This document shows positions 1 to 64,000 of a DNA stretch of 64,000 nucleotides, piece by piece. The position numbers were made by a program, and so were the translations under genes. Every line of letters begins with the position of its first letter. Position 1 is the first letter of the stretch. The DNA is from Candidatus Microgenomates bacterium (GTDB lineage Bacteria > Patescibacteriota > Microgenomatia > Daviesbacterales > UBA10151), in NCBI GenBank assembly GCA_016182045.1, contig JACOYE010000007.1, positions 98,121 to 162,120 of the forward strand, given 5' to 3'. A model generated the notes under the pieces. That model did not search any database, had not been told where the DNA came from, and was given only the letters and a program-made list of their open reading frames with translations.

Positions 1-540
1 TACTGAGGTGAAAAAAAGAATTGATGAGGAAGTTAAAATGTTCAGACCATGGAGTATTACAAGAGGAAGCAAGAACCCAACCATTGGAGCCCAACGTTTC
101 ATCCTATATAAAAGTATTGGAAGCCATATTAAATAAATCCAAAAATTTTCCCCTCCCACCCACCAGGAAGGAAATGAAGAAAAAAGTAACCCAATTAAAA
201 GTCCAGAGCCAGCGGGATTAAAGATGTGTCTGCCATCCAACCTGACGAAAGCTTTTATCACCATGGCTGTGACTGCCATGACCACCAAAATATAGCTCTT
301 TTCTCCAAATTGGCCAGTAAGACCAATTATCAAGCCGGAAATAATTGCACTAAGAGAAATTACCCATCTTTTAAGTTTTAAATATTTTAAGATAGCATCC
401 GTTGCTACTGCTGCCACCAAAGTTGGAGTAAGTTGCCAAAAAACCTTTTGCATGCCAAATTTAAAACTACCCAAAATATAAAGGGATAATAAAAAAATAA
501 TTACTAAATGATAAAGGCTGAACCTACTAATAAACTTCAT
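1..540 (-). CDS. integral membrane protein, partial (N-terminal part; runs off window start)
   Basis: ATG at 540 then 180 stop-free codons on minus strand down to position 1 (hand translation MKFISRFSLYHLVIIFLLSLYILG...RLDGRHIFNPAGSGLLIG...), several hydrophobic helices; not in ORF track, presumably because no stop occurs in window; overlaps end of 527..1012 by 14 nt. Confidence 0.4.
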   Translation of the reverse strand, partial: MKFISRFSLYHLVIIFLLSLYILGSFKFGMQKVFWQLTPTLVAAVATDAILKYLKLKRWVISLSAIISGLIIGLTGQFGEKSYILVVMAVTAMVIKAFVRLDGRHIFNPAGSGLLIGLLFSSFPSWWVGGENFWIYLIWLPILLYRMKRWAPMVGFLLPLVILHGLNILTSSSILFFTSV

Positions 541-1012
541 TGTTGTGATTCAAAATTTTTGAGGTAGAATGGTTACCTATCATCTTAGTGACATATTTTA
601 GTTTAGCCCCCACTAAATCAGCCGCTCTCCTATGATAATCGGTGTCGGGATAACCTGATGTTACCGCAATCACATCAGGTTTGATTTTTAAAATCAGCTC
701 ATCATATTGGCTCTTCTTTTCCATAAATGGCAGCATAACTACCAAATCTACGCTTGTTAGGTTACTCAAGACTTTGGCCCTCATCTTTTGATCGTGCACC
801 GGCCTCCTCTCACCTTTTAGCTTCTTTACTTTCTGATCGGATTCCAAAAGAACTATCAAATAATCTGCCGCCTTTTTGGCCTTATGCAAAAAAACCACAT
901 GACCGGGATGTAATACATCAAAACATCCCCCCACCAAACATAAGGATTTGCCTTGCTTTGTAATACGCTCTCTTACTGCTTTGATCTTAGTTATTGGTAT
1001 TATTGCACCCAT
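527..1012 (-). CDS. cytidylyltransferase-like nucleotidyltransferase (RfaE domain II / glycerol-3-phosphate cytidylyltransferase family)
   Basis: GGCFDVLHPGH (HxGH nucleotidyltransferase motif) near N-terminus; ~160 aa. Confidence 0.7.
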   Translation of the reverse strand: MGAIIPITKIKAVRERITKQGKSLCLVGGCFDVLHPGHVVFLHKAKKAADYLIVLLESDQKVKKLKGERRPVHDQKMRAKVLSNLTSVDLVVMLPFMEKKSQYDELILKIKPDVIAVTSGYPDTDYHRRAADLVGAKLKYVTKMIGNHSTSKILNHNNEVY

Positions 1013-1016
1013 TGCC

Positions 1017-1280
1017 TTAGTTGCTTGTCAATCCCAAAGCCTGATCTATCCTGGTCCTATCAAAACCTAAAATTGTTTCTTTTCTACCATCATCATAAGT
1101 TATCACAGTAAATGGTACTCCCATCTGGTTTGAGATTTTGACCATTTCTTCTGCAGCTTTTGCATCCTGATCCACATAGATTTCTGCAAATTTAATACCC
1201 TTTGAGCTTAAGTATTCTGACTCCATTTTGCAATATGGACAAGTTGTGGTTTTGTATATTGTAACTTTTACCCTCAACAC
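1017..1280 (-). CDS. glutaredoxin/NrdH-like thiol-disulfide oxidoreductase
   Basis: CPYC active-site motif at residues 14-17, 87 aa thioredoxin-fold size. Confidence 0.7.
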   Translation of the reverse strand: MLRVKVTIYKTTTCPYCKMESEYLSSKGIKFAEIYVDQDAKAAEEMVKISNQMGVPFTVITYDDGRKETILGFDRTRIDQALGLTSN

Positions 1281-1331
1281 CCCCCTTCAAAATATAATTT
1301 ATTATAATTATTATAACCATTATATTAAATT

Positions 1332-1850
1332 ATGGAAAAGGCAACGCTAGCAGGGGGTTGTTTTTGGTGCACTGAGGCTATCTTTAAAAGATTAAAGGGA
1401 GTTTTAGAGGTCATACCAGGGTATGCAGGCGGTAACATGGACAACCCATCATATGAAGATGTGTCAACAGGAAAAACCGGCCATGCCGAGACCATCCAAA
1501 TCACTTTTGACCCCCAAGTTATCCCCTATGAGAAATTACTGGATGTGTATTGGCATTTGATTGATCCCACCACTTTAAATAGACAGGGAGGGGATGTTGG
1601 CACTCAGTATAGATCTGTAATTTTTTACCATAACGAGGAACAAAAACGTACCGCTGAGCAATCTAAGAAAAAAGTTGAGCAATCAGGAATGTATAAAGAT
1701 CCTATTGTCACCAAAATTGAACCATTTACCAACTTTTATTTAGCAGAAAACTATCATCAAAATTATTATGAGAGAAACTCCTCTGTTCCCTATTGCAGGC
1801 TTGTCATTGATCCCAAAATTCGAAAGCTATTGAAATATTTGGGGGATTAA
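1332..1850 (+). CDS. msrA: peptide methionine sulfoxide reductase MsrA
   Basis: GCFWC active-site motif, full-length MsrA-like 172 aa. Confidence 0.9.
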   Translation: MEKATLAGGCFWCTEAIFKRLKGVLEVIPGYAGGNMDNPSYEDVSTGKTGHAETIQITFDPQVIPYEKLLDVYWHLIDPTTLNRQGGDVGTQYRSVIFYHNEEQKRTAEQSKKKVEQSGMYKDPIVTKIEPFTNFYLAENYHQNYYERNSSVPYCRLVIDPKIRKLLKYLGD

Positions 1851-1868
1851 TATTTTTGAGAAAACTGA

Positions 1869-2096
1869 TTAGCTTACAGCCAGTAATTTTTCCCTGGCTA
1901 ATTTTGCTTCAGCTTTATTTTTTAACATCAGAGCGTTTTTGACAATTCGATCTGCAATCATCCTATCAAGAATTTTTTGACATCCAGAATCAGGGCAAAT
2001 GGTTTTGGTGCGAGTAACAATAGAAATGCCACTTTTTTCCTGCCAGCTTTTACCATCAATTCTTTGCTTTCCACATCTAATGCAAGGGTTGTCCAT
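1869..2096 (-). CDS. small zinc-ribbon protein (CxxC...C..C), hypothetical
   Basis: CIRCGK ... CPDSGC cysteine pairs; 75 aa. Confidence 0.3.
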   Translation of the reverse strand: MDNPCIRCGKQRIDGKSWQEKSGISIVTRTKTICPDSGCQKILDRMIADRIVKNALMLKNKAEAKLAREKLLAVS

Positions 2097-2214
2097 AAGT
2101 TTTTCAGTAGATAAAGATTAAGTGATTAGTTTAACACAATCGGATAATTAAAACAATGACGGAAATATTGTATCCTAGTGTATATCGTGTAATTATGTTG
2201 GGAAGCTTGGACTG

Positions 2215-2574
2215 GTGGGGTTTTTATTATCCTTTGCTGGAATGTCAGGGCTTATGTTTATTGTATATTTTGCAGCCATGATCGAGCCAGTATTGGCAAA
2301 AGAAGCACCCAACCTACTTGATATGAATGGCCCGTTATTGCAAGGATTATTAGGGATGTTCTTTTTAGTGACCATTCTCAGTTTTGTGCTTGGTTTTCTG
2401 CTTTTCGGAATTGCAGTTTGGCAAACTAATAAGACAAAATGGCTAGGAGTTTTACTCATCATAGGATCTTTGCCATTTTTATATTATTTTGAATTGGAAG
2501 AAATTTTGCGAAATGACACTAAAAAATATGCGAGGAGAATCGCTAGTGTGCCAGCCCAACCAATAATTTCATAG
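2215..2574 (+). CDS. hypothetical integral membrane protein
   Basis: 119 aa, 3-4 hydrophobic helices; preferred over overlapping antisense ORF 2193..2462. Confidence 0.4.
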   Translation: MGFLLSFAGMSGLMFIVYFAAMIEPVLAKEAPNLLDMNGPLLQGLLGMFFLVTILSFVLGFLLFGIAVWQTNKTKWLGVLLIIGSLPFLYYFELEEILRNDTKKYARRIASVPAQPIIS

Positions 2575-2598
2575 AACATATTATTAATATACAAATTC

Positions 2599-3471
2599 CT
2601 AATTATTACCTATTTTCCAAATCCCCTTTTCTCTAAAAGCAGGTATTGTCTGTCTTTTTGCAGCATTTAAAATAACCGGCACCGGCTTATTAATTTTCGT
2701 AGCATATTCACTAGCTTCAATGATTTTGCTTCCCTTAAGATAAGCAATTCTTTTATGTAAAGCTTCCATCAGGGCAAGCGAAACTATTCTTTCCATTATT
2801 TTTGTTATTCTTTTATCACGATATTCACCAAAAGAACGGTAATAGATTTGTTTTTCTTTATCACGAATAATTATCCCGGGGAAACCTAATTTGTATAATT
2901 GATAATTTATCAATACCCTACCTATCCTACCGTTACCGTCATTAAAAGGATGAATTGTCTCAAATTGCAGATGGAATTTAGAGATATTGTCCACAAAATA
3001 ACTTATATGATCGCTTGAATATTCAATTAAAGCCTTTTCTAGCAAACGTTCTACATGTTCCGGAGCAGTAGCAATAAAAGTTCCAATTCGCACATATTCT
3101 CCTTTTTTACGTAATCTGCCGGCAATGCCATCATCAATATTGCCAATCAACATTTGATGCAAAAGCAAGATAATATCTTTGGATAGCTCCTGTGAAGATT
3201 TATTGTGGATATATTCCATAACCCTAGCCAAATTCTTAGCCTCATATACCTCATGCAGGCTGACATTTTTCGATACCTCCATCTCTAAAAGTATCTTTTC
3301 TGTTTCTTTAAGAGTGAGGGTAGAATTTTCTATCGCATTTGAGTTATAGACACTTTCAGGGATTTCAGCTTCATCAATAATTTTAAGTAATGAACCTTTG
3401 CTAATCTTTAACCGATCATACTCTTTTTTAAGAATTTCAATTCTTTTTTGAAAGGAAGTAGAAGTTGACAT
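2599..3471 (-). CDS. Fic/Doc family protein (AMPylation-type Fido domain)
   Basis: canonical HPFNDGNGRIGR Fic motif. Confidence 0.8.
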   Translation of the reverse strand: MSTSTSFQKRIEILKKEYDRLKISKGSLLKIIDEAEIPESVYNSNAIENSTLTLKETEKILLEMEVSKNVSLHEVYEAKNLARVMEYIHNKSSQELSKDIILLLHQMLIGNIDDGIAGRLRKKGEYVRIGTFIATAPEHVERLLEKALIEYSSDHISYFVDNISKFHLQFETIHPFNDGNGRIGRVLINYQLYKLGFPGIIIRDKEKQIYYRSFGEYRDKRITKIMERIVSLALMEALHKRIAYLKGSKIIEASEYATKINKPVPVILNAAKRQTIPAFREKGIWKIGNN

Positions 3472-3488
3472 AACTTAAATATTATACC

Positions 3489-3556
3489 AAATTCACGTTA
3501 TTTTGTCAATTTAGCGTGAATTTAGAGTATTTTGCGGTATAAATTCACGTTATTTG
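3489..3556. promoter_or_regulatory. operator-like 16-bp motif AAATTCACGTTATTTK (two direct copies 52 bp apart plus an inverted half-site at 3513-3526) in the Fic-1 upstream region
   Basis: seen directly: 3489-3505, 3541-3556 direct; AGCGTGAATTT inverted at ~3513. Confidence 0.4.
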
Positions 3557-3618
3557 TGCTCCCTAATCCTAGTTTTAATCGATCTGATAATTTGAATTCA
3601 ATTCAAAGGACTTTTCAG

Positions 3619-3652
3619 AATCCTGTATGTTTACACTGAGTTTATCGAAGTG
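3619..3652. repeat. R-family intergenic repeat, copy R6 (AATCCTG..GTTTACACTGAG..CGAAGTG) immediately 3' of the HTH-Fic gene
   Basis: matches R1 (38690-38780) core GTTTACACTGAAGCG..GCGAAGTGCTTG. Confidence 0.5.
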
Positions 3653-3677
3653 TTCGTTTTTTTACAACAGATTAAAA

Positions 3678-4733
3678 TTATCTAAAATAAGTCTCGTTGG
3701 CAAACTTAATCTGTTCTATAAACAACTTTTTGATTTCATAAATACTTTCCTGCTCGTAAAACAAAATTAAAGCCTTTTTAAATTCATCTTCATCAACACT
3801 GCGATATGAAAGTGGATATAAATCGTAAGCAAGTAGAATCGCATTTGTCAGCATTCTGGCAGTTCTTTTGTTACCATCTGCATACGGCTGAATATAAGGC
3901 ATCATAAAATGAACAATCAGCGCTTTTTCAAAAGGGCTTTTGACCTTGTTTACAACATTAATTGTTTTTTCAAAAACCTCTTTTGTCTGATGTTCATTAT
4001 CAAGAGGATGATAAGTTGTTCCGGTAATTCCCACTGCTTGTTTTCTGATACCAGAGGAAATCCCCAACCCTTTAGTTAAAATATTGTGCAGCTGATTAAT
4101 TCCTGAAACAGAAATAGTTTTAAAATCATTTTTTGCTTTTAGTATTTCTTCAAAAGCTGCTTTGTGATTAAGAATCATCATTGCCTCATCTTTACTCTTA
4201 CCAGCTGCTTCTTTTTGTTCCTTAATTAAAGACTCTGTTTCTAAAAGCGTGTAAGTATTGCCCTCAATTTTGGATGATTTCCAAGACAATTCAATGACAA
4301 ACCTTTCTAATTCCCTTTTCAAAAGGTCAGGACTTAGTTTCATCGTCTGTTCTCTAAAACTTAGTGCCACTTTCTCTAAGGTGTTTATTTCTTCCGGCGT
4401 CAATAAATCATGCAAGTTTTTAAATATCTCAAAATCAAATGATTTTCTGGCACCAATTCTATTGTCTGGATCATCGGCGAAATATCTTTCAAGGTTAAAC
4501 TCGCGAAGAAGCGGGTTTTGAACTTTGGAAAAATATATTGTAGCTCTAGCCTTTCCTGTTACACTAACCAGTTTTTTAATCAATAAAACATGAATATCTC
4601 TTATAACGGTTGGCTTTGAAACGGGATATAATTTAGAAACTTTTTCTTGAATTTCCTCCCTAAGAAGTCCTTCTGATTGGTTAATTACATTAAGAATGTA
4701 TTTTTGTCTTGTAGTTAATATCGTATCATTCAT
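3678..4733 (-). CDS. Fic family protein with N-terminal winged-helix/HTH-like region
   Basis: variant Fic motif HFMMPYIQPYADGNKRTAR; N-terminal region resembles DNA-binding wHTH (KPTVIRDIHVLL). Confidence 0.65.
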   Translation of the reverse strand: MNDTILTTRQKYILNVINQSEGLLREEIQEKVSKLYPVSKPTVIRDIHVLLIKKLVSVTGKARATIYFSKVQNPLLREFNLERYFADDPDNRIGARKSFDFEIFKNLHDLLTPEEINTLEKVALSFREQTMKLSPDLLKRELERFVIELSWKSSKIEGNTYTLLETESLIKEQKEAAGKSKDEAMMILNHKAAFEEILKAKNDFKTISVSGINQLHNILTKGLGISSGIRKQAVGITGTTYHPLDNEHQTKEVFEKTINVVNKVKSPFEKALIVHFMMPYIQPYADGNKRTARMLTNAILLAYDLYPLSYRSVDEDEFKKALILFYEQESIYEIKKLFIEQIKFANETYFR

Positions 4734-4813
4734 ATATATTATCGTATCATATTGAGACGATATGTCAAGTATTAAATCTGTCCAAAATATTAGTTTGAGT
4801 AAGCAATATCTGG

Positions 4814-4842
4814 CTCCGTATTCCTAGGATTAATCGAACTGG
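4814..4842. repeat. 25-28-bp near-palindromic repeat CCGTATTCCTAGGATTAATCGAACTG, copy 1
   Basis: three copies at 4814-4842, 5668-5695, 6294-6318, each in an upstream region of a minus-strand transcription unit. Confidence 0.6.
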
Positions 4843-4957
4843 ACGATTTGATTGTAATATAAAGACTTTCTTCTAACAAGAACAGCAGCTTAGAGTTTCC
4901 TAATAATTATTAAACTGCTAATTTAGCAGTTAAACAAAATAAGCAGTTTCAAGGGGA

Positions 4958-5620
4958 TTATTTATTCTTCCCAGGTTTAGGAGTGGGGGTAGGTTGGGCA
5001 AACCAATCTATTAAGCCGTTATAAAGAGACTGAGCAATTTCCTGTTGTCTCGTCCCTGTACTATTGCTTAAAAGGGTACATTCGGTCGTGTTTGAAATAA
5101 AAACTGTTTCTTGGATAGTTGCAGGCATATTTACTTTAAGTAATACTCCTGATGCAAAATTTGTTACTCCTAAATCAGATACTCCTAATTCAGTTGCCAA
5201 ACGAGCATGAATTCTTTCTGCAAATGCCTTATCCTTATTAAGTTTTCCATACAATCCTAAAGTTCCGTTCTTGGAATGATCTATGGAACCGTTAAGATGG
5301 ACTGAAACTAGAGCTTCACCACCAAAGTTGTTGGCAAAAGTATAACGGTCATTATTTGATTTGTAACTATCATCTGTTCTAGTCATACCCACAATTGCTC
5401 TATCAGTTTCTAAAAGAGTTTTTAATTTATTAGCAATCTGTAAGTTAGCATCTGCTTCGGTTAAAGTAGGACAAGCAGTTGAACCTAAATCTGTTCCACC
5501 ATGTCCGGGATCAATAACGATTTTATGGCCTGTAACCGGAGAAACAGCAAGTGTAGTTTGAGGAAGGAAAGCAAATAAAGCAAAAAGAAATAATACGAAA
5601 ATGCTTGTTCTTTTAAGCAT
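4958..5620 (-). CDS. N-acetylmuramoyl-L-alanine amidase (Amidase_3 family), secreted
   Basis: signal peptide then IVIDPGHGGTDLG motif typical of Amidase_3. Confidence 0.75.
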   Translation of the reverse strand: MLKRTSIFVLFLFALFAFLPQTTLAVSPVTGHKIVIDPGHGGTDLGSTACPTLTEADANLQIANKLKTLLETDRAIVGMTRTDDSYKSNNDRYTFANNFGGEALVSVHLNGSIDHSKNGTLGLYGKLNKDKAFAERIHARLATELGVSDLGVTNFASGVLLKVNMPATIQETVFISNTTECTLLSNSTGTRQQEIAQSLYNGLIDWFAQPTPTPKPGKNK

Positions 5621-5667
5621 AATTCTAGTCTATCACAAATTCTTTTGGTTAGATTAATAAATTCGAG

Positions 5668-5695
5668 CTCCGTATTCCTAGGATTAATTGAACTG
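5668..5695. repeat. CCTAGG-centred repeat, copy 2
   Basis: CTCCGTATTCCTAGGATTAATTGAACTG. Confidence 0.6.
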
Positions 5696-5706
5696 CCGTA
5701 GAAAAA

Positions 5707-5967
5707 TTATTCACTTGCAGATTGGTGAAGAATAGAGGAAGCAAGTGTTTGATAAGGAATTCCCTGTTTGACAGCTTTAGCTTTTAGCTTATACAGATCC
5801 CGTTCAGATAGTCTGATATTAATATTCTTGGTTTTATTCAGAGTATTCCTAGCAATCTGCATTAATTCCTTTTTGCGCTTAGTAAAATTTTTAACCGATT
5901 TCCATTCACCTCTTTCAATCTCTGCTAAAAGTTGTTTCTCCTCATCATCTAATTCATAATATTTCAT
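5707..5967 (-). CDS. brnA: BrnA-like antitoxin (type II TA)
   Basis: small protein adjacent to BrnT-like gene; YELDDEEKQLLAEIERGEW N-terminus typical of BrnA/COG3514 family. Confidence 0.65.
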   Translation of the reverse strand: MKYYELDDEEKQLLAEIERGEWKSVKNFTKRKKELMQIARNTLNKTKNINIRLSERDLYKLKAKAVKQGIPYQTLASSILHQSASE

Positions 5968-5969
5968 AA

Positions 5970-6254
5970 TTACTTCTTCTCACCTCCATATAAATATTTT
6001 TTAGTTGCTTTCCGAGAAGGAAAGATAGTTTTTAAAAAAATCTTTTCTTCGTCTTCTACATAAGGAACATAGTAAGCATAATCATCTATCTCAACTACAA
6101 GAATTCTTTGATTAGGATAACGCTTTTTATTTGGATGTTCAAAATCATCTAATACTCTTCCCTCTTCAATAGCTGTTTGAACATCTTCGAATGAAATCTC
6201 CCTTAGTGCTTTTAAAAGAGCACTCTTCTCTTGATCCCAATCAAAGTATTTCAC
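5970..6254 (-). CDS. brnT: BrnT-like toxin (DUF497 ribonuclease toxin)
   Basis: MKYFDWDQEKSALLKALREISFEDV... resembles BrnT N-terminus; 3-nt gap to BrnA gene. Confidence 0.7.
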   Translation of the reverse strand: MKYFDWDQEKSALLKALREISFEDVQTAIEEGRVLDDFEHPNKKRYPNQRILVVEIDDYAYYVPYVEDEEKIFLKTIFPSRKATKKYLYGGEKK

Positions 6255-6293
6255 TTTAGTATTTTATGACAAATCATATCATTTGTCAATATG

Positions 6294-6318
6294 CCGTATT
6301 CCTAGTATTAATCGAACT
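6294..6318. repeat. CCTAGG-centred repeat, copy 3 (CCTAGTATTAATCGAACT variant)
   Basis: CCGTATTCCTAGTATTAATCGAACT. Confidence 0.55.
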
Positions 6319-6365
6319 AAAAATTTAGTCACATTACACACCTCCAGGGGGTGTTAGGAAATGTA

Positions 6366-6728
6366 TTACTTAACTAAATTTAAAATTTCAGCTTTTAATT
6401 TTTCAGGAGCCTCTAACCCCTTAAATGGTATTCCATGAATATCATTCCCTGCAAATATATAGATATCTCCGTAGCCAAATATTTTACCCAAAACTCCCCG
6501 TCTGACAGTTACCGTATTAATTTTCTGGAAAGGTATTTCAATATCTGTAGATGTCAGGATACCTTTTTTCATAAGCACACCTTTAGGAGTGATGGTAATA
6601 AAATTTCTGAGGTATTCTATTATGTGTATAGGGAAAAGAAAAAAGCCGATTACTATACTCATGAGGAGAAAGTCTATAAATAGCGAGACAGCTAATTTAA
6701 CAGCTGATTGCCGATATATTTTTTCCAT
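6366..6728 (-). CDS. membrane protein with bacterial PH (bPH_2/DUF304-like) domain
   Basis: N-terminal TM helices followed by ITITPKGVLMKKG...TVTVRRGVLGKIFGYGDIYI pattern typical of bPH_2. Confidence 0.45.
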   Translation of the reverse strand: MEKIYRQSAVKLAVSLFIDFLLMSIVIGFFLFPIHIIEYLRNFITITPKGVLMKKGILTSTDIEIPFQKINTVTVRRGVLGKIFGYGDIYIFAGNDIHGIPFKGLEAPEKLKAEILNLVK

Positions 6729-6766
6729 ATTTGAATCTTACTATACTATATTACTTAAATTGAAAT

Positions 6767-6958
6767 TCAAGAATCCAATACAATTTCCGCTTTCTGTTTC
6801 AACCTACTTAAAGCAGAATTAAAACTCGATCCTTGGGCTTCAAGGGAAAGACTATCAAAAGTACCATATGCCTTATAACGAGTACCCTTAGCTCTACCAG
6901 CCTGTTCAACAACATAGCATTCGTAATCTTTAAAGAAAACAGCTATCTTTGTTTTCAT
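6767..6958 (-). CDS. hypothetical small protein
   Basis: 63-aa ORF between HNH gene and bPH gene; no recognisable motif. Confidence 0.25.
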   Translation of the reverse strand: MKTKIAVFFKDYECYVVEQAGRAKGTRYKAYGTFDSLSLEAQGSSFNSALSRLKQKAEIVLDS

Positions 6959-6961
6959 TTG

Positions 6962-7975
6962 TTAACTTTTAATCATTGCATCAAAAACAAAAGGACTATT
7001 CTTTGAAAGAGCTAATGATTGAAAATATTCAAGAGTATTAATCATAGCATCGTTTACTTCATAAATAAATTTTTTGGATGCGATTTTTTCATTACCAACC
7101 AAAACAAAAAGTTCTCCTACTAACTCACCTTTCTCAATTAATGAGAGTTCAAAATTCTCAAATTCAATTGTCAAACGTGTAGAGTCTGCAGTGTTTAAAA
7201 TTATCGGGAATCTTGTAGTATAATCCGGTTCCCTAGAACTGTTTGGATTGATTTTAAAGAATTTTTTAAAATGAACTATCCCATTATTTAATCTTACGTA
7301 GGAACCTTTAATAACTGCAGGCTGTCCATGATTATTAGTAACTGCAAACTCTAGTTGTATTCTTGTTCCAGGTAATTCTGGGCTTTTAACTATACCCATG
7401 AATGGGCTAAGAGTTATAGAAACCTTGTCATCAAATGGAACATTCCCTGATTTTTCTGCTTCAATTTCTTCTCCTCCGGTGACGATTGTATCTGGAATCT
7501 GCGGACTGGGTGTAGCCATATAAATATTGTTTATTATATAACTGTCTCCTTCTTTAATTTCTACTTTGTTATTCCCTAAATTGGTAGAACCTAATGAGGG
7601 ATTGAGTGGTTCTAGATTTAATATAGATCCCTCATGGTCTTTTTTCATTTTCTTCAAAGTTTCCAAGGTGTATTTTATTGGATCATCATCTATTTCTTTA
7701 TGACAACTTTTACATAACCAAATTCCATTTTTAATATCACTTCTTTCCTCAGAAGTCATTTTGGAATTATATCTAGCAGAGGTAGGTTGAGCTCCTTCAA
7801 TATGAGCAGCATCACCTACAATGGTTGCCTTTGTTGGAATGGCATTTCCACCGCTCGTATGTCTTTTGCATTTAGAACAAACCTGACCCGCTCTCTTAGC
7901 TAAAATATCTTTTGTTGTTGTAGAAAAATCATTTGGATCAGATTTAACCATAGTTTTAGGTATATTAAGTGCCAC
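6962..7975 (-). CDS. HNH endonuclease domain protein with unknown C-terminal beta-rich domain
   Basis: CSKCKRH...HIEGAQP...NGIWLCKSCHKEID = HNH (CxxC..H..N..CxxCH) signature in first 110 aa. Confidence 0.55.
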   Translation of the reverse strand: MALNIPKTMVKSDPNDFSTTTKDILAKRAGQVCSKCKRHTSGGNAIPTKATIVGDAAHIEGAQPTSARYNSKMTSEERSDIKNGIWLCKSCHKEIDDDPIKYTLETLKKMKKDHEGSILNLEPLNPSLGSTNLGNNKVEIKEGDSYIINNIYMATPSPQIPDTIVTGGEEIEAEKSGNVPFDDKVSITLSPFMGIVKSPELPGTRIQLEFAVTNNHGQPAVIKGSYVRLNNGIVHFKKFFKINPNSSREPDYTTRFPIILNTADSTRLTIEFENFELSLIEKGELVGELFVLVGNEKIASKKFIYEVNDAMINTLEYFQSLALSKNSPFVFDAMIKS

Positions 7976-7976
7976 T

Positions 7977-8051
7977 TGGCTCCCCCGCGTGGATTCGAAC
8001 CACGAACCTCGATCTTAACAGGATCTCGCTCTACCATTGAGCTACAGGGGA
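7977..8051 (-). tRNA. tRNA-Asn (anticodon GTT)
   Basis: hand-folded cloverleaf: acceptor TCCCCTG/CGGGGGA, D arm GCTC-AATGGTA-GAGC, anticodon loop CTGTTAA, T arm CGTGG-TTCGAAT-CCACG, CCA encoded. Confidence 0.85.
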
Positions 8052-8297
8052 ATATATTAAGTTTTTAATGAACTCACGACCTCGATAACTTTTTAACTGT
8101 TTTTCTCTTCTTAGAGCCTCCACCCGACTGCCTAGCTCTTCTTTATGTACCAATACCCATTCTCCATCAAACCTAGCAGTATAACTATTCTTAAACTGCT
8201 TATCATTATGTAATTTAATTCTCTGATCTAAATTATCTGTTTGACCTATGTATATTTTATTGTGCTTCTTATTATAAACACCATAAACGTAAAACAT
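8031..8297 (-). CDS. GIY-YIG nuclease family small protein (3' end reads into tRNA-Asn)
   Basis: YVYGVY..IYIGQT (GIY-YIG motif) ... R..E; ORF stop TAG lies inside the tRNA D-arm (last codons SPVAQW* encoded by tRNA 5' end); likely start at MFYVYG (8297) rather than 8330. Confidence 0.6.
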   Translation of the reverse strand: MFYVYGVYNKKHNKIYIGQTDNLDQRIKLHNDKQFKNSYTARFDGEWVLVHKEELGSRVEALRREKQLKSYRGREFIKNLIYSPVAQW

Positions 8298-8310
8298 ATT
8301 TGTTCCCGCT

Positions 8311-8361
8311 CTACCTCCGCCATCCGCCAACCGGCGGAGGCGGAGAGCTACAGGGGAATAT
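8311..8361. repeat. GC-rich hairpin (CTCCGCCATCCGCC-AACC-GGCGGAGGCGGAG) followed by a 17-bp duplicate of the tRNA-Asn 5' end (GAGCTACAGGGGAATAT)
   Basis: 8345-8361 repeats 8038-8054 exactly; hairpin at 8311-8343. Confidence 0.6.
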
Positions 8362-8484
8362 TAATGTACGCTCGTTATTTTACCATTCCCCAAAACCTAA
8401 ATCCAGAGCAAAGAGACCACAACTTAATCTTATAATTTGTAAGAATTAATCTTATTTTAATCCTCATAAGCTATATTCCTCAGC

Positions 8485-9396
8485 ATGGTTAGTTTGAGAA
8501 AATTGGCTTCTTATCAAAAACATGTCTTCTTTTCTGCTCTTCTTATCATGGGTATCATTTTAGGTAGTTTTTTAGATGGTAGATTAACAGCAGTTAAAGC
8601 AAATCCTGAATCTAAAACTTTTGAAATTAAGCTTAGACAATTTGTGAAGGAGCGAACTAATCAACAAGTCAGTCATATATCAATCTATTTCCTTGATCTG
8701 AATAATAACTTTGATGCTGGAGTCAATGAGAAGTTTGAATATGACATTGCCAGTTTAGTTAAACTACCTACAATGATGGCTTTATTTAAAAAAGCCCAGT
8801 CAGATCCTCAATTTCTCAGTAAGACCATAATTTATTATAGAAAGTCCTCAGATAATTTAAGACAAAATATGGCACCAGCAAAAGAATTAGAAAATGAGAC
8901 AGTCCTAACCGTGGGGGAGTTAATTGACAGGATGATCGTTTTTTCAGATAACCAAGCTTACAATCTGCTTTTGGCAAATATTGATGACGATATTGTTAGA
9001 AAGGCATTCAAAGATTTAGGGATTGATTTGCCTGATCAGGAAAACGCACAAATGTATATGTCAGCAGAAAAATATGCCACAGCTTTTTTAAAAGTCTTAT
9101 TTAACGGGTCATATTTAAATAAAGAGATGTCTGAAAAAGCTTTAGGACTATTAATGCGGACTAACTTCAAAGATGGCCTAACGCCAGGCTTACCTACCTC
9201 AATTAAAGTAGCTCATAAATTTGGAGAGCGCTCTTGGGATAAAATTTCCACCAAACAGTTACATGATTGCGGGATCATTTATTACCCAAATCATCCTTAC
9301 TTACTTTGTGTAATGACCAGAGGAAATAGTTTTGAGGCTCAAAGTCAGATTATCAAAGATCTTTCCGAGATAGTTTATAACTTGATAAAAACTTAA
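8485..9396 (+). CDS. class A beta-lactamase-family serine hydrolase (PBP-like)
   Basis: SLVK (SxxK), SDN, KFG(E) motif triad in the expected order; N-terminal TM/signal. Confidence 0.55.
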   Translation: MVSLRKLASYQKHVFFSALLIMGIILGSFLDGRLTAVKANPESKTFEIKLRQFVKERTNQQVSHISIYFLDLNNNFDAGVNEKFEYDIASLVKLPTMMALFKKAQSDPQFLSKTIIYYRKSSDNLRQNMAPAKELENETVLTVGELIDRMIVFSDNQAYNLLLANIDDDIVRKAFKDLGIDLPDQENAQMYMSAEKYATAFLKVLFNGSYLNKEMSEKALGLLMRTNFKDGLTPGLPTSIKVAHKFGERSWDKISTKQLHDCGIIYYPNHPYLLCVMTRGNSFEAQSQIIKDLSEIVYNLIKT

Positions 9397-11329
9397 TAGT
9401 ATTCTCCCGCTCTTTTAAAGCCAATTTAGCTCCTGCCTCAATTTTTCCTAATAGACGATCAGCCAGTGTATAATCTGAGACAACTGAACATTGCTTTAAA
9501 GATTTTTTAGCTAGCTTCGTATTTTTAAGTATTCGATGACTGACTTTTACTATGATCTTATACCAAAAAATCTGCTGTAATTTAGGAATTATGGAAGATA
9601 CAGAGACAGCAGTTCTGATTGGGTATTCTTTTAAAAGGAGTGCTCCTACTGCGTTAATATGACCCATCCTTAAGTCTTTTTCCCAATCATGAGCGTCATC
9701 ATTTAGTTGTCTGGCTATTAAATAATGTTTGAAAAATTCAAATAAGCTTTTGACCTCTTTAGACTTTGCTGAGAAACCTAAGGCGAAAAGGGTGGCTATG
9801 GGTGTTAAACTGTGACCTAAGGAGCGCTCCTCCAATTTTTCCAAATTACCGTAATCGGGAATTTTAAAATCTTTTAAATTAATTTTCCCTCCTGAAATTT
9901 TTACTCGGCAATGGCTTACCTCCCAAGTATTAGCATTTTCCAATTTGTCCATCACTTTCTTAAAAAACTGATTAAACTTTGTATCGGGCAAAAGATTGGT
10001 CAGGATAGTAATCAGTTCCCGCAAAGCCAAATTGGCAACTGACAACTTTTCCACAGTTCCCTCGTCGTCTAAAAAATTATCATAAATAGTGTAAGAGAGC
10101 CAGCCATACAGATTAGCCATGCCCAGCTGAATAATCAGCTCATCTGAAACCTTTTCTTCGTCAACTTTCATAGCCAGCTTAAAATAGTAAGGTAGTAAGA
10201 CCACCTGTTTTTTATTTTCTTTATTAAGAGTATTCTCCAAGCTATCTAGAGCTTGATTTTGCAAATCTTTATCCAAACTTACAAGTCTTAATCTGATCCG
10301 CTCCATAATTGCACCATAAATTGAATCCTCTTTGTTAAGGATGTTTCTCTTTACAGGGAAATGTTGCTTTAAAAAATCATCAAGATATTTTTGCAGTGAT
10401 TCCAGACAAAAGGCGGTGGTGAGGACAGGAGAACCTGAATAATGTTTTTTCCCTGATAAGGCAGGGTCAAGACAAAAAGCAAATGCATCCCAATCCCCAT
10501 TTAAATTTTGTTGGGAGAGCAAATAATCTATGATTGGAGTAAGTTGTTGGAAGGAAATACCCAGGTAAAGAAGTGCAGATGTGGCTAAAGCAGTATCTAA
10601 AGGATTCTCCCACCTTCCTTCCTGCTGCTTTCTGAAAAGTAGCTTTCTTAGATTGCTTGAATATCTTTTGTTTTGTCCACTGAAGCGGGCAATAAAATAA
10701 ACAAGCGGATAAATACTGGGATAATAAGGAGACTCTAGTTGTTTAATCTTCGAGGCAATAAATTTATTCAAGTTGGGTAGGGAAATATCCTGCAATGAAA
10801 GAAAGTAGGCAATGTTAGAATTGACAGCCAGATCAACATCTTTCCAAATATCATCGGCATCAGCTGGTACCAACCAAGTACGATATGGTCCCCCTGTGGC
10901 AATTTCCGTGTATGTCAGTAAATTCACCACGTCTGCCAAAACTTCCCCATCTATCAAGTTTTGATTAAATCCAAAAAATGCTGAAAGGGCACAAAAAGTG
11001 TCATCTAGATCATCCGGGTAGGGCATCAATTTTGCCTCTTTAGAACCTCTCGCCCAATAATTAAATGACCAGGTTTGACTTTTTTGACTGAGTAAAAATG
11101 ATGCGCACTTTTGCTTAATTAGCTTAATCTTATTAGTTTCTTTAAGATTGTTTAAACAGCCTAGAATTAGGCTCGTGGAAAAGACCGAATGAAATTTTAG
11201 TGTCTTATCAAAATTGTGAGGATTAGGTGATGATAAACTTAAAAAACTACCATTTTTCTGTTGTTTCTTGGCAAGATAATTAACTCCATTTTGAATGGCA
11301 TCTCTGACTTGATCTTGGAGAGTTGACAT
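9353..11329 (-). CDS. hypothetical protein with N-terminal prenyltransferase/squalene-cyclase-like alpha/alpha-toroid (QxxxGxW) repeats
   Basis: repeated Q..G(S/W/R)W/F motifs (QQKNGSF, QQEGRWENP, QQNLNGDWD); C-terminal 350 aa unassigned. Confidence 0.35.
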   Translation of the reverse strand: MSTLQDQVRDAIQNGVNYLAKKQQKNGSFLSLSSPNPHNFDKTLKFHSVFSTSLILGCLNNLKETNKIKLIKQKCASFLLSQKSQTWSFNYWARGSKEAKLMPYPDDLDDTFCALSAFFGFNQNLIDGEVLADVVNLLTYTEIATGGPYRTWLVPADADDIWKDVDLAVNSNIAYFLSLQDISLPNLNKFIASKIKQLESPYYPSIYPLVYFIARFSGQNKRYSSNLRKLLFRKQQEGRWENPLDTALATSALLYLGISFQQLTPIIDYLLSQQNLNGDWDAFAFCLDPALSGKKHYSGSPVLTTAFCLESLQKYLDDFLKQHFPVKRNILNKEDSIYGAIMERIRLRLVSLDKDLQNQALDSLENTLNKENKKQVVLLPYYFKLAMKVDEEKVSDELIIQLGMANLYGWLSYTIYDNFLDDEGTVEKLSVANLALRELITILTNLLPDTKFNQFFKKVMDKLENANTWEVSHCRVKISGGKINLKDFKIPDYGNLEKLEERSLGHSLTPIATLFALGFSAKSKEVKSLFEFFKHYLIARQLNDDAHDWEKDLRMGHINAVGALLLKEYPIRTAVSVSSIIPKLQQIFWYKIIVKVSHRILKNTKLAKKSLKQCSVVSDYTLADRLLGKIEAGAKLALKERENTIKFLSSYKLSRKDL

Positions 11330-11333
11330 CTTT

Positions 11334-12752
11334 TTAAGCTTTGGCAGATTTGCTGAGGGGAAATTCCACAGTAAAGGTGGTCCCCTGCCCTACTTTAGTG
11401 TCCACTGAATACTTTCCTTGAAAATCTTTTTCAATGATGTCTTTGCAAATAGATAGTCCAATCCCAGTACCTTTGTCCAAACCTTTGGTGGTAAAAAGAG
11501 GGTCAAATATTTTTGATAAGATTTTTTTATCAATTCCACTGCCCCAATCTTGAATCTCCAGTTTGGCCATACCATTGACTTGACTTAATCTAATCTCCAC
11601 TACCCTCTGCTTTTTTCTTATTCCATCATAAGCATCTATGGCATTGGACACCAAATTGGTGATCAATTGGTTAAATTTAAGAGGGTTAGCAAAAGTTTCA
11701 ATATCACCTTCAGGCTGAAAAACTATCCTGACATGATTTGCTCTGGCTCTGGACCCCAGCATCTGAATAGCCTGAACAATTTCCTCTTTAAGTGAAAACT
11801 TTTGTGAGATAACCTGATCTTGAATCTGCTTTTTGGCACCCTGAATAAAACTTTCCAAACGCTTGGTACCAATGATTGCCCGCTCTAAGGCAAGCTGAGC
11901 ATCAACTAATTTTGGCTGTTTCGTTTGTCTGGTTTGTCTGGTCAGCTTGTTTAAATTTAAGGAGATTAGTGTCAACGGGTTAACTAAATCATGGAACAAA
12001 CCGGAAGCAGAACGTCCAAATTCTGCAAAACGATAGAGTTGGGATATTTTCTCTACCTGAGTCTGTCTTAACTCGTGAGTTCGCTTCTCCACCATAATCT
12101 CCAACTGATCTCTTTGTCTTCTTAAAGCTGCTTCAGATCTCCAAGCCCGTTTGAGTGCTTTTTCGATTTCACGATTTGACAGATAAGAAACGATGGCAAT
12201 AACTCCCAGAGTAATAACATAAACAATTGCATCAGTTATTAAAACAGGTTTAATTTTCCAATCATTATTAGGTTGATATAAATTATTAATTTGTAAATAG
12301 GAAAAAAGCAGTATGCTTAATCCGCTCAAAACAGTTATTATTAGGGCAGATTTGGTACTAATCAAGATTCCAGCCATTACTATAAGTAGTGCGAAAAGCA
12401 ACAATCCTTGACTGAGATCGGGTCCAAAGCGATAATTAACGTATACACCTACCAGATAAAGCAATGCGATAAAAAGGATGGCTGAAATATTACTTTTCCT
12501 AAAACGTGACATTAACAGCAGCAGGCATAAAAAGGTTAGGATCGTACCGGTAATTAAAGGGTTTTCGCTGGTAGATGACCCAGGATAGAGAATAGGATCA
12601 ATCAGATTAATAAAAAATGCCACTCCTGCCAGAATGATTGATCCTAAGAGTAAGATATTTAATATAAACTCTCTTCTAGATTTATCTTTATTAGCAGATT
12701 TGGGTAGTATTAAATAACTCCAAAGAGTTTTCAAAACTCCACGAAATTTCAT
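11334..12752 (-). CDS. sensor histidine kinase (multi-TM sensor + HisKA + HATPase_c)
   Basis: ~6 N-terminal TM helices; H-box FHDLVNPL; G-boxes GTGIGLSICKDIIE. Confidence 0.85.
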   Translation of the reverse strand: MKFRGVLKTLWSYLILPKSANKDKSRREFILNILLLGSIILAGVAFFINLIDPILYPGSSTSENPLITGTILTFLCLLLLMSRFRKSNISAILFIALLYLVGVYVNYRFGPDLSQGLLLFALLIVMAGILISTKSALIITVLSGLSILLFSYLQINNLYQPNNDWKIKPVLITDAIVYVITLGVIAIVSYLSNREIEKALKRAWRSEAALRRQRDQLEIMVEKRTHELRQTQVEKISQLYRFAEFGRSASGLFHDLVNPLTLISLNLNKLTRQTRQTKQPKLVDAQLALERAIIGTKRLESFIQGAKKQIQDQVISQKFSLKEEIVQAIQMLGSRARANHVRIVFQPEGDIETFANPLKFNQLITNLVSNAIDAYDGIRKKQRVVEIRLSQVNGMAKLEIQDWGSGIDKKILSKIFDPLFTTKGLDKGTGIGLSICKDIIEKDFQGKYSVDTKVGQGTTFTVEFPLSKSAKA

Positions 12753-12997
12753 ATACTGATTGCCTAGTATAAATTATTCTCTTAAATTTATACACCACCC
12801 CAAGCCATCATTGAAGATGTATTGCTTAAAACTAAGCTAGTTAATTTTGACTTATTTCTGACAGTTTTATCTGTCAAGAGTTTTCTAAGCGCCACTTTCA
12901 TCTATCTCACCTCCTTTCTTAAGCTTCTAGTTTTAGAGTACAAAGCACTATTGAAACAACGATTTCAATAGTTGGCGTAGTACTCGCAAGCTTGAGG

Positions 12998-13663
12998 CTA
13001 CGCCTCAAGCTTATAACCTAAACCATGAACTGTTTTAATAAGTTTTTTGTTAAATTCACGATCAACATGATCCCTTAAGTATTTAATATGCACATCAACA
13101 GTATTAGTCAGTGGCTCCTCAGTACTATCCCAAACATGCTCCAGTATCATTTCTCTAGAGATCACCCTGCCTACATTTCTAGCCAGATACTCTAACAAAT
13201 AAAGTTCTTTGCGCCTTAGATGAATGACCTTTTGTCCGCGCCTTACCACCCCTTTATCAAGATCAATTGTCAAATCACCCACATTAATTAAATTAGACTG
13301 GATCGGATGAGGACGTCTCAACAAGGCTTTGATTCTGGCTAACAGTTCATCAAAATTAAATGGCTTAGTTAAGTAATCATCAATACCTACATTTAAAGCT
13401 TTAACCTTTTCTGCTACTTCATCTTTACCGGTCAACATTAATATGGGAGTTTTAATATTATTTTCTCTTAACTTTTGACAGATTTCCAAACCACTAATAT
13501 CAGGCAACAGGTAATCTAAAATAATCAGATCATAATCGTTGACTTGCGCTAAAAATTCACCTTCCTCACCAGTTTGTGCTGTTTCAATGATAAAATAGGC
13601 TGTTAACTGATCTTTGAGTGTGTCAACAATCTCCTGATCATCATCCACCACTAATATTTTCAT
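12998..13663 (-). CDS. OmpR-family response regulator
   Basis: REC domain (MKILVVDDD...D at 53) + winged-helix Trans_reg_C (LTNTVDVHIKYLRDHV). Confidence 0.9.
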   Translation of the reverse strand: MKILVVDDDQEIVDTLKDQLTAYFIIETAQTGEEGEFLAQVNDYDLIILDYLLPDISGLEICQKLRENNIKTPILMLTGKDEVAEKVKALNVGIDDYLTKPFNFDELLARIKALLRRPHPIQSNLINVGDLTIDLDKGVVRRGQKVIHLRRKELYLLEYLARNVGRVISREMILEHVWDSTEEPLTNTVDVHIKYLRDHVDREFNKKLIKTVHGLGYKLEA

Positions 13664-13752
13664 AGCGTAATGATATTAAATTATTATTAAAAAAACATTA
13701 AAAAAGTCTTAAACTATTATTTGGGGTGGGTCATGATATAAAATTGCAATTA

Positions 13753-14844
13753 CTATTCCAGATAATCCCTCAATTTCTTAGCCCTAGTTGGATGTTTTAA
13801 TTTTCTGATGGCTTTGGCCTCAATCTGTCTGATTCTTTCCCTGGTTACTCCAAATTCTCTTCCCACCTCTTCCAAAGTTCTTTGTTTACCATCCTCTAAC
13901 CCAAAGCGAAGCTGCAACACCCTTTTTTCTCTGGGAGAGAGTGAATCCAATACCTCATCCAGGTGAATTTTTAAAAGTTCTCTGGTGGCTTGCTCGTCCG
14001 GCTGCAACCCCTGATCAGCAATAAAATCTCCCAGGTGGGAATCTTCCTCATCACCAACAGGTGTTTCCAAAGAGGTTGGTTCTTGTGAAACTTTGATAAT
14101 CTCTCGGGCCTTAATCTCATCTATCCCCAGCTCTTTGGCCACTTCCTCAGGGGTTGGCTCTCTACCCAACTCCTGCATTAACCTTCTTTGAGTCCTGTTA
14201 AAGCGGTTTATGGTTTCCACCATATGAACAGGAATCCTGATGGTTCTGGCTTGATCGGCAATGGCCCGGGTGATGGCCTGTCTAATCCACCAGGTGGCGT
14301 AGGTGGAGAATTTATAACCTCTTCTCCAATCATACTTGTCAACTGCTCTCATCAGTCCAATGTTTCCCTCTTCAATTAAATCCAAAAGGCTCATGCCTCT
14401 GCCCACATATTTTTTGGCAATTGATACCACCAACCTTAAATTGGCAGAAGTCAACTTATCCCTGGCAATCTTAACTCCTTTTTCTGCTTTTTTGGCCAGC
14501 TCTATCTCATCTTGGGCTGTCAAAAGAGGAATTTTGCCAATATCTCTTAAGTATTGTCTAACCGGATCGGTTACTGATCCTTCCTCCAAAGTGGTCAAAA
14601 GTTCCAGCTCTTTTTCTAACTCTGTGGCTGATTTGGAATCTGCTTCCAACTCTTCTGCCGTGGTCTCAAAAACATCTATACCTGTCTCAATCAACTTAAT
14701 ATAAAATAGATCAAGCTCCTCAATGGTTTCCTCTGGCTTGGGAAAAACCTGCAAGATCTCTTCTTGGGTGACAAAACCTCGATTCTTTCCCAGTTTGAGA
14801 AGTTTTTTAACATCCAGTTGTACTTCCTTCTTTTGTTTAGCCAT
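13753..14844 (-). CDS. rpoD: RNA polymerase sigma-70 factor RpoD
   Basis: regions 1.2, 2 ([16 protein letters not shown]), 3, 4 ([23 protein letters not shown]) all present. Confidence 0.9.
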
Positions 14845-14881
14845 ATGATTAAGAGTCTAGTCGCTAGAATCTAGACACCAC

Positions 14882-16660
14882 TTATAGATTCTTCAATTTA
14901 ACAGATAGATCCCTAAACCTCCTGTTTAAGATCTCTATCACCTCCATCTTACCAAACTCTTGGGCATTCTTAATTTCATACGATAATTTTTCCAAAGAAG
15001 CCTTAATTAAGGCTTTCTTAAGCTCGGATACCACTCCATTGACCTCTTTCTGCCAATGAGTAGGATCAGAAAGTTTACTATCAATCTCAGTTAAATATAA
15101 CCTATCAACTTCTCCCACCATCTCCTCAGGTAATGTGGAGACAAACTCATTGATACCAAAGGCTTTACTCTTAAAAGAAATTGAGTCCAGGTACAAAACC
15201 AAAAGCACAAATAGATGCCTAAACAACTCTTTTAAGAATAAAGTCTCAGGAAAGGAAGGTACAAAATTGGCCTCAGGTGGGATATGCAGTAGCAACGCCA
15301 TTAAATATTCTTCCAAAAGCTCACGTCTGGTTTTGGTATTAACCACATTATCCTGGGTACTGGTTGGTTTAAAAACTTTGATAAAACTCGATTGAGATTT
15401 TCTTACCCTGTCCACTGCCTCTCTAATCACCTTATCATCTGTTTTGATAAAAGCGGACAACTTTTGAATATAACGCTCTCTCACCAAATCATCGCTAATT
15501 TTTCCCCAAAGAGGAATTAACTCCTCACCAATCTTTTTCAAATCAGCCGCACTTTTAAGATCAAATCTGTTAGAGATGGAGGTTAAATAATAATCGTAGA
15601 TGGGAGTAGCTTCAGTGATGGCTTTTTGCCAAATCTTTGGATCTTCTAAAACTGCTTCTGCAGCATCCTTACCTGCCTCAATTTGGATGACTTTGATATT
15701 TAAACCAGCTTTGTCTGCCAATTCAATCCCTCTTCTTGCAGCTGAATCACCTGCCAAATCCATATCAAAACAAAGGCTGACAGTATCAGTCAGTCTTTTA
15801 ATCAGTTCTATTTGACCTTCGGTTAAAGCAGTGCCTTTTGAGGCCACCACATTCCTGACACCTGACTGAAAAGAAAGTATAGCATCCATCTCTCCCTCCA
15901 CTAAAATGGCCTCTTTTTTGCTTCTGATTTCAGACTTTGAAAGATTAATACCAAAAAGAAAACTGCCTTTATCAAAAATTGGTGTTTGGGGAGTATTGAT
16001 ATATTTGGGTTCGGCAGGAAAAAGGATCCTGCCGGAAAAGCCTCTCAGTTTATCTTTACCATCAATAAGAGGAAAAGTGATCCTGCCTCTGAAACGGTCA
16101 TAAATAGAAGATTTTGAAGGCACTCCCAAACCAGAGGTGATGATTTCCTGATAAGTAAAACCTCTTTTTAATAAAAACTTGGTCAAAGACTCCCAGGAGT
16201 TGGGGGCATAGCCAATGCCAAATTGTTCAATGGAAGAACCACTCACTCCTCTGCTATTTAAATATTTCAAAGCTTTCTTGCCTAAGGTATGCTTTAGCAA
16301 AATATAGTGGAAGAATTCCTGAGCCTTTAAGTTAACCTCAAACAGTCTGTCGCGAAAATCTTTCCTCTCAGCTGATCTTTTTAAAACAACACCGGCTCTT
16401 TTGGCCAAAGCCTCAAGCGCCTCTTTAAACTCCATCCCTTCTTTTTCCATTAGAAAAGTAAAGTGATCTCCGCCCTTTTGGCAACCAAAGCAATGCCAAA
16501 TTTGTCGCTCAGGAGAAACTACAAAAGAGGGGGTTTTCTCGCTATGAAATGGGCAAAGAGCCTTAAAATTTATACCTGCTTTTTTTAAAGGGAGATATTC
16601 TTGTATTAAATCAACAATGTTGATCTTTTGCTTAATCAGTTCTGTTTCGTCCATAGCCAT
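14882..16660 (-). CDS. dnaG: DNA primase DnaG
   Basis: zinc-binding CPFHSEKTPSF...CFGC, Toprim domain; immediately upstream of rpoD (macromolecular synthesis operon order). Confidence 0.9.
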   Translation of the reverse strand: MAMDETELIKQKINIVDLIQEYLPLKKAGINFKALCPFHSEKTPSFVVSPERQIWHCFGCQKGGDHFTFLMEKEGMEFKEALEALAKRAGVVLKRSAERKDFRDRLFEVNLKAQEFFHYILLKHTLGKKALKYLNSRGVSGSSIEQFGIGYAPNSWESLTKFLLKRGFTYQEIITSGLGVPSKSSIYDRFRGRITFPLIDGKDKLRGFSGRILFPAEPKYINTPQTPIFDKGSFLFGINLSKSEIRSKKEAILVEGEMDAILSFQSGVRNVVASKGTALTEGQIELIKRLTDTVSLCFDMDLAGDSAARRGIELADKAGLNIKVIQIEAGKDAAEAVLEDPKIWQKAITEATPIYDYYLTSISNRFDLKSAADLKKIGEELIPLWGKISDDLVRERYIQKLSAFIKTDDKVIREAVDRVRKSQSSFIKVFKPTSTQDNVVNTKTRRELLEEYLMALLLHIPPEANFVPSFPETLFLKELFRHLFVLLVLYLDSISFKSKAFGINEFVSTLPEEMVGEVDRLYLTEIDSKLSDPTHWQKEVNGVVSELKKALIKASLEKLSYEIKNAQEFGKMEVIEILNRRFRDLSVKLKNL

Positions 16661-16676
16661 AACAGTTATCTGGTCG

Positions 16677-16701
16677 CCCCACGTTCAGTTTACATGAACG
16701 T
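16677..16701. repeat. 25-bp palindromic hairpin element CCACGTTCA-GTTTACA-TGAACGTGG (copy 1)
   Basis: second near-identical copy at 44193-44217. Confidence 0.5.
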
Positions 16702-16764
16702 GGAAGCCACTGGAAACTGTTGGGCAAATTATACTCCAAAGAAAGTACGGAAACAAGGGTTGGA

Positions 16765-16853
16765 GGCGGTGGGAGTGGGATTCGAACCCACGATACCTTA
16801 CGGTATACGAGCTTTCCAAGCCCGCGCACTAGGCCAGACTATGCGATCCCACC
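16765..16853 (-). tRNA. tRNA-Ser (anticodon GGA), long variable arm
   Basis: hand-folded: acceptor GGTGGGA/TCCCACC, anticodon loop TTGGAAA, 16-nt variable arm, T arm GTGGG-TTCGAAT-CCCAC. Confidence 0.8.
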
Positions 16854-16950
16854 AGGCTTTTGCAATTATAACCTAAGGTTGTATTCTCATTCCATCGTAA
16901 GCAGGTTGAGCTTTGGGGCAGATTTTTTTGCATCTTAAGGAGCAGGAAGA

Positions 16951-17352
16951 CTATTTTAACATCTCGCGAGCTTTTTTTAAAAGGACTTTGTCCTGAGAAA
17001 AAGTTAATTGTTTTAAAGCATCCTTTACTTCATACCAGCCAGCTTCTTCAACCTCCCAATCATGCAGAGAGGGATCACCTGAAACATATTTCATTAAAAA
17101 ATAAGTAACCACCTTAAAGATTTTCTCTCCATTTAGGATATATACATATTTGGAATAACCAACCTTATCCAAAATTTCAGCTTCCACTCCACCTTCTTCC
17201 CTTACCTCACGAACAGCAGCTTGTTGAGATGTCTGTCCTGGATCAATCAAACCCTTAGGAAAACTCCAATGATGATTTTGAGAATGCTTGGTCAAAAGCA
17301 CTTGACCCTGACTATTGAAAACAATCCCTCCTGCGGAAAATTCACGTTTCAT
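16951..17352 (-). CDS. NUDIX hydrolase
   Basis: Nudix box GLIDPGQTSQQAAVREVREEGGV. Confidence 0.8.
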   Translation of the reverse strand: MKREFSAGGIVFNSQGQVLLTKHSQNHHWSFPKGLIDPGQTSQQAAVREVREEGGVEAEILDKVGYSKYVYILNGEKIFKVVTYFLMKYVSGDPSLHDWEVEEAGWYEVKDALKQLTFSQDKVLLKKAREMLK

Positions 17353-17603
17353 CTGTAAATATCCTTTCTGTTATCCACATCATGAATTACTAAAATTTCA
17401 TCCTCAGCATCAAATGCCACTCTATAATCTCCTATTCTAAATCTGTATTGCCCTAAATCACTACGGGTTAATGGCTCCGCAAAATCCAAGGGGTCTTCCT
17501 GTGTACAAAAATAGTCTAATTTGGCGATAATTCGAATCTGAATTTCTTTGGGTAACTTTTTAAACCTCCTCAGAGAACTTTTAGTAAACTGGTAGTCAAA
17601 CAT
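17349..17603 (-). CDS. RelE/ParE-family toxin
   Basis: 84 aa, YRFRIGDYRVAFDAEDEILVIHDV matches RelE/ParE C-terminal pattern; overlaps antitoxin gene by 1 nt. Confidence 0.65.
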   Translation of the reverse strand: MFDYQFTKSSLRRFKKLPKEIQIRIIAKLDYFCTQEDPLDFAEPLTRSDLGQYRFRIGDYRVAFDAEDEILVIHDVDNRKDIYR

Positions 17604-17884
17604 TATGCTATTCCCAACATCTTCTTAACTTGGGCAGAAGAATATCTGACCTTATCAACTCTTGATTTTGCTATTCTTTTCAAATAGTTTTCAGAAGACA
17701 TTGCTTCCAGATCCTCTAAGAAGGATTCCCAAACGCGATTAGGCACCAATACTCCCACAGGCTTATTGTTTCTCATTACTCTGACAAATTTTCCATTTTT
17801 TTCAGCTTTTTTGAAAACTTTGGTCAAACCTGCCTGGGCTTTTTGGATGCTGGTAAAGTCTTCATTAGCAATCAATTGTGCCAT
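17603..17884 (-). CDS. Phd/YefM-like antitoxin
   Basis: 93-aa partner directly upstream of RelE-like gene. Confidence 0.5.
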   Translation of the reverse strand: MAQLIANEDFTSIQKAQAGLTKVFKKAEKNGKFVRVMRNNKPVGVLVPNRVWESFLEDLEAMSSENYLKRIAKSRVDKVRYSSAQVKKMLGIA

Positions 17885-17917
17885 ATGTAATAATTATTAC
17901 AGAATCCTTACAGAATG

Positions 17918-17970
17918 TCAATGGTTAAAAACAATTCCACCAGCACTAAATTCCCGTTTCATATTTGGAG
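17918..17970. repeat. diverged duplicate of the NUDIX gene 5' end (encodes MKREFSAGGIVFN on minus strand)
   Basis: rc of 17918-17970 = ATGAAACGGGAATTTAGTGCTGGTGGAATTGTTTTTAAC vs real start ATGAAACGTGAATTTTCCGCAGGAGGGATTGTTTTCAAT at 17352. Confidence 0.6.
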
Positions 17971-17988
17971 TAAATTTTATGCTAAACT

Positions 17989-18708
17989 TTATATTTCTAC
18001 AATCGCTGATACGGGTAGGTGATCTGACCCTTCTGAATCTTTAACTCTGAATGAGCGTACTCTGATATCTTTACTGACAAAAATATAATCTAATCGATGC
18101 CGCAACTTTGTTTCCGCAAATCCCTCGACATTAAATGGATAGACTGTCCATGTTGGAACTGTTAAATTCTGATCAGCATTAACCATAACTTGATTTAGCT
18201 TGGTCACAATTAAACTGTCGGGGTGGGAATTGAAATCACCCATCAGGATTGCTCTTGCAGAAGGAAGCAGTTTTATTAAATTATCTACCTGTAGATTGCG
18301 CATCTTTGATTCTTTAAATTGATGAGAATAAGCCAGATGGACAGTAAAAACTGTCAGCATATTATTTCCCGTGTTAATTTTAGCTTCCACTGCAATCCGT
18401 GGTTCTGTCTCTGCTGTATTCTTATATAAACTCAAACCACTCAACTTGTGAAATATACTCTTTGCTATTGGATATCTACTCAAAATAGCATTCCCCTGCG
18501 GATATCCTAAACGGGTTTGATCCACGGCCCGGTGATAGCTACATTGATAACCAAGCTCTTTGGCAATAACAGCAGCAGTATTAGTTCCATCTTTTTCTAT
18601 GGCCTCTTGTAACCCGATGACATCAGCATTATTCTGCTTTAAAAAAGAAATTATCATCTTTAGATGATGGCCTTGCCAAATATTCCAGGAGACAACTTTA
18701 ATCTGCAT
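17989..18708 (-). CDS. endonuclease/exonuclease/phosphatase (EEP) family protein
   Basis: WNIWQG..., GDFNSHPDS, SDHLPV motifs. Confidence 0.75.
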   Translation of the reverse strand: MQIKVVSWNIWQGHHLKMIISFLKQNNADVIGLQEAIEKDGTNTAAVIAKELGYQCSYHRAVDQTRLGYPQGNAILSRYPIAKSIFHKLSGLSLYKNTAETEPRIAVEAKINTGNNMLTVFTVHLAYSHQFKESKMRNLQVDNLIKLLPSARAILMGDFNSHPDSLIVTKLNQVMVNADQNLTVPTWTVYPFNVEGFAETKLRHRLDYIFVSKDIRVRSFRVKDSEGSDHLPVSAIVEI

Positions 18709-18767
18709 AATTTGTTTATGATTATACCATTGACAATTTATTGTAATACTATAAAATAGGTATTACT

Positions 18768-19040
18768 ATGCAGATACAACCTACTACTGTAACTCAAAAG
18801 GGACAAGTCACCATTCCCTCTCCCATCAGAAGGGCCCTCGGATTAAAACGCGGGGATCAAGTTCAATTTACTATTACCAAAAAAAAAGTAGTTCAATTAA
18901 AGTCAGCTAAAAAATTCTCCATTATGTCTCTTTATGGTTCTTTAAAACCCAAGATTAAGCCAAAACTCTCCGGTCAGAAGCTAATTAAATGGGAAAAAGA
19001 AATGGCTCACCAAGCATGGGCGGAGCAAGCTAACAAATGA
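18768..19040 (+). CDS. AbrB/MazE(SpoVT)-type antitoxin (VapB-like)
   Basis: N-terminal swapped-hairpin pattern KGQVTIPSPIRRALGLKRGDQV; overlaps PIN gene by 4 nt. Confidence 0.6.
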   Translation: MQIQPTTVTQKGQVTIPSPIRRALGLKRGDQVQFTITKKKVVQLKSAKKFSIMSLYGSLKPKIKPKLSGQKLIKWEKEMAHQAWAEQANK

Positions 19041-19435
19041 TCTTCATTGATTCTAATGTAATTATCAGGTTTGTTTTAAATGATAATCCGAAACTTTCAG
19101 CTAAATCTTATCAGATACTAAAACAGATAGAAAATGGTGCTAAAGTTTATCTTGCACCAATAATTTTGGCTGAGATAGTTTATGTACTGTTAAAAGTATA
19201 CAAACTGGGAAAAACAGAAATCAAAAATAAAGTCTTACCTGTTGTAATGATGGAAAATATTAATATGGAAAAGAAGGATATTTTACCCAGGGCATTTGAA
19301 TTTTTTGTATCTAAGAATGTTGATTTTGAGGATGCATACTTAGCTGCCTTAATGGAGAAAAAACAAATTAAAAAACTTTATTCTTTTGATGAGGATTTTG
19401 ATAAATTTCCCCAAATTGAAAGACTAGAAGGTTAG
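19037..19435 (+). CDS. PIN-domain toxin (VapC-like)
   Basis: MIFIDSNVIIRF... conserved acidic residues (D5, E..., D at FDED). Confidence 0.7.
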   Translation: MIFIDSNVIIRFVLNDNPKLSAKSYQILKQIENGAKVYLAPIILAEIVYVLLKVYKLGKTEIKNKVLPVVMMENINMEKKDILPRAFEFFVSKNVDFEDAYLAALMEKKQIKKLYSFDEDFDKFPQIERLEG

Positions 19436-19441
19436 TAATAG

Positions 19442-19527
19442 CGGAGGCGGGAGGATTCGAACCTCCGTGGGACTTTCGCCCCGATAGTTTTCGAAACTAT
19501 TTCCTTAAGCCACTCGGACACGCCTCC
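19442..19527 (-). tRNA. tRNA-Ser (anticodon CGA)
   Basis: hand-folded, anticodon loop TTCGAAA, long variable arm. Confidence 0.8.
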
Positions 19528-19529
19528 TC

Positions 19530-19605
19530 TGGCGCCCCCGGGGCGAGTCGAACGCCCAACCACATGGACCGCAACCATGCGTTCTATCCATTGAACTACG
19601 GGGAC
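19530..19605 (-). tRNA. tRNA-Arg (anticodon GCG as read)
   Basis: hand-folded: D arm GTTC-AATGGATA-GAAC, anticodon stem CATGG/CCATG, loop TTGCGGT, T arm GGGCG-TTCGACT-CGCCC, CCA encoded. Confidence 0.7.
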
Positions 19606-19624
19606 AACACGGGTATTTTAGCAT

Positions 19625-19672
19625 TTGGAATGTGAGATTGCCACGTCACCTGCGGTGACTCGCAATGACAGA
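19625..19672. repeat. S-family repeat, inverted left-half copy (GTGAGATTGCCACGTC...CTCGCAATGACAGAGG)
   Basis: rc matches 21217-21258 (TTTGTCATTGCGAGG...GACGTGGCAATCTCAC). Confidence 0.55.
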
Positions 19673-19676
19673 GGAG

Positions 19677-20270
19677 TTATCTATGAATATTTTCCAAAGG
19701 GAAATGTTTTTGCAGTCCTTCCGACCATTTTTCCATCCAGGATTTGAAGGGCACTTCCACAAAAGGTAAGAATCTGGCCACAATCTTTTTCACCTGTTCC
19801 TCACCCTGTCCTGAGCTTGTCGAAGGATCCAAAACCAGCATTAACTGTCCGGGAAATCTGAGTCTTGTTTGGATGATTAAAATTTTATGATTTTCTTTTT
19901 CTTTAAACCAAAATGAATCCAAAAAATGCCAGAAATAGAAATCCTCACCAATGGTGATGCCTTGAGTAGAAATTCTATATTTTATATCATGCGGTGGAAC
20001 AAATGCCAAAACATAGGCCACAAATGTCAAAGCCAAAAGTACCCCAATCAGTAAAAATTCCCTGGCCAAAAGCAAAATTAGGATCAAAAGAATAACTATG
20101 ATGGCGATAGTGGTGTAAAAGGAGCGGTCTTTTCTCCTAAAGGGGCGGGCAGGTGCTTCCCAGGAAAGTAAGGTTTTAACCTCCCCTGCTTCCATGATTT
20201 TGGGGTGAAGGGGTCCTGGTTCAGAGCCAGCTGGTTGCTTTTTAGTTTGTTTTTTTTCTTCCTTGGGCAT
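19677..20270 (-). CDS. hypothetical membrane protein
   Basis: 197 aa, Lys-rich N-terminus, two TM helices. Confidence 0.4.
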   Translation of the reverse strand: MPKEEKKQTKKQPAGSEPGPLHPKIMEAGEVKTLLSWEAPARPFRRKDRSFYTTIAIIVILLILILLLAREFLLIGVLLALTFVAYVLAFVPPHDIKYRISTQGITIGEDFYFWHFLDSFWFKEKENHKILIIQTRLRFPGQLMLVLDPSTSSGQGEEQVKKIVARFLPFVEVPFKSWMEKWSEGLQKHFPLENIHR

Positions 20271-20307
20271 TTTCTTTAGTGTAATCCTAAAAACCTACTC
20301 TGTAAAG

Positions 20308-20397
20308 TGGCGGAGGGGGTGAGATTCGAACTCACGGTGACATTGCTGCCACAGTGGTTTTCAAGACCACCGCTCTAGGCCACTAAGCGACCCCTCC
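20308..20397 (-). tRNA. tRNA-Ser (anticodon TGA)
   Basis: hand-folded, loop CTTGAAA, long variable arm, CCA encoded. Confidence 0.8.
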
Positions 20398-20487
20398 TGG
20401 CGGAGAGGGTGGGATTCGAACCCACGATACCCTTACGGGTATAGCTCGTTAGCACCGAGCGGCACTCGACCACTATGCGACCTCTCC
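20398..20487 (-). tRNA. tRNA-Ser (anticodon GCT)
   Basis: hand-folded, loop GTGCTAA, long variable arm, CCA encoded. Confidence 0.75.
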
Positions 20488-20519
20488 AAACCAGATAATT
20501 TTACCAGAATCCATTCTCT

Positions 20520-21221
20520 CTATCTAGCCAGCGTGATGGCCCAGACTTTTTTGGCACCTGCTCTTTTTAAAATCCAGCAACATTCCCTGAGTGTTGAACC
20601 GGTGGTCCAGACATCATCTATAAGCAGGGTATAGGGTTTAGGGGATAGGGTATAGTCAGAAGAAATTTCAAAAGCACCAGAAATATTTTGTTTTCTTTGT
20701 TTACCTTTAAGTTTTGCTTGGGATCTGGTATAACGGATGCGTTTTAGTCCATCACAGTAACCTAAACCAAGCTTTTTGGATAATATTTGTCCAATTAAAG
20801 ATGACTGGTTAAATCCCCGAGAATTGGCTCTCCACCAATATAGCGGCACAGGAATGACTACCCATCCAACTCCTTGATCTTTTTTAATTTGATCTAAAAC
20901 AAAAGGCTGATATTTGGCCCAATATTCTATAGTAATATCCATCAAAATTTCCGCCAAATCTTTAATCCCTTTATATTTAAGTTGCTGAATGGCCGAGCGT
21001 AGTGAATCCTGGTATATTCCTAGACTCCATAATCCATCTAGTCCATATTTTCTGCGACAAACCGGATGAGTCTGCCCACCCACAGCCAATCTTTCACATC
21101 TGGGACAAACTAAATCAGTCTGCTTTATATCCCTTATACAATTCTGACAAAAATAGCTTCCCTCCTTACCACAACCAACGCATTTTTTGGGAAATAAAAT
21201 ATCTAGAATCCAGTTTGTCAT
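20520..21221 (-). CDS. comF: ComF family protein (phosphoribosyltransferase-like competence protein)
   Basis: N-terminal CxxC..CxxC zinc finger, C-terminal PRTase motif LLIDDVWTTGSTL. Confidence 0.8.
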   Translation of the reverse strand: MTNWILDILFPKKCVGCGKEGSYFCQNCIRDIKQTDLVCPRCERLAVGGQTHPVCRRKYGLDGLWSLGIYQDSLRSAIQQLKYKGIKDLAEILMDITIEYWAKYQPFVLDQIKKDQGVGWVVIPVPLYWWRANSRGFNQSSLIGQILSKKLGLGYCDGLKRIRYTRSQAKLKGKQRKQNISGAFEISSDYTLSPKPYTLLIDDVWTTGSTLRECCWILKRAGAKKVWAITLAR

Positions 21222-21285
21222 TGCGAGGAGCGAAACGACGTGGCAATCTCACTAGTGAGATCCTTCGCTACGCTCAGGATGACAG
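21217..21285. repeat. S-family repeat, full copy A, containing the perfect 16-bp palindrome ATCTCACTAGTGAGAT
   Basis: TTTGTCATTGCGAGG...ACGTGGCAATCTCACTAGTGAGATCC...CGCTCAGGATGACAG; termini TTTGTCAT / ATGACAG inverted. Confidence 0.55.
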
Positions 21286-21356
21286 CCTCATTTCGGATAT
21301 TGTAACGAGACTGTCAATTTGCTTTTTGCTATAGCATATGATATAGTACACTCTAC

Positions 21357-21716
21357 GGGGATGTATAGTCTCGACAGGATTGCTCTTTAAAAACTGCAAG
21401 CCGTTTAGGAAACATTAAACGTAAAATATTGTTTCAAAATTAAACGACAGATATTCTGATCGTTTCGCTCCAAACTACTTAGTAGCTTAAAGCGATATCT
21501 TGGGAAATCTTTTCCTGGCTAGATCCCCAAGGTATGTACCCAGTCAGGATGCGACTGGTTTGATTCTGATTAAGTCAGATCAGTTTAAGATAACTTAATC
21601 AAGCTTCAGCTTTCCTGCTAGTTGGTTACAACTGAAACTTAAATATTAACTAGCTAAGCTTGTAGAAGTTTTTATTAAAGTAATTTTGGACTCGGCTCAC
21701 AGCCGACATCTCCACC
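21357..21716 (+). ncRNA. ssrA: tmRNA (SsrA)
   Basis: 5' GGGGATGTATAGTCTCGACAGG pairs with 3' CATCTCC-A-CC (G3:U70 Ala-identity pair, discriminator A); lies immediately upstream of convergent smpB; candidate tag frame ends ...NYLVA-TAA at 21487-21489 (uncertain). Confidence 0.7.
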
Positions 21717-21718
21717 CA

Positions 21719-22159
21719 TTATTCTTTTCCCCGTAGCTCTTGTTGTACTCGGCGTATGTGATCTTTCTCTTTGATTATGCGGCGCTTATCAAATTCTTTT
21801 TTGGATTTTCCTAGTCCCACTTCTATCTTAAATTTATTATTTTTTTCATAAATAGATACTGGAACTAAAGTGGTGGCTTTCCCAGAAACTTTACCAATCA
21901 AAGAGTTAATTTGACTTTTGTGCAAAAGCAGTTTTCTTGATCTGGTGGCATCATAATCTTTCTGACTACTTTGTTGAAACTTAGGAATATTGGCATTGAC
22001 CAGATATGCTTCCCCGTTTAAGATTCTGACATAACTTTCACCCAAATCTACTCTACCAGCTCGGATAGATTTCACCTCAGCACCAGATAGGACTATACCA
22101 GCCTCAATCCGCTCCAGAATATGATAATTATGAAGGGCTTTTTTATTTAAAATTTTCAT
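21719..22159 (-). CDS. smpB: SsrA-binding protein SmpB
   Basis: full-length SmpB-like 146 aa. Confidence 0.9.
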   Translation of the reverse strand: MKILNKKALHNYHILERIEAGIVLSGAEVKSIRAGRVDLGESYVRILNGEAYLVNANIPKFQQSSQKDYDATRSRKLLLHKSQINSLIGKVSGKATTLVPVSIYEKNNKFKIEVGLGKSKKEFDKRRIIKEKDHIRRVQQELRGKE

Positions 22160-22364
22160 TTTCCCTTAAGCTTTTAAATATCTTAACATACCTGATAACA
22201 ACATTATTTAGAAGCTGCTGCTTTTGACAGTAATCCATTACCATTAGGTGTTATTTTTCTACGAAATATTATTAAAAAATTTTCACTAAAATATATAATT
22301 TAGGTTCAATTTATTAATATTTATTGAAAATTTTTATTAACAAAATGTTGAAAAATAACACATA

Positions 22365-23561
22365 CTAGCGAATAAAATCTAAGTAGTTCTCCTGGTTAAT
22401 CAGTTGCACTGTTGTTCCATATTCACTGGTAAAGGACTTTGAACCCTTACTCAACAAACCAGTTCCATATTTAAACTCAAATGCCTTTAGCTCCTCATTG
22501 ATGGGTTTTTCTATGTAATCTACCTCTGCTCCTGAATAGCTTCTCCAAAAGTTGGACTCAATACTTTTCCCTTGATTGGCAAATCTCTTTTTTCTTTCAA
22601 CAAAGAGAAAGTTCTCCCATAAAAATCCTGCATCAGCTCTTAAATCAATAGAATTGAAGTCACCAATTAAACTATTCCTAATACCCAAATCTACAAAATA
22701 GATTTTATAACGGCTGCCAATTTCCCTTCTGGGGTTTTTGGAGTAAGGATGGGCACTGACAACTACATAAGATTTTTCTAAAATATCCAGGTAACTAACC
22801 ACTGTCTTCCTGTCTATCTTAAGTCTGTTTGACAGCTCATTCTCGTTAACCTCTGAACCAATCTGATAAGCCAGAGCCTTTGTTAAATCTTTAATAGCTT
22901 GGGAATTTTTAACCCGGGCAAATGCCAATATATCCTTAAAAAGGTAGCTTTCCACAATCCGCTCAAGAAGGGATTGTTTTTGTTCGGGCGTATTTGATAG
23001 ATAGACTTCTGGATATAAACCATAAAGCATTACTTGTGGCAACAGGGCGTCTGCTTCATTTTTAAGTATTACCTCATGAGTGTCTCCTGCTTGCAAGGCT
23101 TCAGTAAACGAAAAAGGGTATAAAGTAAAATCTAGATAACGTCCAGTTAACGGATCACTAAGTTTATTCTTTAAATCAAAACTGGAAGAACCCGTTGCCA
23201 GCACTCGTACTTTCGGAAAATTATCATAAATAATTTTTAATGTCAGTCCTGGATTATCCAGCCATTGAGCCTCGTCAATCAACAAAACATCAACCTCTGA
23301 GAGTAATCTTTCTAAGATTGCCTTTGAGTTGGTGTTTACCGCTGCATTATCCTCTGCTAAATCACAGTTTAGGTATAACACCCTCTTACCTTCTCCTTCC
23401 AGCCTTTTGCTAATGTCTTTAGCTAAAGTGGTTTTACCAACCTGTCTAGCTCCCAGCACCAAAATAATCTTTCCAGATGATTTTAGACTTGAGAATATCA
23501 AATTTTCAATTAATCTTGGTATCATAATCCCAATATTAATACTAATTCTGGGATTTGTCAA
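22365..23561 (-). CDS. AAA_14-type ATPase with DUF4143-like C-terminal domain (COG1373 family), paralog 1
   Basis: Walker A GARQVGKTTL, Walker B LLIDEAQ; same architecture as 38781..40091 and 40951..42210. Confidence 0.7.
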   Translation of the reverse strand: MTNPRISINIGIMIPRLIENLIFSSLKSSGKIILVLGARQVGKTTLAKDISKRLEGEGKRVLYLNCDLAEDNAAVNTNSKAILERLLSEVDVLLIDEAQWLDNPGLTLKIIYDNFPKVRVLATGSSSFDLKNKLSDPLTGRYLDFTLYPFSFTEALQAGDTHEVILKNEADALLPQVMLYGLYPEVYLSNTPEQKQSLLERIVESYLFKDILAFARVKNSQAIKDLTKALAYQIGSEVNENELSNRLKIDRKTVVSYLDILEKSYVVVSAHPYSKNPRREIGSRYKIYFVDLGIRNSLIGDFNSIDLRADAGFLWENFLFVERKKRFANQGKSIESNFWRSYSGAEVDYIEKPINEELKAFEFKYGTGLLSKGSKSFTSEYGTTVQLINQENYLDFIR

Positions 23562-23577
23562 GTGGAGAAGGTATGTT

Positions 23578-25389
23578 CTATTTTAAATCTACCTGATAAA
23601 TCTTACTTCCTTCCAAAAGATAAACTTTTTTCCCTTTCTCATCCACCACCAGATCCGTGGCTGTTGCAAATTTTTCTCCTTCTATTTGCCCCTTATAACT
23701 TCCTGTTTTTGTTAAAATTAAAAGCCTTGAGTTACCTGAATCTAAAAGATAAAGATTATCTGTATCTGAGGAAACAAAAAAGCTTTTTGGATCTTTCACT
23801 CCCTTATCCAACCCCTCATAAGAAAAATTATCTTTGCTGCCTCTGGTGAACCTTAACATCTCTCCGTCCTGCTTGATAAGATATACGGAGGATTCAATCT
23901 GCATCCTGACCGCGTTGCCAAAATCAGCCTTAACATCCTTTAAAAGATACTCCCTCTTGGCAGAATACCCCCCTGAAGTGGGCAGATATTTCCAAATCTG
24001 ATTCTTGGAAACATCTAAAAGATAAACATTTGAGGCAAAGCCTGACGCATCCAAAATATTGCCCCAGTCATCATCACTTTTGGAAACCTCGCTCACTTTT
24101 TGATTGGTGATATCCACTCTTAAGACTCCCTTATTCCGCGAATAGACAAAGGCAAAATTGCCGTTTATTGAGGCAAATACAGCCTCCCCCAGCTGCTCCT
24201 CTCCTGCCAAAATCTGATTGCTTTTTTTGGCAATATCCAAACTGATCAGGGTTTTTACATCCGGATCCAAAAGCAACAATTTACCTGCTGATAAACTCAT
24301 CTGCAGTGCTTTGAAATCTTTTTTAATAAGATCCAGATCCAAAAACAGGGGAAATTCCGAGGCTGTGAATTGTTGCAAAATTGAGGATGAGGAGATCTCA
24401 ATTTGTTTTTTTAAATCTTGCGCTTCAGACTGATTCGGTTTTAAAGCCAAAGCCTGATTAACTCTACTAGTGGCGCTGTCCAGCTTATCTTTGGCTTCCT
24501 TGGGATTTAAGCTGGCCAAGCCTTTGGCCGCATTGAAATCATCTTTTGCTTGCTGCAACAACTGATTAAACTGAGCCTGTCTCTGTTGATCCTGACTGCT
24601 TTTATATTTTAATCCCGTTCCCACCCCGATTATTAGGATCAAGATAATAGCTAAAATCAGTCTACCCCTGCCACTTTTGGGGAAAAATCTCCTTAATGTT
24701 GATGCTGAGACCAACAGCTTAGAAAAAATGCCCAAAACATTAGGTTGTGCCTCTGTTTCCACTTCTGCCATTTCCTGTTCTGAAGATAGAGTCGGAATGG
24801 GTTTCTCTTCTGAGACAGGTTCAACCTCCAAAGCCAAAGCTGCCAAACCCTGGTTTTCCAAGTTGGCCCCGCCAACCTTGGCCGACATCTCCTCTTCCCA
24901 TGAATCTTTTGGCAAATCCAAAACCTGGCCAAGTTCCGAACCTAAAAAGTCAATTAAACTTTTGGTTGATAAAAGCAGTTTATCTTTCTCCTGCAGAAAT
25001 CCCGAGATCAGCTGAGACGGTGCACCGACTGTTAAAAGGGGAGAAAGTTGCCCGCCTCTTTTCAGATAAACCTCCACCTCCCCCTGGCCAATTAAATAGA
25101 GCACCTTACCGGAGATTGCTGCCAGCAAAAGGTCAAAGGAACCTTCCTTCGATAATTTCTCACTTGTCTCATCAAAAGTAGCTTTTAACTTCTCGGATGC
25201 CGAACCTTCAAAATCAAAGTAGAAATCGGAAGCCTCAGATAAGGTTTGTCTGCCCTTGGTAAAGGCATCATCGCAAGAGAGGAACATCACTGCCAGAAAT
25301 ATATTCTCCTCATCTTCTTCCCGCCGGATAACTTGAGCTGCTTTTTGATCGGTATTTAAACCAATAACATGAGCAATTTTGAGTTTCAT
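23578..25389 (-). CDS. hypothetical single-pass membrane protein with extracellular coiled-coil and beta-propeller-like C-terminal repeats
   Basis: TM LILAIILILIIGVGTGL mid-protein; C-terminal repeated YLLD/YLIK beta-strand motifs. Confidence 0.35.
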   Translation of the reverse strand: MKLKIAHVIGLNTDQKAAQVIRREEDEENIFLAVMFLSCDDAFTKGRQTLSEASDFYFDFEGSASEKLKATFDETSEKLSKEGSFDLLLAAISGKVLYLIGQGEVEVYLKRGGQLSPLLTVGAPSQLISGFLQEKDKLLLSTKSLIDFLGSELGQVLDLPKDSWEEEMSAKVGGANLENQGLAALALEVEPVSEEKPIPTLSSEQEMAEVETEAQPNVLGIFSKLLVSASTLRRFFPKSGRGRLILAIILILIIGVGTGLKYKSSQDQQRQAQFNQLLQQAKDDFNAAKGLASLNPKEAKDKLDSATSRVNQALALKPNQSEAQDLKKQIEISSSSILQQFTASEFPLFLDLDLIKKDFKALQMSLSAGKLLLLDPDVKTLISLDIAKKSNQILAGEEQLGEAVFASINGNFAFVYSRNKGVLRVDITNQKVSEVSKSDDDWGNILDASGFASNVYLLDVSKNQIWKYLPTSGGYSAKREYLLKDVKADFGNAVRMQIESSVYLIKQDGEMLRFTRGSKDNFSYEGLDKGVKDPKSFFVSSDTDNLYLLDSGNSRLLILTKTGSYKGQIEGEKFATATDLVVDEKGKKVYLLEGSKIYQVDLK

Positions 25390-25626
25390 TTACAGTATTC
25401 CCCAGGCCAAAATTAGCAGTCCTATGGCAAAACCTGCATGAATAATAGATATGGCTTTTACAACTGGTGAGACCGGCGTAATCAAAGTTTTACTCATTAA
25501 ATCAACCTGTCTGATAATAAGTAAGGCAAATATAGCGTAAAATATCAAAATAAGCAAAATTACCCCTTTTAAAAAAACCAAAGTTAAGGGCAAGTTTAAT
25601 AAATTAGATACACCCTCTGCTACCAT
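25390..25626 (-). CDS. small membrane protein
   Basis: 78 aa, two TM helices. Confidence 0.3.
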   Translation of the reverse strand: MVAEGVSNLLNLPLTLVFLKGVILLILIFYAIFALLIIRQVDLMSKTLITPVSPVVKAISIIHAGFAIGLLILAWGIL

Positions 25627-26174
25627 CAGTTACCTCCATATTTTTTGTGTGCTTGATCCAAAATAAAATCAGCCACCTTATGAGGTAGTGGCACATCTAT
25701 AAAATCGATATTTTTGGTGGCTCCGGCAGTTTGCACAAAGACGTTCCCGAAATGAAAAATGGTCTGTAATATTCCCCCCATGGAGGATGAGGTATCTTCC
25801 ACATTTCTTAAGGGAGCCATATCAATATTTTTAAAAAGAAGGGAGTGAAAATCTATATCCACGATATTTTTATCAGTCACAATATAGACATTAAAATACC
25901 AGAAAAGAAACCCCTCAAAAACCACCACCAAAACCAAAAGATAGTTAATAATCAAAATTAGTATCAAAAAAGTTTCTGGCAGGAGAGACAAATCAAATCC
26001 AACAGCTTGGCTCACCCTCGGTAGGAAAAAGGGGATCAAAAAAAGCAAAATAGCCGGAATAATCCAAGAGAGATTGGTAATTGGGTGAGCTCTTAAGAGC
26101 AAAAGAATCTTCTCATCAGCATCTTGACCTTCAAAGTTGCAGTTTTGGGGATTTTCAATATATGAGGAAAACAT
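25626..26174 (-). CDS. hypothetical membrane protein
   Basis: 182 aa, 2-3 TM helices. Confidence 0.35.
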   Translation of the reverse strand: MFSSYIENPQNCNFEGQDADEKILLLLRAHPITNLSWIIPAILLFLIPFFLPRVSQAVGFDLSLLPETFLILILIINYLLVLVVVFEGFLFWYFNVYIVTDKNIVDIDFHSLLFKNIDMAPLRNVEDTSSSMGGILQTIFHFGNVFVQTAGATKNIDFIDVPLPHKVADFILDQAHKKYGGN

Positions 26175-26277
26175 GGCTCAAGTATAGCACAGAAGTAAAT
26201 TTACAAGTACCAATTTACAATTTTCATTGAATTTACAATGATTAAATTTACAAATATTGAAAATTAAAAATTGAAAA

Positions 26278-27990
26278 TTATTTCCTTTCCGCATTAAACA
26301 GTGGTCCCACAATCTGGATATTGGCCGGGGCTCTTAAATTAAAGAAATTCCTAAATTCTGTCCCATCAAATGTTTCTGATCCTCTGTCTCCTGATACTGT
26401 CACAGAAGTGACCATGCCGGATCCAAAATCCACCCCTACTGACACATCGGATACACTGTTAAATGGACTGCCTCCCCTGCTTCTTAACTCCTGTTTAACC
26501 CGATCTTCATTCCAGGTTTCTCCCCCTTCCGGATTTGGTTTGTCGGTTTGGTAAATATGAGAGGAGACACCACCATCTCTTTTAACAAGCATAATCACAT
26601 TGGCAATATCGGAAACTTCTTCCGACTTTAACCAGGCGCTCTTGGCATATTGGGCTCTGACCCCTTGGGCTGCATAAAAACAGGGGGAATCCTTATCATA
26701 GGCTTTGCTCATTAGATCAGAAAAACTGCCCACATCTCCATTGGTATCCCTAAGTCTTTTTGTCCAGGACCTACCTCCTCCAAAAACATCCCCTGCTGTA
26801 AAGGTATAACCTCCATCAGTTGAGGAATACCAGGCAGTGATTGGTGAACCACCTGATACCATAGTTTTGCCTTCTGTGGCTTTGATAGCCTGTTCCCAGT
26901 TACCGCCTTTGTTGCCGCCTTTATAAACCTGACACTTTTGAGAGGTACAAATTTCTCTTGAGCCATTATCGGTATAAGCTAAGGCATAAGAGCGGGCGGC
27001 GATGGCTTGGGCTTTCAAAGCCTCCATGGGCCAGGAATCAGGCATCTCATATATTCCCAAAAGGTAAGTTTCCAAAGACATAGAACCGTAACCTGACACT
27101 GTAATATTAATATTTGGTCTTTGTTCAAAGGAAAAGTCGGCAAAGTATGCTCTTAATATATCTTCATGATTTTGGCCTGCCTGAGCCCTACCCAGGGCCC
27201 CGTATTGATTCATTCCCACCCGGTGTGGAATACCAAAAGTAAAAAAGGCAAAGGTAGGTCTAAAACCAGGATCAAGCTTCCTATCATCGGTACAAAAAAG
27301 AGGGCCTGCTCCCAAAGAGGTGGGCAAATTTAAAGAGGCCTGTCTTTGAGCAATAATTTGTTGCTGGCGGGCAGTTAGTTGGGCAATCTTGGTGAACAGC
27401 TCTGCCTGATAAGCTTTGGCTTTTTTAATTTCTCCCCCCAAAAATTGGGCATTCTTGTCAACCTCAGCCTGTAAGATATTCAGCCTGGCTTTATCTTTTT
27501 CCAGTTTGTCTTTTTGGGTTAATAAATCCAAAACCTCCTCAGTGATGGAGGAGATGATTTGTCTGTCTTCTCTGGTAACAGATTGTCTGTATGATAACTC
27601 CCTGAATAAATCCCCTGCTTGAATTGAGGATAAAATCACCAATAAAGGATCTGTCAAATAAGATCTGATGTAATACGCCCTGACTCTTTTTTCCAAAAGG
27701 GCCTGTTGCAAAGCCAGCTTGTCTTCTCTGATATCCAATTCCTTTTGTTTATTTTTAATATTTAAAGATAGATAATCCAGATTGGCTTGGATTTGATTAA
27801 GCTGTCTTTGTAAAGAATCTAGTTGCCCTTCCAAAGGTTTGGTGGCCTTAACAGACAGCTCCCGAGCCTTATTTAGCTCATCTATTTGCTTTTGTAAATC
27901 TTCAATTTCATCAGCATGGGTAGGGGTAAGGGAGTAGGGTATAGCGAATAAGAAAAAAATAACTGATAAAAAAAGTATAATCTTACGCAT
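26278..27990 (-). CDS. SpoIID/LytB-domain protein with N-terminal coiled coil (secreted)
   Basis: signal peptide; HRVGMNQYGALGRA and QVYKGG motifs of SpoIID/LytB family. Confidence 0.55.
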   Translation of the reverse strand: MRKIILFLSVIFFLFAIPYSLTPTHADEIEDLQKQIDELNKARELSVKATKPLEGQLDSLQRQLNQIQANLDYLSLNIKNKQKELDIREDKLALQQALLEKRVRAYYIRSYLTDPLLVILSSIQAGDLFRELSYRQSVTREDRQIISSITEEVLDLLTQKDKLEKDKARLNILQAEVDKNAQFLGGEIKKAKAYQAELFTKIAQLTARQQQIIAQRQASLNLPTSLGAGPLFCTDDRKLDPGFRPTFAFFTFGIPHRVGMNQYGALGRAQAGQNHEDILRAYFADFSFEQRPNINITVSGYGSMSLETYLLGIYEMPDSWPMEALKAQAIAARSYALAYTDNGSREICTSQKCQVYKGGNKGGNWEQAIKATEGKTMVSGGSPITAWYSSTDGGYTFTAGDVFGGGRSWTKRLRDTNGDVGSFSDLMSKAYDKDSPCFYAAQGVRAQYAKSAWLKSEEVSDIANVIMLVKRDGGVSSHIYQTDKPNPEGGETWNEDRVKQELRSRGGSPFNSVSDVSVGVDFGSGMVTSVTVSGDRGSETFDGTEFRNFFNLRAPANIQIVGPLFNAERK

Positions 27991-28127
27991 GGAGATAGAT
28001 ATTTAATTTTAGCATAAGTAGTGGTATTTTTAATATCCTAAAATTTTTGGGCTATTGACAAAATTACAAATATATGATATTACATAAAATGTAAATTACT
28101 TAATTTACAAAGAGTGAGGCTGAGAAT

Positions 28128-28418
28128 ATGACCAGAATTGTAAAATCTTTGCGGAGCGGACAACTGACTATCCCTGCTGATTTCAGGGAACAGCTGGGAA
28201 TCGATACAGACACTTTACTCCAAATCAACCTGATCAATGGTGAGTTGCGTATCAAACCTGTTAAAACCACCCAAACCGTAGCAGGATCGCCCTGGATCAA
28301 GGAATTGTATAAACTTTTTGCCCCGATTCGTAAAGACGCATCAAAATATACCGATGCACAAATAAATACTACTATTGACCGTGCGGTAAAAGCTGTGCGA
28401 AGAAAAAGACATGGTTAA
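28128..28418 (+). CDS. AbrB/SpoVT-type antitoxin
   Basis: GQLTIPADFREQLGI swapped-hairpin N-terminus; overlaps PIN gene by 8 nt. Confidence 0.55.
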   Translation: MTRIVKSLRSGQLTIPADFREQLGIDTDTLLQINLINGELRIKPVKTTQTVAGSPWIKELYKLFAPIRKDASKYTDAQINTTIDRAVKAVRRKRHG

Positions 28419-28833
28419 AGTGGTATTCGATACTATGGTTTTTGTCCGCAGTCTAATAAACCCCAGAAGCTTTTGGGGGAAACTTATCTTTAAATACTCA
28501 AACTCCTACCGTCTCTTTGTTTCGCGACCAGTGCTGCTGGAATTACTTGAAGTTTTAAACAGAGAGGAAATTAGCAAAAAGTTTAAGAGTATTAAAGGAT
28601 TAAATAGCAACAAAATTCTGCAAATTATCTCTCAAGCTGAAACAGTTGAAATATCGGATATCCCGCTGATTTCAAGAGATATAAAAGATGACAAATTTCT
28701 TGCTACTGCCAAGGCTGCAGATGCTGACTATCTGATTACCGAAGATGAAGATTTGTTGGTGCTAAAAGTTTATGCGGGAGTAAAAATCATCAATACAGCC
28801 ACTTTTTTGGATATTATTAAAACTAAACCCTAA
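28411..28833 (+). CDS. PIN-domain protein (putative toxin)
   Basis: VVFDTMVFVRS ... ITEDEDLL acidic residue pattern. Confidence 0.55.
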   Translation: MVKVVFDTMVFVRSLINPRSFWGKLIFKYSNSYRLFVSRPVLLELLEVLNREEISKKFKSIKGLNSNKILQIISQAETVEISDIPLISRDIKDDKFLATAKAADADYLITEDEDLLVLKVYAGVKIINTATFLDIIKTKP

Positions 28834-28890
28834 TCCCTAGACCCTAAACCCTAACTTGTGCTAAGCCACAACTATCTCTCTTTTAGAGAC
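28834..28890. terminator. telomere-like CCCTAG/CCCTAA x3 followed by a 14-bp-stem hairpin (CCACAACTATCTCT...AGAGACTAGTTGTGG)
   Basis: seen directly downstream of the PIN gene stop. Confidence 0.3.
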
Positions 28891-28895
28891 TAGTT

Positions 28896-29903
28896 GTGGT
28901 AAGCTTAAAATTAATGTCCAAAATATCTTTCTATCTAATTTCAGCTGTAACCTTTTTTCTGGTGATGACACTCTTTCTAAAATTCCCGCAGGTTATTCAA
29001 GCCCAGTCAATACCAACCATAGGAGATCTTAAGGTAGGAGAATCTAAACAAATCACTGTATCCGGTTTAGACGCAAAGGAAAAATACTATTGGAGTGAAT
29101 CAAAAGTGACATCTGTTATCCTTGGCCAAACTAACACTCCTATTTTTTATGGTTGTTTTGACTCCAGTGACAAGGGGGAGATACAACGGACCATAGGACC
29201 GTTTTCAACACCAGGACTTTATAAATTAGTAATCGATAGGTCTGAAACTGGCTGTACACCCTCGGGCAATCCAGTGGTATCACAAGACTTTTCGGTGGGA
29301 GGACCAACAGGGCAGAGTTGTTGTACTGCAGCTTTGCCGCGTTATGATAGAAATAAAGATGTCTGTGCAGATATAACCCTACATAATCCTCTACTTCCAC
29401 AACAGACGATTGAAGTAGAAACAGAATGTTCCAACACAAACCCTAAAAGCTACTGTGAACCAGAATCTTTACAATGTTTTACCACTAAAACTCAGGTAAA
29501 GGCCGGGAAAATATGTTTCGATCCTCACGAGCCAGGTTTTGATAAAAATAAACATATTATTTGCGCTAAAAGTGGAGGACAAGAAATTACCGGATGCACT
29601 GATAATAAAGACAATCCGGGGATTGCCACTGCCATTGGCTGTATACATACCTCACCGGTTGGATTTGTTAAAGACGCTTTAAAGTTTATCATTGCCATCT
29701 CTGGGGGTTTGGCATTTTTGATGATGCTTTTGGGAGCATTTCAGATGCTGACATCAGCCGGAAATCCCGAGACTTTGCAGGCCGGACGGGAAAGATTTCA
29801 ATCTGCCATCATCGGGCTTTTGTTTGTGATCTTTGCAGTTTTGCTGCTTCGCATCATTGGAGTTGATATACTGGGACTTGGAAAACAGTTTGGAGGACCA
29901 TGA
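28896..29903 (+). CDS. secreted Cys-rich protein fused to a C-terminal VirB2/TrbC-like T4SS pilin module
   Basis: signal peptide; ~20 Cys in residues 80-240; C-terminal LMMLLGAFQMLTSAGNPETLQAGRERFQSAIIGLLFVIFAVLLL matches the two-helix motif of the five downstream pilin paralogs. Confidence 0.5.
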   Translation: MVSLKLMSKISFYLISAVTFFLVMTLFLKFPQVIQAQSIPTIGDLKVGESKQITVSGLDAKEKYYWSESKVTSVILGQTNTPIFYGCFDSSDKGEIQRTIGPFSTPGLYKLVIDRSETGCTPSGNPVVSQDFSVGGPTGQSCCTAALPRYDRNKDVCADITLHNPLLPQQTIEVETECSNTNPKSYCEPESLQCFTTKTQVKAGKICFDPHEPGFDKNKHIICAKSGGQEITGCTDNKDNPGIATAIGCIHTSPVGFVKDALKFIIAISGGLAFLMMLLGAFQMLTSAGNPETLQAGRERFQSAIIGLLFVIFAVLLLRIIGVDILGLGKQFGGP

Positions 29904-30298
29904 TGATAATGTCAAATTACAAATTTCAAATTACAAATGAAGGTCAAAATCCAAATACTAAAAAGAAATATGATCTTGAGGAAAGGACTGCCAAGTTTGG
30001 GGAAAAGATTCTGGAGTTTGCCAAAAAAATACCACAAAACCCTGTAACATTACCAATCATCAGTCAGCTGGTACGTTCAGGCACCAGTATAGGAGCTAAT
30101 TATTGCGAAGCAGACGGGGCGGAAAGCAAAAAAGACTTCAGACATAAAATAGGAATTTGTAAAAAAGAAGCTAAGGAAACTAAACATTGGCTTAGGATGG
30201 TAGCAAAAGCTGTACCAGACCTTGCACCGGAAGCAAGGGAGTATTGGCAAGAAGCTCAGGAATTGACTTTAATTTTTTCGGCAATTATCAGAAAATAA
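29900..30298 (+). CDS. four-helix-bundle protein (TIGR02436-like, 23S rRNA IVS-protein family)
   Basis: SIGANYCEADGAESKKDFRHKIGICKKEAKETKHWLRM signature. Confidence 0.7.
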   Translation: MMIMSNYKFQITNEGQNPNTKKKYDLEERTAKFGEKILEFAKKIPQNPVTLPIISQLVRSGTSIGANYCEADGAESKKDFRHKIGICKKEAKETKHWLRMVAKAVPDLAPEAREYWQEAQELTLIFSAIIRK

Positions 30299-30407
30299 AA
30301 TATAATGACAAAATCCAAATTACAAATGGCAAATCAAACCTAAATGTCAAAGACAAAAAATTTGTCATTTAGGCTTTGAAATTCATTTGACATTTGGACT
30401 TTGAGCT

Positions 30408-30728
30408 TTGATATTACCAGCTATGTTAAACGATTTACTAAAAGATAGCGGTGTCCCAAATTTTGGCGGTGCAAATGCCAATTTGGGAGCGGTTCTTTCA
30501 GGCCTTTTAAATATTACCTTCTTTATAGCAGTATTTATGACCTTTTACTGGCTGGTCTGGGGATCATTCCAATATATTTTAGCTCAGGGCGAAAAGGAAA
30601 AACTGGCCAGGGCCAGGGAAAGAATCAAATGGGCCATAATAGGACTGTTAGTAGTCTTAATGTCTTATTCTTTTGCCAGATTTGCTTCTGAAATATTCCC
30701 ACCGGGAAAAGGAGGACTACCATTCTAA
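30408..30728 (+). CDS. VirB2/TrbC-like T4SS pilin family protein, paralog 1
   Basis: two hydrophobic helices flanking W(G)x..xxGEKEKLARARERIKWAIIGL loop motif. Confidence 0.5.
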   Translation: MILPAMLNDLLKDSGVPNFGGANANLGAVLSGLLNITFFIAVFMTFYWLVWGSFQYILAQGEKEKLARARERIKWAIIGLLVVLMSYSFARFASEIFPPGKGGLPF

Positions 30729-30778
30729 TAGAAGGAGTAGATATTGGAGAAAAGTTTGGCTTTGGGGATATTAAATCT

Positions 30779-31033
30779 TTGGGAGAAGGAACTTCCAGAT
30801 TGGTTGGACCGATGTTTGCTGCGGCTGCTGTAGCAGTAATTTTATACTTTTTATTTGGAGCATTTTTCTATTTAAGATCAGCCGGAGATAAAGAGGAGAT
30901 CCAAAATGCCAGAAATATGATGACTCATGCTATTGTTGGATTTATACTGTTAATATTTGCCTTTCTGATTTTACAGTTTTTGTTGTATAGTTTATTTGGT
31001 CAACAGATTCCCTTTATCGGAGGAGAAAAATGA
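30779..31033 (+). CDS. VirB2/TrbC-like pilin paralog 2
   Basis: LFGAFFYLRSAGDKEEIQNARNMMTHAIVGF motif. Confidence 0.5.
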   Translation: MGEGTSRLVGPMFAAAAVAVILYFLFGAFFYLRSAGDKEEIQNARNMMTHAIVGFILLIFAFLILQFLLYSLFGQQIPFIGGEK

Positions 31034-31497
31034 TAGTTAAAACTTTTTTGTTTATATTATTTACCGTTTACTCTCTACTATTTACTGTCCCTGTTTATGC
31101 CCGGCCATGTTACCAAGCTCCTGATGGATCACTAATATGCCCTACCCTTTCTCCTGCTCCGACACCAAATGCCATAGAAAGCATTTTTGGCAAAATTATC
31201 CCTCCTGATGCTTTAAAAGGCCTCTTACAACAAGACCCCACCGGGGCCGGGGCCATCAGTAATTTTTTATCCAGACTGGTGGCTTTAATTTATGTTTTTG
31301 CTGCCATAATTTTAATCTTCATGCTGCTTTGGGGAGCCTGGGACTGGATGACCTCTGAGGGAGATAAGGAAAAGATCCAATCTGCCAGAAATAAAATCAT
31401 CAATGCTTTTATTGGTATTTTACTTTTTGCGGTGGCTTTTGCAGTTATCCGAGTTCTGGGACAATTTACCGGTTTTACCTTCTTTGTGGGACAATAG
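31030..31497 (+). CDS. VirB2/TrbC-like pilin paralog 3
   Basis: signal peptide; LLWGAWDWMTSEGDKEKIQSARNKIINAFIGILLFAVAFAV. Confidence 0.55.
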   Translation: MIVKTFLFILFTVYSLLFTVPVYARPCYQAPDGSLICPTLSPAPTPNAIESIFGKIIPPDALKGLLQQDPTGAGAISNFLSRLVALIYVFAAIILIFMLLWGAWDWMTSEGDKEKIQSARNKIINAFIGILLFAVAFAVIRVLGQFTGFTFFVGQ

Positions 31498-31536
31498 CCC
31501 CCCTTGACAAGTAATTTAGTTTGTGACTAAGATTAG

Positions 31537-31920
31537 ATGGCTATGCGAAAATTAGCACTGGTAGGATCATCAATAGTCTATCTTCTTTCCGCAGTGATGG
31601 TATTTGCCCAATCACCCACCCCACAAATCAAAATTTCTCCTCCCACCCAAGGTTACTCTGATCTGGGGGCTTTTGTGACCAATGTTTTAACTTTGTCTTT
31701 TATAGTGGCTGTCCTAGTAGTTTTGGTGATGCTGATTTGGGGAGCTTTTGAATGGATCACTTCCGGTGGAGACAAGGAAGCAGTAGGAAAAGCCAGAAAC
31801 AGAATCATCAATGCCTTGATTGGCCTGGCTGTTTTGGCTGTGGCTTTTGCCCTATTTAAAGTGGCAGGTCAATTTTTGGGCTTCCCCACCACAGAATTTA
31901 CCATTCCCACACCACCTTAA
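31537..31920 (+). CDS. VirB2/TrbC-like pilin paralog 4
   Basis: signal peptide; LIWGAFEWITSGGDKEAVGKARNRIINALIGLAVLAVAFAL. Confidence 0.55.
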   Translation: MAMRKLALVGSSIVYLLSAVMVFAQSPTPQIKISPPTQGYSDLGAFVTNVLTLSFIVAVLVVLVMLIWGAFEWITSGGDKEAVGKARNRIINALIGLAVLAVAFALFKVAGQFLGFPTTEFTIPTPP

Positions 31921-31965
31921 TAAGTTAGGTTGACCATCATACTAAATTGGTGCTAAGGTTAAGAT

Positions 31966-32313
31966 ATGGGTCCTGATCCAGCTGGCTTAAAACAAATAGA
32001 GGATGTTTTTACCAACATTATCTCGGTGGTGGTGGGGTTGGGTTTTATTACTCTTTTGGTTTTGCTTGTTTGGGCCGGAATTAAATATTTAATCTCAGGG
32101 GGAGAGCCAAAAGCCATCCAGCAGGCTCATCTAATAGTCACCTGGGCTCTTTTGGGAGTCCTATTTTTGGCCATAGCCTGGCTGGTATTACAACTTGTGG
32201 GAGCTTTTACCGGACTTCCTGTAACTATCTTTAATGTCAGAGCCCTTTGCGAAGTGGGCGGTACCCAATTTTGCACCCCCACTCCAAGTCCAAGTCCAAC
32301 TCCCAGCCCTTAG
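31966..32313 (+). CDS. VirB2/TrbC-like pilin paralog 5 (diverged), Pro/Ser/Thr-rich tail
   Basis: LVWAGIKYLISGGEPKAIQQAHLIVTWALLGVLFLAIAW; C-terminal TPTPSPSPTPSP. Confidence 0.45.
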   Translation: MGPDPAGLKQIEDVFTNIISVVVGLGFITLLVLLVWAGIKYLISGGEPKAIQQAHLIVTWALLGVLFLAIAWLVLQLVGAFTGLPVTIFNVRALCEVGGTQFCTPTPSPSPTPSP

Positions 32314-32352
32314 GGGTTGCAAAAGTAGATTGATTTGTTTTACTGTTAAAGT

Positions 32353-34188
32353 ATGGTAGGGAAACCCAAAGCTCAAATGTCAAATTTCAAATCAAATCTA
32401 AATTTCAAAAAATTTGTCATTTGTCATTTTAATTTTGGCATTCATTTGTTATTTGTTATTTTGATTTTGACATTAGTGGCCACTCCAGTTTCAGCCCAGA
32501 CCTCCACCCCATCTGCCTCCCCCCTACAACCTACCACCTACAACCTACCACCTACTGTTTCACCCACCTCCCCTCTCTACACCGACCTTTTAGTCCACAA
32601 CTTATTCCATTCATTTAGTTGTCTGGCAGTGGGTCAATCTGTCATTGGCCAAGCTTGTTTAACCTACCAGCTTACCCAAAATACTCAAGGAGCTATTCAA
32701 TCCATACCGGTTTTATCACAGACTAATTTATCTGGGGGAGCTTTGGGGGCCACCACCTCTTTGATAGGCATGCTTTATCAAAATCCTCCGATCAGAACAG
32801 CTGATTATCTGGCATCAGTGGGACAAGGTTTGGGAATTGTGAAGGAAGCTCATGCCCAAGTGGTAGGGTCTGGGGCCAATGTCTTAAGTCCAATTTTAGC
32901 TCTTTGGCAGGTTTCAAGAAATATAGCTTACTTGGTAATGATTATAATTTTTGTAATTATAGGGCTGATGGTGATGTTCAGACAAAGGATTAACCCTCAA
33001 ACAGTCATCACAGCTCAAGCTGCATTACCCGGTCTTGTGATTGGCCTAATTTTAATAACCTTTAGCTACTTTTTGGCAGGATTAATATCAGATACGGCCT
33101 TTATTGGCACAAATTTGGTAGGGGCTTACTTTTCTGCAGTTAAAGGACACTCAGACAAACCGCAAAATCTGGTAGATGAGATAAAATCTCAAAATGTTTT
33201 AACTATTTTCACTCCCTTTACCAGAATAGCCAGCTTTGACAAAGTTAGCGATGCCCTGAGTTCAATCTGGAATGATCTAGCAGATCCAAATGTATGTAGG
33301 AATTGTCCATGGGAACAGGATCCACAGAAAGTTCTGACTGCCCTGATGGCATTTCTGGTTGCTCAAGTTATCATGCCCTTTGGAGGAATGCTTGGGGGAC
33401 CAGGACAATTGGCAGCTGGGGTGATATCATTTGGGGGAGCTGCCCTTCTTCCTACACAACTGGTCACTGTAGGCCTAACCTTTGTAGCCATGGTAATTTT
33501 GATTTATGCCATGTTTAGATTACTACTGCGATTGATTAATAATTATCTCAGCATTATTTTTTTGACAATCACCGCTCCATTTCAATTTTTAGCTGCCGCT
33601 TTGCCGGGCAGACAGGGAACCGCCACCAATTGGATTCTACAGATGCTGGCCAATATCTTGGCATTTCCGGCTGTTTTGGCAGTGTTTTATTTCGTGGCCT
33701 TTTTGTTAGGCCAAGATTTTGGCCCCCTTAAAGTTTCTCAGATAAACCAAGTGCAAAACAATGGACCGGTAACAGCTGCATACGCACAAGGTAAAATCAA
33801 TGTGGCAGATATTGAAACTTTTCCTTTGTTTGGCGGCATGGATTTAGAGTTTATCAGGATTCTTTTGGCTTTCGGGGCACTGGTGGCATTGCCTAAGATT
33901 CCTGATTTGGTGGCAAGAGCCCTGGGAGCAGTAAGTGAGGCAGGACAACTGCTCGGTCAGGAACTGGGTGGCAGCGTTGCTGCAGGCAGAGGCTATGCCG
34001 GCCAATTCCAACAAGGTGCTAGCGGTCTGGCTGGACAAGCGGGTAGACTGACAAACGAAACATACTACTATAGAGATGAAGCTGGCAATCTAAAAGTAAA
34101 TCCAATGTTGTCTCGAGCTGGACAAATATCGAAAGCTATATCTAATGTGAAGGGATGGTTTGGTAGAGGTCCGAAACCTACTATCTAG
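32353..34188 (+). CDS. polytopic membrane protein, candidate VirB6/TrbL-like T4SS channel subunit
   Basis: signal peptide, Pro/Thr-rich region, then >=8 TM helices; position directly after pilin genes. Confidence 0.35.
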   Translation: MVGKPKAQMSNFKSNLNFKKFVICHFNFGIHLLFVILILTLVATPVSAQTSTPSASPLQPTTYNLPPTVSPTSPLYTDLLVHNLFHSFSCLAVGQSVIGQACLTYQLTQNTQGAIQSIPVLSQTNLSGGALGATTSLIGMLYQNPPIRTADYLASVGQGLGIVKEAHAQVVGSGANVLSPILALWQVSRNIAYLVMIIIFVIIGLMVMFRQRINPQTVITAQAALPGLVIGLILITFSYFLAGLISDTAFIGTNLVGAYFSAVKGHSDKPQNLVDEIKSQNVLTIFTPFTRIASFDKVSDALSSIWNDLADPNVCRNCPWEQDPQKVLTALMAFLVAQVIMPFGGMLGGPGQLAAGVISFGGAALLPTQLVTVGLTFVAMVILIYAMFRLLLRLINNYLSIIFLTITAPFQFLAAALPGRQGTATNWILQMLANILAFPAVLAVFYFVAFLLGQDFGPLKVSQINQVQNNGPVTAAYAQGKINVADIETFPLFGGMDLEFIRILLAFGALVALPKIPDLVARALGAVSEAGQLLGQELGGSVAAGRGYAGQFQQGASGLAGQAGRLTNETYYYRDEAGNLKVNPMLSRAGQISKAISNVKGWFGRGPKPTI

Positions 34189-34202
34189 CGGGAAGGATTA
34201 GG

Positions 34203-37200
34203 CTAAATTATCTTATCGGTCAACCAATCTTCAATTGATTCAGATCCTGTTGTCTTATTCCCTCCTTCATAGATTTTAAACTTTTTAGAAAGGAAGCTAT
34301 TCCAATATTTTTCCCTTCTGTATACATCAGCTCCACCTCCTGGGCTCTCATCCTGCAACCAATCATAAAATCCTCTTCGTCCTTCCTCCCCATACAAAAA
34401 TGCATCTTGTCTATTCCTGGCAGTACCATTATTTTTTAGGATATCTTTGTCTGATTCAATGGCAGTATTAAAACTACCATCCGACAAAAATACCTCTACT
34501 TCCTCTAGATTTAAAGCTCCTGCTGAATTATCAGTGGCTGAATACATCACCCTCATATCATGGGTAACCTTTGTTAACCTGCCAAAACATTCTTTAAATT
34601 TATATAGAAACGGTATGGTCTTTGTTGCACTATCTAAAAGGTCTCCAGAGATAGCGTCTCCAGCATATCCATGCATAGTTTCATTATTATCAGTTGGTTT
34701 TTCATACAAACCAAAAACCCACTCTCCTGTTTGAGGATCAACATAGCCAACTGAATGATTAAACATTTCAACTGCTTTATCCTGCACTTCAAAAATTTTC
34801 GTCAGTCCAAATTGTCCCACTATGCCTTGGTGCGAAATCTTCTTGATTTCATCTGCCATTACCTTAACTGCTCCAGATAATCCATGTACTCCCCATCTGG
34901 GACCTGCGGCATCATGTTCAAAAGGAGCATCAGCAATTTCAGCACCAAGTCTTCTGGATAAACGAGAAGTTTGCTGAGCTGCAAATTCCACAAAACCTAA
35001 TGTAAACCTATCCATTCCTGCCCAATCCTCGTTCCTATAACCTACCCGCATCCTGCCTATATAACCATCTCTAGGAAGAAATGCTCTATATAATCCATGC
35101 TTCCCTCTTTGTCTATCTTGAAATGACTCTAAGACGGCAGCTGCTACAAGGGCAACTTCTCTTTGTTGTTGAACATCTTCAAACTTTTTAACCCGTCTTA
35201 AAGTTGGATCTACAATCAAAAGTTGGGTGGCTAATATATCTTCATCTTCCCAACGAGACAAACCGTCTCTGATTCGTTCTGCTACCTTAAAGATACGAGG
35301 AGCCAATATAGTCACTCTATTATTGCCCTGGTAATACCAATAGGTATGGTCAGTATAACGGTTACGAAAATCGCTACTTTGGGCAGCTATTTGGAAAGTT
35401 GCTACTGCTTCCTCAACTAAAGTATCCCCTACTAGCTTTGCTTTGGTATTTTTGTTGATATTGTCATAATTAACAAGCTGACGATCATTAGGATCAGCTT
35501 TATCATAAATAATAACTTTACCATCCTGATCAAACTCTAATCCTATTGGATTGCCGTTATTATCAAAAGAAAGTTTAACTTCTTTGCCTGCCTGGTTAAA
35601 ACCCAAGATTTCACCATTTTTGAATTTTGTGAATTGACCTGTATTAGGCTCTATCCTTCCCAGCGGTCTTTTAAAAGTCATTGGTTTTGGTTGACCATCT
35701 GGACCTAACTCATCATCCAAAAGTTGAGCTGTATATCCCTTTGTTCTTAATTCTTCTGTCAACCTTGCTCTTGCTTCTCTTACTTTTTGCCTTCTGACTT
35801 TTGCCGGTTCGTTTGCATATTTCATCTTGGTCCAGGTAACACCCCATTGGACAAAGTTTTCTGCCTGGTAAGTTGGGATATTGTCAACAAAGTCATGTTT
35901 ATCTTCAGGGCTTAGCCGTGCATAAAGATCTTGCCAATATTTAGGAAAGCTATCTAGTCTTTTGCCACCGCTTTCCCCACCTCTCATTTTGTATAACATC
36001 CAGCCTATCTCGAACGATCTTCTATTAGCTTGCGGGAGAGAATCTCTTATTTTTTCAATTTCCTCTACTTTAAGTGCATCCGTATTTATTACTTTTGTTT
36101 TGTCTGTATCTATCCATTTCAGTCTTAATCCATCACTCACACTCTGGTAATATTGAATATGAGGATTTCTGTCCACATATAAAAATCCTCTACCTCTTCT
36201 AGCTTTCTCTCCTAATACTCCCTGCATTTGAAAAGCAATATCAAAATTAGCTGCTGCTTCATCATAAGCTGCCTTGTATGCTTGTCGATCTCGCGGACTT
36301 AATCGATCAATTGCCTTTTCGCCTTTTTCTAATTTTATCTGACCCCTAATTATAGCTTGTCTGAGTTCCCGAAGCTGTACCTGAATTCTTCCTAAATCTA
36401 TTGACTTTCTGATGGTTTCCGGGAGGTCAGCAAAAGCTGGATATTTTCTTTGATACTGTCTTTGATCTTCGGGCTTACTTTGATCTTCGGCAAAACGGTC
36501 TTGATCTTCTTTATAGCTTAGATAATTTTTAATGTGGTAATCACCTTTATCAAAACCTTCGTATAATCTTTTAAACTCTTCATCGGATTTGGTCAGGCCG
36601 AGTCTTTTTAAATTTGCTCTGTAAGCATTAAGCCTGGCTTGATCATGTACACGCTTTGCCTGATTATCTCCACCTAGTAGATCAATCGCTGTTTCGCCTG
36701 GCTTCAATTTTATTCTACCAGTGCTGATATCGTTTTCTATACTTCGAAGATCTGACTTAATTCTCTCTAAATCGCCGGCCGCATCAATTTTCGCTTGTAA
36801 ATCATCAGAGTTAAAATACTCATCCCTAGGATCATAATCCTTAAGCACAATACCCATTCCTCTTTCAATTACCATCTCCTGAATTTGATCTTGTTTGAAA
36901 TGACCAGCAACAATATCTAACTCTCCTCTTTCTCCTACAGGATTATTATAAATATCCATTACATCTTCGAAGTCAAAAATCTCAGTAAAAACAGCTACTC
37001 CCCCTTTTCCTGCTCGATATAATGCTACCCATCTGGCTGGCCCTTCATCCAAAGACATTGCCACCATTGCCTCTTTTTTCTGCTTGGGGTTATAAACCTC
37101 ATTTGCATAGTTACCCACAAAAACATATAATAATGCTTCCAGTTCCAACCTATTTTCTTCCAAAAAATCAGCATCGATATTACCTTCTCTGACCTGTCTT

Positions 37201-38627
37201 CCTCCTTCTGCACCGAAACTCTCGATGAAATTTTTGACATGTTCAAAAATAGCAGCTGGTGATTTACCTACAGATCCAGACCTTATCATTTGGAAAAAAG
37301 TTTCTTTTGCTATCAGAAATTGTTCCGGGGTTCGAGCAGTAACATGATAATATTTAGGATAACTGGTTGTTTCCCAATAAGTTTCCCTTTGAGCTCTACT
37401 TACTTGTTCAGGAGTAGGAACAGACCACTCACCTTCTATGTGATCTGGTTGAGGTTGACCATTACGACTCCTTTCTAATCTACGGCTAGCCCAATCAATA
37501 TATGCCTCCCCAACGCCTGCTAATTGCTGGGGAAGATTAGGATCTTCTAAGCTTCTTTCACGAAATTCTACTAAAGCTATAACTCTAGCTCTGGCAATCC
37601 CTCGCTCAAATAGAACATCTGCTTCCTCAGGAGGAATACGAGGGTTAATAATCTGTTGATATACAGTATTCAAAACCGCATCAACTTCTTTTAAAAGCCC
37701 CTGATTTTTTGCCTGTCTAAAATAGACTTGCAAATCTTTTTGGGCATCTTGCAGCTCTTGTTGGGATGTTGTATTGGCATACTGATTTCTTCTAGTCTCT
37801 ATAGACCTGTTAGGATCATTAGAATCTGGTAATGATTCAGCAGGAAAACCTTCAGCTTCTTCAGTCCCTTCAAGCTGATATTGAGCACGAAACTGCTCTA
37901 CCATTTCATTCATCTCCTGTATTGCTTGTGGCAAAGGAGGAAATTCTGGGGGCTGTAGTGGCTGACCAGGTTCTCTTTGTGCTGGTCTTGGATAAGCTTT
38001 ATGAGGGCCAAAAGGATCTGGATCGTTTCTTTCCCCACATAATGCATCTACATATTCCTTTAATTCTTGAAGTCGTTGTGCATAGACAGGGCCATTTACT
38101 TCGTTGTATCTTTCTTCATAAGTCATGGTGGTCCTGAATCTGACAATTTCTTCAACAAGCCATCTGCCTCTTTCCGGGCTGGTTTCCCATTCTGGTCCTC
38201 TGGGTGGTGGCTCCCGATCTCCACCATTCCCTCCATCTGGGGGGGGCGGGCCACCACCTCTTCTAGGTTCTCCAGGTTCAAAAGGAGGAAGCTCACCAAA
38301 ACCCGGGGGACGTTCTACTACTGGGGGTATTTCTGCTTGTTCTGAAGAAGTATCGGCAAGCGGCTGTTCTGATGTTTGCTGGGGAGCTGATGGTGGAATA
38401 TTCTCAGGAATTATTGAGGGATCTAAGGCGGATTCTGGAGCACCTTCAAAAATATGCTCAAAGGGTGGGGGTATGGGGGTTATAGGAGGCGCTGATTCTG
38501 TTGCCACTCCGCTTGCGGGTGGTACCTGTTCTCCCATTCCTACAGCATTAGGAGGAGCTAAAGTTGTCGTTGAACCTGTTTCCGCTGATGAAGCATCTGC
38601 CATGTTTATTCTTTCTACTTGGGCCAT
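34203..38627 (-). CDS. giant (1474 aa) hypothetical protein, Pro/Glu/Ala-rich disordered N-terminus, internal ~45-aa duplicated module
   Basis: single uninterrupted ORF; no Walker motif, TM or signal peptide seen; promoter TTGACA-17-TACACT at rc of 38648-38676. Confidence 0.45.
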   Translation of the reverse strand: MAQVERINMADASSAETGSTTTLAPPNAVGMGEQVPPASGVATESAPPITPIPPPFEHIFEGAPESALDPSIIPENIPPSAPQQTSEQPLADTSSEQAEIPPVVERPPGFGELPPFEPGEPRRGGGPPPPDGGNGGDREPPPRGPEWETSPERGRWLVEEIVRFRTTMTYEERYNEVNGPVYAQRLQELKEYVDALCGERNDPDPFGPHKAYPRPAQREPGQPLQPPEFPPLPQAIQEMNEMVEQFRAQYQLEGTEEAEGFPAESLPDSNDPNRSIETRRNQYANTTSQQELQDAQKDLQVYFRQAKNQGLLKEVDAVLNTVYQQIINPRIPPEEADVLFERGIARARVIALVEFRERSLEDPNLPQQLAGVGEAYIDWASRRLERSRNGQPQPDHIEGEWSVPTPEQVSRAQRETYWETTSYPKYYHVTARTPEQFLIAKETFFQMIRSGSVGKSPAAIFEHVKNFIESFGAEGGRQVREGNIDADFLEENRLELEALLYVFVGNYANEVYNPKQKKEAMVAMSLDEGPARWVALYRAGKGGVAVFTEIFDFEDVMDIYNNPVGERGELDIVAGHFKQDQIQEMVIERGMGIVLKDYDPRDEYFNSDDLQAKIDAAGDLERIKSDLRSIENDISTGRIKLKPGETAIDLLGGDNQAKRVHDQARLNAYRANLKRLGLTKSDEEFKRLYEGFDKGDYHIKNYLSYKEDQDRFAEDQSKPEDQRQYQRKYPAFADLPETIRKSIDLGRIQVQLRELRQAIIRGQIKLEKGEKAIDRLSPRDRQAYKAAYDEAAANFDIAFQMQGVLGEKARRGRGFLYVDRNPHIQYYQSVSDGLRLKWIDTDKTKVINTDALKVEEIEKIRDSLPQANRRSFEIGWMLYKMRGGESGGKRLDSFPKYWQDLYARLSPEDKHDFVDNIPTYQAENFVQWGVTWTKMKYANEPAKVRRQKVREARARLTEELRTKGYTAQLLDDELGPDGQPKPMTFKRPLGRIEPNTGQFTKFKNGEILGFNQAGKEVKLSFDNNGNPIGLEFDQDGKVIIYDKADPNDRQLVNYDNINKNTKAKLVGDTLVEEAVATFQIAAQSSDFRNRYTDHTYWYYQGNNRVTILAPRIFKVAERIRDGLSRWEDEDILATQLLIVDPTLRRVKKFEDVQQQREVALVAAAVLESFQDRQRGKHGLYRAFLPRDGYIGRMRVGYRNEDWAGMDRFTLGFVEFAAQQTSRLSRRLGAEIADAPFEHDAAGPRWGVHGLSGAVKVMADEIKKISHQGIVGQFGLTKIFEVQDKAVEMFNHSVGYVDPQTGEWVFGLYEKPTDNNETMHGYAGDAISGDLLDSATKTIPFLYKFKECFGRLTKVTHDMRVMYSATDNSAGALNLEEVEVFLSDGSFNTAIESDKDILKNNGTARNRQDAFLYGEEGRRGFYDWLQDESPGGGADVYRREKYWNSFLSKKFKIYEGGNKTTGSESIEDWLTDKII

Positions 38628-38689
38628 GGTTTGTAGAAGACAGTCCCAAAGCCCTGCTAATTTTTAGTGTAGGACTTAGGTAAGCTAAC

Positions 38690-38780
38690 TGTCAAATCCT
38701 TTCTTGGGGAAAGTTTACACTGAAGCGTTGCGAAGTGCTTGATTTATTCCTTACAAAATCCTGATATAAATGAAGCTAAA
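38690..38780. repeat. R-family intergenic element, copy R1
   Basis: TGTCAAATCCT..GGGGAAAGTTTACACTGAAGCG..GCGAAGTGCTTGATTTATTCC..AAATCCTGA. Confidence 0.6.
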
Positions 38781-40091
38781 CTAATTATTGAGAGGATCTA
38801 ATAACCATTTAAACATTGGAATTACCTTAATTTTGCCATTTTCAAAATCTACACTATCCTCATCTTCAGTTAATATCACTGCAGAATTTATGTTAAGTTC
38901 TTGCATAGCTGCTATTAAAGCCTTAACTTCTCTTTTTTGTGTCTCTTCATCCGCCAGACTTTGACAAACCTGAATTAAAATTTTTTGTTTAGGAAGATAA
39001 AAATCAACTTCTAAATCATTCTGAGTTGTGTAATAATAAATTTCTTCAAACAGTCTTCTTAGGGTTAAGAATACTAGATTTTCCAAAAGTTTGCCTCTAT
39101 TTTCAGAAAAAGAAAATGCCACTGATTTTATTAAACCTGTGTCGATGGCATAAATCTTTTTATTGGCAATTTGCTGTTTTTTGATAGAAAAAGCAAATTT
39201 ATTGATAGTAAACATCAACCAGCTGGTTTGTAGATAATCAATATAGTTTTTAACAGTGTTAACACTACCTAATTTAAGAAGTTCTTTTAACTTATTAAAT
39301 GAAACCAGAGAAGATATATTGCTGATCAAATAAAAACTTAGTTCTTTTAAAGCTTTAGTTTCTTCTATCTTGTAGCGTACAGCCACATCTCTGTAAATCA
39401 CATCATCATATAAAGTTTTGTGTAAGTTAATCTCAGGATACTTTAAGGCATCAGGTATACCCCCAGTGACTATATAATCATTAAAATATCTTTTCAGCTT
39501 GCTCTTTTGTAAGGTGGTTAAATAAGCTAAATTGGGCGTTTTCTGTTGTTTAAATGCTAAAAACTCTGCAAATGAAAATGGGAAAAGTTCAATCGGTGTA
39601 TACCTACCGGTAAGTTTGGTTCCCAGTTCTTTACTAAGTAAAGCAGCATTTGAGCCGGTGATATAAAACTTGCAGCCTTCATCAATCATCCGACGGACAA
39701 ATCTCTCCCAACCTATAACATTTTGTACTTCATCTAATAAAAATATCTTTCTTTGTCCAAAGAATTCCAGTTGGGTCTCATATAAGAGATTAAAATCATC
39801 TGCAGTAAAATTTAAAAATCTTTCATCTTCAAAGTTGACAAAATAATAGTCATCCGACGAATAAAATTTGTGGGCAATTTGAGCAAGCAGTGTAGATTTA
39901 CCAACTCGTCGTAAACCAGAAATTACTACGGCATAAGAAGAATTTGCATACTTTTTAATTTGAATAAGATTTTCTCTGGTTACTCCTAATTCTTTCTTTT
40001 TGAATTGCTCTGACTGATCCAATAACAAAGTTTTCAGTAAATCCTTTTTCATCGTCAGTGAAATTATAACTAATAAAGTTTTCACTGTCAA
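38781..40091 (-). CDS. AAA_14/DUF4143 ATPase (COG1373 family), paralog 2
   Basis: Walker A GLRRVGKSTLL, Walker B FLLDEVQ; likely true start at internal MKKD (40052) given TTGACA-16-TATAAT promoter inside annotated start. Confidence 0.7.
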   Translation of the reverse strand: MTVKTLLVIISLTMKKDLLKTLLLDQSEQFKKKELGVTRENLIQIKKYANSSYAVVISGLRRVGKSTLLAQIAHKFYSSDDYYFVNFEDERFLNFTADDFNLLYETQLEFFGQRKIFLLDEVQNVIGWERFVRRMIDEGCKFYITGSNAALLSKELGTKLTGRYTPIELFPFSFAEFLAFKQQKTPNLAYLTTLQKSKLKRYFNDYIVTGGIPDALKYPEINLHKTLYDDVIYRDVAVRYKIEETKALKELSFYLISNISSLVSFNKLKELLKLGSVNTVKNYIDYLQTSWLMFTINKFAFSIKKQQIANKKIYAIDTGLIKSVAFSFSENRGKLLENLVFLTLRRLFEEIYYYTTQNDLEVDFYLPKQKILIQVCQSLADEETQKREVKALIAAMQELNINSAVILTEDEDSVDFENGKIKVIPMFKWLLDPLNN

Positions 40092-40137
40092 TGAAAACTT
40101 AGGACTGATTTTAGTTTAGAGCTTTGTTAAACTTACT

Positions 40138-40277
40138 GTCAATCCTTCGACTCAGTTTACCCTGAGCTTGTCGAAGGGCTCAGGATTATAATCTCCTTTC
40201 TGGGGTAAGTTTACACTTCGACTACGCTCAATGCTTGATTAAATTCTAATATAATCCTGACGGGATGGAGGTTAAAC
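40138..40277. repeat. R-family element, copy R2 (with extra imperfect hairpin insert)
   Basis: TGTCAATCC...GGGGTAAGTTTACACTTCGACTACGCTCAATGCTTGATTAAATTCTAATATAATCCTGACGGGATGGAGGTTAAAC. Confidence 0.6.
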
Positions 40278-40294
40278 TTTACTCTTAAAATATA

Positions 40295-40573
40295 CTACTC
40301 CTCTTTGCCATACAAATCATCATGAGTTCCTAAGGCTGAAAAATATGCTATAGTTTCTTCTCCGCTACTTACTTCCTCATAAAATGCTCTATAATCTGCT
40401 GTTATATCAATACTCCTAAAACCTAAATAATGCTCTCGTAAAGGATGATTATTAAGCTGTGGATCATTAGGATCTTTCAAGAATACTCTGATCCGAGTCT
40501 CAAAATTTTTGCGGATTCTAACATTGACCTTTTTAAGCTTTTTCAAGAAATCAGGGTCATATTGAATCTTCAT
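40295..40573 (-). CDS. RelE/ParE(YafQ-like) family toxin
   Basis: HPLREHYLGFRSIDITADYRAFYEE pattern; 4-nt overlap with antitoxin. Confidence 0.6.
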   Translation of the reverse strand: MKIQYDPDFLKKLKKVNVRIRKNFETRIRVFLKDPNDPQLNNHPLREHYLGFRSIDITADYRAFYEEVSSGEETIAYFSALGTHDDLYGKEE

Positions 40574-40884
40574 ATACCCTGTTTTTTAAGATAAGCAATT
40601 GCATCCTCAGCATTATCAAAAACAGGAGAACCTTTTCCTTCTTTTCTATTTTTCTGTGCTTGCTGCAATGTTTTAATGAGATACTCACTGGGCTCTCCGT
40701 TTCCATATACACTAAAACTAACAGTTTTTGTCTTGATGAATTGCTTTAAAAAGGCCTTGATAATAACGGATAAAGGCATGCCAAGAGCTTCAGCTGTTAT
40801 CTGTGCTTCTTTTTTAGTTCGTGGATCAATTTTGGTAGTAATTACTGCATAACTCATGGTATTCCATAGTATATACAATAGCAT
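40570..40884 (-). CDS. RelB/DinJ-family antitoxin
   Basis: KIDPRTKKEAQITAEALGMPLSVIIKAFLKQFI ribbon-helix-helix pattern; probable start at MSYAV (~40857) because TTGACA-16-TATATA promoter overlaps annotated start. Confidence 0.6.
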   Translation of the reverse strand: MLLYILWNTMSYAVITTKIDPRTKKEAQITAEALGMPLSVIIKAFLKQFIKTKTVSFSVYGNGEPSEYLIKTLQQAQKNRKEGKGSPVFDNAEDAIAYLKKQGI

Positions 40885-40891
40885 ATACTTT

Positions 40892-40950
40892 TGTCAAATT
40901 TTGTGCTTGATTTAATTCTAATGAAATCCTGACGGGATGGAGGTTAAAAA
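40892..40950. repeat. R-family element, copy R3 (short form)
   Basis: TTGTCAAATTTTGTGCTTGATTTAATTCTAATGAAATCCTGACGGGATGGAGGTTAAAAAC. Confidence 0.6.
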
Positions 40951-42210
40951 CTATTTAAGCTTTGACTGTTCTAAAAGCGCATGAAATGGAAGAACATAAA
41001 TCTTAGTCTTATCTATTACTGCCTCTTGTTTATCGCCAAGATGAATAAGGTATGCTTTTTTTGGCTTATATTTTCTCAAAAAACTTCTGAAAGAGCGAGG
41101 CATTTCTAATTTTGACATCCTTTTATGTTTTGCTTCTAGCGGCACTGCCTCCAAACCTGTAACAAGAATAAAGTCAACCTCAGCCCTATCTCGTGTCCGC
41201 CAAAAATGAATTTGAGTCGGACTCATATCAAATTGCTCCCTAAGCATATTGAAAATGAGATTTTCAAATAAGTGCCCACTTAAAGGTTGCGGTATTCGTG
41301 GCAAACCAAACAGTCCCAGCAGAAAGTTACGAAGTCCAATATCATAAAAATAATATACCGGAGATTTACTAATCTCTTTTCTGACATTCCGGTAATACGG
41401 GCTCACCTTCTTAATTATGAATGTTTTCTCTAAATACCATAGGTAGTGTTGGACTGTTTTATCAGCGATCCCAATAGTTGAAGAAAGCTCGGTAGTATTG
41501 ACCAAGCTGCCGATTTGAGAGGCAATAACCTTAAGCAGGTTAGTAAAAGCTTCTTCTTTCTCAATATTGAGTAGTTTTTTAATATCCTGCTCGATATAGC
41601 TTTTATAGATTTCCTCCATTGCACTTTGTTTTTTCCATACAGTATCAGAGAGAATAACTTGAGGATAACCACCAAAAACCATATATTCCTCAAGAAACCG
41701 CTGCGTCTTGTCTTTCTCCAGGGCAAAAAACTCCCCTAATCTATCTTCATACCTATACTCTGTCCTAAAGTTAATAAATTCCTTTAAACTAATTGGATCA
41801 ATGCTAAACATCCTCTTGCGCCCGGCCATAGATTCGGAGATTTTAGCTTTTAACTCTAAGCTACCCGAACCTGAGATGATAAACTTATACGGTAAGTTCA
41901 TATCAGCAATACCTTTTAAGAAAAGTTCTGCGTTTTCTTTACGTTGAATCTCGTCAATAAACACATAGGCTTTCTCTTTACCAACTTGAAGTTCGATGTA
42001 TGAAATTAACTGACCTTGGGAATCAAAAAAGGGCCTGTGATCATCTATATCAAGGTTTAAAAAAAGAGTTTTCTCTCCTTTTGCCTTTAGTTTACCTTCC
42101 AAATACTTCATCAGGTAAGTTTTCCCTACCTGTCTGGGCCCAATGAGGATTGTCATTTCTTTTTCTGTAAGATGTCCTTCTAAAGCCTGGGTTATCGTTC
42201 TTTTGATCAT
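40951..42210 (-). CDS. AAA_14/DUF4143 ATPase (COG1373 family), paralog 3
   Basis: Walker A GPRQVGKTYLM, Walker B VFIDEIQ. Confidence 0.7.
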   Translation of the reverse strand: MIKRTITQALEGHLTEKEMTILIGPRQVGKTYLMKYLEGKLKAKGEKTLFLNLDIDDHRPFFDSQGQLISYIELQVGKEKAYVFIDEIQRKENAELFLKGIADMNLPYKFIISGSGSLELKAKISESMAGRKRMFSIDPISLKEFINFRTEYRYEDRLGEFFALEKDKTQRFLEEYMVFGGYPQVILSDTVWKKQSAMEEIYKSYIEQDIKKLLNIEKEEAFTNLLKVIASQIGSLVNTTELSSTIGIADKTVQHYLWYLEKTFIIKKVSPYYRNVRKEISKSPVYYFYDIGLRNFLLGLFGLPRIPQPLSGHLFENLIFNMLREQFDMSPTQIHFWRTRDRAEVDFILVTGLEAVPLEAKHKRMSKLEMPRSFRSFLRKYKPKKAYLIHLGDKQEAVIDKTKIYVLPFHALLEQSKLK

Positions 42211-42309
42211 ATACTACTATTTTAGTACCGAATTTCTAGAAGTCAAGTAGTAAAATTATCGGGTAAGAGTAGTTGGTTTGTATCCGGCATAGAATTTCCC
42301 AAACTTCTT

Positions 42310-42385
42310 TGTCAAATCCTGATCAGTTTACACTAAGCGATGCGTAAGTGCTTGATTTCATTCTGATGGAATCCTAACGAAATTA
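42310..42385. repeat. R-family element, copy R4
   Basis: TGTCAAATCCTGATCAGTTTACACTAAGCGATGCGTAAGTGCTTGATTTCATTCTGATGGAATCCTAACG. Confidence 0.6.
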
Positions 42386-42398
42386 CGGCTATATTGTA

Positions 42399-42872
42399 TT
42401 AAGTGAGATTTGCTGCCAAAGTAAATCCGAGTTTAGAATACCAATCATCCATAGAGAAAATAACATCAGTATTTAATTTTTTGGCAGTTGCTACAACCAG
42501 TGCATCAAAGACTGTTTTTTTCTTGCTACCTTTTGGGTCAAATACTTTTAAAGCCTCCTTAAGTAAATCTACATCTGTATTTTCTATTGATAACGACCCA
42601 TCTGTTATTCTCTCCACAATCTTAGCAGCAATATCTGACCTTTTAAGTTTTCGTATCAGTGTCGTGATAGTTTCCGTAATTGTGGTTAGGGGAAAAACTG
42701 TTTGAGCATCATGCTGTAATAGTTTGGCAACGGTTTCAACGGCTTTCTGATGACTTTTGTCTTCTTCGTGCAAAATAGCAATTAAAGCATCAGTGTCTCC
42801 TACCACAATCAGTTGTTTTTTAATCCCAGGTGTACTCATCATGTTTTTCAGATAAATCAGCTGGTAAACCAC
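42399..42872 (-). CDS. PIN-domain toxin (VapC-like)
   Basis: LIVVGDTDALIAIL ... conserved D/E positions; probable start at internal MMSTPG. Confidence 0.6.
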   Translation of the reverse strand: MVYQLIYLKNMMSTPGIKKQLIVVGDTDALIAILHEEDKSHQKAVETVAKLLQHDAQTVFPLTTITETITTLIRKLKRSDIAAKIVERITDGSLSIENTDVDLLKEALKVFDPKGSKKKTVFDALVVATAKKLNTDVIFSMDDWYSKLGFTLAANLT

Positions 42873-43092
42873 TCCCCTTGGGAATAATACCAGCCAGATC
42901 CAGGAGTACTTTGGTAGATTGCTTATTCTTCAAACTCTTGAGTCTTTCCAAATCATCTAATGAAACAATTGCCACCTGCGGTTTTCTTTTGGAAACCACT
43001 ATAGCAGGCTGCCTGGTTTTCTTGACTTTATCAAAGACTCTCCGGTAGTTTCTAAGAATATCTCTGGCAGTTACAATTGTGGTATCCAACAT
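42820..43092 (-). CDS. Phd/YefM-family antitoxin
   Basis: TIVTARDILRNYRRVFDKV...PAIVVSKRKPQVAIVSLDDLERL; TTGACA-17-TATTAT promoter at rc of 43093-43140. Confidence 0.6.
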   Translation of the reverse strand: MLDTTIVTARDILRNYRRVFDKVKKTRQPAIVVSKRKPQVAIVSLDDLERLKSLKNKQSTKVLLDLAGIIPKGSGLPADLSEKHDEYTWD

Positions 43093-43114
43093 ATAAAAAC
43101 ATAATACACTATTT

Positions 43115-43468
43115 CTACATATTTGTCAAGTAATTTTTTGACATTTCTATTGACATTTGGAGAGGAGTTAAATTTAATCCTGGTATTACCTTTTTTTTGC
43201 ACAGGTGCAGGCTGGAGCTACTCCTGCCGCATTCATCACATCTATCCCATCCACCGCTGCCGCCCCCAGAATGTTCTGACCAACTCCCATTCCCACTCCC
43301 ATAGCCTCCATGAGAAGTTCTGATCTGATGAGAAGATCCAGTAGTCTGTAATCTAAAACGACCTCTACCTCTAGGGATGGTTAATGGCAACTTATCTAGT
43401 GGCTCAACTGGTAATGGACTGGTCTCGGCCACTGAGACAGCTTCTGGAACAATGGCTTCTTTAGACAT
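43115..43468 (-). CDS. hypothetical Gly/Ser-rich small protein with CDECG motif
   Basis: 117 aa; GGYGSGNGSWSEHSGGGSGGWDRCDECGRSSSS; GC-richer than surroundings; uncertain. Confidence 0.3.
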   Translation of the reverse strand: MSKEAIVPEAVSVAETSPLPVEPLDKLPLTIPRGRGRFRLQTTGSSHQIRTSHGGYGSGNGSWSEHSGGGSGGWDRCDECGRSSSSLHLCKKKVIPGLNLTPLQMSIEMSKNYLTNM

Positions 43469-43547
43469 ACCTTACATTCCGCAATCGCGGCTGATACAAA
43501 ACTTATTTTAAAGTATCAATTATCATTTTGGCAAGTAGACTATCTAA

Positions 43548-43922
43548 TTAAGCTTTTAAGGCTTTAATATGATATTTCAGTATTTTCTCATCAACAGTAA
43601 TTAGAGTTAATTTCTCTACTTTTGCTTGAGCTATTATGATTCTATCAAATGGGTCTTTATGATAATCCTCTAATACCTCAATTTCTAGAACATGGTCAAT
43701 ATTAATTGGAAGTATAGTAAACAGGCTTTTTTTAATCCCACCTGCAATATCTCTTGGAACTTTCAAACCTTTTCTCTTTTTTATAATAATCTCCCAGACA
43801 GTTGCAACAGAAACAAATACCATATTATTTGGGTCAGAAATTACCTTCTGAAAAGCTTTAGAGAATCTAGTGCTTTTCTCCATAGCCCAAATAAAAACTT
43901 GGGTATCAAGGAGATAATTCAT
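43548..43922 (-). CDS. vapC: PIN-domain toxin VapC
   Basis: LLDTQVFIW...VATVWEIIIK...HKDPFDRIIIAQA classic VapC pattern. Confidence 0.75.
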   Translation of the reverse strand: MNYLLDTQVFIWAMEKSTRFSKAFQKVISDPNNMVFVSVATVWEIIIKKRKGLKVPRDIAGGIKKSLFTILPINIDHVLEIEVLEDYHKDPFDRIIIAQAKVEKLTLITVDEKILKYHIKALKA

Positions 43923-44171
43923 TTAAATATCACCTTCATAAAATAGTTTATTTATTTCCTCATCCTCTTTATCGAAATCTTTAGGAACCCAAACTTTACC
44001 TTTCCATAATCCCAATTTGCGGGGTTTTAACTTTTCTTTATAAGGACTAAGTTTAGCCACAGGTTTGCCTGCTTTGGCAATAATAACCTCCTCCCCTTTG
44101 GAGGTTTTTTCAATAAGTTTAGACAGGTTTGTTTTAGCATCGTGAATGTTTACAACTTGCATGGTAATCAT
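43923..44171 (-). CDS. Phd/YefM-type antitoxin (VapB)
   Basis: 82 aa directly upstream, adjacent without overlap (1-nt apart) with VapC. Confidence 0.6.
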   Translation of the reverse strand: MITMQVVNIHDAKTNLSKLIEKTSKGEEVIIAKAGKPVAKLSPYKEKLKPRKLGLWKGKVWVPKDFDKEDEEINKLFYEGDI

Positions 44172-44192
44172 ATCTTAGCTAACTTAGCTAAC

Positions 44193-44217
44193 TTTGTCAA
44201 CCACGTTCATTTTACAT
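44193..44217. repeat. 25-bp palindromic hairpin element CCACGTTCA-TTTTACA-TGAACGTGG (copy 2)
   Basis: identical arms to 16677-16701. Confidence 0.5.
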
Positions 44218-44232
44218 GAACGTGGTCAATAC

Positions 44233-45621
44233 TTAAATTAACATCCCGCCGCATTTATAACAATCTTCGGTACAATAGTTTACTTCACCACAACTGAGGC
44301 AACTTTTACCCTTTTTGCCATTTTCTCCTCCAAAAATTCCACTAAAACGATTGATAATTCCCAGGATAAAACCTGCCGTCACGCTTAAAACATTCCCTAA
44401 AGAAAAACCGCCTCCAATTGAAAATCCTCCTGATAAACCGCATCCAACCGCTACTGCTCTGACAGCCTGGTGGCCTAACCAGTTAATTTCTTCCCATAAA
44501 CTTCTAAAAACAGGCATTAGCTTATGAGTTACAGCTGAAACTGAACTTAAAATTCTATCTTTTATTCCTGTTATCCTTTTCCACATATAATCTGCTCCGT
44601 TTAAAACTGCATTTAAGGTAATTGCCACCTTTTCCGGGCTAAAGATTGAGTCACAAATTGCACTCACCAAAAATTGCATCCTCGCTGTACCTTCCTGAGT
44701 AATTTTCTGAAACTCCTCTTCTTTTAAAGCATTTTTTATTGGTATTAAAATCTCGCTATTGCCCCCTATAATAGGGTTAGCGAGCAACCACTGATCAATT
44801 GGAATATCAACACCATCAAAATAATCCGGCCTTGAAGCAGTTATTATCTCTTCTGCCTGTTCATAACTTAAATCTGAAGCAAACCTAGTCATTTGAACTA
44901 TTCTTCTTTGAGTAAATGGGTCTTCTAAAAGCTCATAACGATCTCGGAAATTATCTTTAAATATAGTATCTTTTACTAAACCTGGTCCTGAAACAACTCC
45001 AGCTTTTAAGCTTATCTGAGCATTGGGATCTGCAAAAGCTTCCTGTATTTTTAAAATACCGATCCTTTCCTGCTCCATTCTTGAAACATCAGGTGATCCT
45101 AGTTGCTTGTAATATTCAATTCCGATTGTTAAAACATCCTCAAAAGCCTGGTTAGGTAAGTCTCTGCTTCTTAATTTACCATCATCGTCAATATCATAGA
45201 TAACAATACTGGTAGCTACATGATACCTTTCTCTTAGAGCTGTTTCTATTTGTTTTATTTCATATAATTTAAACTGCTCTCTTTCCTCTTCGGTTTGCAG
45301 CTGCTCAAATGCGGCTCTTTCCAAAACAGGATTATAATTTCTGATTACCCCTCTTTCTCTTATTCCCAATCTGCTATCAAAAAAACTTTGCAATCTTGCT
45401 ACCCTTATTAAATATTCTTCTATATCCAGGCGGCTTTCTTTTTGTGACTTAGGAGCTTCTGTAGGGGCTGTAATTCGCTCTGTTGGTTGCGCGATAACTA
45501 TTGTATTGTCAAATGAGAAATTTGGCTCATATCTTCCGCCTACATCTGGTTGTACTAAAATATCAATTTCTTTAAAAGTAGATATTGGTGAATGTTCAGC
45601 TGCTTCTGTTCTCATAGCCAT
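44233..45621 (-). CDS. hypothetical protein with C-terminal Gly-rich hydrophobic segment and Cys-rich tail (SCLSCGEVNYCTEDCYKCGG)
   Basis: 462 aa; no recognised catalytic motif. Confidence 0.35.
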   Translation of the reverse strand: MAMRTEAAEHSPISTFKEIDILVQPDVGGRYEPNFSFDNTIVIAQPTERITAPTEAPKSQKESRLDIEEYLIRVARLQSFFDSRLGIRERGVIRNYNPVLERAAFEQLQTEEEREQFKLYEIKQIETALRERYHVATSIVIYDIDDDGKLRSRDLPNQAFEDVLTIGIEYYKQLGSPDVSRMEQERIGILKIQEAFADPNAQISLKAGVVSGPGLVKDTIFKDNFRDRYELLEDPFTQRRIVQMTRFASDLSYEQAEEIITASRPDYFDGVDIPIDQWLLANPIIGGNSEILIPIKNALKEEEFQKITQEGTARMQFLVSAICDSIFSPEKVAITLNAVLNGADYMWKRITGIKDRILSSVSAVTHKLMPVFRSLWEEINWLGHQAVRAVAVGCGLSGGFSIGGGFSLGNVLSVTAGFILGIINRFSGIFGGENGKKGKSCLSCGEVNYCTEDCYKCGGMLI

Positions 45622-45626
45622 TAAAA

Positions 45627-45672
45627 AACCCTCTCTTCGAGGGTTAAGTTTACTCTTTGACTCGAAGAGATA
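45627..45672. repeat. R-family-related hairpin element, copy R5 (AACCCTC-TCTTC-GAGGGTT then GTTAAGTTTACTCT..CTCGAAGAG)
   Basis: shares AAGTTTAC core and CTTCGA/TCGAAG arms with R2. Confidence 0.45.
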
Positions 45673-45962
45673 TTAAAGGAACCCAGGCAGCCCGACTGTA
45701 ACGGTTACGGCATAGTGATAGAATTACACTATCTTCCCCTGGAAAAGATTAGTCTGATCCAATCTGTCCCCTTTAAATTGTAAATTCAGCTTAAATTAAG
45801 TCAGAATCTTTGTCAATCCACCAGATGTTGTATCAATACCTTGTAGTTACTCACAGAAATGGTGGGGATTGTGCTTAAATGATCCTTTTTGTACCCCTAG
45901 ACTCATTAATTTTCACGCAGTAGGATAACTCATAGTTAGCAGAAAGAAACGGTCCCTAATTT

Positions 45963-47009
45963 ATGGATGCACATCCTGTTCCTCAAAATGTCACCTCCTT
46001 CCAATTCAAATTGGTGGGGGATATGACTTTAAAACAATTTATTTATTTGGCTGCAGGGGTTGGTATTGCCTATTTTATCTTTGTCTTTCTGACAGCCGAC
46101 TACCCTGTGGTTGCCTGGCCCCTGATTGTCATCTCCACCATCCTGGGTGCAGCTTTTGCCTTTTTACCAATAGGGTCAAGGCCCCTGGATTACTGGCTGG
46201 GAGCATTTTTAAAAGCCATCTACTCCCCCACCAAAAGAGTCTGGCAAAAAAACAAGAAAAGTTACCTTCAGGATCCCCTTTTTAAAAGTAGATACGTGAT
46301 GTTTGCTTCCACTTTACATCCTCAACCGCCGATCGGTCCAATCCTCAGGCCGGTTGATCAAACCCAACCTGCCGGAACTTTACAGGTTAGCCTGGCGCTT
46401 TCACCACCTTCCCCCTCCAATCTGCCCACCCAAGAGGAACTTAAGAAAACAGTGGAGCTGGCTCGTCAGGCTCAAATATTACAAACCCAAATTATCCAGA
46501 CCGAAAGAGCTCTGGATCAAATTAGAGCAAAAGCCAATCAACCCATTGCTGCTCCCGCTGATTACACTGAGCAGGTCAACAAAATCATGACCGATTTACA
46601 AAGATTGATCAGTCAAACTTCTAATATTAAGAGCGAACTGGATGCTGTCAGTCATCCTGAGCAAACCGAACCTCAAGTTGTGGTACCTAAAGAAAAGTTA
46701 AGGGTGGTGATACCCAAAAAAACTCAACCTCAGGTAGCTTTAACCATCTTTCCCAATGTGATAAACGGTATTGTTAAAAATGTAGATGGGGATTATCTGG
46801 AAGGAGTAGTGGCAGTCATTTACGATAAAGAGGGCTTACCGGTCAGAGCTTTAAAAACTAACAAGCTGGGCCAATTTTCAGGCTCAACCCCTCTGCCCAA
46901 CGGTACATACACATTAGAGCTTGAGAAAGAAGACCTAAACTTTGATGCTTTACAAATAGAACTGGACGGTCAAATACTGCCACCGCTTATTATCACGGCT
47001 AAACAGTAA
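45963..47009 (+). CDS. T4SS-locus membrane protein: N-terminal two-TM region, Pro/Gln-rich coiled coil, C-terminal beta-sandwich-like domain
   Basis: TM helices at residues 27-46 and 50-70; C-terminal NGTYTLELEKED beta-sandwich-like segment. Confidence 0.35.
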   Translation: MDAHPVPQNVTSFQFKLVGDMTLKQFIYLAAGVGIAYFIFVFLTADYPVVAWPLIVISTILGAAFAFLPIGSRPLDYWLGAFLKAIYSPTKRVWQKNKKSYLQDPLFKSRYVMFASTLHPQPPIGPILRPVDQTQPAGTLQVSLALSPPSPSNLPTQEELKKTVELARQAQILQTQIIQTERALDQIRAKANQPIAAPADYTEQVNKIMTDLQRLISQTSNIKSELDAVSHPEQTEPQVVVPKEKLRVVIPKKTQPQVALTIFPNVINGIVKNVDGDYLEGVVAVIYDKEGLPVRALKTNKLGQFSGSTPLPNGTYTLELEKEDLNFDALQIELDGQILPPLIITAKQ

Positions 47010-47015
47010 AAATTT

Positions 47016-47765
47016 ATGAAAACAACTCAACAACATCTGGCTTTCGCCGATATCAAAGACGACCTGATTTTTCTAAAGGACGGAGGAGGGGCTTTGGTGT
47101 TACAAACTTCCGCAGTCAATTTTGGATTGTTATCGGCCCGCGAACAGGTGGCAATCATTGCTGCTTTTGCACAACTTCTAAACTCACTTTCTTTTAGCAT
47201 ACAAATTGTTGTCCACTCGGAAAGACTCAATATCTCCTCCTATCTTAATCTGTTGGACCAAGCTAAAAAGAGTCAAACCAATCCCCTTCTGTCCAAACTG
47301 ATGACTTCTTACCGCCAATTTATCCAAACCACCATTAAGGAAAACGAGGTTTTGGATAAAAAATTTTATATAGTCATTCCGCTTTTTAAGCTGGAGGTGG
47401 GACTTACTTCATCCAAAGAAGCACTGGATCAAAAAATTAAGACCGTACTTTTCCCCAGAAGAGATCAACTGATCCGCCAACTTAACAGAGTTGGCCTTAA
47501 GGCCACTCAACTGACTTCAACTAAACTGATCGATCTCTTTTATGATATCTACAACGGTGGGGAAGCAGAATTGTCACCACCTCAACCTTTAAGTGAAGCT
47601 GAACAGGTAAAACTTAATCAAGTCCAGCCAGTAATGGCACCTACAATTCAAAGCCAAAGCCCACTTCAGACCATCCCCCCTCAAGGACCAACCCCTTACC
47701 AACCATTGAGCAGTCAACCAACCAAAACCCATCCGTTTGTGGTGGAAGAATTGGAGGAAACTTAA
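47016..47765 (+). CDS. VirB4 extreme-N-terminal-like domain protein (separate ORF)
   Basis: HLAFADIKDDLIFLKDGGGALVLQTSAVNFGLLSAREQ...LNSLSFSIQIVVH resembles the first ~150 residues of VirB4/TrbE ATPases. Confidence 0.35.
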   Translation: MKTTQQHLAFADIKDDLIFLKDGGGALVLQTSAVNFGLLSAREQVAIIAAFAQLLNSLSFSIQIVVHSERLNISSYLNLLDQAKKSQTNPLLSKLMTSYRQFIQTTIKENEVLDKKFYIVIPLFKLEVGLTSSKEALDQKIKTVLFPRRDQLIRQLNRVGLKATQLTSTKLIDLFYDIYNGGEAELSPPQPLSEAEQVKLNQVQPVMAPTIQSQSPLQTIPPQGPTPYQPLSSQPTKTHPFVVEELEET

Positions 47766-47857
47766 ATTTTAAATTACAAATTTGAAATTTTAATTCAAAT
47801 TAAAATGTATTAATTTTTAATGTTTTAAACATTTAGTCATTTAAAATTGATTAAAAA

Positions 47858-49633
47858 TTGAAAATTATGAAGATACCAAAATTATTTAAAAAACCCAAAG
47901 CCCAAGAGGTTATTACTCCTCAATTAACCATTGAGGATGTCATTGCTCCTGCTGAGCTGGAGGTGGATTTTAATGAGTTGAAGATCAACAATTTTCATTT
48001 TAGGACTTATTTCGTGTCCAACTATCCCAGATTTATTGAACCTAATTGGCTGGAGCCTTTAATCTCTTTTGATCACTCTCTTTTGATTTCCATGTTTATT
48101 TATCCAACTCAACCGGCCGGTGTTTTGGATGAGTTAAAAAGAAAAATTGCCGAAATGGAAGCCACCATCCAAACCGACATAGAGAGGGGTAAGGCAGTTG
48201 ATCCGACAGTAGAGGTAGCATTGGAGGATGCCCGAACGCTTCAGGAACAACTGGTGAAAGGATCGGAAAGATTTTTCCAGTTTGCCTTGTACGTAACAGT
48301 CCCTGCTGCTACCAAAGAGGAGTTGCATAATACCTCCAAGCTGGTGGAGTCAACTTTGGCCTCTTTATCTATCACCTCCCAGCCGACCACCCTGCAGATG
48401 GAGGATGGTTTTAAATCAACCATCCCACAAGGGTTAGATCTTTTGAATCTGACTCACAATATGGATACCACCTCTTTGGCCACCACCTTCCCTTTTGCCT
48501 CATCGGAGTTGACTGCCAACGAAGGCATCATGTACGGCATTAACGAGCACAACGATTCCTTAATTTTGTTTGACAGATTCAGTTTGGAGAATGCCAATTC
48601 GGTTATCTTCGCCAAATCCGGGGCAGGCAAGAGCTATTTTGTCAAACTGGAAGCCTTAAGATCTTTAATGTTTGGAACAGAAATACTAATTATTGATCCT
48701 GAGCAGGAATATTTATCTTTATCTCAGGCAGTAGGTGGTGAGTATATTAATTTTTCTCCCTCTTCTGCTGTTAAAATCAATCCTTTTGATATGTCTTCTC
48801 AAGTATCGGAGGAAAATGAGTTAGGTAGAAAAATCCTCTCTTTGACAGCCTTTCTAAAAATTGTCCTGGGAAACTTATCTGCCCAGGAAGCAGCTATTTT
48901 GGACCGGGCCTTAAAGCAAACTTATTCGCTCAAAGGCATTACCGATGACCCCAAAACACAAAGCAATCCGCCAGCCGGCGGACCACCTTTGATGGAAGAT
49001 TTATACAAAGTGTTAATCGGCATGGAGGAACAACCCGCCCTGGAGCTGGCAGCCAGACTGGAAAGATTTATCAAAGGATCGCTGTCTGGTATTTTCTCTC
49101 AACAATCAAATGTGGACTTATCCAATTCCTTCACGGTTTTTTCTTTAAGAGATCTTCCGGATCAGCTAAGACCGCTGGCCATCCATATGATTTTAGATTA
49201 TGTCTGGACTAAGATCAGAAGCAAGTTAAAAAAAAGAATTATGGTGGTGGATGAGGCCTGGTATTTGATGAAAAATCCAGATTCTGCCGACTTTTTGGTG
49301 GACATGGCCAAAAGAGCTCGCAAATATTATTTGGGGCTGACCACCCTCACCCAAGACATCGAGGATTTTTTGGGGACCGAGAGAGGCAAGGAGATTATTT
49401 CCAACTCATCAATCCAAGTGCTACTTAAACAGGCTCCGGCCTCAATTGATCTGCTGGCTCAAATATTTAACTTATCAGAGGGGGAACAAAGACTTTTGCT
49501 ATCAGAAGGGATCGGTCAAGGGCTATTTTTTGCAGGCAATACTCATGTGGCTATGAGAGTGGTAGCCTCACCCCAGGAACATCAGTTGATCACCTCCAAT
49601 CCACAAGAAATATTGGCAAGACAAAATGTATAA
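47858..49633 (+). CDS. VirB4/TraC/TrbE-type T4SS ATPase
   Basis: Walker A AKSGAGKSY, IIDPEQEY, Walker B VVDEAW (DEAW hallmark), LTTLTQ motif. Confidence 0.8.
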   Translation: MKIMKIPKLFKKPKAQEVITPQLTIEDVIAPAELEVDFNELKINNFHFRTYFVSNYPRFIEPNWLEPLISFDHSLLISMFIYPTQPAGVLDELKRKIAEMEATIQTDIERGKAVDPTVEVALEDARTLQEQLVKGSERFFQFALYVTVPAATKEELHNTSKLVESTLASLSITSQPTTLQMEDGFKSTIPQGLDLLNLTHNMDTTSLATTFPFASSELTANEGIMYGINEHNDSLILFDRFSLENANSVIFAKSGAGKSYFVKLEALRSLMFGTEILIIDPEQEYLSLSQAVGGEYINFSPSSAVKINPFDMSSQVSEENELGRKILSLTAFLKIVLGNLSAQEAAILDRALKQTYSLKGITDDPKTQSNPPAGGPPLMEDLYKVLIGMEEQPALELAARLERFIKGSLSGIFSQQSNVDLSNSFTVFSLRDLPDQLRPLAIHMILDYVWTKIRSKLKKRIMVVDEAWYLMKNPDSADFLVDMAKRARKYYLGLTTLTQDIEDFLGTERGKEIISNSSIQVLLKQAPASIDLLAQIFNLSEGEQRLLLSEGIGQGLFFAGNTHVAMRVVASPQEHQLITSNPQEILARQNV

Positions 49634-49642
49634 TGGAACTGT

Positions 49643-51868
49643 ATGGCATTACGTGATGTCAAAAACTTTAGATTTTTATACAAGGCTTTAGAATATAAAT
49701 ACCTTCACCCACAAGCCAGTGGATATTTGGGGTTGGATTACGATCCTCACATTTATAAACTATTTTATGACACATTAACTTTTATCCAACAGACAGCGCA
49801 TGTGGATCTGAGAGATTATTTAAATATTAAAGATCCTAAAGTTTTAGAAAAATTTTATAAAGGTTTGGCCATAGATATAAGGTTAAGATTTTTAAGTAAA
49901 CCTGAAAGTGTGGCCACAGATGCTCGATATATTTTGACTGATGAGTATTATCAACAATATCCACAAGATTCAGAGGCAGAAAAAGAAGTTTTAGGGGCGC
50001 AAACATCCTCAACTGCATCTTCAGAATCTCAACAGCCAGGAATAGGATTCCCCTTTCCGGCAGGTTTAAGCGGACAGAGAATCCCCAGGAGAGTAGTTTA
50101 CATTGCACCCCAGACTAAAACTCCCCAAGCTAAATTATACGTGGCTGATAAAAGCGGCAGGGTGGTGGAAGAAAGAACCATCACTCCCACCTCAACAATT
50201 GTTAAGAAACCGGAAACACCATCAGTCTCAGAACACCCTCTGGGTGGAAAAACCATCAAAGCTGCTGAACAGCCAAAATTGGTGGTTGCAGAAGCACCTT
50301 CAAAGCAAATCTTTATTGCTGACAAAAGTGGGGCAATTAAAGGAATCCACAATATCAAATCTCCCAGCTGGTTAAAAACTTTCGGCTCAAATACCCAGAT
50401 ATTTACCAAAAAAGCTGTTAATCGTCTGGCTTCGGGCTTGACTAATTTCTTAAAGGGAGCGGGAGGAGCAGGGGGAGGTCTTTTGGGAGGTCTTGCTGGG
50501 ACAGGAGGCAGATTTTTAGGTGGCGCAGGAATTGGTGGTCTTAACTCCCTGGTATCTTTTTCTAATCAAATATCCAGAGGAAGTATTATTAAAGGCCCTC
50601 CAGGAAAATTCTGGCTGATTCTTTTGGGAGTGTTTCTTTTGGTAGGCACTATTGCCGCCATATCCCCTACCGGGCAACCAACTCCCACCGCTCAAGCAGG
50701 ACCAGTTGGACCTATAAATCTGTTAAGTTGTCAGCTTACCAGATCTGACCAAACACCGATACAAGGCTCTATTAAAAGCTCTATTCTGGTTAGATTATTC
50801 CAGGAAGCCGAACTTACCACTACAGTACCCGCAGCAGTTTTGGCAGGGATTGCCAGATTGGAAAACCCTAATTTTGTGATAAATGCCGATGATAATCATG
50901 ATGCCTTTTATGATAGAAATTTTACTGATCTGACAACTTGTACTCCTCATTTTGGCATGAGTCCCACCGGAGCATTGGGTCTAATGCAACTCCAACCGCC
51001 TGGCACAACAGGTTCATTTCCCTCAGGACTAGAACAGGGAGCTAAATTTTTAAATAAGACCTTGCAAGAGGTAAATTATTGTAATGTTAGAGAAAATATA
51101 TTCCTGGCTGCCGGATTTATTTTAAAAAAGCTACAAGGTTATAATATCGGGGATGGAACCAGGTGGGATCCTGCCTGGACAAATGACCAGAATGTTATCT
51201 ACAAGGTAGCGGAAAGTTTTTATGGCTGTCTACCCTATGGAGGTTCAAACCCTACCAAATGTGAGGGACCTTACAGTTATGGCCAGGATCTTTGGGCCAG
51301 TATCCAATCCTGTCAATCTATAGCATCACAACCTCTGGGCTGTCCAGCCATAGGAACTATCACTGGCCCTTACGGGTATAATATCCCTGATTATAATTAT
51401 CAGAACGAAGGATGTACCCCTCTTCAAAACTGCCATAACGGCATTGACATAGGTGCTTCTTTAGGTGATACGCTAGTATCAACCATTGAGGGAATAGTCA
51501 CAGAAATAGGTGACAATCATCCTCAAAGAGGTGATTATATCCAAATCTCAAATCAATCATCTGCGCTTGTCATAACCTATGAGCATATGTTAGATATCAG
51601 TGTACAAAAGGGAGAACAAATACAAAGGGGTCAAAAAGTAGGAACGGTTGGGGAGGGCGGTGAGGGTGTCAGTGGTCCTCATCTACATTATAAAATCCAA
51701 AAAAACGGAAACCTCCTTAATCCTTTTAAATATCTGGGTGATTCTTCTCCTCCTCTCCCATCACATACTCTGGCTTCATCTGATAATCTGGCAGATAACG
51801 ATTATGCTAATGTTCCCATTACTCCTGAAATAAGGGATAACTGGGGGCAGTGTAATAAATCACCATGA
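49643..51868 (+). CDS. bifunctional cell-wall hydrolase: lytic transglycosylase (SLT-like) + M23 metallopeptidase, membrane-anchored (VirB1/CwlT/TcpG analogue)
   Basis: TM at ~aa 325; GALGLMQLQP (SLT); HNGIDIG ... GPHLHY (M23 HxxxD / HxH). Confidence 0.7.
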   Translation: MALRDVKNFRFLYKALEYKYLHPQASGYLGLDYDPHIYKLFYDTLTFIQQTAHVDLRDYLNIKDPKVLEKFYKGLAIDIRLRFLSKPESVATDARYILTDEYYQQYPQDSEAEKEVLGAQTSSTASSESQQPGIGFPFPAGLSGQRIPRRVVYIAPQTKTPQAKLYVADKSGRVVEERTITPTSTIVKKPETPSVSEHPLGGKTIKAAEQPKLVVAEAPSKQIFIADKSGAIKGIHNIKSPSWLKTFGSNTQIFTKKAVNRLASGLTNFLKGAGGAGGGLLGGLAGTGGRFLGGAGIGGLNSLVSFSNQISRGSIIKGPPGKFWLILLGVFLLVGTIAAISPTGQPTPTAQAGPVGPINLLSCQLTRSDQTPIQGSIKSSILVRLFQEAELTTTVPAAVLAGIARLENPNFVINADDNHDAFYDRNFTDLTTCTPHFGMSPTGALGLMQLQPPGTTGSFPSGLEQGAKFLNKTLQEVNYCNVRENIFLAAGFILKKLQGYNIGDGTRWDPAWTNDQNVIYKVAESFYGCLPYGGSNPTKCEGPYSYGQDLWASIQSCQSIASQPLGCPAIGTITGPYGYNIPDYNYQNEGCTPLQNCHNGIDIGASLGDTLVSTIEGIVTEIGDNHPQRGDYIQISNQSSALVITYEHMLDISVQKGEQIQRGQKVGTVGEGGEGVSGPHLHYKIQKNGNLLNPFKYLGDSSPPLPSHTLASSDNLADNDYANVPITPEIRDNWGQCNKSP

Positions 51869-52320
51869 TCAGTAAAAAAAGCGTTTTGATTGTAGTTTTT
51901 ATTTTGGGAATGGTTTTGGTTTCGCTGAAATTAAGCTTACCCAAGACAGATAGTTTGCCCCAAACAAGCAAACAGCAGGTTGTGAACCAGAATGTAAGCG
52001 AAGCCTCTCCTCAAATTATTTCCACCAAACCAGATCCTTTGGAAGAGGCTATTATTTCCTCAACAGAAGTTATTGAAATTACATTTAACAGATCTTTGGA
52101 AAATGAGGGGGAACTTAAAGTGAGGATTGACCCAAAGATTGATTTTGAAATCAAGCTTTCCCAGGATCGCAAAGTGGGCAAGATCATTCCTAAAACCCCA
52201 TATGAGCTGGGTACCACCTACACCTTATTTATTGGCCCGGATACCAAGTTTGACGGGGTGGGAAGATGGGGAGAAGAAAAGATTTTCCACTTTAAAACAA
52301 TAACCTACAGGGGGGTGTGA
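51865..52320 (+). CDS. small secreted/membrane-anchored protein with Ig-like beta domain
   Basis: N-terminal TM/signal then beta-rich 100 aa. Confidence 0.35.
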   Translation: MISKKSVLIVVFILGMVLVSLKLSLPKTDSLPQTSKQQVVNQNVSEASPQIISTKPDPLEEAIISSTEVIEITFNRSLENEGELKVRIDPKIDFEIKLSQDRKVGKIIPKTPYELGTTYTLFIGPDTKFDGVGRWGEEKIFHFKTITYRGV

Positions 52321-52324
52321 TGGT

Positions 52325-53440
52325 TTATATCTTCACCGGCATGACGATAAATTCCAACCCCTCCACTCCCACCGGCTTAATCAAACAAGGCGATAAAGAC
52401 CCGGAAAATTCCATCATTAGCTGTGAAGAGGGGGCATTGCTGATGGCATCTAATAAAAATTTGGAGTTAAAGGCAATCTGCATTTGATCCCCCTCTATCT
52501 GAGCATCGACCTGATTTTGTTGGCTGCCCAACTCTTTGGCTGAAGATTCCAGACTGATCTGGTTATTTTGAGCGGTCAAAGTGGTAATATTGGTTTCGTT
52601 TTTGGCAAAAACTAAAGCCAGTTTGATGGCTTTCAACAGCTCCTCCCGATCTAGCAGCGCTCTAGTTTTAATCTCGGTGGGAATAATTTTTTCCCAGGAA
52701 GGAAACTGACCCTCAATCAACCTTGAGGAAATAATAGTTTGGCCAATGGTAAAGATGGCCTGATTTTGGTTTGGCGATAGAGAAATATTAACTTCACCAG
52801 CATTCTCTTCCCCAATAACTCTTAACACTTCCTCAAAAGTTCTTTTGGGTATTAGGCTTTTAAACCCTTCTGCTCCTCCGCCTTTGGCGTTGCTTGGTAC
52901 CAATTGTACTTGCCTGTGAGCCAGCCTAAAACCGTCTGTGGCCACAAAATCCAATTTTCCGTCTTTAACGTCAGTCAGAATTCCAGTCAAAACAGGTCTG
53001 CCTTCATCAACCGCAGCAGCATAAAGAATTTGAGCTGATGTTAAAAAAACCTCCTTGGGGAAGGTGACCCCCTTACCTTCCGATAGAGGGATAACAGGAA
53101 ATTCCGAGGCCAAGATGCCATTAATTTGAGCCTTTAGTTTGCCGGATTGAATAGATAGGATTTCTCCTGTTGCTTCCAGCTCGATTTTGCTTTGACCCAA
53201 ACCCGAGACCAGATCAACCAAAGTTTTGGCAGGAATTGTCAGCTCACCTGATGAAACTCCTTCTACCGAGACAAATTTGATCACCCCCACTTCCAAATTG
53301 GTGGCGGCAATTTTTAATTTATTACCTTCCAGGGACAATAAAATGTTATCTAAAACCGGTAAGGTAGATCGAACCCCAACAGATCTGCTAACTGATTGTA
53401 AAACAGGAAGTAAGTCTTGCTGTAATACGGAAAACTTCAT
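52325..53440 (-). CDS. dnaN: DNA polymerase III beta sliding clamp DnaN
   Basis: full-length three-domain clamp, MKFSVLQQDLL...PVLDNILL. Confidence 0.9.
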   Translation of the reverse strand: MKFSVLQQDLLPVLQSVSRSVGVRSTLPVLDNILLSLEGNKLKIAATNLEVGVIKFVSVEGVSSGELTIPAKTLVDLVSGLGQSKIELEATGEILSIQSGKLKAQINGILASEFPVIPLSEGKGVTFPKEVFLTSAQILYAAAVDEGRPVLTGILTDVKDGKLDFVATDGFRLAHRQVQLVPSNAKGGGAEGFKSLIPKRTFEEVLRVIGEENAGEVNISLSPNQNQAIFTIGQTIISSRLIEGQFPSWEKIIPTEIKTRALLDREELLKAIKLALVFAKNETNITTLTAQNNQISLESSAKELGSQQNQVDAQIEGDQMQIAFNSKFLLDAISNAPSSQLMMEFSGSLSPCLIKPVGVEGLEFIVMPVKI

Positions 53441-53442
53441 CT

Positions 53443-53895
53443 TTAATCTCCTTTCCGAGAAGTGACAAACTTTTGTATTTCTTCCTCAGTCACCTTAATC
53501 AATCTGAAATTTACTCTTCCGGCAGCAATTAGGTTTTTAATGTGTTTTTCCTCATCTGTCAATAGGTTGTTTAAACCGCTTTTGACTTCAATAAAATCAA
53601 TTCTTTGGTTATTTTTAATACCAATAAAATCAATCGGCCAACCTAAAGGGATAATCCGGTCATAATCATATCTCAGCTCGGCATAAGTTAAAAGCTCGGC
53701 CATTCTGCCTTTTTGGGGATTAATGGAACCTTGGATAACCTGTAACACTTTGGTGGGTAGTTCTTGTAAACCTTTATATAAATCAATCAAATCCGTGGGA
53801 ATATCTTGTGGTTTTCTCCCATGTAATCTGCCAATTAAATAAGCAACTACCAAAAATAGAATTAATATTCCGATTACCCACCAATTAGTATTCAT
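53443..53895 (-). CDS. membrane-anchored PD-(D/E)xK-like nuclease-fold protein (hypothetical)
   Basis: N-terminal TM; D...IDFIEVK motif; located between dnaA and dnaN. Confidence 0.35.
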   Translation of the reverse strand: MNTNWWVIGILILFLVVAYLIGRLHGRKPQDIPTDLIDLYKGLQELPTKVLQVIQGSINPQKGRMAELLTYAELRYDYDRIIPLGWPIDFIGIKNNQRIDFIEVKSGLNNLLTDEEKHIKNLIAAGRVNFRLIKVTEEEIQKFVTSRKGD

Positions 53896-54075
53896 AAACT
53901 TATCAACAAACTGTTCGATTATACATTAATTTTAAATATATTAGTAATATTAATATACTAGGTGGATATGTTGATAAACTTCACCTATAAATTCAATTTT
54001 CGATTTAATTTCGTGTTAAAGCAGTGTTAATTTTTAGTGGATAAGATGTGGAAAAGTGACAATTCCGGTGGATAA
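53896..54075. promoter_or_regulatory. putative oriC: AT-rich unwinding element plus >=4 DnaA-box-like 9-mers (GTGGATAAG, TGTGGAAAA, GGTGGATAA, GGTGGATAT)
   Basis: seen directly at 53961, 54037-54045, 54047-54055, 54066-54076. Confidence 0.5.
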
Positions 54076-55392
54076 TTAAGCAGCCAACCTGCCTCTTATT
54101 TCTGATAACATTCTTTGTATCTCCCGGTCAGTGCTTACTAAATTCTTAATTTTATCTCTGCCGTGCATAACTGTGGTGTGATCTCTTTTACCTAAAATTT
54201 GTCCAATTTTTTCCACAGTTATATTAAGGTGTTCACTTAGAATAAACATGGCCATATGCCTGGGGAAAACCAGCTCTTTTTGTCTTTTTGCTCCAATTAG
54301 ATCTTTTTGAGTTAAGTTAAAATAATCACAAACTGCCTCCAGCACCTGCTTTGGTTCAATTTTTAATCCCTGCCGGGTAGGTATTTTAAGGTGTTGACTA
54401 ATATTTGCTGTGGTGGGAAGTAAATTTTGAGCTTTCAAAAGCTGCAGGATTCCCATCAACCTTCCCTCAAGCTCTCTGATATTGGTTTCAAAAGATGAGG
54501 CCAACATCTGCAAAGCCGCCTCCTCTAAAACTACCCGTTGCTCTTCGCACTTGGCTCTTAAGATGGCCATCCTGGTGTCGAAATCAGGGGCTTGGATGTC
54601 AATCATTAAGCCGCCGGCAAAGCGCGATTTTAACCTGTCCTCCAGTTTGGCAATTTCATGAGGGGATCTGTCTGAAGTAATCACAATCTGGGAATTCTTA
54701 CCAAGCAGCTCATTAAAAGTATGGAAAAACTCCTCTTGGGTTCCCTCCCTGCCTGAAAAAAACTGGATATCATCTATTAGTAAAACTTGGGGGGAGCGGT
54801 ATTTGGTTCTTAAATCTCCCATCCGGTTAGTTTTGATGGCCTCAACATAATCATTCAAAAACTTCTCAGATGGGCTATAAATGATTTTAGTTTGTGGTTT
54901 TTTATTTAAGATGGCATTGCCGATGCCTATCATCAGATGGGTTTTGCCCACCCCTGTTCCTCCGTAGATAAATAGAGGGTTATATGAGATACCTGGGTTT
55001 TGGGTCACTGATTGGGCTGCGGCATAAGCCACATTATTGGTTGGTCCCACCACAAAATTTGCTAAAGTATATTTGGGGTTAAGATACGATGTTTGAGTTT
55101 GAAAAGGTTGAAAAAATTCTTCATCTTTTTCCTGTGTTTCAATGTCATTTTCTTTGATAACAAATAAAACATTAATCTTTTTTTCCAGGATCTTAGTTAA
55201 AACTTCCTCGATTAAAGATTTGTATTTTTTATTTAAAGTTTCTTTGATAAAAGCTGAAGAAGTGCTCAAAGTCACATTTTCACCGTCAATAGACTTCAAA
55301 AGGGTTTTTAAAAAGTAAGCCTTAAGGTTATCAGGTCCTACCGCTGGTTTAATCAGTTGTAATAATTTGTGCCAAACTCTCAAGTTGTCCAT
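54076..55392 (-). CDS. dnaA: chromosomal replication initiator DnaA
   Basis: Walker A GGTGVGKTHLM, LLIDDIQF, C-terminal DNA-binding domain DHTTVMHGRDKI. Confidence 0.9.
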   Translation of the reverse strand: MDNLRVWHKLLQLIKPAVGPDNLKAYFLKTLLKSIDGENVTLSTSSAFIKETLNKKYKSLIEEVLTKILEKKINVLFVIKENDIETQEKDEEFFQPFQTQTSYLNPKYTLANFVVGPTNNVAYAAAQSVTQNPGISYNPLFIYGGTGVGKTHLMIGIGNAILNKKPQTKIIYSPSEKFLNDYVEAIKTNRMGDLRTKYRSPQVLLIDDIQFFSGREGTQEEFFHTFNELLGKNSQIVITSDRSPHEIAKLEDRLKSRFAGGLMIDIQAPDFDTRMAILRAKCEEQRVVLEEAALQMLASSFETNIRELEGRLMGILQLLKAQNLLPTTANISQHLKIPTRQGLKIEPKQVLEAVCDYFNLTQKDLIGAKRQKELVFPRHMAMFILSEHLNITVEKIGQILGKRDHTTVMHGRDKIKNLVSTDREIQRMLSEIRGRLAA

Positions 55393-55413
55393 GGTTAGAT
55401 TAAGCTATTCACA

Positions 55414-55444
55414 AGTGTGGAAAACTTTCTTGATTTTATCCACA
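55414..55444. promoter_or_regulatory. DnaA boxes upstream of dnaA (TGTGGAAAA at 55414-55422; perfect TTATCCACA at 55436-55444)
   Basis: seen directly. Confidence 0.6.
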
Positions 55445-55477
55445 ATTTAATCCAGCAGGGGATTCTTTAGCAAGATG

Positions 55478-55521
55478 GAGGAACTATTAAAAACTAGATC
55501 AAAATTTTTGTCGTTGCAAGG
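55478..55521. repeat. 45-bp direct repeat DR-left (GGAACTATTAAAAACTAGATCAAAATTTTTGTCGTTGCAAGG)
   Basis: near-identical copy at 56032-56076. Confidence 0.65.
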
Positions 55522-55562
55522 ATTCCCTTTACATATTGCAGCTGGTGGTGTAATATAAAAAT

Positions 55563-55754
55563 ATGAACAAGATTAAAAATCCGATGGTGAATTATGAGAA
55601 TAAATGGGTTGCCTTATCTTCGGACAAAAAAAAGGTTGTAGCAGCTGGGAGTTCAATCAAGCAATTAGAGAAAAAGCTCAAAGGATTCAAGAAAGAAGAA
55701 GTAATACTTACTTTTGTTCCCCCTTTTGATAAAGTGCTATCGCTTCAATGTTAA
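55563..55754 (+). CDS. small protein, DUF5678-like (hypothetical)
   Basis: NKWVALSSDKKKVVAAGSSIKQLEKKL...EEVILTFVP. Confidence 0.35.
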   Translation: MNKIKNPMVNYENKWVALSSDKKKVVAAGSSIKQLEKKLKGFKKEEVILTFVPPFDKVLSLQC

Positions 55755-56014
55755 ATAGTAAGGTTTTAACTTACGATTATTTAAGGTTTCTTGAGAAGGA
55801 TGAGAAAACTCAGGAATTTACCAGAGAAATATTTGCACCGTTTATCTCCGTAAGAATTTCCTTTGACCATAAGCTAAGTTTCCCTTTTCATGCACTCGTT
55901 GATTCCGGCGCCGCAAGAAATTTACTGCCTGCGGCTTTAGGGGAACAAATCCAAAGAGTTATTTTTGATGAAAACTTCCACCAAGTGCAACTAATTCTTA
56001 AAAGTGAAAGCTAA
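55748..56014 (+). CDS. retropepsin-like aspartic peptidase fragment (clan AA, DSGA motif)
   Basis: HALVDSGAARNLLP = D-S-G-A active-site signature; 88 aa, short for a full domain. Confidence 0.45.
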   Translation: MLNSKVLTYDYLRFLEKDEKTQEFTREIFAPFISVRISFDHKLSFPFHALVDSGAARNLLPAALGEQIQRVIFDENFHQVQLILKSES

Positions 56015-56031
56015 TTAAAGCTAATTAAGGA

Positions 56032-56076
56032 ACTGTTAAAAACTAGATCAAGTTTTTTTGTCATTGCGAGGTATTG
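56032..56076. repeat. 45-bp direct repeat DR-right (GGAACTGTTAAAAACTAGATCAAGTTTTTTTGTCATTGCGAGG)
   Basis: pairs with 55478-55521; also contains the S-family core TTTGTCATTGCGAGG. Confidence 0.65.
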
Positions 56077-56108
56077 TATCGATGAGTTAAATTTAGTAAA
56101 CTACCCTC

Positions 56109-56246
56109 ATGCCAAAGAGAACTTATCAGCCCAAGAAATTAAAAAGAGTCAGAAAGCATGGTTTTAGAAAAAGGATGGCTACTCATGATGGAGCTAAGGT
56201 ATTAAAAAGAAGAAGGATCAGGGGTAGAAAAAGGTTGACGGTATAA
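56109..56246 (+). CDS. rpmH: 50S ribosomal protein L34
   Basis: hand-translated [45 protein letters not shown]; not in ORF track (45 aa). Confidence 0.9.
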
Positions 56247-56584
56247 TGCTATCCAAAGAAAAACGACTTAATCTTAAAATAGACTTTAAATGGGTGGCTT
56301 CTGGTAGAAAACTGGAAACTAAATACTTAAAACTTTTTGTAAAGTCTGGGGATAATAGAACACCTCGGGTTGGTATAGCTTTGGGGAGTAAATCATTTAA
56401 AAAGGCCACCCAAAGAAATAGGGCCAAAAGAGTAGCTTCAGCTGCTTTCGGGATGCTCTATAAAAAGCTCCCGCCTAATGCTAATATAATAGCTCTTCCC
56501 AAAACTGGTGTACTTGAGGTAAAATCATCTGATGTGCTATTGGATTTGGAGAAGACATTAAAGCATGAAAAATTTATTGATTAA
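56246..56584 (+). CDS. rnpA: RNase P protein component RnpA
   Basis: 112 aa basic protein directly after rpmH (TAATG overlap); RnpA-like KRLNLKIDFK...RNRAKR. Confidence 0.85.
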   Translation: MLSKEKRLNLKIDFKWVASGRKLETKYLKLFVKSGDNRTPRVGIALGSKSFKKATQRNRAKRVASAAFGMLYKKLPPNANIIALPKTGVLEVKSSDVLLDLEKTLKHEKFID

Positions 56585-56765
56585 TTTAATTAATTTTTAC
56601 CAGACATATTTATCCTTTGACCGAGGCGTGTTATCCATTTTTGCCCCAGGCGGAGCATGTAAATATCCCATGTCTTGTTCTGAATATAGTAAACAAGCAA
56701 TCATCAAATATGGCCTCATCCGTGGCGGATGGATGGGCTTAACAAGAATCTGGAGCTGCAGATGA
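56565..56765 (+). CDS. yidD: membrane protein insertion efficiency factor YidD
   Basis: CKYPMSCSEY motif (cf. C-x-F-x-PSCS-x-Y). Confidence 0.8.
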   Translation: MKNLLINLINFYQTYLSFDRGVLSIFAPGGACKYPMSCSEYSKQAIIKYGLIRGGWMGLTRIWSCR

Positions 56766-57607
56766 GCGGAATAGGTGACATTTTTAATTTAGTTTTCTTT
56801 GGTCCGGTAATTAATCTGTTAGTTTTAATATTCCAAGGATTACAAGCAATTCACATTCCAGGGGCTTTAGGTTTTTCCATAATAATCTTGACTGTTTTAA
56901 TCAGGCTTTTGGTTTGGCCATTTATGGCTAGTCAGATTAAAGCTACCAAAAAAATGGCTGATTTAAAACCACATTTAGATGTCCTTAAACAAAAGCATAA
57001 GGATGACAAGCAGGCATTTGCTCAGGCCCAGATGGCACTTTATAAAGAACATGGAGTAAATCCTGCCGGAGGCTGTTTACCGGCCTTAATTCAGATCCCA
57101 GTTTTTATCGCACTTTATCAATCGATCATTAATATTTTACCTGGAGCTGGAGGGCATATAGACAAGATAAACTCTCTTTTGTACTTTCCGCAGCTTAAGT
57201 TACCTTCTACCTTGGACCCAAGTTTCTTAGGTCTTAATTTAGGCATTAAACCTGCTGAGTTTACATCTCACGGGGTGTTTCTTCTGTTAATACCAACTAT
57301 CACAGCAGGATTAACTTTTGTTCAATCTAAAATGACTTTGCCAAAACCGATTAAGCATCACCTGGGTGAACCTCCTAAGGAGACAAAAGAAAAAGAAGGC
57401 ATGGAAGAAAGTATGGGCCAAGTCCAATCTCAAATGGTTTATCTTATGCCAATAATGATTGGCTATTTTGCTTTTACCTTCCCAATTGGACTTGCAATTT
57501 ATTGGAATGTCTATACAATACTGGGGATAGTTCAGCAATATAGGGTTGCAGGCTGGGGAGGGATGGCTGGTATGGCGGGAAAGTTCGGAATAAAGACTGT
57601 AAAATAG
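56729..57607 (+). CDS. yidC: membrane protein insertase YidC (short Gram-positive/CPR type)
   Basis: 5 TM helices, conserved position after rnpA-yidD. Confidence 0.85.
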   Translation: MDGLNKNLELQMSGIGDIFNLVFFGPVINLLVLIFQGLQAIHIPGALGFSIIILTVLIRLLVWPFMASQIKATKKMADLKPHLDVLKQKHKDDKQAFAQAQMALYKEHGVNPAGGCLPALIQIPVFIALYQSIINILPGAGGHIDKINSLLYFPQLKLPSTLDPSFLGLNLGIKPAEFTSHGVFLLLIPTITAGLTFVQSKMTLPKPIKHHLGEPPKETKEKEGMEESMGQVQSQMVYLMPIMIGYFAFTFPIGLAIYWNVYTILGIVQQYRVAGWGGMAGMAGKFGIKTVK

Positions 57608-57616
57608 GTAATGAAT

Positions 57617-57693
57617 ATTCCGACCGAGATCCCTCGACTCGCTTCGCTCGCTCGGGATGACAAAATGCGTTGGGAGATTATACGCATTTTGTC
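57617..57693. repeat. S-family repeat copy B (ATTCCGACCGAGATCCCTCGACTC...GCTCGGGATGACAAAAT) plus 11-bp-stem hairpin GACAAAATGCG/CGCATTTTGTC
   Basis: seen directly between yidC and jag. Confidence 0.55.
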
Positions 57694-58193
57694 AAATGGA
57701 GACACAAACTATGGAAAATCAGCTAAGTGAAGTACTAGACAATCTATTGGGACTGCTTCTTTTGGAAGGAAGCTATGAGATTGAGGAAAAAGATGAAGCC
57801 TTTTTAGTCTCTGTGGAAACCAAAGATGCAGGAAGATTGATTGGTTTTAGGGGGGAATCATTAGAGGCTCTACAATTAATTGTCAATCAAATCATATCTC
57901 AAAAGATGAGAAAGGAAGAAGAGTTTAAAAGAGTAATTTTGGATGTTGAGGGATGGAGGAAAAAGAAAGAGGAGGAGCTTTCTCAAAGAGCTGAGAGTTG
58001 GGGTAAACAGGTTTTGGAAACAGGCCAGGCTTTGGAGCTTGAACCAATGTCTTCCTGGCAAAGAAGGATTGTACATACAACTATTGGCGAAATGGAAGGT
58101 GTGGAGAGTGAGAGCATTGGTGAAAGTAGGGATAGGCATGTAGTAATAAAACTCAAAACTCAAATGTCAAATGTCAAAACTAAAGAGGATTGA
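57657..58193 (+). CDS. jag: Jag/KhpB-like R3H RNA-binding protein
   Basis: KH-like + R3H C-terminus (WQRRIVHTTIGEMEGVESESIGE); true start probably METQTMENQ. Confidence 0.8.
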   Translation: MTKCVGRLYAFCQMETQTMENQLSEVLDNLLGLLLLEGSYEIEEKDEAFLVSVETKDAGRLIGFRGESLEALQLIVNQIISQKMRKEEEFKRVILDVEGWRKKKEEELSQRAESWGKQVLETGQALELEPMSSWQRRIVHTTIGEMEGVESESIGESRDRHVVIKLKTQMSNVKTKED

Positions 58194-59364
58194 GAATGTT
58201 CTTCTGTTTTTGACCCTGCTCTTTTTACCTACTCAACTTGGTAAACATTTTTGGCCTGAGTTTAGTTTTATCTATTCCCTGCCGGTGGATTATCTTGCTC
58301 CCACCATTTATTTCTGGGATTTGTTGGTAGTCAGTCTAGTAACAGTTTGGATATTAAGAAGGCCTAAGATAAATTGGTTGGCGTTCAACTTACTAATGAT
58401 ATTTTTGCTAATACAGGCTGTGTCCTTAGTGGGGACAGTCAATATTGGCGCAGGTTTGGTGCGGCTGGAACAGTATACGCTAGCAGGACTTTTTGGAATA
58501 TATTTAGCTAGCTCAAAACTCAAAACAAATAATCTGCCCTATTTTCCTCTGATGCTGGCTGTTTTATTTGAGTCTGTTTTGGCAATTGCCCAATTCTTAA
58601 AAGGAGGAACTTTGGGGCTTTGGATTTTGGGGGAAAGAACTTTTTCCATCTCTACCCCTGCTATTGCCAAATTTGATTTTCAAGGCATTCAATTTTTAAG
58701 GCCTTATGCAACCTTCCCCCACCCAAATGTCTTGGCAGCTTTTATGTTAGTAGTAAGTCTTTTAATAGGCAAGAGAATGGTTGGATTCTTAGCAGGATTG
58801 ACTACTTTGCTTACTTTTTCCAGGGCTGCTATTTTGGCAGGAGCAGTAGCTGCTTTTGTGCTACTTAATAGAAAGGGAAGAGTAGTTCTGATGGTTGTAA
58901 TTATCATTTTATCACCCATTTTATATACCAGATTTTCCTCTGTCTTTAATTTTGATAATTTGGCTATTTTACGAAGAGAAGAACTGACCCAGACAGCTTT
59001 TAAAATGTTTTTGTCTTCCCCAATTTTTGGAGTGGGTTTAAATAACTTTATTCCCAAGGCCTCTGATCAGTTACTTGTGGGACCAAGCAGGTTTTTACAA
59101 CCAGTCCACAACATCATTCTTTTAAGCTTGTCTGAAACTGGAATTGTGGGTTTGGCAGCTTTTTTAAGTCTTATTGGATACCCTATTTATAGACTCTTAA
59201 AACTAAACCTTAAACCCTATCCCCTAAGCCCTCTCTTACTAGCTTGGGGAATAATAATTTTCCTGGGAATGTTTGACCATTACTTTTTAACCTTACCCCA
59301 AGGTTATAGACTGCTTTTTCTAGTATGGGGGTTGTCTCTATCCATGCTAGAATGGAAGAAATGA
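58171..59364 (+). CDS. O-antigen ligase/Wzy-like polytopic membrane protein
   Basis: ~10 TM helices with large loop; family assignment tentative. Confidence 0.45.
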   Translation: MSKLKRIENVLLFLTLLFLPTQLGKHFWPEFSFIYSLPVDYLAPTIYFWDLLVVSLVTVWILRRPKINWLAFNLLMIFLLIQAVSLVGTVNIGAGLVRLEQYTLAGLFGIYLASSKLKTNNLPYFPLMLAVLFESVLAIAQFLKGGTLGLWILGERTFSISTPAIAKFDFQGIQFLRPYATFPHPNVLAAFMLVVSLLIGKRMVGFLAGLTTLLTFSRAAILAGAVAAFVLLNRKGRVVLMVVIIILSPILYTRFSSVFNFDNLAILRREELTQTAFKMFLSSPIFGVGLNNFIPKASDQLLVGPSRFLQPVHNIILLSLSETGIVGLAAFLSLIGYPIYRLLKLNLKPYPLSPLLLAWGIIIFLGMFDHYFLTLPQGYRLLFLVWGLSLSMLEWKK

Positions 59365-60569
59365 GACAGCTTCTAAAAATTTCCCAGCAGACTGGCTGGC
59401 AAGTACTTGGTAAAATTATCACCTCTGTTTCTACATTTATCATCTTAGGAGTGGTAACCAGAAACTATGGAGAGGAAGGAACTGGGGTTTTTACACTAGC
59501 TCTCACCTATTTGGCCATTCTTTATTTACTGTCTGATTTTGGATTTAATGCACATGTGCTTCGCAAATTTTCAATTTTCAATTTTCAATTTTCAATTGAA
59601 TGGAGGAAATTATTGGGGACGCGAATCATATGGTCAGTAATACTGGTAGTTCTAGCTGTGGGACTGCTTCCCTTTTGGCCATTTGCCACTAAAGAGTTTT
59701 CTCAGGCAATCATGATTGGCAGTCTGGCCATTGTTGGATCCGGAGTATTTGTAACCTGTAATTTAATTTTTCAATCCAAATTAAGATATGATCTGTCGGT
59801 TTTGGCATCAAGTACGGGAACAATCATCAGCTTGGTAGTATTTGTTTACCTGATCTGGCTTAAATACCCCATCCCCTTTTTGATGCTGGCTCACCTTTTG
59901 GGCTGGACGATAATTGCCATGGTGGCGTTTGTTCTGATCAGAAAGATTGGGCAAGTTGTCTTCCCGATTTACGATAAACAATATACCATTAACTTATTCA
60001 AAACCTCATGGCCGATTGCTGCAACCTTGGCTTTAAATGTGGTTTATTTTAGGGCAGATTCTTTTATGATTTCCTATTTTAGATCAAATGCTGAAGTTGG
60101 CATCTATAATGTGGCCTACTCTGTTTTTCAGACAGCTTTAGTTTTACCTACATTTATAATGAATGCTTACTATCCTATGATGTTAAAATCTTTTAAAGGC
60201 ATCAAGATAGTGGCACTGGGACTTTTGGTGATAGCCTCTGGGAGCACTTTACTCGTCCTCATTTTAGCCCCATTTATCAGCAAGCTTTTAACAGGAGGCG
60301 GATTTTTAGGAACAAGTCTTAGCCTGCAAATTTTGTCTTTAGGCTTTCCTGCCTATTTTTTATCTGCTCTTTTGATGTGGATAATGGTCACTCAAGGTAG
60401 ATATAAAATAATGCTGATAATTTATGCTGTAGGGCTGGTTGTCAATTTGGTGTTGAACTTGATCTATATACCACAGTACTCTTTTGTGGCTGCTTCTTGG
60501 ATTACGGTAATTTCCGAATACGTCATATTGATGTTGCAGGGTGTGGTATTATGGTTCGAACGCAGATGA
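59325..60569 (+). CDS. polysaccharide/oligosaccharide flippase (Wzx/MOP-type) membrane protein
   Basis: 12-14 TM helices, typical flippase length. Confidence 0.45.
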   Translation: MGVVSIHARMEEMRQLLKISQQTGWQVLGKIITSVSTFIILGVVTRNYGEEGTGVFTLALTYLAILYLLSDFGFNAHVLRKFSIFNFQFSIEWRKLLGTRIIWSVILVVLAVGLLPFWPFATKEFSQAIMIGSLAIVGSGVFVTCNLIFQSKLRYDLSVLASSTGTIISLVVFVYLIWLKYPIPFLMLAHLLGWTIIAMVAFVLIRKIGQVVFPIYDKQYTINLFKTSWPIAATLALNVVYFRADSFMISYFRSNAEVGIYNVAYSVFQTALVLPTFIMNAYYPMMLKSFKGIKIVALGLLVIASGSTLLVLILAPFISKLLTGGGFLGTSLSLQILSLGFPAYFLSALLMWIMVTQGRYKIMLIIYAVGLVVNLVLNLIYIPQYSFVAASWITVISEYVILMLQGVVLWFERR

Positions 60570-60991
60570 AGCTGATTATTTATACAGATGGAGCCTCCCG
60601 CGGTAATCCAGGTCCTGCCGCTTATGGGTTTACTATTCAAGACGAAAATGGAAAGCTTTTGTATGAGGAGGGTAAATATATTGGTGTAACCACCAATAAT
60701 GTGGCGGAATATACTGCGGTTTTGGAAGTTCTAAAGCATGTCACCAAGCATGCCAGGGAGAAGTTTGCTCAGGAAAAACTACAAGTAGAACTTTATGCTG
60801 ACTCCAAGCTGGTGGCTGAGCAATTATCCGGCAGGTATAAGATTAAAGCCAAGCATTTAAAGCCAATTATCGAACAGATTCAGAAATTGGCAATTGAGGT
60901 GGGTGGAATCATCTTTAGCCATGTTCCACGCTCCCAAAATACTCAAGCTGATAGACTTGCCAATCAAGCCCTGGATAATAAATTACGTTAA
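60566..60991 (+). CDS. rnhA: ribonuclease H (RnhA type)
   Basis: MKLIIYTDGASRGNPGPAAYG...; ORF track start 60497 includes upstream read-through, likely start at 60566. Confidence 0.85.
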   Translation: MKLIIYTDGASRGNPGPAAYGFTIQDENGKLLYEEGKYIGVTTNNVAEYTAVLEVLKHVTKHAREKFAQEKLQVELYADSKLVAEQLSGRYKIKAKHLKPIIEQIQKLAIEVGGIIFSHVPRSQNTQADRLANQALDNKLR

Positions 60992-61078
60992 ATTCCTACC
61001 GAGATACTTCGACTCTGGTTCGACTACTTCGATTACACTCAGTACAGGTTCGCTCACCATCGCTCAGGATGACAAAAT
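60992..61078. repeat. S-family repeat copy C (ATTCCTACCGAGATACTTCGACTC...CGCTCAGGATGACAAAAT)
   Basis: begins directly after the rnhA stop. Confidence 0.55.
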
Positions 61079-61153
61079 AATTTGACAATTTTAATATACT
61101 TTGTCACCTTTCCTCTCTCTTGCAATTGCTAATGCAGATGTTAGGATTTACCC

Positions 61154-64000
61154 GTGGCTGAAACTGACGAAGATATCATTAAAAAAAATATTATTCAGCT
61201 TTCGCGAAACACTCCTGTAGCTTTAGTCGTGGGAGCTTCGGGCTTTTTAGGTTCTCATCTGGTTGATAAGCTACTGGAAACAGGTATTCATGTTGTGGGT
61301 GTTGATAACTTTAAAAATGGATTAAAGCAGAACCTGGAAGTAGCGGTAAAAAATAAACATTTTCACCTTGTAAATTTATCTGCTGAGGATTTGGACTTAA
61401 ATCTGGAAAGATTGGATTATTTATTTATAGTAGCTTCAGGCGGTTGGGACATTGACAAGATACTTAAGCTTTTTAATTCCACCAGATGCCGGACTCTTTT
61501 AGTTTCATCGGTGGATTTATACTCAGATGAAGTGAACGAAAACATCAAGTGGTTTAGGCAAACCGAGGCAAAATTGGCCCGAGTTGCTCATGAGAATAAA
61601 TTAAATGCCAGGATATTAAGATTAGGTCCGGTTTTTGGTCCCAGGATGATCTTTAAAACAAAAGATCCCATCGTCAGATTAATTCAGATAGCCTTAACTG
61701 GTGATTTACAGAAAGAATTTGCCTTAGATTTTTCATCAAGAGCTCTATATGTTGATGACGCTATTGCCCTGATTGTCAAGTGCATGATGGCCGGAGCAAC
61801 AGCCATGAAGATCTTTGACGGGGTTTCACCTACTCCTGTAAAGGTTTCGGAAGTAAAGCAGATCCTTTTGGACCCTCTTTGGTACGAACAACGCCAATTT
61901 AAGCCTTCTGAGTTGCCCCCTTGGCCTACTCCCAATTTGGAAAAAACGCAAAAGTTTTTAAACTGGCACCCCCGTACCGACTTGATAGAGGCTTTAAAAA
62001 ATACCCTGGTCTATTTTAGGGATAAGGAAATCCCTTTGGCCAAGTTTGAGGATGAGGTGCAGGAGAAGAAGCAAGCAGAGGAGAAGCAGTGGCAGCAAAA
62101 GCAGCAAGAGCACCTCAGGGTTATTAAGCAAGAGCCTCCCCAAAAGAGGAGGTTTAGCTGGCCCAAGTTGCCGATGAATTTATCAAAAATCTATTTTTTG
62201 GCGATTTTAATGCTGATATTTTATGCCATGATTTGGCCGGCAATGGTCTTGGGTTGGGGGGTGACAACCTTTAGGTATCAGCTGGCTCAGGCAGCGGCCA
62301 ATTTACAAAAAGGGGAGTTTGAGACCAGTTTAAATAATATCAGTCAGGCGGAGGCTGGTGTTGCTCAGGCACAATCAGTGGTTGATTCAGTGGCTCCTTT
62401 AAGAAAAGTTGATTTTTTAAAAGATCAATTTGAGGCGGTAGACTCTCTTTTAGAACTGGCCGCACTCTCTGCCAAAGCCTCCAGAGGTACCACAGTTGGC
62501 ACTAGCGCGCTTTTTGAAGGCTTAAAGGCTGTGACAGGGGAGGTGGACATGAGCGCAGCTGATTTATTCAGCCAGGCTCAGGTGGAGCTGGCCGGGGCAG
62601 ATCAGAATTTGGCATTAGCTCAGCTCTTTTTGGAGGATGATAATTTTTATCAAAATATCCCCTCTTTTTTTAAGGAGAGGAGCTTAGCTTTAAAGGATAG
62701 GTTGGAGATCTATTCAGATTTGATATCAAAGGCAAGAGCATCAAGCATGATCCTGCCGGAAATTGTGGCGCTTGGGGGCAAAAAAGATTATCTGGTGCTT
62801 TTACAAAACAATAACGAGCTTCGACCCACAGGTGGTTTTATCGGCTCTTTTGCTAAAATTTCCTTTGAAGGAGGGAAGCTGAAGAAACTAGAGGTGAATG
62901 ATATTTATGCCATTGATGGGCAGCTTAAGGTACACATTGAACCGCCAAAAGAAATTAAGGAGGATTTAGGGCAAATAGATTGGTTTTTGCGGGATTCAAA
63001 CTGGGAAAGCGATTTTCCCACCTCGGCCAGGCAGGCTGAATGGTTTTATAACAAAGAGACAGGGGAGACAGTCCAAGGGGTAGTGGCTTTGGATGTATCG
63101 GCCATGGAAAAGCTTTTGGGGGTGGTGGGACCTTTGGATTTGGCTGATTATAATGAAACTATCACAGCGGAAAATTTGTTTGAAAGAACCATCACTCATG
63201 CCGAGCAGGGTTTTTTCCCCGGTTCTCAATCTAAAAAAAGCTTTATCACAGCTTTGACCACCCAACTTTTTAACAAAGTTTTTTTCCTGCCTAAACTAAA
63301 CTGGTCGGGTATTGTCCAAGCTTTGGGCGAGGTTTTGGAAGAAAAGCACATGAGTATTTACCTAAATGATCCGAAGCTGTTTTCTTATCTTCTCTCCCAA
63401 AATTGGGCAGGCGCCTTGCCCAGGACTGCTGAGGAGGCAGAAGGTTTGGTGACAGACCTGCTCGCCCCGGTGGAGGCTAATTTGGGAGCTAACAAAGTTA
63501 ATTACTATCTTGACAGATCTTACAATTTGGAAACTACCATCGGTAAAGACGGTGAAATCAAACACAAGCTTAAGATCACCTATTTAAACAGGAGTCCTTC
63601 CGATGCCTGGCCGGGAGGAGTGTACAAAAATAGAATGAGGATCTATCTGCCTTTTGGCTCCAAAATGACCAGGATGCTGTGGGGGGAGGTGGATATCACC
63701 CGCAGTGTCACAAGCTTTGTGGATTTTGGCAGGTCAGGCTATTCCATGCTTTTGGAGCTTCAACCAAAAGAGCAAAAAAGTTTGATTTTGGATTATGAGC
63801 CGCCTCTTCCTTTGCAGTTTAAAGACGGTCAGGCTATTTACAGACTGGATGTAATTAAGCAGGCAGGAACTCTGACAGATCCTTTTGAATGGAGGGTGAC
63901 TTTTCCCCTCAATTACAGATTGGTTTCCCAGGATAGTCAGAGATTGGCTCCGCAAGAGAGGGTAATCTCCACAGATTTATCCAAGGACAGAAGTTTTGAG
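61154..64000 (+). CDS. long ORF, partial: NAD-dependent epimerase/dehydratase-like N-domain fused via a TM helix to a DUF4012-like extracellular domain (runs off window end)
   Basis: hand-translated single stop-free frame from 61145 to 64000 (first plausible start GTG 61154); Rossmann ALVVGASGFLGSHLVDKLL; TM IYFLAILMLIFYAMIWPAMVLGWGV; LLQNNNELRPTGGFIGSFA (DUF4012-like). Not in ORF track (no stop in window); the four listed minus-strand ORFs here are antisense artefacts. Confidence 0.55.
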   Translation, partial: MAETDEDIIKKNIIQLSRNTPVALVVGASGFLGSHLVDKLLETGIHVVGVDNFKNGLKQNLEVAVKNKHFHLVNLSAEDLDLNLERLDYLFIVASGGWDIDKILKLFNSTRCRTLLVSSVDLYSDEVNENIKWFRQTEAKLARVAHENKLNARILRLGPVFGPRMIFKTKDPIVRLIQIALTGDLQKEFALDFSSRALYVDDAIALIVKCMMAGATAMKIFDGVSPTPVKVSEVKQILLDPLWYEQRQFKPSELPPWPTPNLEKTQKFLNWHPRTDLIEALKNTLVYFRDKEIPLAKFEDEVQEKKQAEEKQWQQKQQEHLRVIKQEPPQKRRFSWPKLPMNLSKIYFLAILMLIFYAMIWPAMVLGWGVTTFRYQLAQAAANLQKGEFETSLNNISQAEAGVAQAQSVVDSVAPLRKVDFLKDQFEAVDSLLELAALSAKASRGTTVGTSALFEGLKAVTGEVDMSAADLFSQAQVELAGADQNLALAQLFLEDDNFYQNIPSFFKERSLALKDRLEIYSDLISKARASSMILPEIVALGGKKDYLVLLQNNNELRPTGGFIGSFAKISFEGGKLKKLEVNDIYAIDGQLKVHIEPPKEIKEDLGQIDWFLRDSNWESDFPTSARQAEWFYNKETGETVQGVVALDVSAMEKLLGVVGPLDLADYNETITAENLFERTITHAEQGFFPGSQSKKSFITALTTQLFNKVFFLPKLNWSGIVQALGEVLEEKHMSIYLNDPKLFSYLLSQNWAGALPRTAEEAEGLVTDLLAPVEANLGANKVNYYLDRSYNLETTIGKDGEIKHKLKITYLNRSPSDAWPGGVYKNRMRIYLPFGSKMTRMLWGEVDITRSVTSFVDFGRSGYSMLLELQPKEQKSLILDYEPPLPLQFKDGQAIYRLDVIKQAGTLTDPFEWRVTFPLNYRLVSQDSQRLAPQERVISTDLSKDRSFE

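Follow-up and report, generated by a model that had tools for sequence, protein, structure and literature searches.

A first pilin with an exchangeable N-terminal head in a conserved T4SS pilin array of Daviesbacteria-type CPR bacteria

The first gene of a six-gene T4SS pilin array on a Candidatus Microgenomates (CPR) chromosome encodes a large pilin in which a disulfide-rich N-terminal head is fused to the two-helix module common to all six products. Sequence comparison indicates that this head-pilin fusion is genuine, ancient and modular, a conclusion drawn from the conserved layout of the locus, the constancy of the base, the presence of 26 head types and the existence of headless versions. 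The large pilin belongs with the VirB2-like pilins of T4SSs and not with those of type IV pili. In our judgement there is an even chance that it is a minor pilin displaying a swappable binding head on a T4SS pilus, where it would fill the role of VirB5 or PrgB. The window analysed here is the whole 64,000 nt stretch at positions 98,121-162,120 of the forward strand of contig JACOYE010000007.1 (assembly GCA_016182045.1), and its features are located in Table 1.

Table 1. Positions, in window coordinates, of the features of the pilin operon, its neighbours and the T4SS core.
Feature	Position	Strand	Remarks
SpoIID-like protein, N-terminal coiled coil	26278..27990	-	PF08486 E = 1.7e-19
Strong RNA/DNA hairpin	28856..28908	+	immediately upstream of likely start codon
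Head-bearing T4SS pilin CDS	28914..29903	+	329 aa from ATG; 100% identity with GenBank HYT18_01250
Signal peptide (predicted)	28914..29003	+	residues 7-36: basic n-region (MSK), hydrophobic core, VIQA/QS
Ig-like beta-sandwich	29004..29315	+	about residues 37-140, with C87 and C120; AF2 pLDDT 87-98
Cys-rich stalk	29316..29594	+	residues 141-233; short strands; AF2 pLDDT 57-94
Membrane-proximal Cys loop C234...C249	29595..29642	+	GCTDNKDNPGIATAIGC; start of the part common to all head types
Pilin module	29655..29870	+	two hydrophobic helices, residues 254-286 and 291-325, SAGNPETL loop between
Four-helix-bundle protein (23S rRNA IVS protein family, Avd-like)	29900..30298	+	PF05635 E = 3e-15; TIGR02436 E = 4e-21
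Short T4SS pilin 1	30408..30728	+	106 aa; PF18895 32.9 bits
Short T4SS pilin 2	30779..31033	+	84 aa; PF18895 33.5 bits
Short T4SS pilin 3	31030..31497	+	155 aa; PF18895 30.1 bits
Short T4SS pilin 4	31537..31920	+	127 aa, signal peptide; PF18895 35.0 bits; 70-83% to orthologs
Short T4SS pilin 5	31966..32313	+	115 aa; PF18895 31.0 bits
Polytopic membrane protein, ~600 aa	32353..34188	+	last gene of pilin operon; syntenic in nearly all related loci
PrgI/VirB3-like	45963-47009	+	part of T4SS core cluster 45963..51868
TrsD-like	47016-47765	+	part of T4SS core cluster 45963..51868
VirB4-like ATPase	47858-49633	+	part of T4SS core cluster 45963..51868
M23 peptidase	49643-51868	+	part of T4SS core cluster; dnaN, dnaA next

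The open reading frame at 28896-29903 of the forward strand is uninterrupted and encodes 335 aa when counted from a GTG start; residue numbers given here follow this numbering. Alignment of homologs makes the ATG at 28914 (M7) the likely start codon, rather than the GTG at 28896. The position of M7 is the start in all 23 aligned full-length homologs, most of them beginning with MSK, and the GenBank annotation likewise gives 329 aa. The GTG sits within the 3' arm of a hairpin with a minimum free energy (MFE) of -22.4 kcal/mol and a z-score of -5.2, which none of 200 shuffled sequences equalled. No frameshift or stop separates the Cys-rich part from the pilin part. A fusion created by assembly or frameshift error is ruled out by the intact reading frame, by its 100% identity with the GenBank protein and by its conservation in dozens of assemblies.

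The original prediction proposed that the C-terminus of the large pilin is the same two-helix pilin module as in the downstream paralogs, and this was borne out by profile searches. The Pfam family PF18895 (T4SS_pilin), whose curated gathering cut-off is 26.6 bits, matches residues 259-320 at 31.7 bits over profile positions 10-70 of 71, and the five short paralogs likewise exceed the cut-off (30.1-35.0 bits). In alignments, the short paralogs share 23-32% identity with the large pilin C-terminus; across 17 family members, the mean column identity of the module is 76%. The traits of the family are all found here: hydropathy and the AF2 model show a signal peptide and, downstream of it, a pair of hydrophobic helices with a short polar loop between them, and the genomic context comprises a six-gene tandem array (28914-32313) with PrgI, TrsD and VirB4 genes in the same window (45963-49633). 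The kind of pilin, at first left unspecified, can be given as T4SS VirB2-like. The small-subunit feature of about 70-100 aa with no added domain applies to the paralogs and not to the large pilin.

VirB2, TrbC and TraA resemble the window pilins in having a leader peptide, a two-helix hydrophobic hairpin and a short polar loop, in being stored in the membrane, and in being encoded alongside VirB3- and VirB4-like genes. Profile similarity between the two groups is nevertheless absent, and the window bacterium is a monoderm. None of the six window pilins matched PF04956 at E <= 0.1, hhalign comparison of the pilin alignment with A. tumefaciens VirB2 and F TraA gave a probability below 1%, and a profile search for solved pilin sequences yielded no match to the window pilins. 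The sole link to canonical pilins is indirect: two PF18895 pilins of Southlakia also match PF04956 (PMC10633639).

Other kinds of surface subunit were considered and rejected. The large pilin lacks the G-F-x-x-x-E motif of type IV pilus pilins, its N-terminus (MSKISFYLISAVTFFLVMTLFLKFPQVIQA/QS) carries a Sec-type A-x-A site, and its hydrophobic module is C-terminal with two helices. In type IV pilus pilins, the signal peptide is of class III and the only hydrophobic helix is N-terminal. A sortase-assembled Gram-positive pilin is excluded as well, the C-terminus (...IIGVDILGLGKQFGGP) containing no LPXTG motif. Neither the VirB5 fold nor its family was recognized: PF18895 is the sole Pfam match, and the head consists of a beta-sandwich and Cys-rich coil.

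A signal peptide is indicated by a hydrophobic core in the hydropathy profile, by an AF2 helix at residues 3-28 and by the sequence VIQA/QS, which fits signal peptidase I sites of the A-x-A type. The small-x-A motif is kept at this position across the aligned homologs. The signal peptide would be cleaved after VIQA, leaving a mature protein of about 299 aa with an ectodomain of about 214 aa (residues 37-250). The AF2 model shows, in order, the signal helix, a beta-sandwich, a Cys-rich region and a helical hairpin, with a mean pLDDT of 81-85; it was built from a shallow alignment of 24 sequences, and the membrane-proximal stalk is of low confidence (pLDDT 57-75). Full and head-only models were compared with the PDB, and also with BFVD, by using Foldseek. 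For the Ig-like head, these searches returned generic Ig/Fn3-like matches alone (E about 1e-4, TM-score 0.5-0.6, small targets), and for the Cys-rich stalk no recognisable fold was matched. A Pfam search of head and stalk gave no match even at E = 10, and none of these searches linked the head to a known ligand-binding family. By phmmer, the Ig-like domain is connected to 7-27 tandem repeats within giant Ig-repeat proteins of 1,500-2,900 aa.

All the Cys motifs first quoted for this reading frame occur in it, and its enrichment in cysteine is real; the count is 12, however, instead of the roughly 20 announced. The Cys-rich N-terminal domain had been described as a single globular domain of about 250 aa, and is better represented by the shorter ectodomain seen here, an Ig-like sandwich followed by a stalk. 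Cysteines make up 3.6% of the residues of the large pilin and all lie within positions 87-249. In the 37 other window ORFs of at least 150 aa, cysteine is mostly at about 1% or below, and a single one exceeds 2%. Eight cysteines belong to the stalk (142, 143, 157, 178, 187, 194, 207 and 223). All 12 are retained in 20 of the 23 full-length homologs. C87 and C120 are both absent from one homolog (P0084), and C207 and C223 also disappear as a pair. The TAIGC motif was found in 115 of 120 hits, every one with a cysteine 12-23 residues upstream, and headless orthologs retain precisely two cysteines, which correspond to the membrane-proximal pair C234/C249. Cysteine number is even in 45 of 47 mature position-1 pilins, ranging from 2 to 22. 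Because the cysteines are conserved, even in number and lost in pairs, we infer about six disulfides in the large pilin.

We examined how the fusion is distributed in related genomes. The gene order SpoIID-like protein, large pilin, five short pilins and ~600-aa membrane protein recurs in about 70 species-level genomes, mostly Daviesbacteria, and a head-bearing pilin occupies the same operon slot in about 60 independently assembled genomes. The 23 full-length homologs carry head and PF18895 base in a single ORF, at 40-63% identity. The fusion put forward from the window sequence is kept in relatives, and a headless 135-aa version holds position 1 in two genomes (loci L064 and L069). Since these headless orthologs occupy position 1, the head can be regarded as an add-on to a genuine pilin.

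Base and head evolve very differently. Between loci, base identity is 78-85%, as against 52-80% for SpoIID and 50-62% for the ~600-aa membrane protein, whereas head identity is 28-49% where heads can be aligned at all. Clustering by head sorts the 47 complete position-1 pilins into 26 groups, with heads of 0 to about 500 aa, and in 275 of 304 comparisons between pilins whose bases are 65-80% identical no head similarity was detectable. The base of the large pilin forms its own subfamily, with the signature TAIGC...SAGNPETL. The short pilins also keep their places: the best match was the same-position pilin in four of five related loci (51-83% identity), the fifth locus (L003) having three short pilins only, and short pilin 1 found its same-position counterpart in all five (59-64% identity). 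Sequence relationships thus support the view that the six pilins are distinct subunits and not a variation cassette.

The paralogs do not follow the large pilin directly: a four-helix-bundle gene intervenes. Its start codon overlaps the large-pilin stop codon, and of about 70 related loci about 15 have it at the same site. Short pilin 3 has a signal peptide and is slightly extended at its N-terminus by a segment with two cysteines; short pilin 5 has a C-terminal Cys pair and a tail rich in Pro, Thr and Ser. The ~600-aa membrane protein of the window gave no match in Pfam or NCBIfam, nor in a PDB search. Among 37 of its orthologs, sub-threshold matches were obtained to TrbL (one), TcpE (three) and TrbC (two), and the protein is a candidate VirB6-like platform. 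In nearly all related loci the SpoIID-like gene and the pilin operon are transcribed divergently, and the SpoIID-like protein may be a cell-wall remodelling partner. A conserved 1474-aa neighbour (34203-38627, minus strand) matched no Pfam or NCBIfam family. A distance of 16 kb separates the pilin operon from the T4SS core.

These data are compatible with the following scheme. The precursor would be exported by Sec and its signal peptide removed, and the ectodomain would fold outside the membrane as a disulfide-bonded Ig-like sandwich on a stalk. The C-terminal hairpin would lie in the membrane with its short loop toward the cytoplasm, as with VirB2-type pilins. From there, the T4SS (PrgI/TrsD/VirB4, possibly with the ~600-aa protein) would draw out the large pilin and its five short paralogs to build a pilus or stalk outside the cell. 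In conjugative pili of known structure, the loop between the helices points into the lumen (PMC11722321), and an N-terminal head would therefore project outward. The head would most likely be a lineage-specific contact module for the host surface, equivalent to VirB5 or PrgB, because the base is more conserved than every neighbour while heads are exchanged between lineages. It is a plausible candidate for the host-cell contact part, and the large pilin is a good candidate for this role because it is the conserved first gene of the operon and its head varies by lineage. Adhesion at the tip would also agree with a topology that places the head outside the cell and with the reported lack of VirB5- or PrgB-like adhesins in CPR (PMC12102498). 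VirB5 is put in place on VirB6 first, and the pilus then extends from below it (PMC12624023); the first operon position and single copy per locus of the large pilin would fit such a low-copy, first-assembled tip subunit, although this is the weakest step of the scheme. Tip location is proposed from gene order and analogy only. Points against the scheme are the distance between the T4SS core and the pilin operon, the lack of profile similarity to canonical pilins, the generic fold matches of the head, the shallow alignment behind the AF2 model, the merely candidate status of the VirB6-like protein and the fact that no T4SS pilus has been seen in CPR.

It is also possible, though we think it unlikely, that the large pilin is a non-polymerising component of the envelope, its hairpin serving as a membrane anchor or as a short membrane-proximal stalk subunit, and its ectodomain spanning or binding the cell wall or S-layer within the T4SS channel without host contact. 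T4SSs of monoderms are generally devoid of pili and no T4SS pilus has been observed in any CPR bacterium (PMC12102498, PMC12857230), the SpoIID-like cell-wall enzyme adjoins the large pilin in nearly all loci, and the very strong conservation of the base would suit tight packing inside a machine. An ectodomain of this length may, in addition, be too short to clear the envelope alone. A spacer, however, should be conserved, yet the heads are swapped (26 unrelated types in 47 genomes) and vary from nothing to about 500 aa. Such module replacement is typical of environment-facing parts, and the headless orthologs indicate that the head is dispensable for the machine.

If the large pilin instead decorated the shaft, Ig-like heads would be displayed along the whole filament for multivalent adhesion or shielding. 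This arrangement appears improbable. It would agree with the module shared with the other pilins, with an exterior position of conjugative pilin N-termini, deduced from the lumen-facing loop, and with the very high expression possible for T4SS-pilin-domain proteins, which in methanogenic cultures enriched in Patescibacteria rank among the most strongly expressed genes without a known function (PMC10936435). Published pilus geometry nevertheless suggests steric clashes if every subunit of a tightly packed VirB2-type helix bore a head, since heads can reach about 500 aa, and the separate base subfamily, at 23-32% identity to the five short pilins, favours a specialised position over interchangeability. 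Finally, an artefactual fusion, or a variation cassette or diversity-generating retroelement (DGR) target, is hardly credible: an Avd-like gene (PF05635, weak bAvd) does come directly after the large pilin in the window, as it does in about 15 related loci, but dozens of independent assemblies have the fused ORF unbroken, head diversity arises by whole-module replacement and not by point variation at a C-terminal variable region, 28896-29903 lies in no direct repeat, no template/variable repeat pair touches the gene, and no reverse transcriptase (RVT_1) was found among the ORFs of the window, where the sole RVT_3 match is an RNase H.

The reading as a minor pilin with a binding head can be compared with known systems. 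Canonical conjugative pilins assemble together with phospholipid into pili outside the cell. Their mature subunits are about 70 aa long and carry no further domain, and head-to-tail cyclisation occurs in some; the N-terminal head would make such cyclisation impossible for the large pilin. VirB5 is soluble and all-helical, and PrgB is an LPXTG wall-anchored adhesin. VirB5/TraC and PrgB would share with the large pilin the role of a low-copy, surface-exposed T4SS recognition element, but they show no homology to it, and here the head is fused to the pilin subunit itself. In type II secretion systems and type IV pili, large minor pilins such as GspK carry an extra domain that caps the filament. 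They combine, as here, a conserved incorporation base with an added globular domain, and occur as one large and several small minor subunits in a fixed gene order. The pilin fold and the machine are nevertheless unrelated, and the large pilin carries its added domain on the N-terminal side of a two-helix hairpin.

The closest counterparts are other CPR arrays, which are commonest in Microgenomatia (PMC12102498, PMC10633639). Like the window array, those of Patescibacteria are chromosomal and near the T4SS core and dnaA (Quinonero-Coronel et al. 2025). In Southlakia epibionticum, the six essential pilins SEML1_0014-0019 also form a tandem array of six divergent PF18895 paralogs. The Southlakia pilins are apparently small (at most about 190 aa, judged from PF18895 match positions in a published table; PMC10633639), whereas the first pilin of the window bears a 214-aa disulfide-rich head, which reaches about 500 aa at most in relatives, and its base belongs to a separate, highly conserved subfamily. 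The array descriptions consulted make no mention of an N-terminal ectodomain on CPR array pilins, and we found no description of a pilin-adhesin fusion in T4SS or CPR, or of a head-bearing first pilin, in the open-access literature searched. CPR pilin arrays as such are already published.

To our knowledge, host recognition and attachment in the ultrasmall CPR bacteria are largely unexplained. Epibiotic growth of Southlakia, the sole system tested, requires the T4SS together with its pilin array (PMC10633639), and adhesins, VirB5- and PrgB-like ones included, were not detected in CPR T4SS loci (PMC12102498). One bolder proposal, which we consider doubtful, is that the head-bearing first pilin determines the host range of Daviesbacteria-type CPR epibionts, the six pilins forming a heteromeric T4SS tip. 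The base would dock on the machine and the disulfide-bonded head, of which there are at least 26 types, would bind a lineage-specific host receptor. If true, a VirB2-type pilin would itself contain the adhesin that takes the place of VirB5 or PrgB, and the arrangement would have converged on the minor-pilin tip complexes of T2SS/T4P. Even if the large pilin were an envelope component, the locus would still be a conserved module in which six pilins are accompanied by a SpoIID-like gene and a polytopic membrane protein, and a worthwhile target for CPR genetics. Because canonical VirB2-type pilins are bare subunits, a head-bearing pilin widens the range of what such pilins can be. At least 26 head types and headless variants on one chassis would provide a natural experiment linking genotype to host range, and a large pilin with a lineage-specific, disulfide-bonded head on a near-invariant base would be a concrete candidate for the missing host-contact element.

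The gene at 28896–29903 (+) is a single unbroken ORF, which encodes a 335 aa protein (hereafter the large pilin, numbered accordingly) if translation begins at GTG. The interruption-free reading frame of the original prediction was thus correct, whereas its start codon probably was not. ATG 28914 (M7) is likely the true start, because its position is the start in all 23 aligned full-length homologs, mostly beginning MSK, because the GenBank entry HYT18_01250 (Candidatus Microgenomates bacterium, 100% identical) has 329 aa, and because the GTG falls in the 3′ arm of a strong hairpin (28856–28908, −22.4 kcal/mol, z-score −5.2). This hairpin ends a few bases 5′ of the likely start codon and may either terminate the upstream toxin-antitoxin pair or act in translational control.

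PF18895 (T4SS_pilin; curated cut-off 26.6 bits) matches residues 259–320 of the large pilin at 31.7 bits, and the five downstream ORFs (short pilins 1 to 5) at 30.1–35.0 bits. The short pilins share 23–32% identity with the large pilin C-terminus, the part originally described as a two-helix module common to all of them; no seventh PF18895-type copy was found within the window. The protein is therefore indeed a pilin by profile, and its kind, which had been left open, is that of type IV secretion systems (VirB2-like). Identity as a type IV pilus pilin was rejected since the large pilin lacks a class III signal peptide; an LPXTG motif is likewise absent from it. Sequence ties to canonical VirB2, TrbC or TraA are weak. 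None of the window's pilins matched PF04956, hhalign against VirB2 and TraA sequences gave probabilities below 1%, and a profile search found no matching solved structure. The sole connection is indirect, through Southlakia epibionticum, where PF04956 is also matched by two of six PF18895 pilins (Wang et al. 2023, Table S2; PMC10633639). Short pilin 3 is extended at its N-terminus by a short stretch containing two Cys, and short pilin 5 has a pair of C-terminal Cys and a tail rich in Pro, Thr and Ser. Among related loci, position-3 and position-4 pilins span ~110 to 241 aa, and other subunits therefore carry smaller variable decorations too.

Features of the pilin operon and T4SS core regions
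Feature	Position	Strand	Remark
SpoIID-like protein	26278–27990	−	N-terminal coiled coil; divergent from pilin operon in nearly all related loci
Four-helix-bundle gene	29900–30298	+	23S rRNA IVS protein family, Avd-like; between large pilin and short pilin 1
Short pilin 1	30408–30728		PF18895
Short pilin 2	30779–31033		PF18895
Short pilin 3	31030–31497		PF18895
Short pilin 4	31537–31920		PF18895
Short pilin 5	31966–32313		PF18895
~600-aa polytopic membrane protein	32353–34188	+	conserved array neighbour
1474-aa protein	34203–38627	−	conserved array neighbour
PrgI/VirB3-like	45963–47009
TrsD-like	47016–47765
VirB4-like ATPase	47858–49633
M23 peptidase	49643–51868
dnaN	52325–53440
dnaA	54076–55392

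The large pilin contains 12 Cys (87, 120, 142, 143, 157, 178, 187, 194, 207, 223, 234 and 249) rather than the ~20 originally claimed, although every Cys motif then quoted is present. Its Cys content (3.6%) compares with mostly ~1% or below in the other 37 window ORFs of at least 150 aa, just one of which exceeds 2%. Hydropathy analysis revealed an N-terminal signal-type segment terminating in VIQA↓QS, then ~214 hydrophilic residues and two C-terminal hydrophobic helices. AlphaFold2, given 24 aligned sequences, gave a mean pLDDT of 81 for the full protein and 85 for the N-terminal ectodomain (the head) alone. The models confidently predict an Ig-like beta-sandwich at about residues 37–140 (pLDDT 87–98), a Cys-rich part with short strands at 141–250 (pLDDT 57–94, least near the membrane) and a helical hairpin (254–286 and 291–325). 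The head is thus Cys-enriched as predicted, but not a single Cys-rich domain. The full set of 12 Cys is kept in 20 of 23 full-length homologs, and those missing elsewhere are lost pairwise (207+223, 87+120, 142+157), a pattern consistent with six disulfides.

Exhaustive phmmer with the head against 1.8 billion representatives returned only 35 matches, namely pilins of the same architecture and giant repeat proteins, to which the Ig-like part is weakly similar. The latter (1,500–2,900 aa) each carry 7–27 tandem repeats weakly matching this part, and those that were scanned contained Ig_2, POM152-Ig, PKD or DUF7933 repeats. Such proteins, in which the tandem Ig-like repeats number up to 27, are encoded outside the window (P0121–P0140 in our searches). 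These similarities suggest that large pilin heads draw from a common pool of surface-protein modules.

A first homology search with the large pilin gave 613 matches, of which ~23 span the whole protein; the remainder (217–563 aa, PF18895 as sole domain) share the last ~30% alone, at 55–85% identity. A TAIGC motif lies ~89 residues from the C-terminus in 115 of the 120 top matches, with a second Cys 12–23 residues N-terminal of it in all 115, which indicates that a membrane-proximal disulfide loop is universal. Scanning one genome per species, we obtained 71 loci, with essentially a single locus in each genome, mostly in Daviesbacteria with a few in Curtissbacteria, Roizmanbacteria and other Microgenomates. 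When the window is compared with five related loci, identity is 78–85% for the C-terminal part of the large pilin (the base), 52–80% for the SpoIID-like protein and 50–62% for the ~600-aa membrane protein; heads are 28–49% identical or unalignable. In four of these five loci, the best match of each short pilin occupies the corresponding position (51–83% identity in those four). The six pilin genes thus form an ordered set of long standing, each coding for a distinct subunit, and a recently amplified variation cassette was rejected on these identities.

Among 47 complete species-level first pilins, lengths range from 135 to 599 aa and heads fall into 26 clusters. No head similarity was detected in 275 of the 304 pairs whose bases are 65–80% identical, and the Cys number, from 2 to 22, is even in 45 of the 47 mature proteins. 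In two genomes (L064, 5875–6279; L069, 5884–6291) the first pilin is headless, its 135–136 aa comprising signal peptide, two-Cys loop and pilin module; this form is probably minimal or ancestral. The originally suggested check for fusions or separate genes in relatives is thereby answered: the head has been inserted into a genuine pilin, behind its signal peptide, and was repeatedly gained and exchanged. The fusion itself is certain, the ORF being intact across assemblies, with no frameshift or stop between its two parts, and conserved among genomes. An extra 756-aa PF18895 protein is encoded upstream of the usual large pilin in one Daviesbacteria genome (L003, 6044–8314), and its gene is also present in L004 and L018. 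Its base resembles short pilin 2, making it a second, independent head-bearing pilin.

The 71 loci, mapped automatically, and five annotated contigs showed a recurring order: SpoIID-like gene (minus strand), a variable insert that is often a toxin-antitoxin pair, large pilin, five short pilins, ~600-aa membrane protein and a 1,400–1,550-aa protein (minus strand). The large pilin is first of the array, as predicted, but not directly beside its paralogs, the four-helix-bundle gene intervening here and in ~15 of ~70 related loci; the ATG of this gene overlaps the large pilin stop codon. AT-rich CAAAT-type repeats (29913–29955, 30302–30416, 32367–32475, 47763–47816) flank it and recur 5′ of the ~600-aa membrane protein gene and virB4. 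A small mobile insert is one possible explanation, a shared regulatory element another. The gap upstream of the large pilin holds a MazE/PIN insert in the window (28128–28833). The insert differs by genome among related loci L001, L003, L005, L006 and L007 (at about 8250–8950): four of these genomes carry toxin-antitoxin genes there (BrnT/BrnA, HicAB or YafQ), and L007 an AAA_14 ATPase; the gap looks like an insertion hot spot, chiefly for toxin-antitoxin pairs. Since VirB1 is usually absent from CPR (PMC12102498), the SpoIID-like protein may be the cell-wall remodelling enzyme of this apparatus. No family assignment was obtained for the two other neighbours, orthologs of the ~600-aa protein giving sub-threshold matches only, to TcpE, TrbL and TrbC.

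The window is chromosomal and near the replication origin, and also encodes yidC, the primary sigma factor and primase. A monoderm-type T4SS core adjoins dnaN, in the same arrangement as in the Patescibacteria T4SS of Quinonero-Coronel et al. 2025 (PMC12102498). Three AAA_14/DUF4143 ATPase paralogs (22365–23561, 38781–40091, 40951–42210) have PIN-domain genes scattered among them, and a direct repeat of 45 nt, present in four copies with identities of up to 93% (38736, 40232, 40904, 42349), surrounds the latter two and a PIN gene; these regions resemble selfish or defence-like cassettes that have been repeated. The window also contains two runs of a CCCTAA-like short repeat (28823–28855, 59186–59237), and a 47-nt palindrome-containing repeat (GGATGACA...TGTCA) has three intergenic copies (21270, 57648, 61060).

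Domain architecture, cross-genome fusion, conserved base with variable heads, paired Cys, fixed operon position and T4SS context are established. We hold with moderate confidence that the large pilin displays a binding head at the surface on a T4SS pilin subunit. From the signal peptide and disulfide pattern, the signal peptide would be cleaved, leaving the head outside and the inter-helix loop in the cytoplasm. The T4SS would then pull the large pilin from the membrane along with the short pilins. In solved conjugative pili this loop faces the lumen (PMC11722321), so that the termini lie on the filament exterior; the head would jut out and serve as a lineage-specific contact module, a plausible, putative adhesin. 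A place at the pilus tip, as originally proposed, is plausible by analogy with VirB5, which is pre-assembled on VirB6 with the pilus growing beneath (PMC12624023), and a single-copy, first-encoded pilin with a specialised, highly constrained base would suit it; this version is less likely than surface display in general. That no T4SS pilus has been observed in CPR speaks for a non-polymerising envelope or stalk component, an unlikely reading, since wholesale head replacement and headless orthologs fit it poorly. Coating of the shaft is more doubtful still, given the steric clash expected from geometry (rather than computed) and a base forming a distinct subfamily. An artefact or DGR target can be practically dismissed, with the ORF unbroken across assemblies, no template/variable repeat involving the gene and no reverse transcriptase in the window.

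VirB2-like arrays of Patescibacteria hold 2–11 genes, Microgenomatia being the richest, and no adhesins were detected (Quinonero-Coronel et al. 2025, PMC12102498). The Southlakia array is essential, and its six pilins appear small (up to ~190 aa) from the PF18895 match positions tabulated (Wang et al. 2023, PMC10633639). Pilins with N-terminal ectodomains are unmentioned in both papers and in 2025 T4SS reviews, and further literature searches found no description. A VirB2-like CPR pilin with a modular disulfide-bonded ectodomain thus appears new relative to the literature searched. The large pilin defines the conserved head-bearing first pilin of Daviesbacteria-type six-pilin operons and, each functional step being inferred, offers a specific candidate for host recognition in CPR that can be put to the test.

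Follow-up and report, generated by a model that had tools for sequence, protein, structure and literature searches.

What does a giant protein without detectable relatives do in the middle of a T4SS locus? The question is raised by a 64,000-nucleotide stretch of Candidatus Microgenomates bacterium DNA (GCA_016182045.1 JACOYE010000007.1:98121-162120; hereafter, the window), in which a very long ORF runs antisense to an array of VirB2-like pilin genes (Table 1). A first-pass annotation of the sequence had offered three readings of its product: a secreted effector, a surface protein or a DNA-processing protein. Here we find that the gene is an obligatory, single-copy part of the clade's chromosomal T4SS locus (single copy meaning one giant gene per locus seen, in the part of each genome that was covered). 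Its product is a candidate substrate or docking partner of a poorly understood secretion machine in the CPR, ultra-small bacteria of a group without cultured members.

Table 1 Coordinates of the giant gene, its protein regions and the neighbouring features in the window
Feature	Position	Strand	Basis or remarks
Giant ORF, 1474 aa + stop	34203..38627	(-)	Single uninterrupted ORF, ATG start
Residues 1-145, Pro/Glu/Gly/Ala-rich, hypervariable, probably disordered	38193..38627	(-)	Composition and family alignment
Residues 146-205, first conserved block (SPERGRWLVEEI...RN.DPF)	38013..38192	(-)	Predicted helical hairpin, pLDDT 90-95
Residues 296-605, conserved all-helical N-terminal domain	36813..37742	(-)	Family alignment and model
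Duplicated module copy 1, residues 609-667	36627..36803	(-)	BLASTP
Duplicated module copy 2, residues 734-794	36246..36428	(-)	BLASTP
Residues 970-1075, variable beta-hairpin-rich insert (GEILGFNQAGKEVKLSFDNNGNPIGLEFDQDGKVIIYD)	35403..35720	(-)	Alignment and model
Residues 1076-1474, all-helical, best-conserved domain	34206..35402	(-)	Alignment and model
Convergent partner, 611 aa, polytopic, likely VirB6 analogue	32353..34188	(+)	About 8 hydrophobic segments, no Pfam match
Array of VirB2-like T4SS pilin genes (PF18895), five in all, with a PF05635 four-helix-bundle gene among them	28896..32313	(+)	Pfam
Inserted AAA_14/DUF4143, RelB and PIN cassettes	38781..43922	(-)	Between giant gene and upstream slot gene
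'Slot' gene upstream of the giant gene, 462 aa, without family match	44233..45621	(-)	One weak hydrophobic segment near C-terminus
Divergent T4SS module	45963..51868	(+)	PrgI/VirB3-like 348 aa, TrsD/TraC-N-like 249 aa, VirB4 591 aa, M23 peptidase 741 aa
Sigma-70-like promoter of giant gene, TTGACA-18 nt-TACACT	38666..38695	(-)	Sequence and cross-locus conservation
Repeated element AGGATT-N8-14-AATCAAGC, promoter-proximal copy	38737..38762	(-)	Repeat search

A soluble two-domain protein of a small family

The uninterrupted 1474-aa ORF of the first-pass annotation was recovered unchanged, and its product is identical in sequence to MBI2039682.1, which NCBI records as 'hypothetical protein HYT18_01290 [Candidatus Microgenomates bacterium]'. 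Because the protein has 99 homologues, the ORF is a real gene and a chance ORF is ruled out. The family is tiny, with 75 representatives among 1.84 billion proteins, and neither plasmid nor phage matches were found. The protein, of about 160 kDa, is specific to a Microgenomates (Daviesbacteria-type) clade and has no detectable relatives beyond its own family: when homology to a housekeeping family was sought, Pfam, NCBIfam and PHROGs profiles gave zero matches, and PDB sequence searches, profiles included, returned no match or noise only.

The sequence predicts a soluble protein. Its highest 19-residue Kyte–Doolittle mean is 0.84, far under the transmembrane threshold, and a transmembrane segment or signal peptide is found in none of the 99 family members; together with the empty profile searches, this bears out the earlier remark that ATPase, transmembrane and signal-peptide motifs are missing. 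A classical surface protein is therefore unlikely, because signal peptide, transmembrane segment and anchor are all absent. Nor does the protein belong with VirB6/TrbL/PrgH, 'extended VirB6' included, if these are defined as polytopic membrane proteins with five or more hydrophobic helices, as it has no transmembrane segment and no PF04610 or PrgH match. It is likewise no VirD4/TcpA coupling protein or other T4SS ATPase, which would have a P-loop NTPase domain and usually an N-terminal membrane anchor: Pfam and NCBIfam searches that admitted E values up to 1 gave no NTPase family, and a transmembrane segment is lacking. No Walker or metal-binding motif is conserved across the family, and conservation is poor around the sole GxxxxGK-like string (residues 884-891).

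Two large all-helical domains make up the architecture, joined by variable helical modules and beta-hairpins. A short peptide shared by the whole family, MAxxERxNMA[DE]G, opens the N-terminus, whose Pro/Glu/Ala/Gly richness was correctly noted before (22.8% Pro, 11% Glu, 11% Gly and 9.7% Ala in residues 1-145), although the region spans about 145 residues rather than about 180; the string PPPPDGGNGGDREPPPRGPEWETSPERGRW corresponds to residues 127-156. In the N-terminal domain, 90% or more of 84 family members share Y376, W418, P457, F467, G565 and G568. The internal duplication that had been claimed is real: the two copies align over 61 columns at 44% identity (BLASTP, E = 3e-9), and both are kept in homologues, some of which carry an extra copy. 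Copy 1 sits in a stretch of variable length and copy number, copy 2 runs on into the conserved ANFDIAFQMQGVLGEK block, and the insert at 970-1075 is missing or shorter in several homologues. Near-universal residues of the C-terminal domain are Y1096, Q1100, D1140-P-T..R1145, S1168, R1225-R1226, K1310, R1350, Y1436 and K1472, and the domain ends in a conserved tail, WLxDKxI. This tail and the N-terminal peptide are kept even in the remotest family members.

AlphaFold models of the protein are confident (pLDDT 81-83) and mostly helical, with the C-terminal domain at pLDDT about 90. Foldseek searches of these models against the PDB and BFVD gave no match to a known fold among the best 50 matches listed per model; the only resemblances were to ARM/HEAT solenoids, all weak and not significant (E 0.05-0.5, TM about 0.1).

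A fixed position with exchanged sequence types

In all 14 homologue loci, the giant gene lies tail-to-tail with a VirB6-like gene and a VirB2-like pilin array, and it usually faces the divergent PrgI–TrsD–VirB4 module. Metagenome loci seeded with the VirB6-like protein, and thus independent of giant homologues, gave the same picture: wherever the sequence ran on for 400 nt or more downstream, a convergent ORF of the giant family, 1077-1589 aa long, was present (11 of 11 loci). Judged by context, that is, by a place within about 20 genes of virB4, in the company of PrgI/VirB3, TrsD and VirB2-like pilins, and conserved across genomes, the giant gene belongs to the T4SS gene cluster in the window and in both sets of loci. 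Co-occurrence with T4SS-like genes, suggested at first pass as a check, therefore held in all loci examined. The description of the gene as inserted has to be reversed, because it occupies the same place in both sets and is ancestral there; the insertion consists of the toxin–antitoxin and AAA_14 cassettes that lie between it and the 462-aa gene. Cassettes in this interval differ in other loci, in which the slot upstream of the giant gene is filled by unrelated protein types. In the window, only 14 nt separate the VirB6-like gene from the giant gene's stop codon, Big_5 and then dnaN and dnaA follow beyond the T4SS module, and neither a T4CP nor a relaxase domain turned up in those locus genes that were scanned.

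The promoter of the giant gene recurs ahead of its orthologue in six other loci (L003, L005, L006, L007, L008 and L009), which supports promoter function, and this conservation persists across loci where the giant protein is only 30% identical. Both hexamers had been recognized at first pass, with a spacer of 17 nt where we count 18 nt. Its proposed derivation from repeat R1 is not supported: the promoter sequence occurs once in the window, and one copy of the repeated element lies some 40 nt upstream of it. Other copies of that element lie at 40233, 40905 and 42350, and nine other loci also have it upstream of their giant gene.

Sequence comparison between loci revealed that the giant types are not congruent with the machine genes. 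The VirB4 proteins of the window, L003 and L006-L009 share 82-88% identity, whereas the giants of the same loci fall into at least four groups with 30-39% identity between groups; L001 and L004, outgroup loci by VirB4 and VirB6, carry the window's giant type at 50-56% identity. Divergent types thus occupy the same slot beside closely similar VirB4 proteins, and the giant tree disagrees with the machine tree. Within a type, the giant is the better conserved partner (73% identity between the window and L006, against 55-61% for VirB6, PrgI and TrsD), which makes this a case of type replacement rather than of relaxed constraint. The M23 hydrolase diverges equally fast (30-35% identity), so divergence by itself is not diagnostic for the giant protein.

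Export, docking and other candidate roles

Because the giant protein always adjoins T4SS genes, it is a candidate for what the machine exports or docks on. We lean, with somewhat less than even confidence, towards a dedicated substrate or host-contact module that would be exported without Sec by the T4SS. The secreted effector of the first-pass annotation is a plausible candidate, and it fits with the lack of a Sec signal, the gene's own conserved promoter and the incongruence between giant types and machine genes. The motifs conserved at both ends of the protein point, indirectly, in the same direction. The protein would be synthesized in the cytoplasm from that promoter, might be recognized through small conserved features by the VirB4/TrsD/PrgI/VirB6-like translocon, and would leave Sec-independently through the T4SS and pilus to act on a putative target at or within the host cell. 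Its variable bulk may set the host or target, which would explain why divergent types are swapped into near-identical machine loci.

Export has to be weighed against several features of the protein. No recognized T4SS translocation signal was found in it, and its C-terminal tail is modelled as a folded helix (pLDDT about 91), with no disordered signal predicted. No coupling protein or chaperone for it is evident in the locus, and transport would require that a helical protein of 160 kDa be unfolded. Universal single copy, fixed position and a conserved two-domain architecture are also more typical of a machine subunit than of an effector; effectors usually vary in presence and number. A bolder version, in which the giant is the long-sought Patescibacterial T4SS cargo, with a fold unseen before, pushed through the VirB2-like pilus into the host, where the conserved, Arg/Lys/Tyr-rich C-terminal domain would act on a host component or open a conduit for nutrient uptake and the interchangeable types would set host range, seems to us possible but rather unlikely. 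In favour of export, passages of PMC10633639, PMC12102498 and PMC12857230 suggest that the Patescibacterial T4SS may export proteins or take in host material.

In the main alternative, the giant would be a T4SS subunit with a structural or adaptor role in the cytoplasm, a large helical scaffold on the VirB4/TrsD/PrgI/VirB6-like inner-membrane complex that stays inside the cell and makes up for absent components, for example a coupling protein, VirB8 or the large hydrophilic extension of 'extended VirB6' proteins. We regard this as conceivable but doubtful. Consistent with such a role, each locus has exactly one giant gene, in a fixed position abutting the VirB6-like gene, and the two-domain architecture is retained to the detection limit. 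ARM/HEAT solenoids, the only fold matches, are typical interaction scaffolds, but these matches are not significant at the values given above. The cultivable Saccharibacterium S. epibionticum has two ARM-repeat proteins between PrgI and the pilins. Moreover, the VirB6-like protein of Microgenomates is short (540-660 aa) and has no large hydrophilic extension, and 'extended VirB6' is a recognized class with extensions of no known function (PMC12857230). However, giants that differ at 60-70% of residues sit beside near-identical VirB4, PrgI, TrsD and VirB6 proteins, and the giant shows no co-variation with the VirB6-like protein; both observations are unexpected in a tightly docked subunit. A bound subunit also sits uneasily with a gene that has its own promoter, is convergent to the VirB6–pilin genes and is fused to a transmembrane or VirB6-like domain in none of the 99 family members.

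An improbable alternative is a lineage-specific cytoplasmic protein, with a role in cell architecture or regulation, for example, that is unrelated to secretion and merely caught in a frozen gene order near the replication origin. The region by dnaN and dnaA is indeed syntenic throughout, including the non-T4SS genes SpoIID, orf182 and orf603, but the giant gene is nested between two T4SS modules, and the giant–VirB6-like–pilin trio stays intact in rearranged loci (L004, where the VirB4 module is non-adjacent, and L014, where the M23 gene lies beyond the pilins). In addition, this small family, without plasmid or phage matches, is seen only in a T4SS context.

We give least credence to a handler of nucleic acids or nucleotides that feeds the T4SS, be it an unconventional relaxase, a DNA- or RNA-processing factor or a binder of host nucleic acid. 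The locus genes scanned include no recognizable relaxase, and Arg, Lys, Tyr and Asp make up most of the near-universal C-terminal residues (D1140, R1145, R1225, R1226, K1310, R1350 and Y1436). R1404 and Y1436 lie 32 residues apart and K1310 follows a beta-hairpin, an arrangement that loosely recalls the spacing within the tyrosine-recombinase catalytic set, R-K-H-R-[H/W]-Y. In a passage of PMC12102498, the authors allow that very different relaxases may await discovery, and a 2026 preprint describes a Patescibacterium that feeds on host RNA and has possible T4SS pili where the two cells meet. Against all this, and against the DNA-processing protein of the first-pass annotation, searches of Pfam and NCBIfam at E up to 1 gave no relaxase, integrase, nuclease, helicase or topoisomerase; only noise came back when PDB sequences were searched with profiles, Walker and metal-binding motifs are not conserved, and the confident, almost entirely helical models returned no conjugative relaxase (MOB), tyrosine recombinase, type IB topoisomerase or other such fold among the Foldseek PDB matches listed, in line with the absence of any MOB profile or PF00589 match.

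Comparison with known systems

For the export reading, an analogy is CagA, the dedicated substrate that the Cag T4SS of Helicobacter pylori exports. CagA is large and mostly helical, has its own fold, a long disordered region and divergent allelic types, lacks a Sec signal and is encoded in the T4SS island. The likeness is a functional analogy only, in which translocation of the giant is a candidate property, and the giant is not a CagA family member, as no CagA appeared in the PDB sequence matches or among the best 50 Foldseek matches per model. CagA export needs a coupling protein and a chaperone, whereas neither is seen in the giant's locus.

Large hydrophilic modules associated with the VirB6 channel subunit are also known, as extensions in 'extended VirB6' proteins such as TraG of the F plasmid, in its C-terminal domain, and the Rickettsiales VirB6 paralogues. 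The C-terminal domain of F TraG is variable, with allelic specificity in entry exclusion, and this variability parallels the swapped types of the giant protein. These modules, however, are fused to a polytopic domain, whereas the giant is made as a polypeptide of its own, from a gene on the opposite strand (0 of 99 relatives fused), and no sequence or fold similarity to the extensions was detected.

In the Patescibacterial T4SS cluster of Southlakia epibionticum ML1, the interval from PrgI to the pilin array encodes two large proteins, SEML1_0011 (998 aa) and the VirB6-like SEML1_0013 (1088 aa). All three essentiality columns of Table S1 give ES (essential) for SEML1_0011; for SEML1_0013 they read NE/ES/ES. 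Structure-based annotation gives both ARM-repeat-type helical domains, and the mostly helical giant occupies the equivalent interval, a comparison made by description only. Their KEGG permease assignment (K01992) or VirB6-like annotation suggests membrane domains, which the giant does not have, and their genes are co-directional, whereas the giant gene is convergent.

The window shares VirB4, a TrsD-like protein, PrgI/VirB3, the PF18895 pilin array and a cell-wall hydrolase with the MPF_FATA-like T4SS of Patescibacteria (CPR), as set out in passages of Quinonero-Coronel et al. 2025 (PMC12102498) and Wang et al. 2023 (PMC10633639). The likeness extends to a chromosomal location, here adjoining dnaN and dnaA, and to genes scanned without a relaxase or coupling-protein domain. 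A constant, soluble locus member of 1100-2100 aa is present here and is undescribed in those passages of the two papers. According to passages of PMC12102498, VirB6 is scarce in Microgenomatia, whereas the VirB6 part of the locus is here always filled, by a Pfam-negative polytopic protein and the giant protein beside it.

A large, soluble protein family confined to one clade

As the first-pass annotation had it, the giant gene is one uninterrupted ORF for a protein of 1474 aa. Translation starts at an ATG, and NCBI lists the same protein as MBI2039682.1 ('hypothetical protein HYT18_01290 [Candidatus Microgenomates bacterium]'). Its N terminus has the Pro/Glu/Ala/Gly-rich composition described in that annotation (Pro 22.8%, Glu 11%, Gly 11% and Ala 9.7% over residues 1–145), at a length of about 145 aa rather than about 180 aa; the Pro-rich string quoted earlier corresponds to residues 127–156. 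The internal duplication that had been proposed is borne out by 44% identity over 61 columns (residues 609–667 versus 734–794, E = 3e-9), and both copies are kept in giant homologues, some of which carry an additional copy. The maximum 19-residue Kyte–Doolittle mean across the whole protein is 0.84, so it has no membrane segment or signal peptide, as previously noted, and a hydrophobicity scan found neither in any of 99 family members. The giant protein is real and soluble. An N-terminal peptide, MAxxERxNMA[DE]G (residues 1–12), is conserved ahead of at least 130 hypervariable residues and shrinks to ...MAE in the remotest members. This peptide could be a recognition signal; alternatively, what is conserved could be the region where translation initiates, including a second in-frame ATG.

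A word-indexed search of 5.8 billion proteins returned 28 full-length homologues (1290–1603 aa, 25–74% identity), none with a Pfam domain, and a profile search added four. Exhaustive HMMER profile searching of 1.84 billion cluster representatives identified 75 proteins at E ≤1e-3 (74 at E ≤1e-10), nearly all of 1200–2141 aa; 13 distant members had no significant Pfam match, and the giant protein itself matched nothing in Pfam, NCBIfam or PHROGs. The gene is present in two species-representative genomes labelled Candidatus Daviesbacteria. Because tblastn found no relatives in plasmid and phage collections, the giant gene is not cargo carried by mobile elements. The family is restricted to one uncultured clade. 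In the family HMM, the N-terminal (300–600) and C-terminal (1050–1450) domains are both covered in more than 80% of members, indicating a conserved two-domain architecture. Residues conserved in at least 90% of 84 full-length members, figures that are approximate because they come from a faster MAFFT mode, include E152, Y376, W418, P457, F467, G565, G568 and N672 on the N-terminal side, and Y1096, Q1100, D1140-P-T, R1145, S1168, R1225-R1226, K1310, R1350, Y1436 and the antepenultimate K1472 on the C-terminal side.

AlphaFold2 with family alignments predicted residues 1060–1474 to be all-helical save for short hairpins (pLDDT 81.1, pTM 0.82) and residues 146–1075 to be helical (pLDDT 82.9, pTM 0.68), with a β-hairpin-rich stretch at about 970–1075. 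With Foldseek, the C-terminal model retrieved nothing from the PDB (all E >1, TM <0.2) and the model of residues 146–1075 only generic ARM/HEAT solenoid and karyopherin matches (best E 0.047, TM ~0.1); BFVD viral structures gave no match to the C-terminal model, and PDB sequences queried with a single sequence and three profiles yielded noise alone (E >0.3). As modelled, the giant protein is without a known fold relative within reach of these searches. With an hhalign probability of 0.8%, the N- and C-terminal domains are rejected as a duplicated pair, a tyrosine-recombinase-like active site was rejected for want of profile and fold support, and the protein does not show the features that define a VirB6, T4CP, relaxase, recombinase or CagA.

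The giant gene is obligatorily linked to the VirB6-like and pilin genes

The window is a low-GC (33–45%) chromosomal region of a CPR bacterium, the features of which are collected in the table together with those of related loci.

Features of the window and of related loci (coordinates count within each sequence)
Locus	Feature	Coordinates	Strand	Remark
Window	AAA_14 + DUF4143 ATPase paralogue	22365-23561	-	
Window	Five PF18895 VirB2-like pilin genes	28896-32313	+	
Window	PF05635 gene	29900-30298	+	Interrupts pilin array
Window	611-aa VirB6-like polytopic protein	32353-34188	+	~8 hydrophobic segments; ends 14 nt from giant stop codon
Window	Giant gene	34203-38627	-	
Window	N-terminal peptide of giant protein	38594-38627	-	
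Window	Sigma-70-like site TTGACA-18 nt-TACACT	38695-38666	-	38 nt upstream of giant ATG
Window	AGGATT-N8-14-AATCAAGC copy	38737-38762	-	
Window	AGGATT-N8-14-AATCAAGC copy	40233-40258	-	
Window	AGGATT-N8-14-AATCAAGC copy	40905-40930	-	
Window	AGGATT-N8-14-AATCAAGC copy	42350-42375	-	
Window	AAA_14/DUF4143, RelB and PIN cassettes	38781-43922		Beyond giant gene
Window	AAA_14 + DUF4143 ATPase paralogue	38781-40091	-	
Window	AAA_14 + DUF4143 ATPase paralogue	40951-42210	-	
Window	462-aa slot gene	44233-45621	-	No family match
Window	PrgI/VirB3-like, TrsD/TraC-N-like, VirB4, M23 peptidase, then Big_5 protein			Divergent module
Window	741-aa M23 peptidase	49643-51868	+	Adjoins VirB4
Window	dnaN	52325-53440		Replication gene adjoining T4SS region
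Window	dnaA	54076-55392		Followed by rnpA, yidC and jag-like gene
L001	Slot gene	7214-9934		
L003	Slot gene	7496-9004		
L006	Slot gene	6367-7731		
L007	Slot gene	3443-4849		
L008	Slot gene	7412-8767		
L010	PF05635-like gene	123-515		Immediately upstream of giant gene
L014	PF05635-like gene	1454-1828		Immediately upstream of giant gene

Loci L001–L009 were collected through giant homologues (L002 duplicates L001) and L010–L014 from the remotest relatives (E 1e-17 to 1e-61). In all of them the giant gene is convergent with a VirB6-like gene of 508–663+ aa, which is followed by a pilin array wherever the contig continues; on the other side lie a variable interval and then the divergent PrgI–TrsD–VirB4–hydrolase module. 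L004 and L014 are rearranged, yet the giant–VirB6-like–pilin trio is intact. As an unbiased test, the VirB6-like protein was used as the query against metagenome contigs, yielding 16 loci; a locus counted as informative if it extended 400 nt or more downstream. Seven had a convergent ORF matching the 28-sequence HMM, and the other four long loci had convergent ORFs of 1077–1589 aa that matched only the broader 84-sequence HMM (E 1e-12 to 1e-27) and carried the same ...MAE start motif; a family member therefore occupies this position in 11/11 informative loci. Co-occurrence with the T4SS genes, which the first-pass annotation had proposed to look for elsewhere, is thus seen in L001–L014 and in every informative locus, and is clearly not the absence that would have spoken against it.

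The VirB6-like protein, always flanked by the giant gene on one side and the pilin array on the other, matched no family in Pfam, NCBIfam or PHROGs. VirB6 is reported as scarce in Microgenomatia (PMC12102498), and this protein is probably the highly diverged, 'missing' VirB6 analogue of that group. The M23 peptidase shares 30–35% identity between loci that have VirB4 at 82–84%, indicating that its large non-catalytic N-terminal part also evolves very fast. The PF05635 family (23S rRNA IVS protein, bAvd-like four-helix bundle) is represented in the window and in two other loci; neither a reverse transcriptase nor a template/variable repeat pair was seen, so a link to diversity-generating retroelements is not supported. 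Of the three AAA_14 + DUF4143 paralogues, all within 20 kb, two belong to the cassette region. In L005 an AAA_14 fragment interrupts the pilin array, and an AAA_14-like gene is present among the L007 cassettes. The MAG records of L006 (CAYICZ010000008.1) and L007 (CAZJNI010000001.1) are titled 'uncultured Gammaproteobacteria bacterium' despite their Microgenomates-type T4SS locus and a VirB4 at 82–83% identity to that of the window; these labels are probably wrong.

Cassette insertion, promoter and giant types

The first-pass annotation had assigned the giant gene to a secretion locus, which the co-occurrence upholds, and had described it as inserted there, which must be reversed: the giant gene is ancestral at its position, and it is the cassettes in the adjoining interval that are inserted and that differ between genomes. 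The interval from the giant gene to the slot gene holds different small toxin–antitoxin/defence genes in different genomes (nine in L005, AbiEii in L003, eight plus an AAA_14 gene in L007, and two to four each in L006, L008 and L009). The AGGATT element occurs at the cassette junctions of the window in four copies, versus 0.02 expected by chance. In nine other loci (L003, L005–L009, L015, L019 and L022) it lies a short way upstream of the giant promoter; L007 has extra copies at its cassette junctions. This interval looks like a recurrent insertion hotspot for toxin–antitoxin/defence cassettes, at which insertion is possibly site-specific.

The giant gene has its own conserved promoter. The sigma-70-like site proposed earlier is present, with a spacer of 18 nt instead of 17, and the sequence TTGACAGTTAG...CTACACT or TATGCT is kept in L003 and L005–L009, even at 30% protein identity. 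An origin as part of a within-window repeat is not supported, since the promoter sequence occurs once in the window. At the slot flanked by PrgI and the giant gene, proteins of unrelated sequence types are encoded, uncorrelated with giant type: one type is common to the window and L008 (66% identity), another to L003, L006 and L007, and the slot proteins of L001 and L004 are of 700–930 aa. Only that of the window has a TM-like segment, which is weakly hydrophobic (residues 405–423).

Relative to the window, L006 has identities of 83% for VirB4, 61% for TrsD, 59% for PrgI, 55% for the VirB6-like protein and 73% for the giant protein; the corresponding values are 82–84, 63–65, 58–60, 59–61 and 30–35% in L003, L007, L008 and L009, and 71, 48, 46, 45 and 52% in L001. 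In L012 and L014, PrgI is at ~50% and the VirB6-like protein at 44–45%, and tblastn finds just giant residues 1112–1226. All-against-all comparison of VirB4 placed the window, L003 and L006–L009 in an ingroup (82–88%) with L001 as the outgroup (70–72%), and for the VirB6-like protein the outgroup was L001 plus L004. Giant proteins grouped as window, L006, L001 and L004 (48–73%) and as L007, L008 and L009 (48–72%), with L003 and L005 each alone (30–39% to everything else). Giant types therefore depart from the machine phylogeny. Within a type the giant protein is under strong constraint and surpasses the membrane subunits in conservation, and between types it is far more divergent. This combination argues against simple fast drift and indicates that the giant types are ancient and were exchanged or differentially retained.

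Candidate roles and relation to known T4SSs

Our preferred reading, which we hold tentatively, is that the giant protein may serve the T4SS, independently of Sec, as a substrate or host-contact module. The system would recognise it through its few conserved features, and its variable bulk would set target specificity. The main rival, which is somewhat unlikely, is that the protein stays in the cytoplasm as a scaffold or adaptor and takes the functional place of the hydrophilic extensions found in extended VirB6 proteins. This rival draws on the PrgI-to-pilin interval of the saccharibacterium Southlakia epibionticum ML1, which encodes SEML1_0011 (998 aa, ARM repeat, essential (ES) in 3/3 essentiality columns) and SEML1_0013 (1088 aa, VirB6-like with ARM repeat, listed NE/ES/ES). 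Two findings weigh against it: the giant protein shows no co-variation with the machine genes, and no fused giant–VirB6 form exists in any of the 99 members, a result that also rejects its origin from a split extended VirB6. That its function has nothing to do with secretion, the synteny simply being frozen, is improbable, and nucleic-acid handling, suggested solely by the Arg/Lys/Tyr-rich conserved residues and backed by neither fold nor profile, is very improbable.

A single clade possesses a protein of 1100–2100 aa, universally linked and Sec-independent, whose confident models match no known family or fold, and whose sequence types appear to be exchanged independently of the machine genes. 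The giant protein is a concrete, testable candidate for cargo or for an unrecognised subunit of a poorly understood, essential T4SS. Were it exported, its types could serve as markers of the hosts to which uncultured lineages are specific; were it a subunit, monoderm T4SSs would have an architecture extending beyond what is known.

In the sole species tested, S. epibionticum, epibiotic growth requires the Patescibacterial T4SS (PMC10633639). The system is MPF_FATA-like, with pilin arrays, near dnaA and usually without a relaxase or nearby coupling protein (PMC12102498). PMC10633639, PMC12102498 and PMC12857230 likewise present it as apparently without a relaxase and with no coupling protein encoded at the locus; the passages available from them describe no giant-type protein as a constant locus component. 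The window locus matches the published system and is a member of this known kind. Within that secretion system the giant protein stands out as a universally linked component which those passages leave undescribed and whose fold is unmatched.

Follow-up and report, generated by a model that had tools for sequence, protein, structure and literature searches.

Tandem accretion at a gene end is familiar from the ICEs and CIMEs of streptococci, and includes att-flanked, cis-mobilisable elements that carry no integrase. In promoters governed by the OmpR/PhoB winged-helix family, tandem direct-repeat sites (the pho boxes of PhoB, the OmpR sites) replace the -35 element. The locus considered here lies in a 64-kb window (the whole stretch of DNA analysed) of contig JACOYE010000007.1 from Candidatus Microgenomates bacterium (Daviesbacterales). 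Like sedentary chromosomal integron arrays and CALINs, it is built of small, one-directional units on the same strand with self-promoted toxin-antitoxin modules, a conserved element follows each unit, content and order differ, and a cassette is occasionally inverted. As in defence-island hot spots, one pair of conserved genes encloses a variable set of defence-type genes in many genomes; unlike those islands, which mobile elements carry, the units consist of one gene or a gene pair and are delimited by the duplicated promoter region of a flanking gene. Alignments indicate that the repeated elements between the units (R1–R4) duplicate the 5′ region of Y, the conserved gene that lies downstream, and are not cassette-borne recombination hairpins. 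The minus strand carries every gene between 34203 and 45621, and each of R1–R4 begins 3–25 nt past the stop codon of the preceding unit. In the direction of transcription, the features are as follows.

45627–45756, minus strand: cobalamin (AdoCbl-II) riboswitch with expression platform, upstream of gene X
44233–45621, minus strand: gene X, 462 aa with a Cys-rich C-terminus, upstream anchor of the array
43548–44232, minus strand: Phd-PIN(a), the first cassette, directly after the X stop codon and without module A (the repeat core described below); promoter at 44200–44172; ahead of it, a small palindrome with TTGAC duplicated on either side (44229–44196)
43115–43547, minus strand: Gly/Ser/Cys-rich 117-aa orphan ORF and the spacer preceding it, without module A
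42399–43129, minus strand: Phd-PIN(b) cassette; promoter TTGACA-17-TATTAT at 43129–43101
42247–42397, minus strand: R4, a truncated copy; module A (42397–42348), spacer, -10 TAAACT (42330–42325), 'type 2' promoter TTGACAAAGAAGTTTGGGAAATTCTATGCC (42315–42285) and a leader remnant of ~35 nt
40951–42246, minus strand: ATPase2 cassette, AAA_14/DUF4143 gene at 42210–40951; promoter TTGACT-16-TAAAAT at 42246–42219
40903–40952, minus strand: R3, module A only, the shortest truncation; TATGCT hexamer (40885–40880) 17 nt downstream of module A
40295–40897, minus strand: RelB/ParE-RelE cassette (Pfam ParE_toxin, RelB); promoter TTGACA-18-TATACT at 40897–40868, starting 6 nt past the module A of R3
40098–40280, minus strand: R2, a shortened copy of the region upstream of a Y gene; module A (40280–40231), spacer with an inverted B block, -10 TAAACT (40213–40208), extra palindromic insert (~40195–40143), promoter TTGACA-18-TAAACT (40142–40113) and a decayed remnant of the Y start (40112–40098)
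38781–40097, minus strand: ATPase1 cassette, AAA_14/DUF4143, probable gene start 40052; consensus promoter TTGACA-17-TATAAT at 40091–40063
38628–38784, minus strand: R1, a complete copy of the Y upstream region; module A (38784–38735), 17-nt spacer, -10-like TAAACT (38717–38712), AGAAAGGA, then a sigma70-type promoter TTGACA-18-TACACT (38695–38666) whose leader continues to the Y ATG
34203–38627, minus strand: gene Y, 1474 aa, conserved in position, downstream anchor of the array

The Pfam labels given to the cassettes in the initial annotation hold, with AAA_14 plus DUF4143 found twice, ParE/RelE plus RelB once and Phd plus PIN twice. Both ATPases match PDC-S01 (E 2e-111 for ATPase1, 9e-91 for ATPase2), a PADLOC candidate defence family in which the ATPase is joined to DUF4143, a domain listed in the PD-(D/E)XK superfamily (PMC3424549). 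The 117-aa ORF has no match in Pfam, NCBIfam or PADLOC and no homologue in 59 related loci other than a hit at E = 0.14 to an X-type protein's tail, and its region is possibly a relic. The anchors are likewise without annotation, the X product in Pfam and Y in Pfam and NCBIfam; an X orthologue at locus L025 shares 66% amino acid identity.

Repeat search recovers R1–R4, as proposed at the outset, as a four-copy, 45-nt family with 69–93% identity (38736–38780, 40232–40276, 40904–40948 and 42349–42393). Among the blocks first described as conserved, TGCTTGATT stands out (5 copies versus 1.0 expected), and AATCCTGACGGGATGGAGGTTAAA is restricted to R2 and R3. The most conserved part of the elements is the promoter half, which the first reading missed. 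A fifth element, R5 (45627–45672), does not belong to the family: it has no module A, shares with R2 a single 22-nt block (86%), and is instead the expression platform of the riboswitch. The AdoCbl-II aptamer (45756–45677) scores 44.3 bits against Rfam RF01689 (gathering score 36.5), and a terminator stem with T-run follows immediately at 45645–45627. Orthologues of X have a cobalamin riboswitch upstream in 12 of 17 loci.

The shared part of R1–R4, module A, is a core of ~47 nt made of 11-bp direct repeats (cgTCAGGATTt / trTmAGrATTw / aaTCAAGCAc). To our knowledge its repeat sequence, TCAGGATT, fits no known box. An nhmmer profile of the 47–50-nt core detects exactly four copies in the window, every one of them at an array junction and on the minus strand (E 2e-13 to 2e-10), and no further match in the window below E = 0.7. 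Toxin-antitoxin and AAA_14/DUF4143 genes elsewhere in the window (28128–28833 and 22365–23561) lack module A, so that the repeat is a property of this locus and not of such genes. The family comprises 25 loci in species-representative genomes, almost all of them Daviesbacteria or Microgenomates MAGs, and 33 in metagenomes (93 copies, 76 non-redundant). Module A varies hardly at all across genomes in which the proteins next to it share only 25–65% identity; since the search pattern fixed 19 of its bases, conservation at those positions is partly an ascertainment effect, though positions 19–22 (CGTC), outside the pattern, are 80–97% conserved.

A self-spreading miniature repeat with outward-facing promoters, comparable to MITE, BOX or Correia elements, might also be built of modules (A, B, and C or type 2 blocks) and have small palindromes with duplicated flanks in and around it, as seen here. 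Such an origin is very improbable given just four copies in 64 kb, all inside the array, an orientation fixed relative to the locus, and the confinement of copies to two loci in those species-representative genomes with matches in both locus types; no terminal inverted repeats were noticed. At the second conserved locus the element takes up the ~60 nt that separate a small operon from a divergently transcribed gene.

What module A may do is suggested by its spacing. TAnnnT lies exactly 17 nt past it in 62 of 68 non-redundant Daviesbacteria copies and at other offsets in about 2 of the 68; the interval is kept in 16 of 19 unrelated spacer classes, and the 17-nt distance to a -10-type hexamer is found in all four window copies. 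Compact sites run from the -10 to AGAAAGGA and then to an ATG within ~20 nt. Module A thus looks like the upstream half of a promoter directed towards Y. A non-canonical sequence, AAGCAN, occupies the -35 position (the -10 hexamer TAAACT follows after 17 nt), and because of this the promoter is probably activator-dependent, a judgement of activity and activator drawn from geometry and gene neighbourhood. The candidate activator is a STAND-NTPase/OmpR-type winged-helix protein encoded beside other element copies: the product of the divergent gene at the second locus matches Trans_reg_C (E 7e-13, 48.8 bits) and, weakly, nSTAND2. The window itself does not contain this gene. The arrangement recalls PhoB and OmpR promoters in that direct repeats of 11-bp period run up to a poor -35, the -10 distance is fixed, and a Trans_reg_C protein, predicted to bind, is encoded divergently beside element copies; it differs from OmpR/PhoB regulators in that the candidate has a STAND-like NTPase N-terminus in place of the receiver domain.

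Each unit also has its own promoter, as had been proposed. A promoter scan gave TTGACA-type matches on the coding strand (10–12 of 12) at the listed promoters of R1, R2 and the RelB/ParE-RelE pair, with further ones at those of ATPase1, ATPase2, Phd-PIN(b) and Phd-PIN(a); the total of promoter-like sites in the region (27) is not above that in shuffles (22.4 ± 5). The suggestion of a terminator-promoter module used for shuffling comes nearer than an integron, but its terminator half fails, as a terminator scan of R1–R4 found none.

The elements are tied to Y by their downstream parts. R1 has homologues in the elements that precede Y in L020, L010 and L008 (78–89% nucleotide identity), and R2 aligns with L010, where no cassette is present, as far as the Y start, and also with L041; the decayed remnant of Y in R2 is identified from these two alignments. 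R4 is homologous to elements in L011 and L017 up to window position 42278. A Y-like ORF (~1200–1600 aa, starting MAE... or MAQ...) follows the last, terminal copy in 22 loci. Internal copies carry the Y leader, often with the first 7–22 Y codons, and end where the next cassette begins; Y starts cut after 7–22 codons follow internal copies in L011 (four times), L019, L052 and L041. Because internal copies carry Y's leader and start codons, we consider it likely, if well short of certain, that the array is a cassette hot spot arising from repeated duplication of, and recombination in, the 5′ region of Y, here called U. U would be the 5′ regulatory region of Y, opening with module A and continuing into a leader, often with a second, consensus sigma70 promoter, and R1–R4 would be serial copies of it, the internal ones ending at different points.

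Comparison of relatives bears out the early description of an array whose content varies, since zero to at least six cassettes lie between the same two conserved genes and their orders differ. Empty X-A-Y sites occur in L006, L010, L012, L018, L022 and L049, and sites occupied by one to at least six cassettes in L011, L017, L019+L020, L024, L041, L051 and the window. The relatives' cassettes are toxin-antitoxin pairs or AAA_14/DUF4143 (PADLOC PDC-S01) ATPases, and the same ones recur in differing order. Orthologues of Phd-PIN(a) in L011, L019 and L033 occupy other array positions, flanked by module A; that of Phd-PIN(b) in L024 has a module A copy on both sides; and in L025 the orthologous RelB/ParE-RelE pair directly follows gene X. 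ATPase1 is 78–80% identical to its counterparts in L011, L041 and L032, and the window, L041 and L011 have an identical left junction of this cassette (at 40097 in the window; TTTTCATTGACAGTG). Cassette proteins are better conserved between genomes (Phd(a) 86–89%, ATPase1 78–80%) than the products of flanking genes (PrgI 55–63%, X 27–66%, Y 25–37%). Homology between relatives breaks off at U. L024 and L026, which differ by one cassette, are 98.1% identical over 1,482 nt to module A position 50 and 76% beyond, and the L026 copy resembles a chimera of both L024 copies. The window and L041 share ATPase1 (80% amino acid identity) and R1/R2 (74% nucleotide identity) until homology stops at 38666, and the adjacent Y proteins are not alignable. 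Further breakpoints, located in the type 2 promoter and where promoter C ends, do not fall within module A.

Were the elements purely regulatory, each unit needing the same promoter or operator in an old, vertically inherited and static array, the strong promoter geometry would be expected, and so would the finding that all same-species Logan contigs, from several samples, have the window's arrangement, with no variation seen within the species. We regard this as unlikely: genomes with the same flanks differ in how many cassettes they have, in which ones and in their order, breakpoints coincide with U, the cassettes already possess consensus promoters, and truncated Y coding starts, for which regulation offers no rationale, show that the copies arose by duplication and descent.

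The integron or superintegron interpretation advanced in the initial annotation does not survive. It would make R1–R4 bottom-strand attC sites of a chromosomal integron or CALIN with an IntI integrase outside the window, and it draws on the same-strand, toxin-antitoxin-rich array, the element after each cassette, the variable content between genomes, and GTTTAAC (an RYYYAAC match), which R2 and R3 have at their left edge. R2 alone folds better than shuffles (z about -2); R1, R3 and R4 on both strands fold no better (z +0.2 to +0.8; R1 plus strand -0.6). No RYYYAAC...GTTRRRY (R″/R′) pair occurs on either strand of R1–R4, the core-site motif in R2 occurring twice in direct, not inverted, orientation, and none of 50 window ORFs scanned, including all listed ORFs of at least 135 aa, matches an integrase or transposase family. 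Moreover, the copies hold promoters and coding-start remnants of the downstream gene, unlike attC sites; the repeat is an adjacent core gene's promoter, leader and first codons, and itself a promoter. An empty site already has one copy between two core genes, and the first cassette has no upstream site. An integron is thus already contradicted on its defining features and highly improbable.

An integrase-less accretion array built by site-specific recombination, with module A as the attachment-site core for a recombinase encoded elsewhere in the genome or on a visiting element, is a further reading, which we find doubtful. The cassettes would then be cis-mobilisable and att-flanked, and the additional U sequence on the right of module A would be the homology that each cassette's attP brings along, just as elements integrating at the end of a gene bring a copy of it. 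The likeness to ICEs and CIMEs is that serial insertions at a conserved gene's end leave partial gene-end direct repeats while the gene stays intact, and that the internal units encode no recombinase themselves. Near-invariance of module A beside divergent proteins, the one clean breakpoint exactly at its position 50 with the chimera-like L026 copy, and the 93% identity of the R2 and R3 cores flanking RelBE, as for a duplicated att site, all fit; so does the direct orientation of copies within arrays, even around the one inverted cassette of L007. The ICE and CIME systems differ in that here the duplicated part is a 5′ end with its promoter, not a tRNA or gene 3′ end, truncation points vary by cassette, units are only 0.6–1.5 kb, and no integrase-bearing element is seen in the window. 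Against an attachment site, none of the window ORFs scanned matches a recombinase, nor was a recombinase noticed in an unsystematic look at ORFs listed for related loci. Other breakpoints lie outside module A, which consists of direct repeats rather than inverted repeats around a 6–8-bp spacer and whose central 5 nt vary among R1–R4; the strict 17-nt spacing is enough to account for its conservation without recombination. The first cassettes also have no copy upstream.

If the array was built by duplication of U, a cassette together with one U copy would loop out as a circle and re-enter by Campbell-type recombination between U copies, most simply through RecA-type homologous recombination on 50–190 bp of common sequence, duplicating U and shuffling cassettes. 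Each cassette family would have been founded by at least one illegitimate joint. Since every cassette would have a truncated U at its 5′ boundary and be followed 3′ by the next U, Y always retains an intact U. Sequence of ~50 nt (R3), or copies just 70% identical, would be an inefficient substrate for the homologous route, and a binding site for a recombinase or another protein would also fit the far better conservation of module A than of adjacent proteins. Other observations count against duplication of U as well. First cassettes after X, in the window and related loci, never have a U copy upstream and must have arrived by another route; junctions inside arrays lack module A at 43093–43547 of the window and in L008 and L015; the same-species contigs show a single arrangement; and the inverted cassette of L007, lying between two direct copies, cannot be served by the promoter copy upstream.

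In sum, the interval between X, controlled by the cobalamin riboswitch, and Y would be a place where self-promoted toxin-antitoxin pairs and AAA_14/DUF4143 ATPase-nuclease genes pile up in Daviesbacteria. The array is integron-like in outcome, being one-way, same-strand, toxin-antitoxin-rich and reorderable, without attC hairpins or a linked integrase, and R1–R4 with their cassettes mark the spot where the uncultured Daviesbacteria acquire, shed and rearrange defence-type genes although the defining parts of an integron are missing.

The repeats named R1 to R4, at the junctions of the gene array, form a genuine family. They share a core of about 47 nt, module A, are 69–93% identical in a repeat search of the window, and are the only copies that a profile search with the core recovers in 64 kb, all on the minus strand, with the next-best match at E = 0.76. 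Every gene from 34203 to 45621 lies on the minus strand, and the gene labels of the initial annotation agree with the Pfam assignments. Read 5′ to 3′ on that strand, the array comprises:

45677-45756, minus: aptamer of a cobalamin riboswitch (AdoCbl-II)
44233-45621, minus: gene X (462 aa), the upstream anchor
minus: Phd-PIN(a), toxin-antitoxin pair
43115-43547, minus: orphan Gly-rich ORF of 117 aa
minus: Phd-PIN(b), toxin-antitoxin pair
minus: R4
minus: ATPase2, AAA_14/DUF4143
minus: R3
minus: RelB-ParE/RelE, toxin-antitoxin pair
minus: R2
minus: ATPase1, AAA_14/DUF4143
minus: R1
34203-38627, minus: gene Y (1474 aa), the downstream anchor

The surroundings are chromosomal, with dnaA and dnaN at 9–11 kb, and the array is flanked by a split VirB4-like ATPase, a PrgI-family protein and T4SS pilins. 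Both array ATPases match the PADLOC candidate defence family PDC-S01 (E 2e-111 and 9e-91), as does a third AAA_14/DUF4143 gene (22365-23561, minus; E 2e-125) that adjoins smpB (21719-22159) and tmRNA (21357-21717). A listing of the PD-(D/E)XK nuclease superfamily includes DUF4143 (PMC3424549), and a literature search for the domain found only a survey of that superfamily and two unrelated papers. Within the T4SS pilin cluster lies a PIN gene (28411-28833, plus) with a 96-aa ORF just upstream (together 28128-28833). Module A is absent from these other toxin-antitoxin and AAA_14/DUF4143 genes of the window (28128-28833, 22365-23561), which ties the repeat to the locus and not to the genes it accompanies. 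The pilin cluster also holds a 23S rRNA-IVP-family gene (29900-30298, plus), of a family that forms an array cassette in a related locus (L060), and two Fic/DOC genes stand in tandem at 2599-4733 (minus). For the Gly/Ser/Cys-rich 117-aa ORF, neither the libraries nor 59 related loci supplied a homologue. It opens with MSKEAIVPEAV, similar to Y starts of the MSKEIIMAETAV type, and its tail is weakly like X-type C-termini; it could be what remains of an earlier boundary of the array, the sole match to X or Y having E = 0.14.

A degenerate pattern for the core matched 25 loci in species-representative genomes, one of them an evident chance match inside a Simkaniaceae ORF. The others belong to Candidatus Daviesbacteria or Microgenomates MAGs, or to MAGs labelled 'uncultured Gammaproteobacteria' with the same gene neighbourhood. 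A further 33 loci were matched in metagenome contigs, and a profile search of all collected loci gave 93 copies, 76 of them non-redundant. These are confined to two kinds of place, and in species-representative genomes with matches in both, copies are restricted to these two loci. The first context, that of the window, has on one strand a VirB4-like gene, a 250-aa gene and a PrgI-like gene, and on the other the riboswitch, X, zero or more cassettes, an element and Y, with a convergent gene of about 620 aa past Y. The second is a divergent pair in which a gene of 364–417 aa faces an element copy, an ORF of 111–118 aa, a second element copy and a Gly-rich gene of 354–459 aa. A dispersed repeat of the MITE or BOX kind was set aside given that the window holds just four copies, all within the array, and the aligned copies showed no evident terminal inverted repeats. 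An RNA element was likewise rejected, as Rfam searches of R1–R4 at the gathering threshold and up to E = 10 were empty save for Ocean-V (E = 9), folding gave no signal, and an apparent GATT...AATC hairpin lacked consistent covariation among the copies read. A small ORF within module A is discounted by a reading frame that differs between R1 and R2.

Comparison of these loci bears out the expectation that cassette content varies between related genomes. 'Empty' sites with a single element between X and Y occur in six loci (L006, L010, L012, L018, L022, L049), and occupied sites with from one to six or more cassettes are found in the window and in L011, L017, L019+L020, L024, L041 and L051, with shared cassettes in differing orders. 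Phd-PIN(a), for example, comes first in the window, is internal in L011 and L019, and is last in L033. The cassettes are nearly all co-oriented and include toxin-antitoxin pairs (Phd-PIN, RelBE, HTH-PIN, HigBA-like, AbiE), a Fic-domain gene, a 23S rRNA-IVP-family gene and AAA_14/DUF4143 ATPases. Between genomes the cassette proteins (Phd(a) 86–89% identical, ATPase1 78–80%) are more alike than the products of the flanking conserved genes (PrgI 55–63%, X 27–66%, Y 25–37%). The X–Y interval is a cassette hot spot.

The origin of the repeats is indicated by what follows module A. Between it and the next cassette lies the remainder of the Y upstream region: a leader, often with a consensus sigma70 promoter that belongs to one of two recurrent classes (promoter C, of TTGACA type, and the type 2 promoter), and, in many copies, the start of Y itself. 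Copies internal to arrays are partial Y 5′ ends, in which the leader is followed by MAE-type starts ending after 7–22 codons (L011, four times; L019; L052; L041), and 22 terminal copies lead into full-length Y, the arrangement expected of accretion at a gene end. In the empty site of L010, X is followed by module A, a segment termed block B, promoter C and then TACACTAAAATGAGTAAAGAAATAATTATGGCAGAA, where Y starts. The sequence upstream of ATPase1 in L041 can be aligned with it base by base and ends in ATTATAGTAGAAG directly before TTTTCATTGACAGTG. R2 of the window also aligns with L010, with a 16-nt deletion, and ends TAAACTAAAATCAGT..CCTAAG at the same junction with TTTTCATTGACAGTG; in L011 this ATPase1 junction follows another type of Y start, ATATGGCAGAAG then TTTTCATTGACAGTG. 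Within the window R1 is a complete copy of the Y 5′ region, R2 is cut after a decayed Y start, R4 about 35 nt past the type 2 promoter, and R3 6 nt past module A. Judged from these alignments, the repeats are duplicates, variously truncated, of the 5′ regulatory region of the flanking core gene Y, hereafter U.

Several smaller features of U were also recorded. Between identical flanks, the core of block B (16 nt) is found in either orientation, as CTTCGACTACGCTCAG in most copies and inverted, as CTGAGCGTAGTCGAAG, in L011 and in the promoter spacer of R2 (40214-40230), which suggests either a quasi-palindromic operator or a template-switch inversion. Past module A, at least five genomes (L025, reverse-complemented, ~6968-7070; L026; L024; L013; L017) have in common a leader of about 95 nt that forms an imperfect palindrome (GGTTTATCG...CGATAAAC) and has no Rfam match; other genomes have different long hairpins in the same position. 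Palindromes of 22–30 nt (ACGTTyATG..TrAACGT type) lie between exact 5–7-nt flank duplications, TTGAC...TTGAC or TCAGGAT...TCAGGAT, at 44229-44196 of the window (minus), within module A in L015 and L011, and between two TTGAC motifs in L008 and L011. Their appearance suggests either very small insertions that duplicated their target or operator palindromes.

The likeness to a chromosomal integron put forward in the initial annotation does not survive comparison with the defining parts of such a system. The attC sites of integrons are imperfect palindromes of 57–141 nt that fold as single strands. R1, R3 and R4 fold no better than shuffled sequences on either strand (z of +0.76, +0.32 and +0.38 on the minus strand; −0.62, +0.18 and +0.83 on the plus strand), and R2 alone reaches a z of about −2, a signal due to its extra palindromic insert. 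A regular-expression search of both strands of R1–R4 found no RYYYAAC and GTTRRRY pair 45–150 nt apart; in R2 the core-site motif occurs twice, in direct orientation. Pfam detected no integrase, recombinase or transposase in 50 ORFs of the window, a set that takes in all listed ORFs from 135 aa upwards. An adjacent IntI defines an integron and is not required for a CALIN, and the variable cassette content typical of both is present here. A literature search turned up no paper that connects such cassette arrays in the Candidate Phyla Radiation (CPR) with integrons or attC sites. A dif/Xer-like site, prompted by the motif GTAAACT, was set aside as no inverted 11-6-11 arrangement was seen on reading the sequence.

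What the arrays do show are homology breakpoints at the repeats, the units being bracketed by truncated and fuller copies of U. L024 and L026 are 98.1% identical over 1,482 nt spanning X, an HTH-PIN cassette and module A; this identity ends exactly at module A position 50 and falls to 76% beyond it. L024 has one extra cassette, located between two element copies, and the single copy of L026 resembles a chimera of those two. The window and L041 have in common ATPase1 (80% at the amino acid level) and both of its flanking elements (74% nt), with homology ending at 38666, the end of promoter C, and adjacent Y proteins that are not alignable (E > 0.5). For a HigBA-like cassette common to L017 and L034 (92% identity), the breakpoints fall within the type 2 promoter and close to the 3′ end of the second cassette gene. 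The first cassette past X never has an upstream U copy and only its own promoter after the X stop codon, some internal junctions are without module A, and one inverted cassette lies between direct element copies (L007).

Homology-driven exchange at the copies of U would account for this pattern. Recombination between the two copies bracketing a cassette would excise a circle carrying the cassette and one U, which could recombine with any U in the same genome, or in another after DNA uptake, and re-insert, duplicating U and keeping the left junction of the cassette. Such a cycle fits the constant ATPase1 junction in three genomes and the mosaic of block B, leader and two promoter types. We give it about an even chance of being correct, and favour it because the breakpoints are spread (at module A position 50, within the type 2 promoter and where promoter C ends), the truncation points vary and no recombinase was seen among the window ORFs scanned. 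We consider a recombinase acting in trans on module A improbable. Closer relatives were sought by a protein-guided scan of metagenome contigs with gene X, which was empty, and by the pattern scan, which gave no relative above ~80% nt identity; exact-protein look-ups returned only short Logan contigs identical to the window. Of these, L063 and L064 (window 40183/40179-38735) break at module A position 50 of R1, and L001 and L002 end at window position 40156, at the palindrome in R2. These breaks, from several samples, are consistent with repeated or variable sequence in the community.

Module A itself is predicted to be half of a promoter. In 62 of 68 non-redundant copies a TAnnnT hexamer, mostly TAAACT, lies exactly 17 nt past its last base, against a background of ~2/68 at any other offset. 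The rule is kept in 16 of 19 spacer classes unrelated in sequence, so it is not a by-product of common descent of the flanks, and all four window copies obey it, with −10 hexamers at 38717-38712, 40213-40208, 40885-40880 and 42330-42325. At compact sites AGAAAGGA comes after the hexamer, with a start codon no more than ~20 nt away. At the −35 position stands AAGCAN, a hexamer quite unlike TTGACA, and the 32 nt ending there consist of 11-bp direct repeats, CGTCAGGATTT, TRTMAGRATTW and AATCAAGCAC. Part of the consensus was fixed by the search pattern; the CGTC of module A, which lay outside it, is 80–97% conserved. Of two other candidates considered on the sequence alone, a SigH-type promoter and CsrA binding sites, the first is a poor match in spacing. 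Direct repeats with a 10–11 bp period that replace the −35 element are a signature of OmpR/PhoB-type winged-helix activators, and the tandem repeats of module A have this period and end at the −35 position. The most conserved part of the repeat is thus probably a specialised, activator-dependent promoter. Each unit also has its own predicted near-consensus sigma70 promoter on the coding strand, and the module A copy upstream of each may either contribute a regulatory input common to the units or be a mere passenger. The alternative offered in the initial annotation, a junction module with promoters for cassette shuffling, was largely right, with the amendments that the module duplicates the 5′ region of the flanking core gene, that its most conserved part is of this regulated kind, and that no terminator is evident.

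A candidate regulator is suggested by gene neighbourhood together with site architecture. In the second context the product of the divergent gene ends in a Trans_reg_C domain (E 7e-13, 48.8 bits) and weakly matches the NTPase nSTAND2; the gene lies divergently beside element copies in 14 of the loci, some duplicating the same contigs. In L037, where the product has 382 aa, the element copy fills nearly all of the ~60-nt gap beside this gene, and on the opposite strand of copies in the second context TTGACT-17-TATAAT-type promoters lie 10–13 nt before its start codon. The pair (for example L037 1779-4724; L009, reverse-complemented, 2388-5268) thus joins a STAND-like NTPase with an OmpR-type winged helix to a small ORF with a weak HicA match and a Gly-rich protein ending ...VFQKAA, with module A copies in both gaps, and likely represents the candidate regulator and a second operon of the same regulon. 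No such Trans_reg_C/STAND-like protein is encoded in the window. The window does encode an OmpR-type response regulator (12998-13663), paired with a histidine kinase beside a sigma-70 gene (11334-13663, minus).

The fifth claimed copy, R5 (45627-45672), is not a member of the family, having one 22-nt block in common with R2 and no module A. It is the terminator stem and T-run directly 3′ of the riboswitch aptamer (Rfam RF01689, 44.3 bits against a gathering score of 36.5), with the terminator (45645-45627) abutting the start codon of X. Among 17 related Daviesbacteria loci, 12 have a cobalamin riboswitch ahead of their X orthologue (L007, L010, L012, L018, L019, L022, L025, L026, L049, L051, L059, L060). 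This conservation, with the identity of the terminator and T-run, assigns R5 to the expression platform of X, which the riboswitch is predicted to control. The product of X has no detectable family and a Cys-rich C-terminus, and its gene adjoins the VirB4/PrgI secretion-like cluster. These bacteria are presumed unable to make B12, and X, possibly with Y, may have an unrecognised B12-related function.

A further reading, which we rate as slightly less probable still than a recombinase in trans, is that Daviesbacteria possess a dedicated cassette-capture system without a linked integrase, in which the near-invariant module A would be both a regulated promoter and the recognition site of a trans-acting protein, be it an unlinked recombinase, a STAND/winged-helix protein or the nuclease domain of a cassette ATPase. 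If so, defence and toxin-antitoxin cassettes would be inserted directionally before Y, under a signal common to the neighbouring type-IV-secretion-like machinery, and the CPR would have evolved, independently, a system functionally analogous to the integron.

CPR bacteria have tiny genomes in which few mobile elements can be recognised, and to our knowledge the routes by which they acquire and exchange defence genes are poorly known. The locus provides a conserved, lineage-wide hot spot for the stacking and reordering of toxin-antitoxin pairs and of ATPase-nuclease (PDC-S01) genes, placed in a cobalamin-riboswitch-headed gene pair beside a VirB4/PrgI secretion cluster. The repeated junction is the promoter region of a core gene, and the result is like that of an integron although its parts are absent. 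The locus also yields a new promoter/operator motif for which there is a candidate regulator. Organization of this sort is known, both as cassette hot spots and as gene-end accretion, and is met here in a poorly studied lineage; if recombination at these sites proves to be site-specific, the locus would represent a new cassette-capture system.
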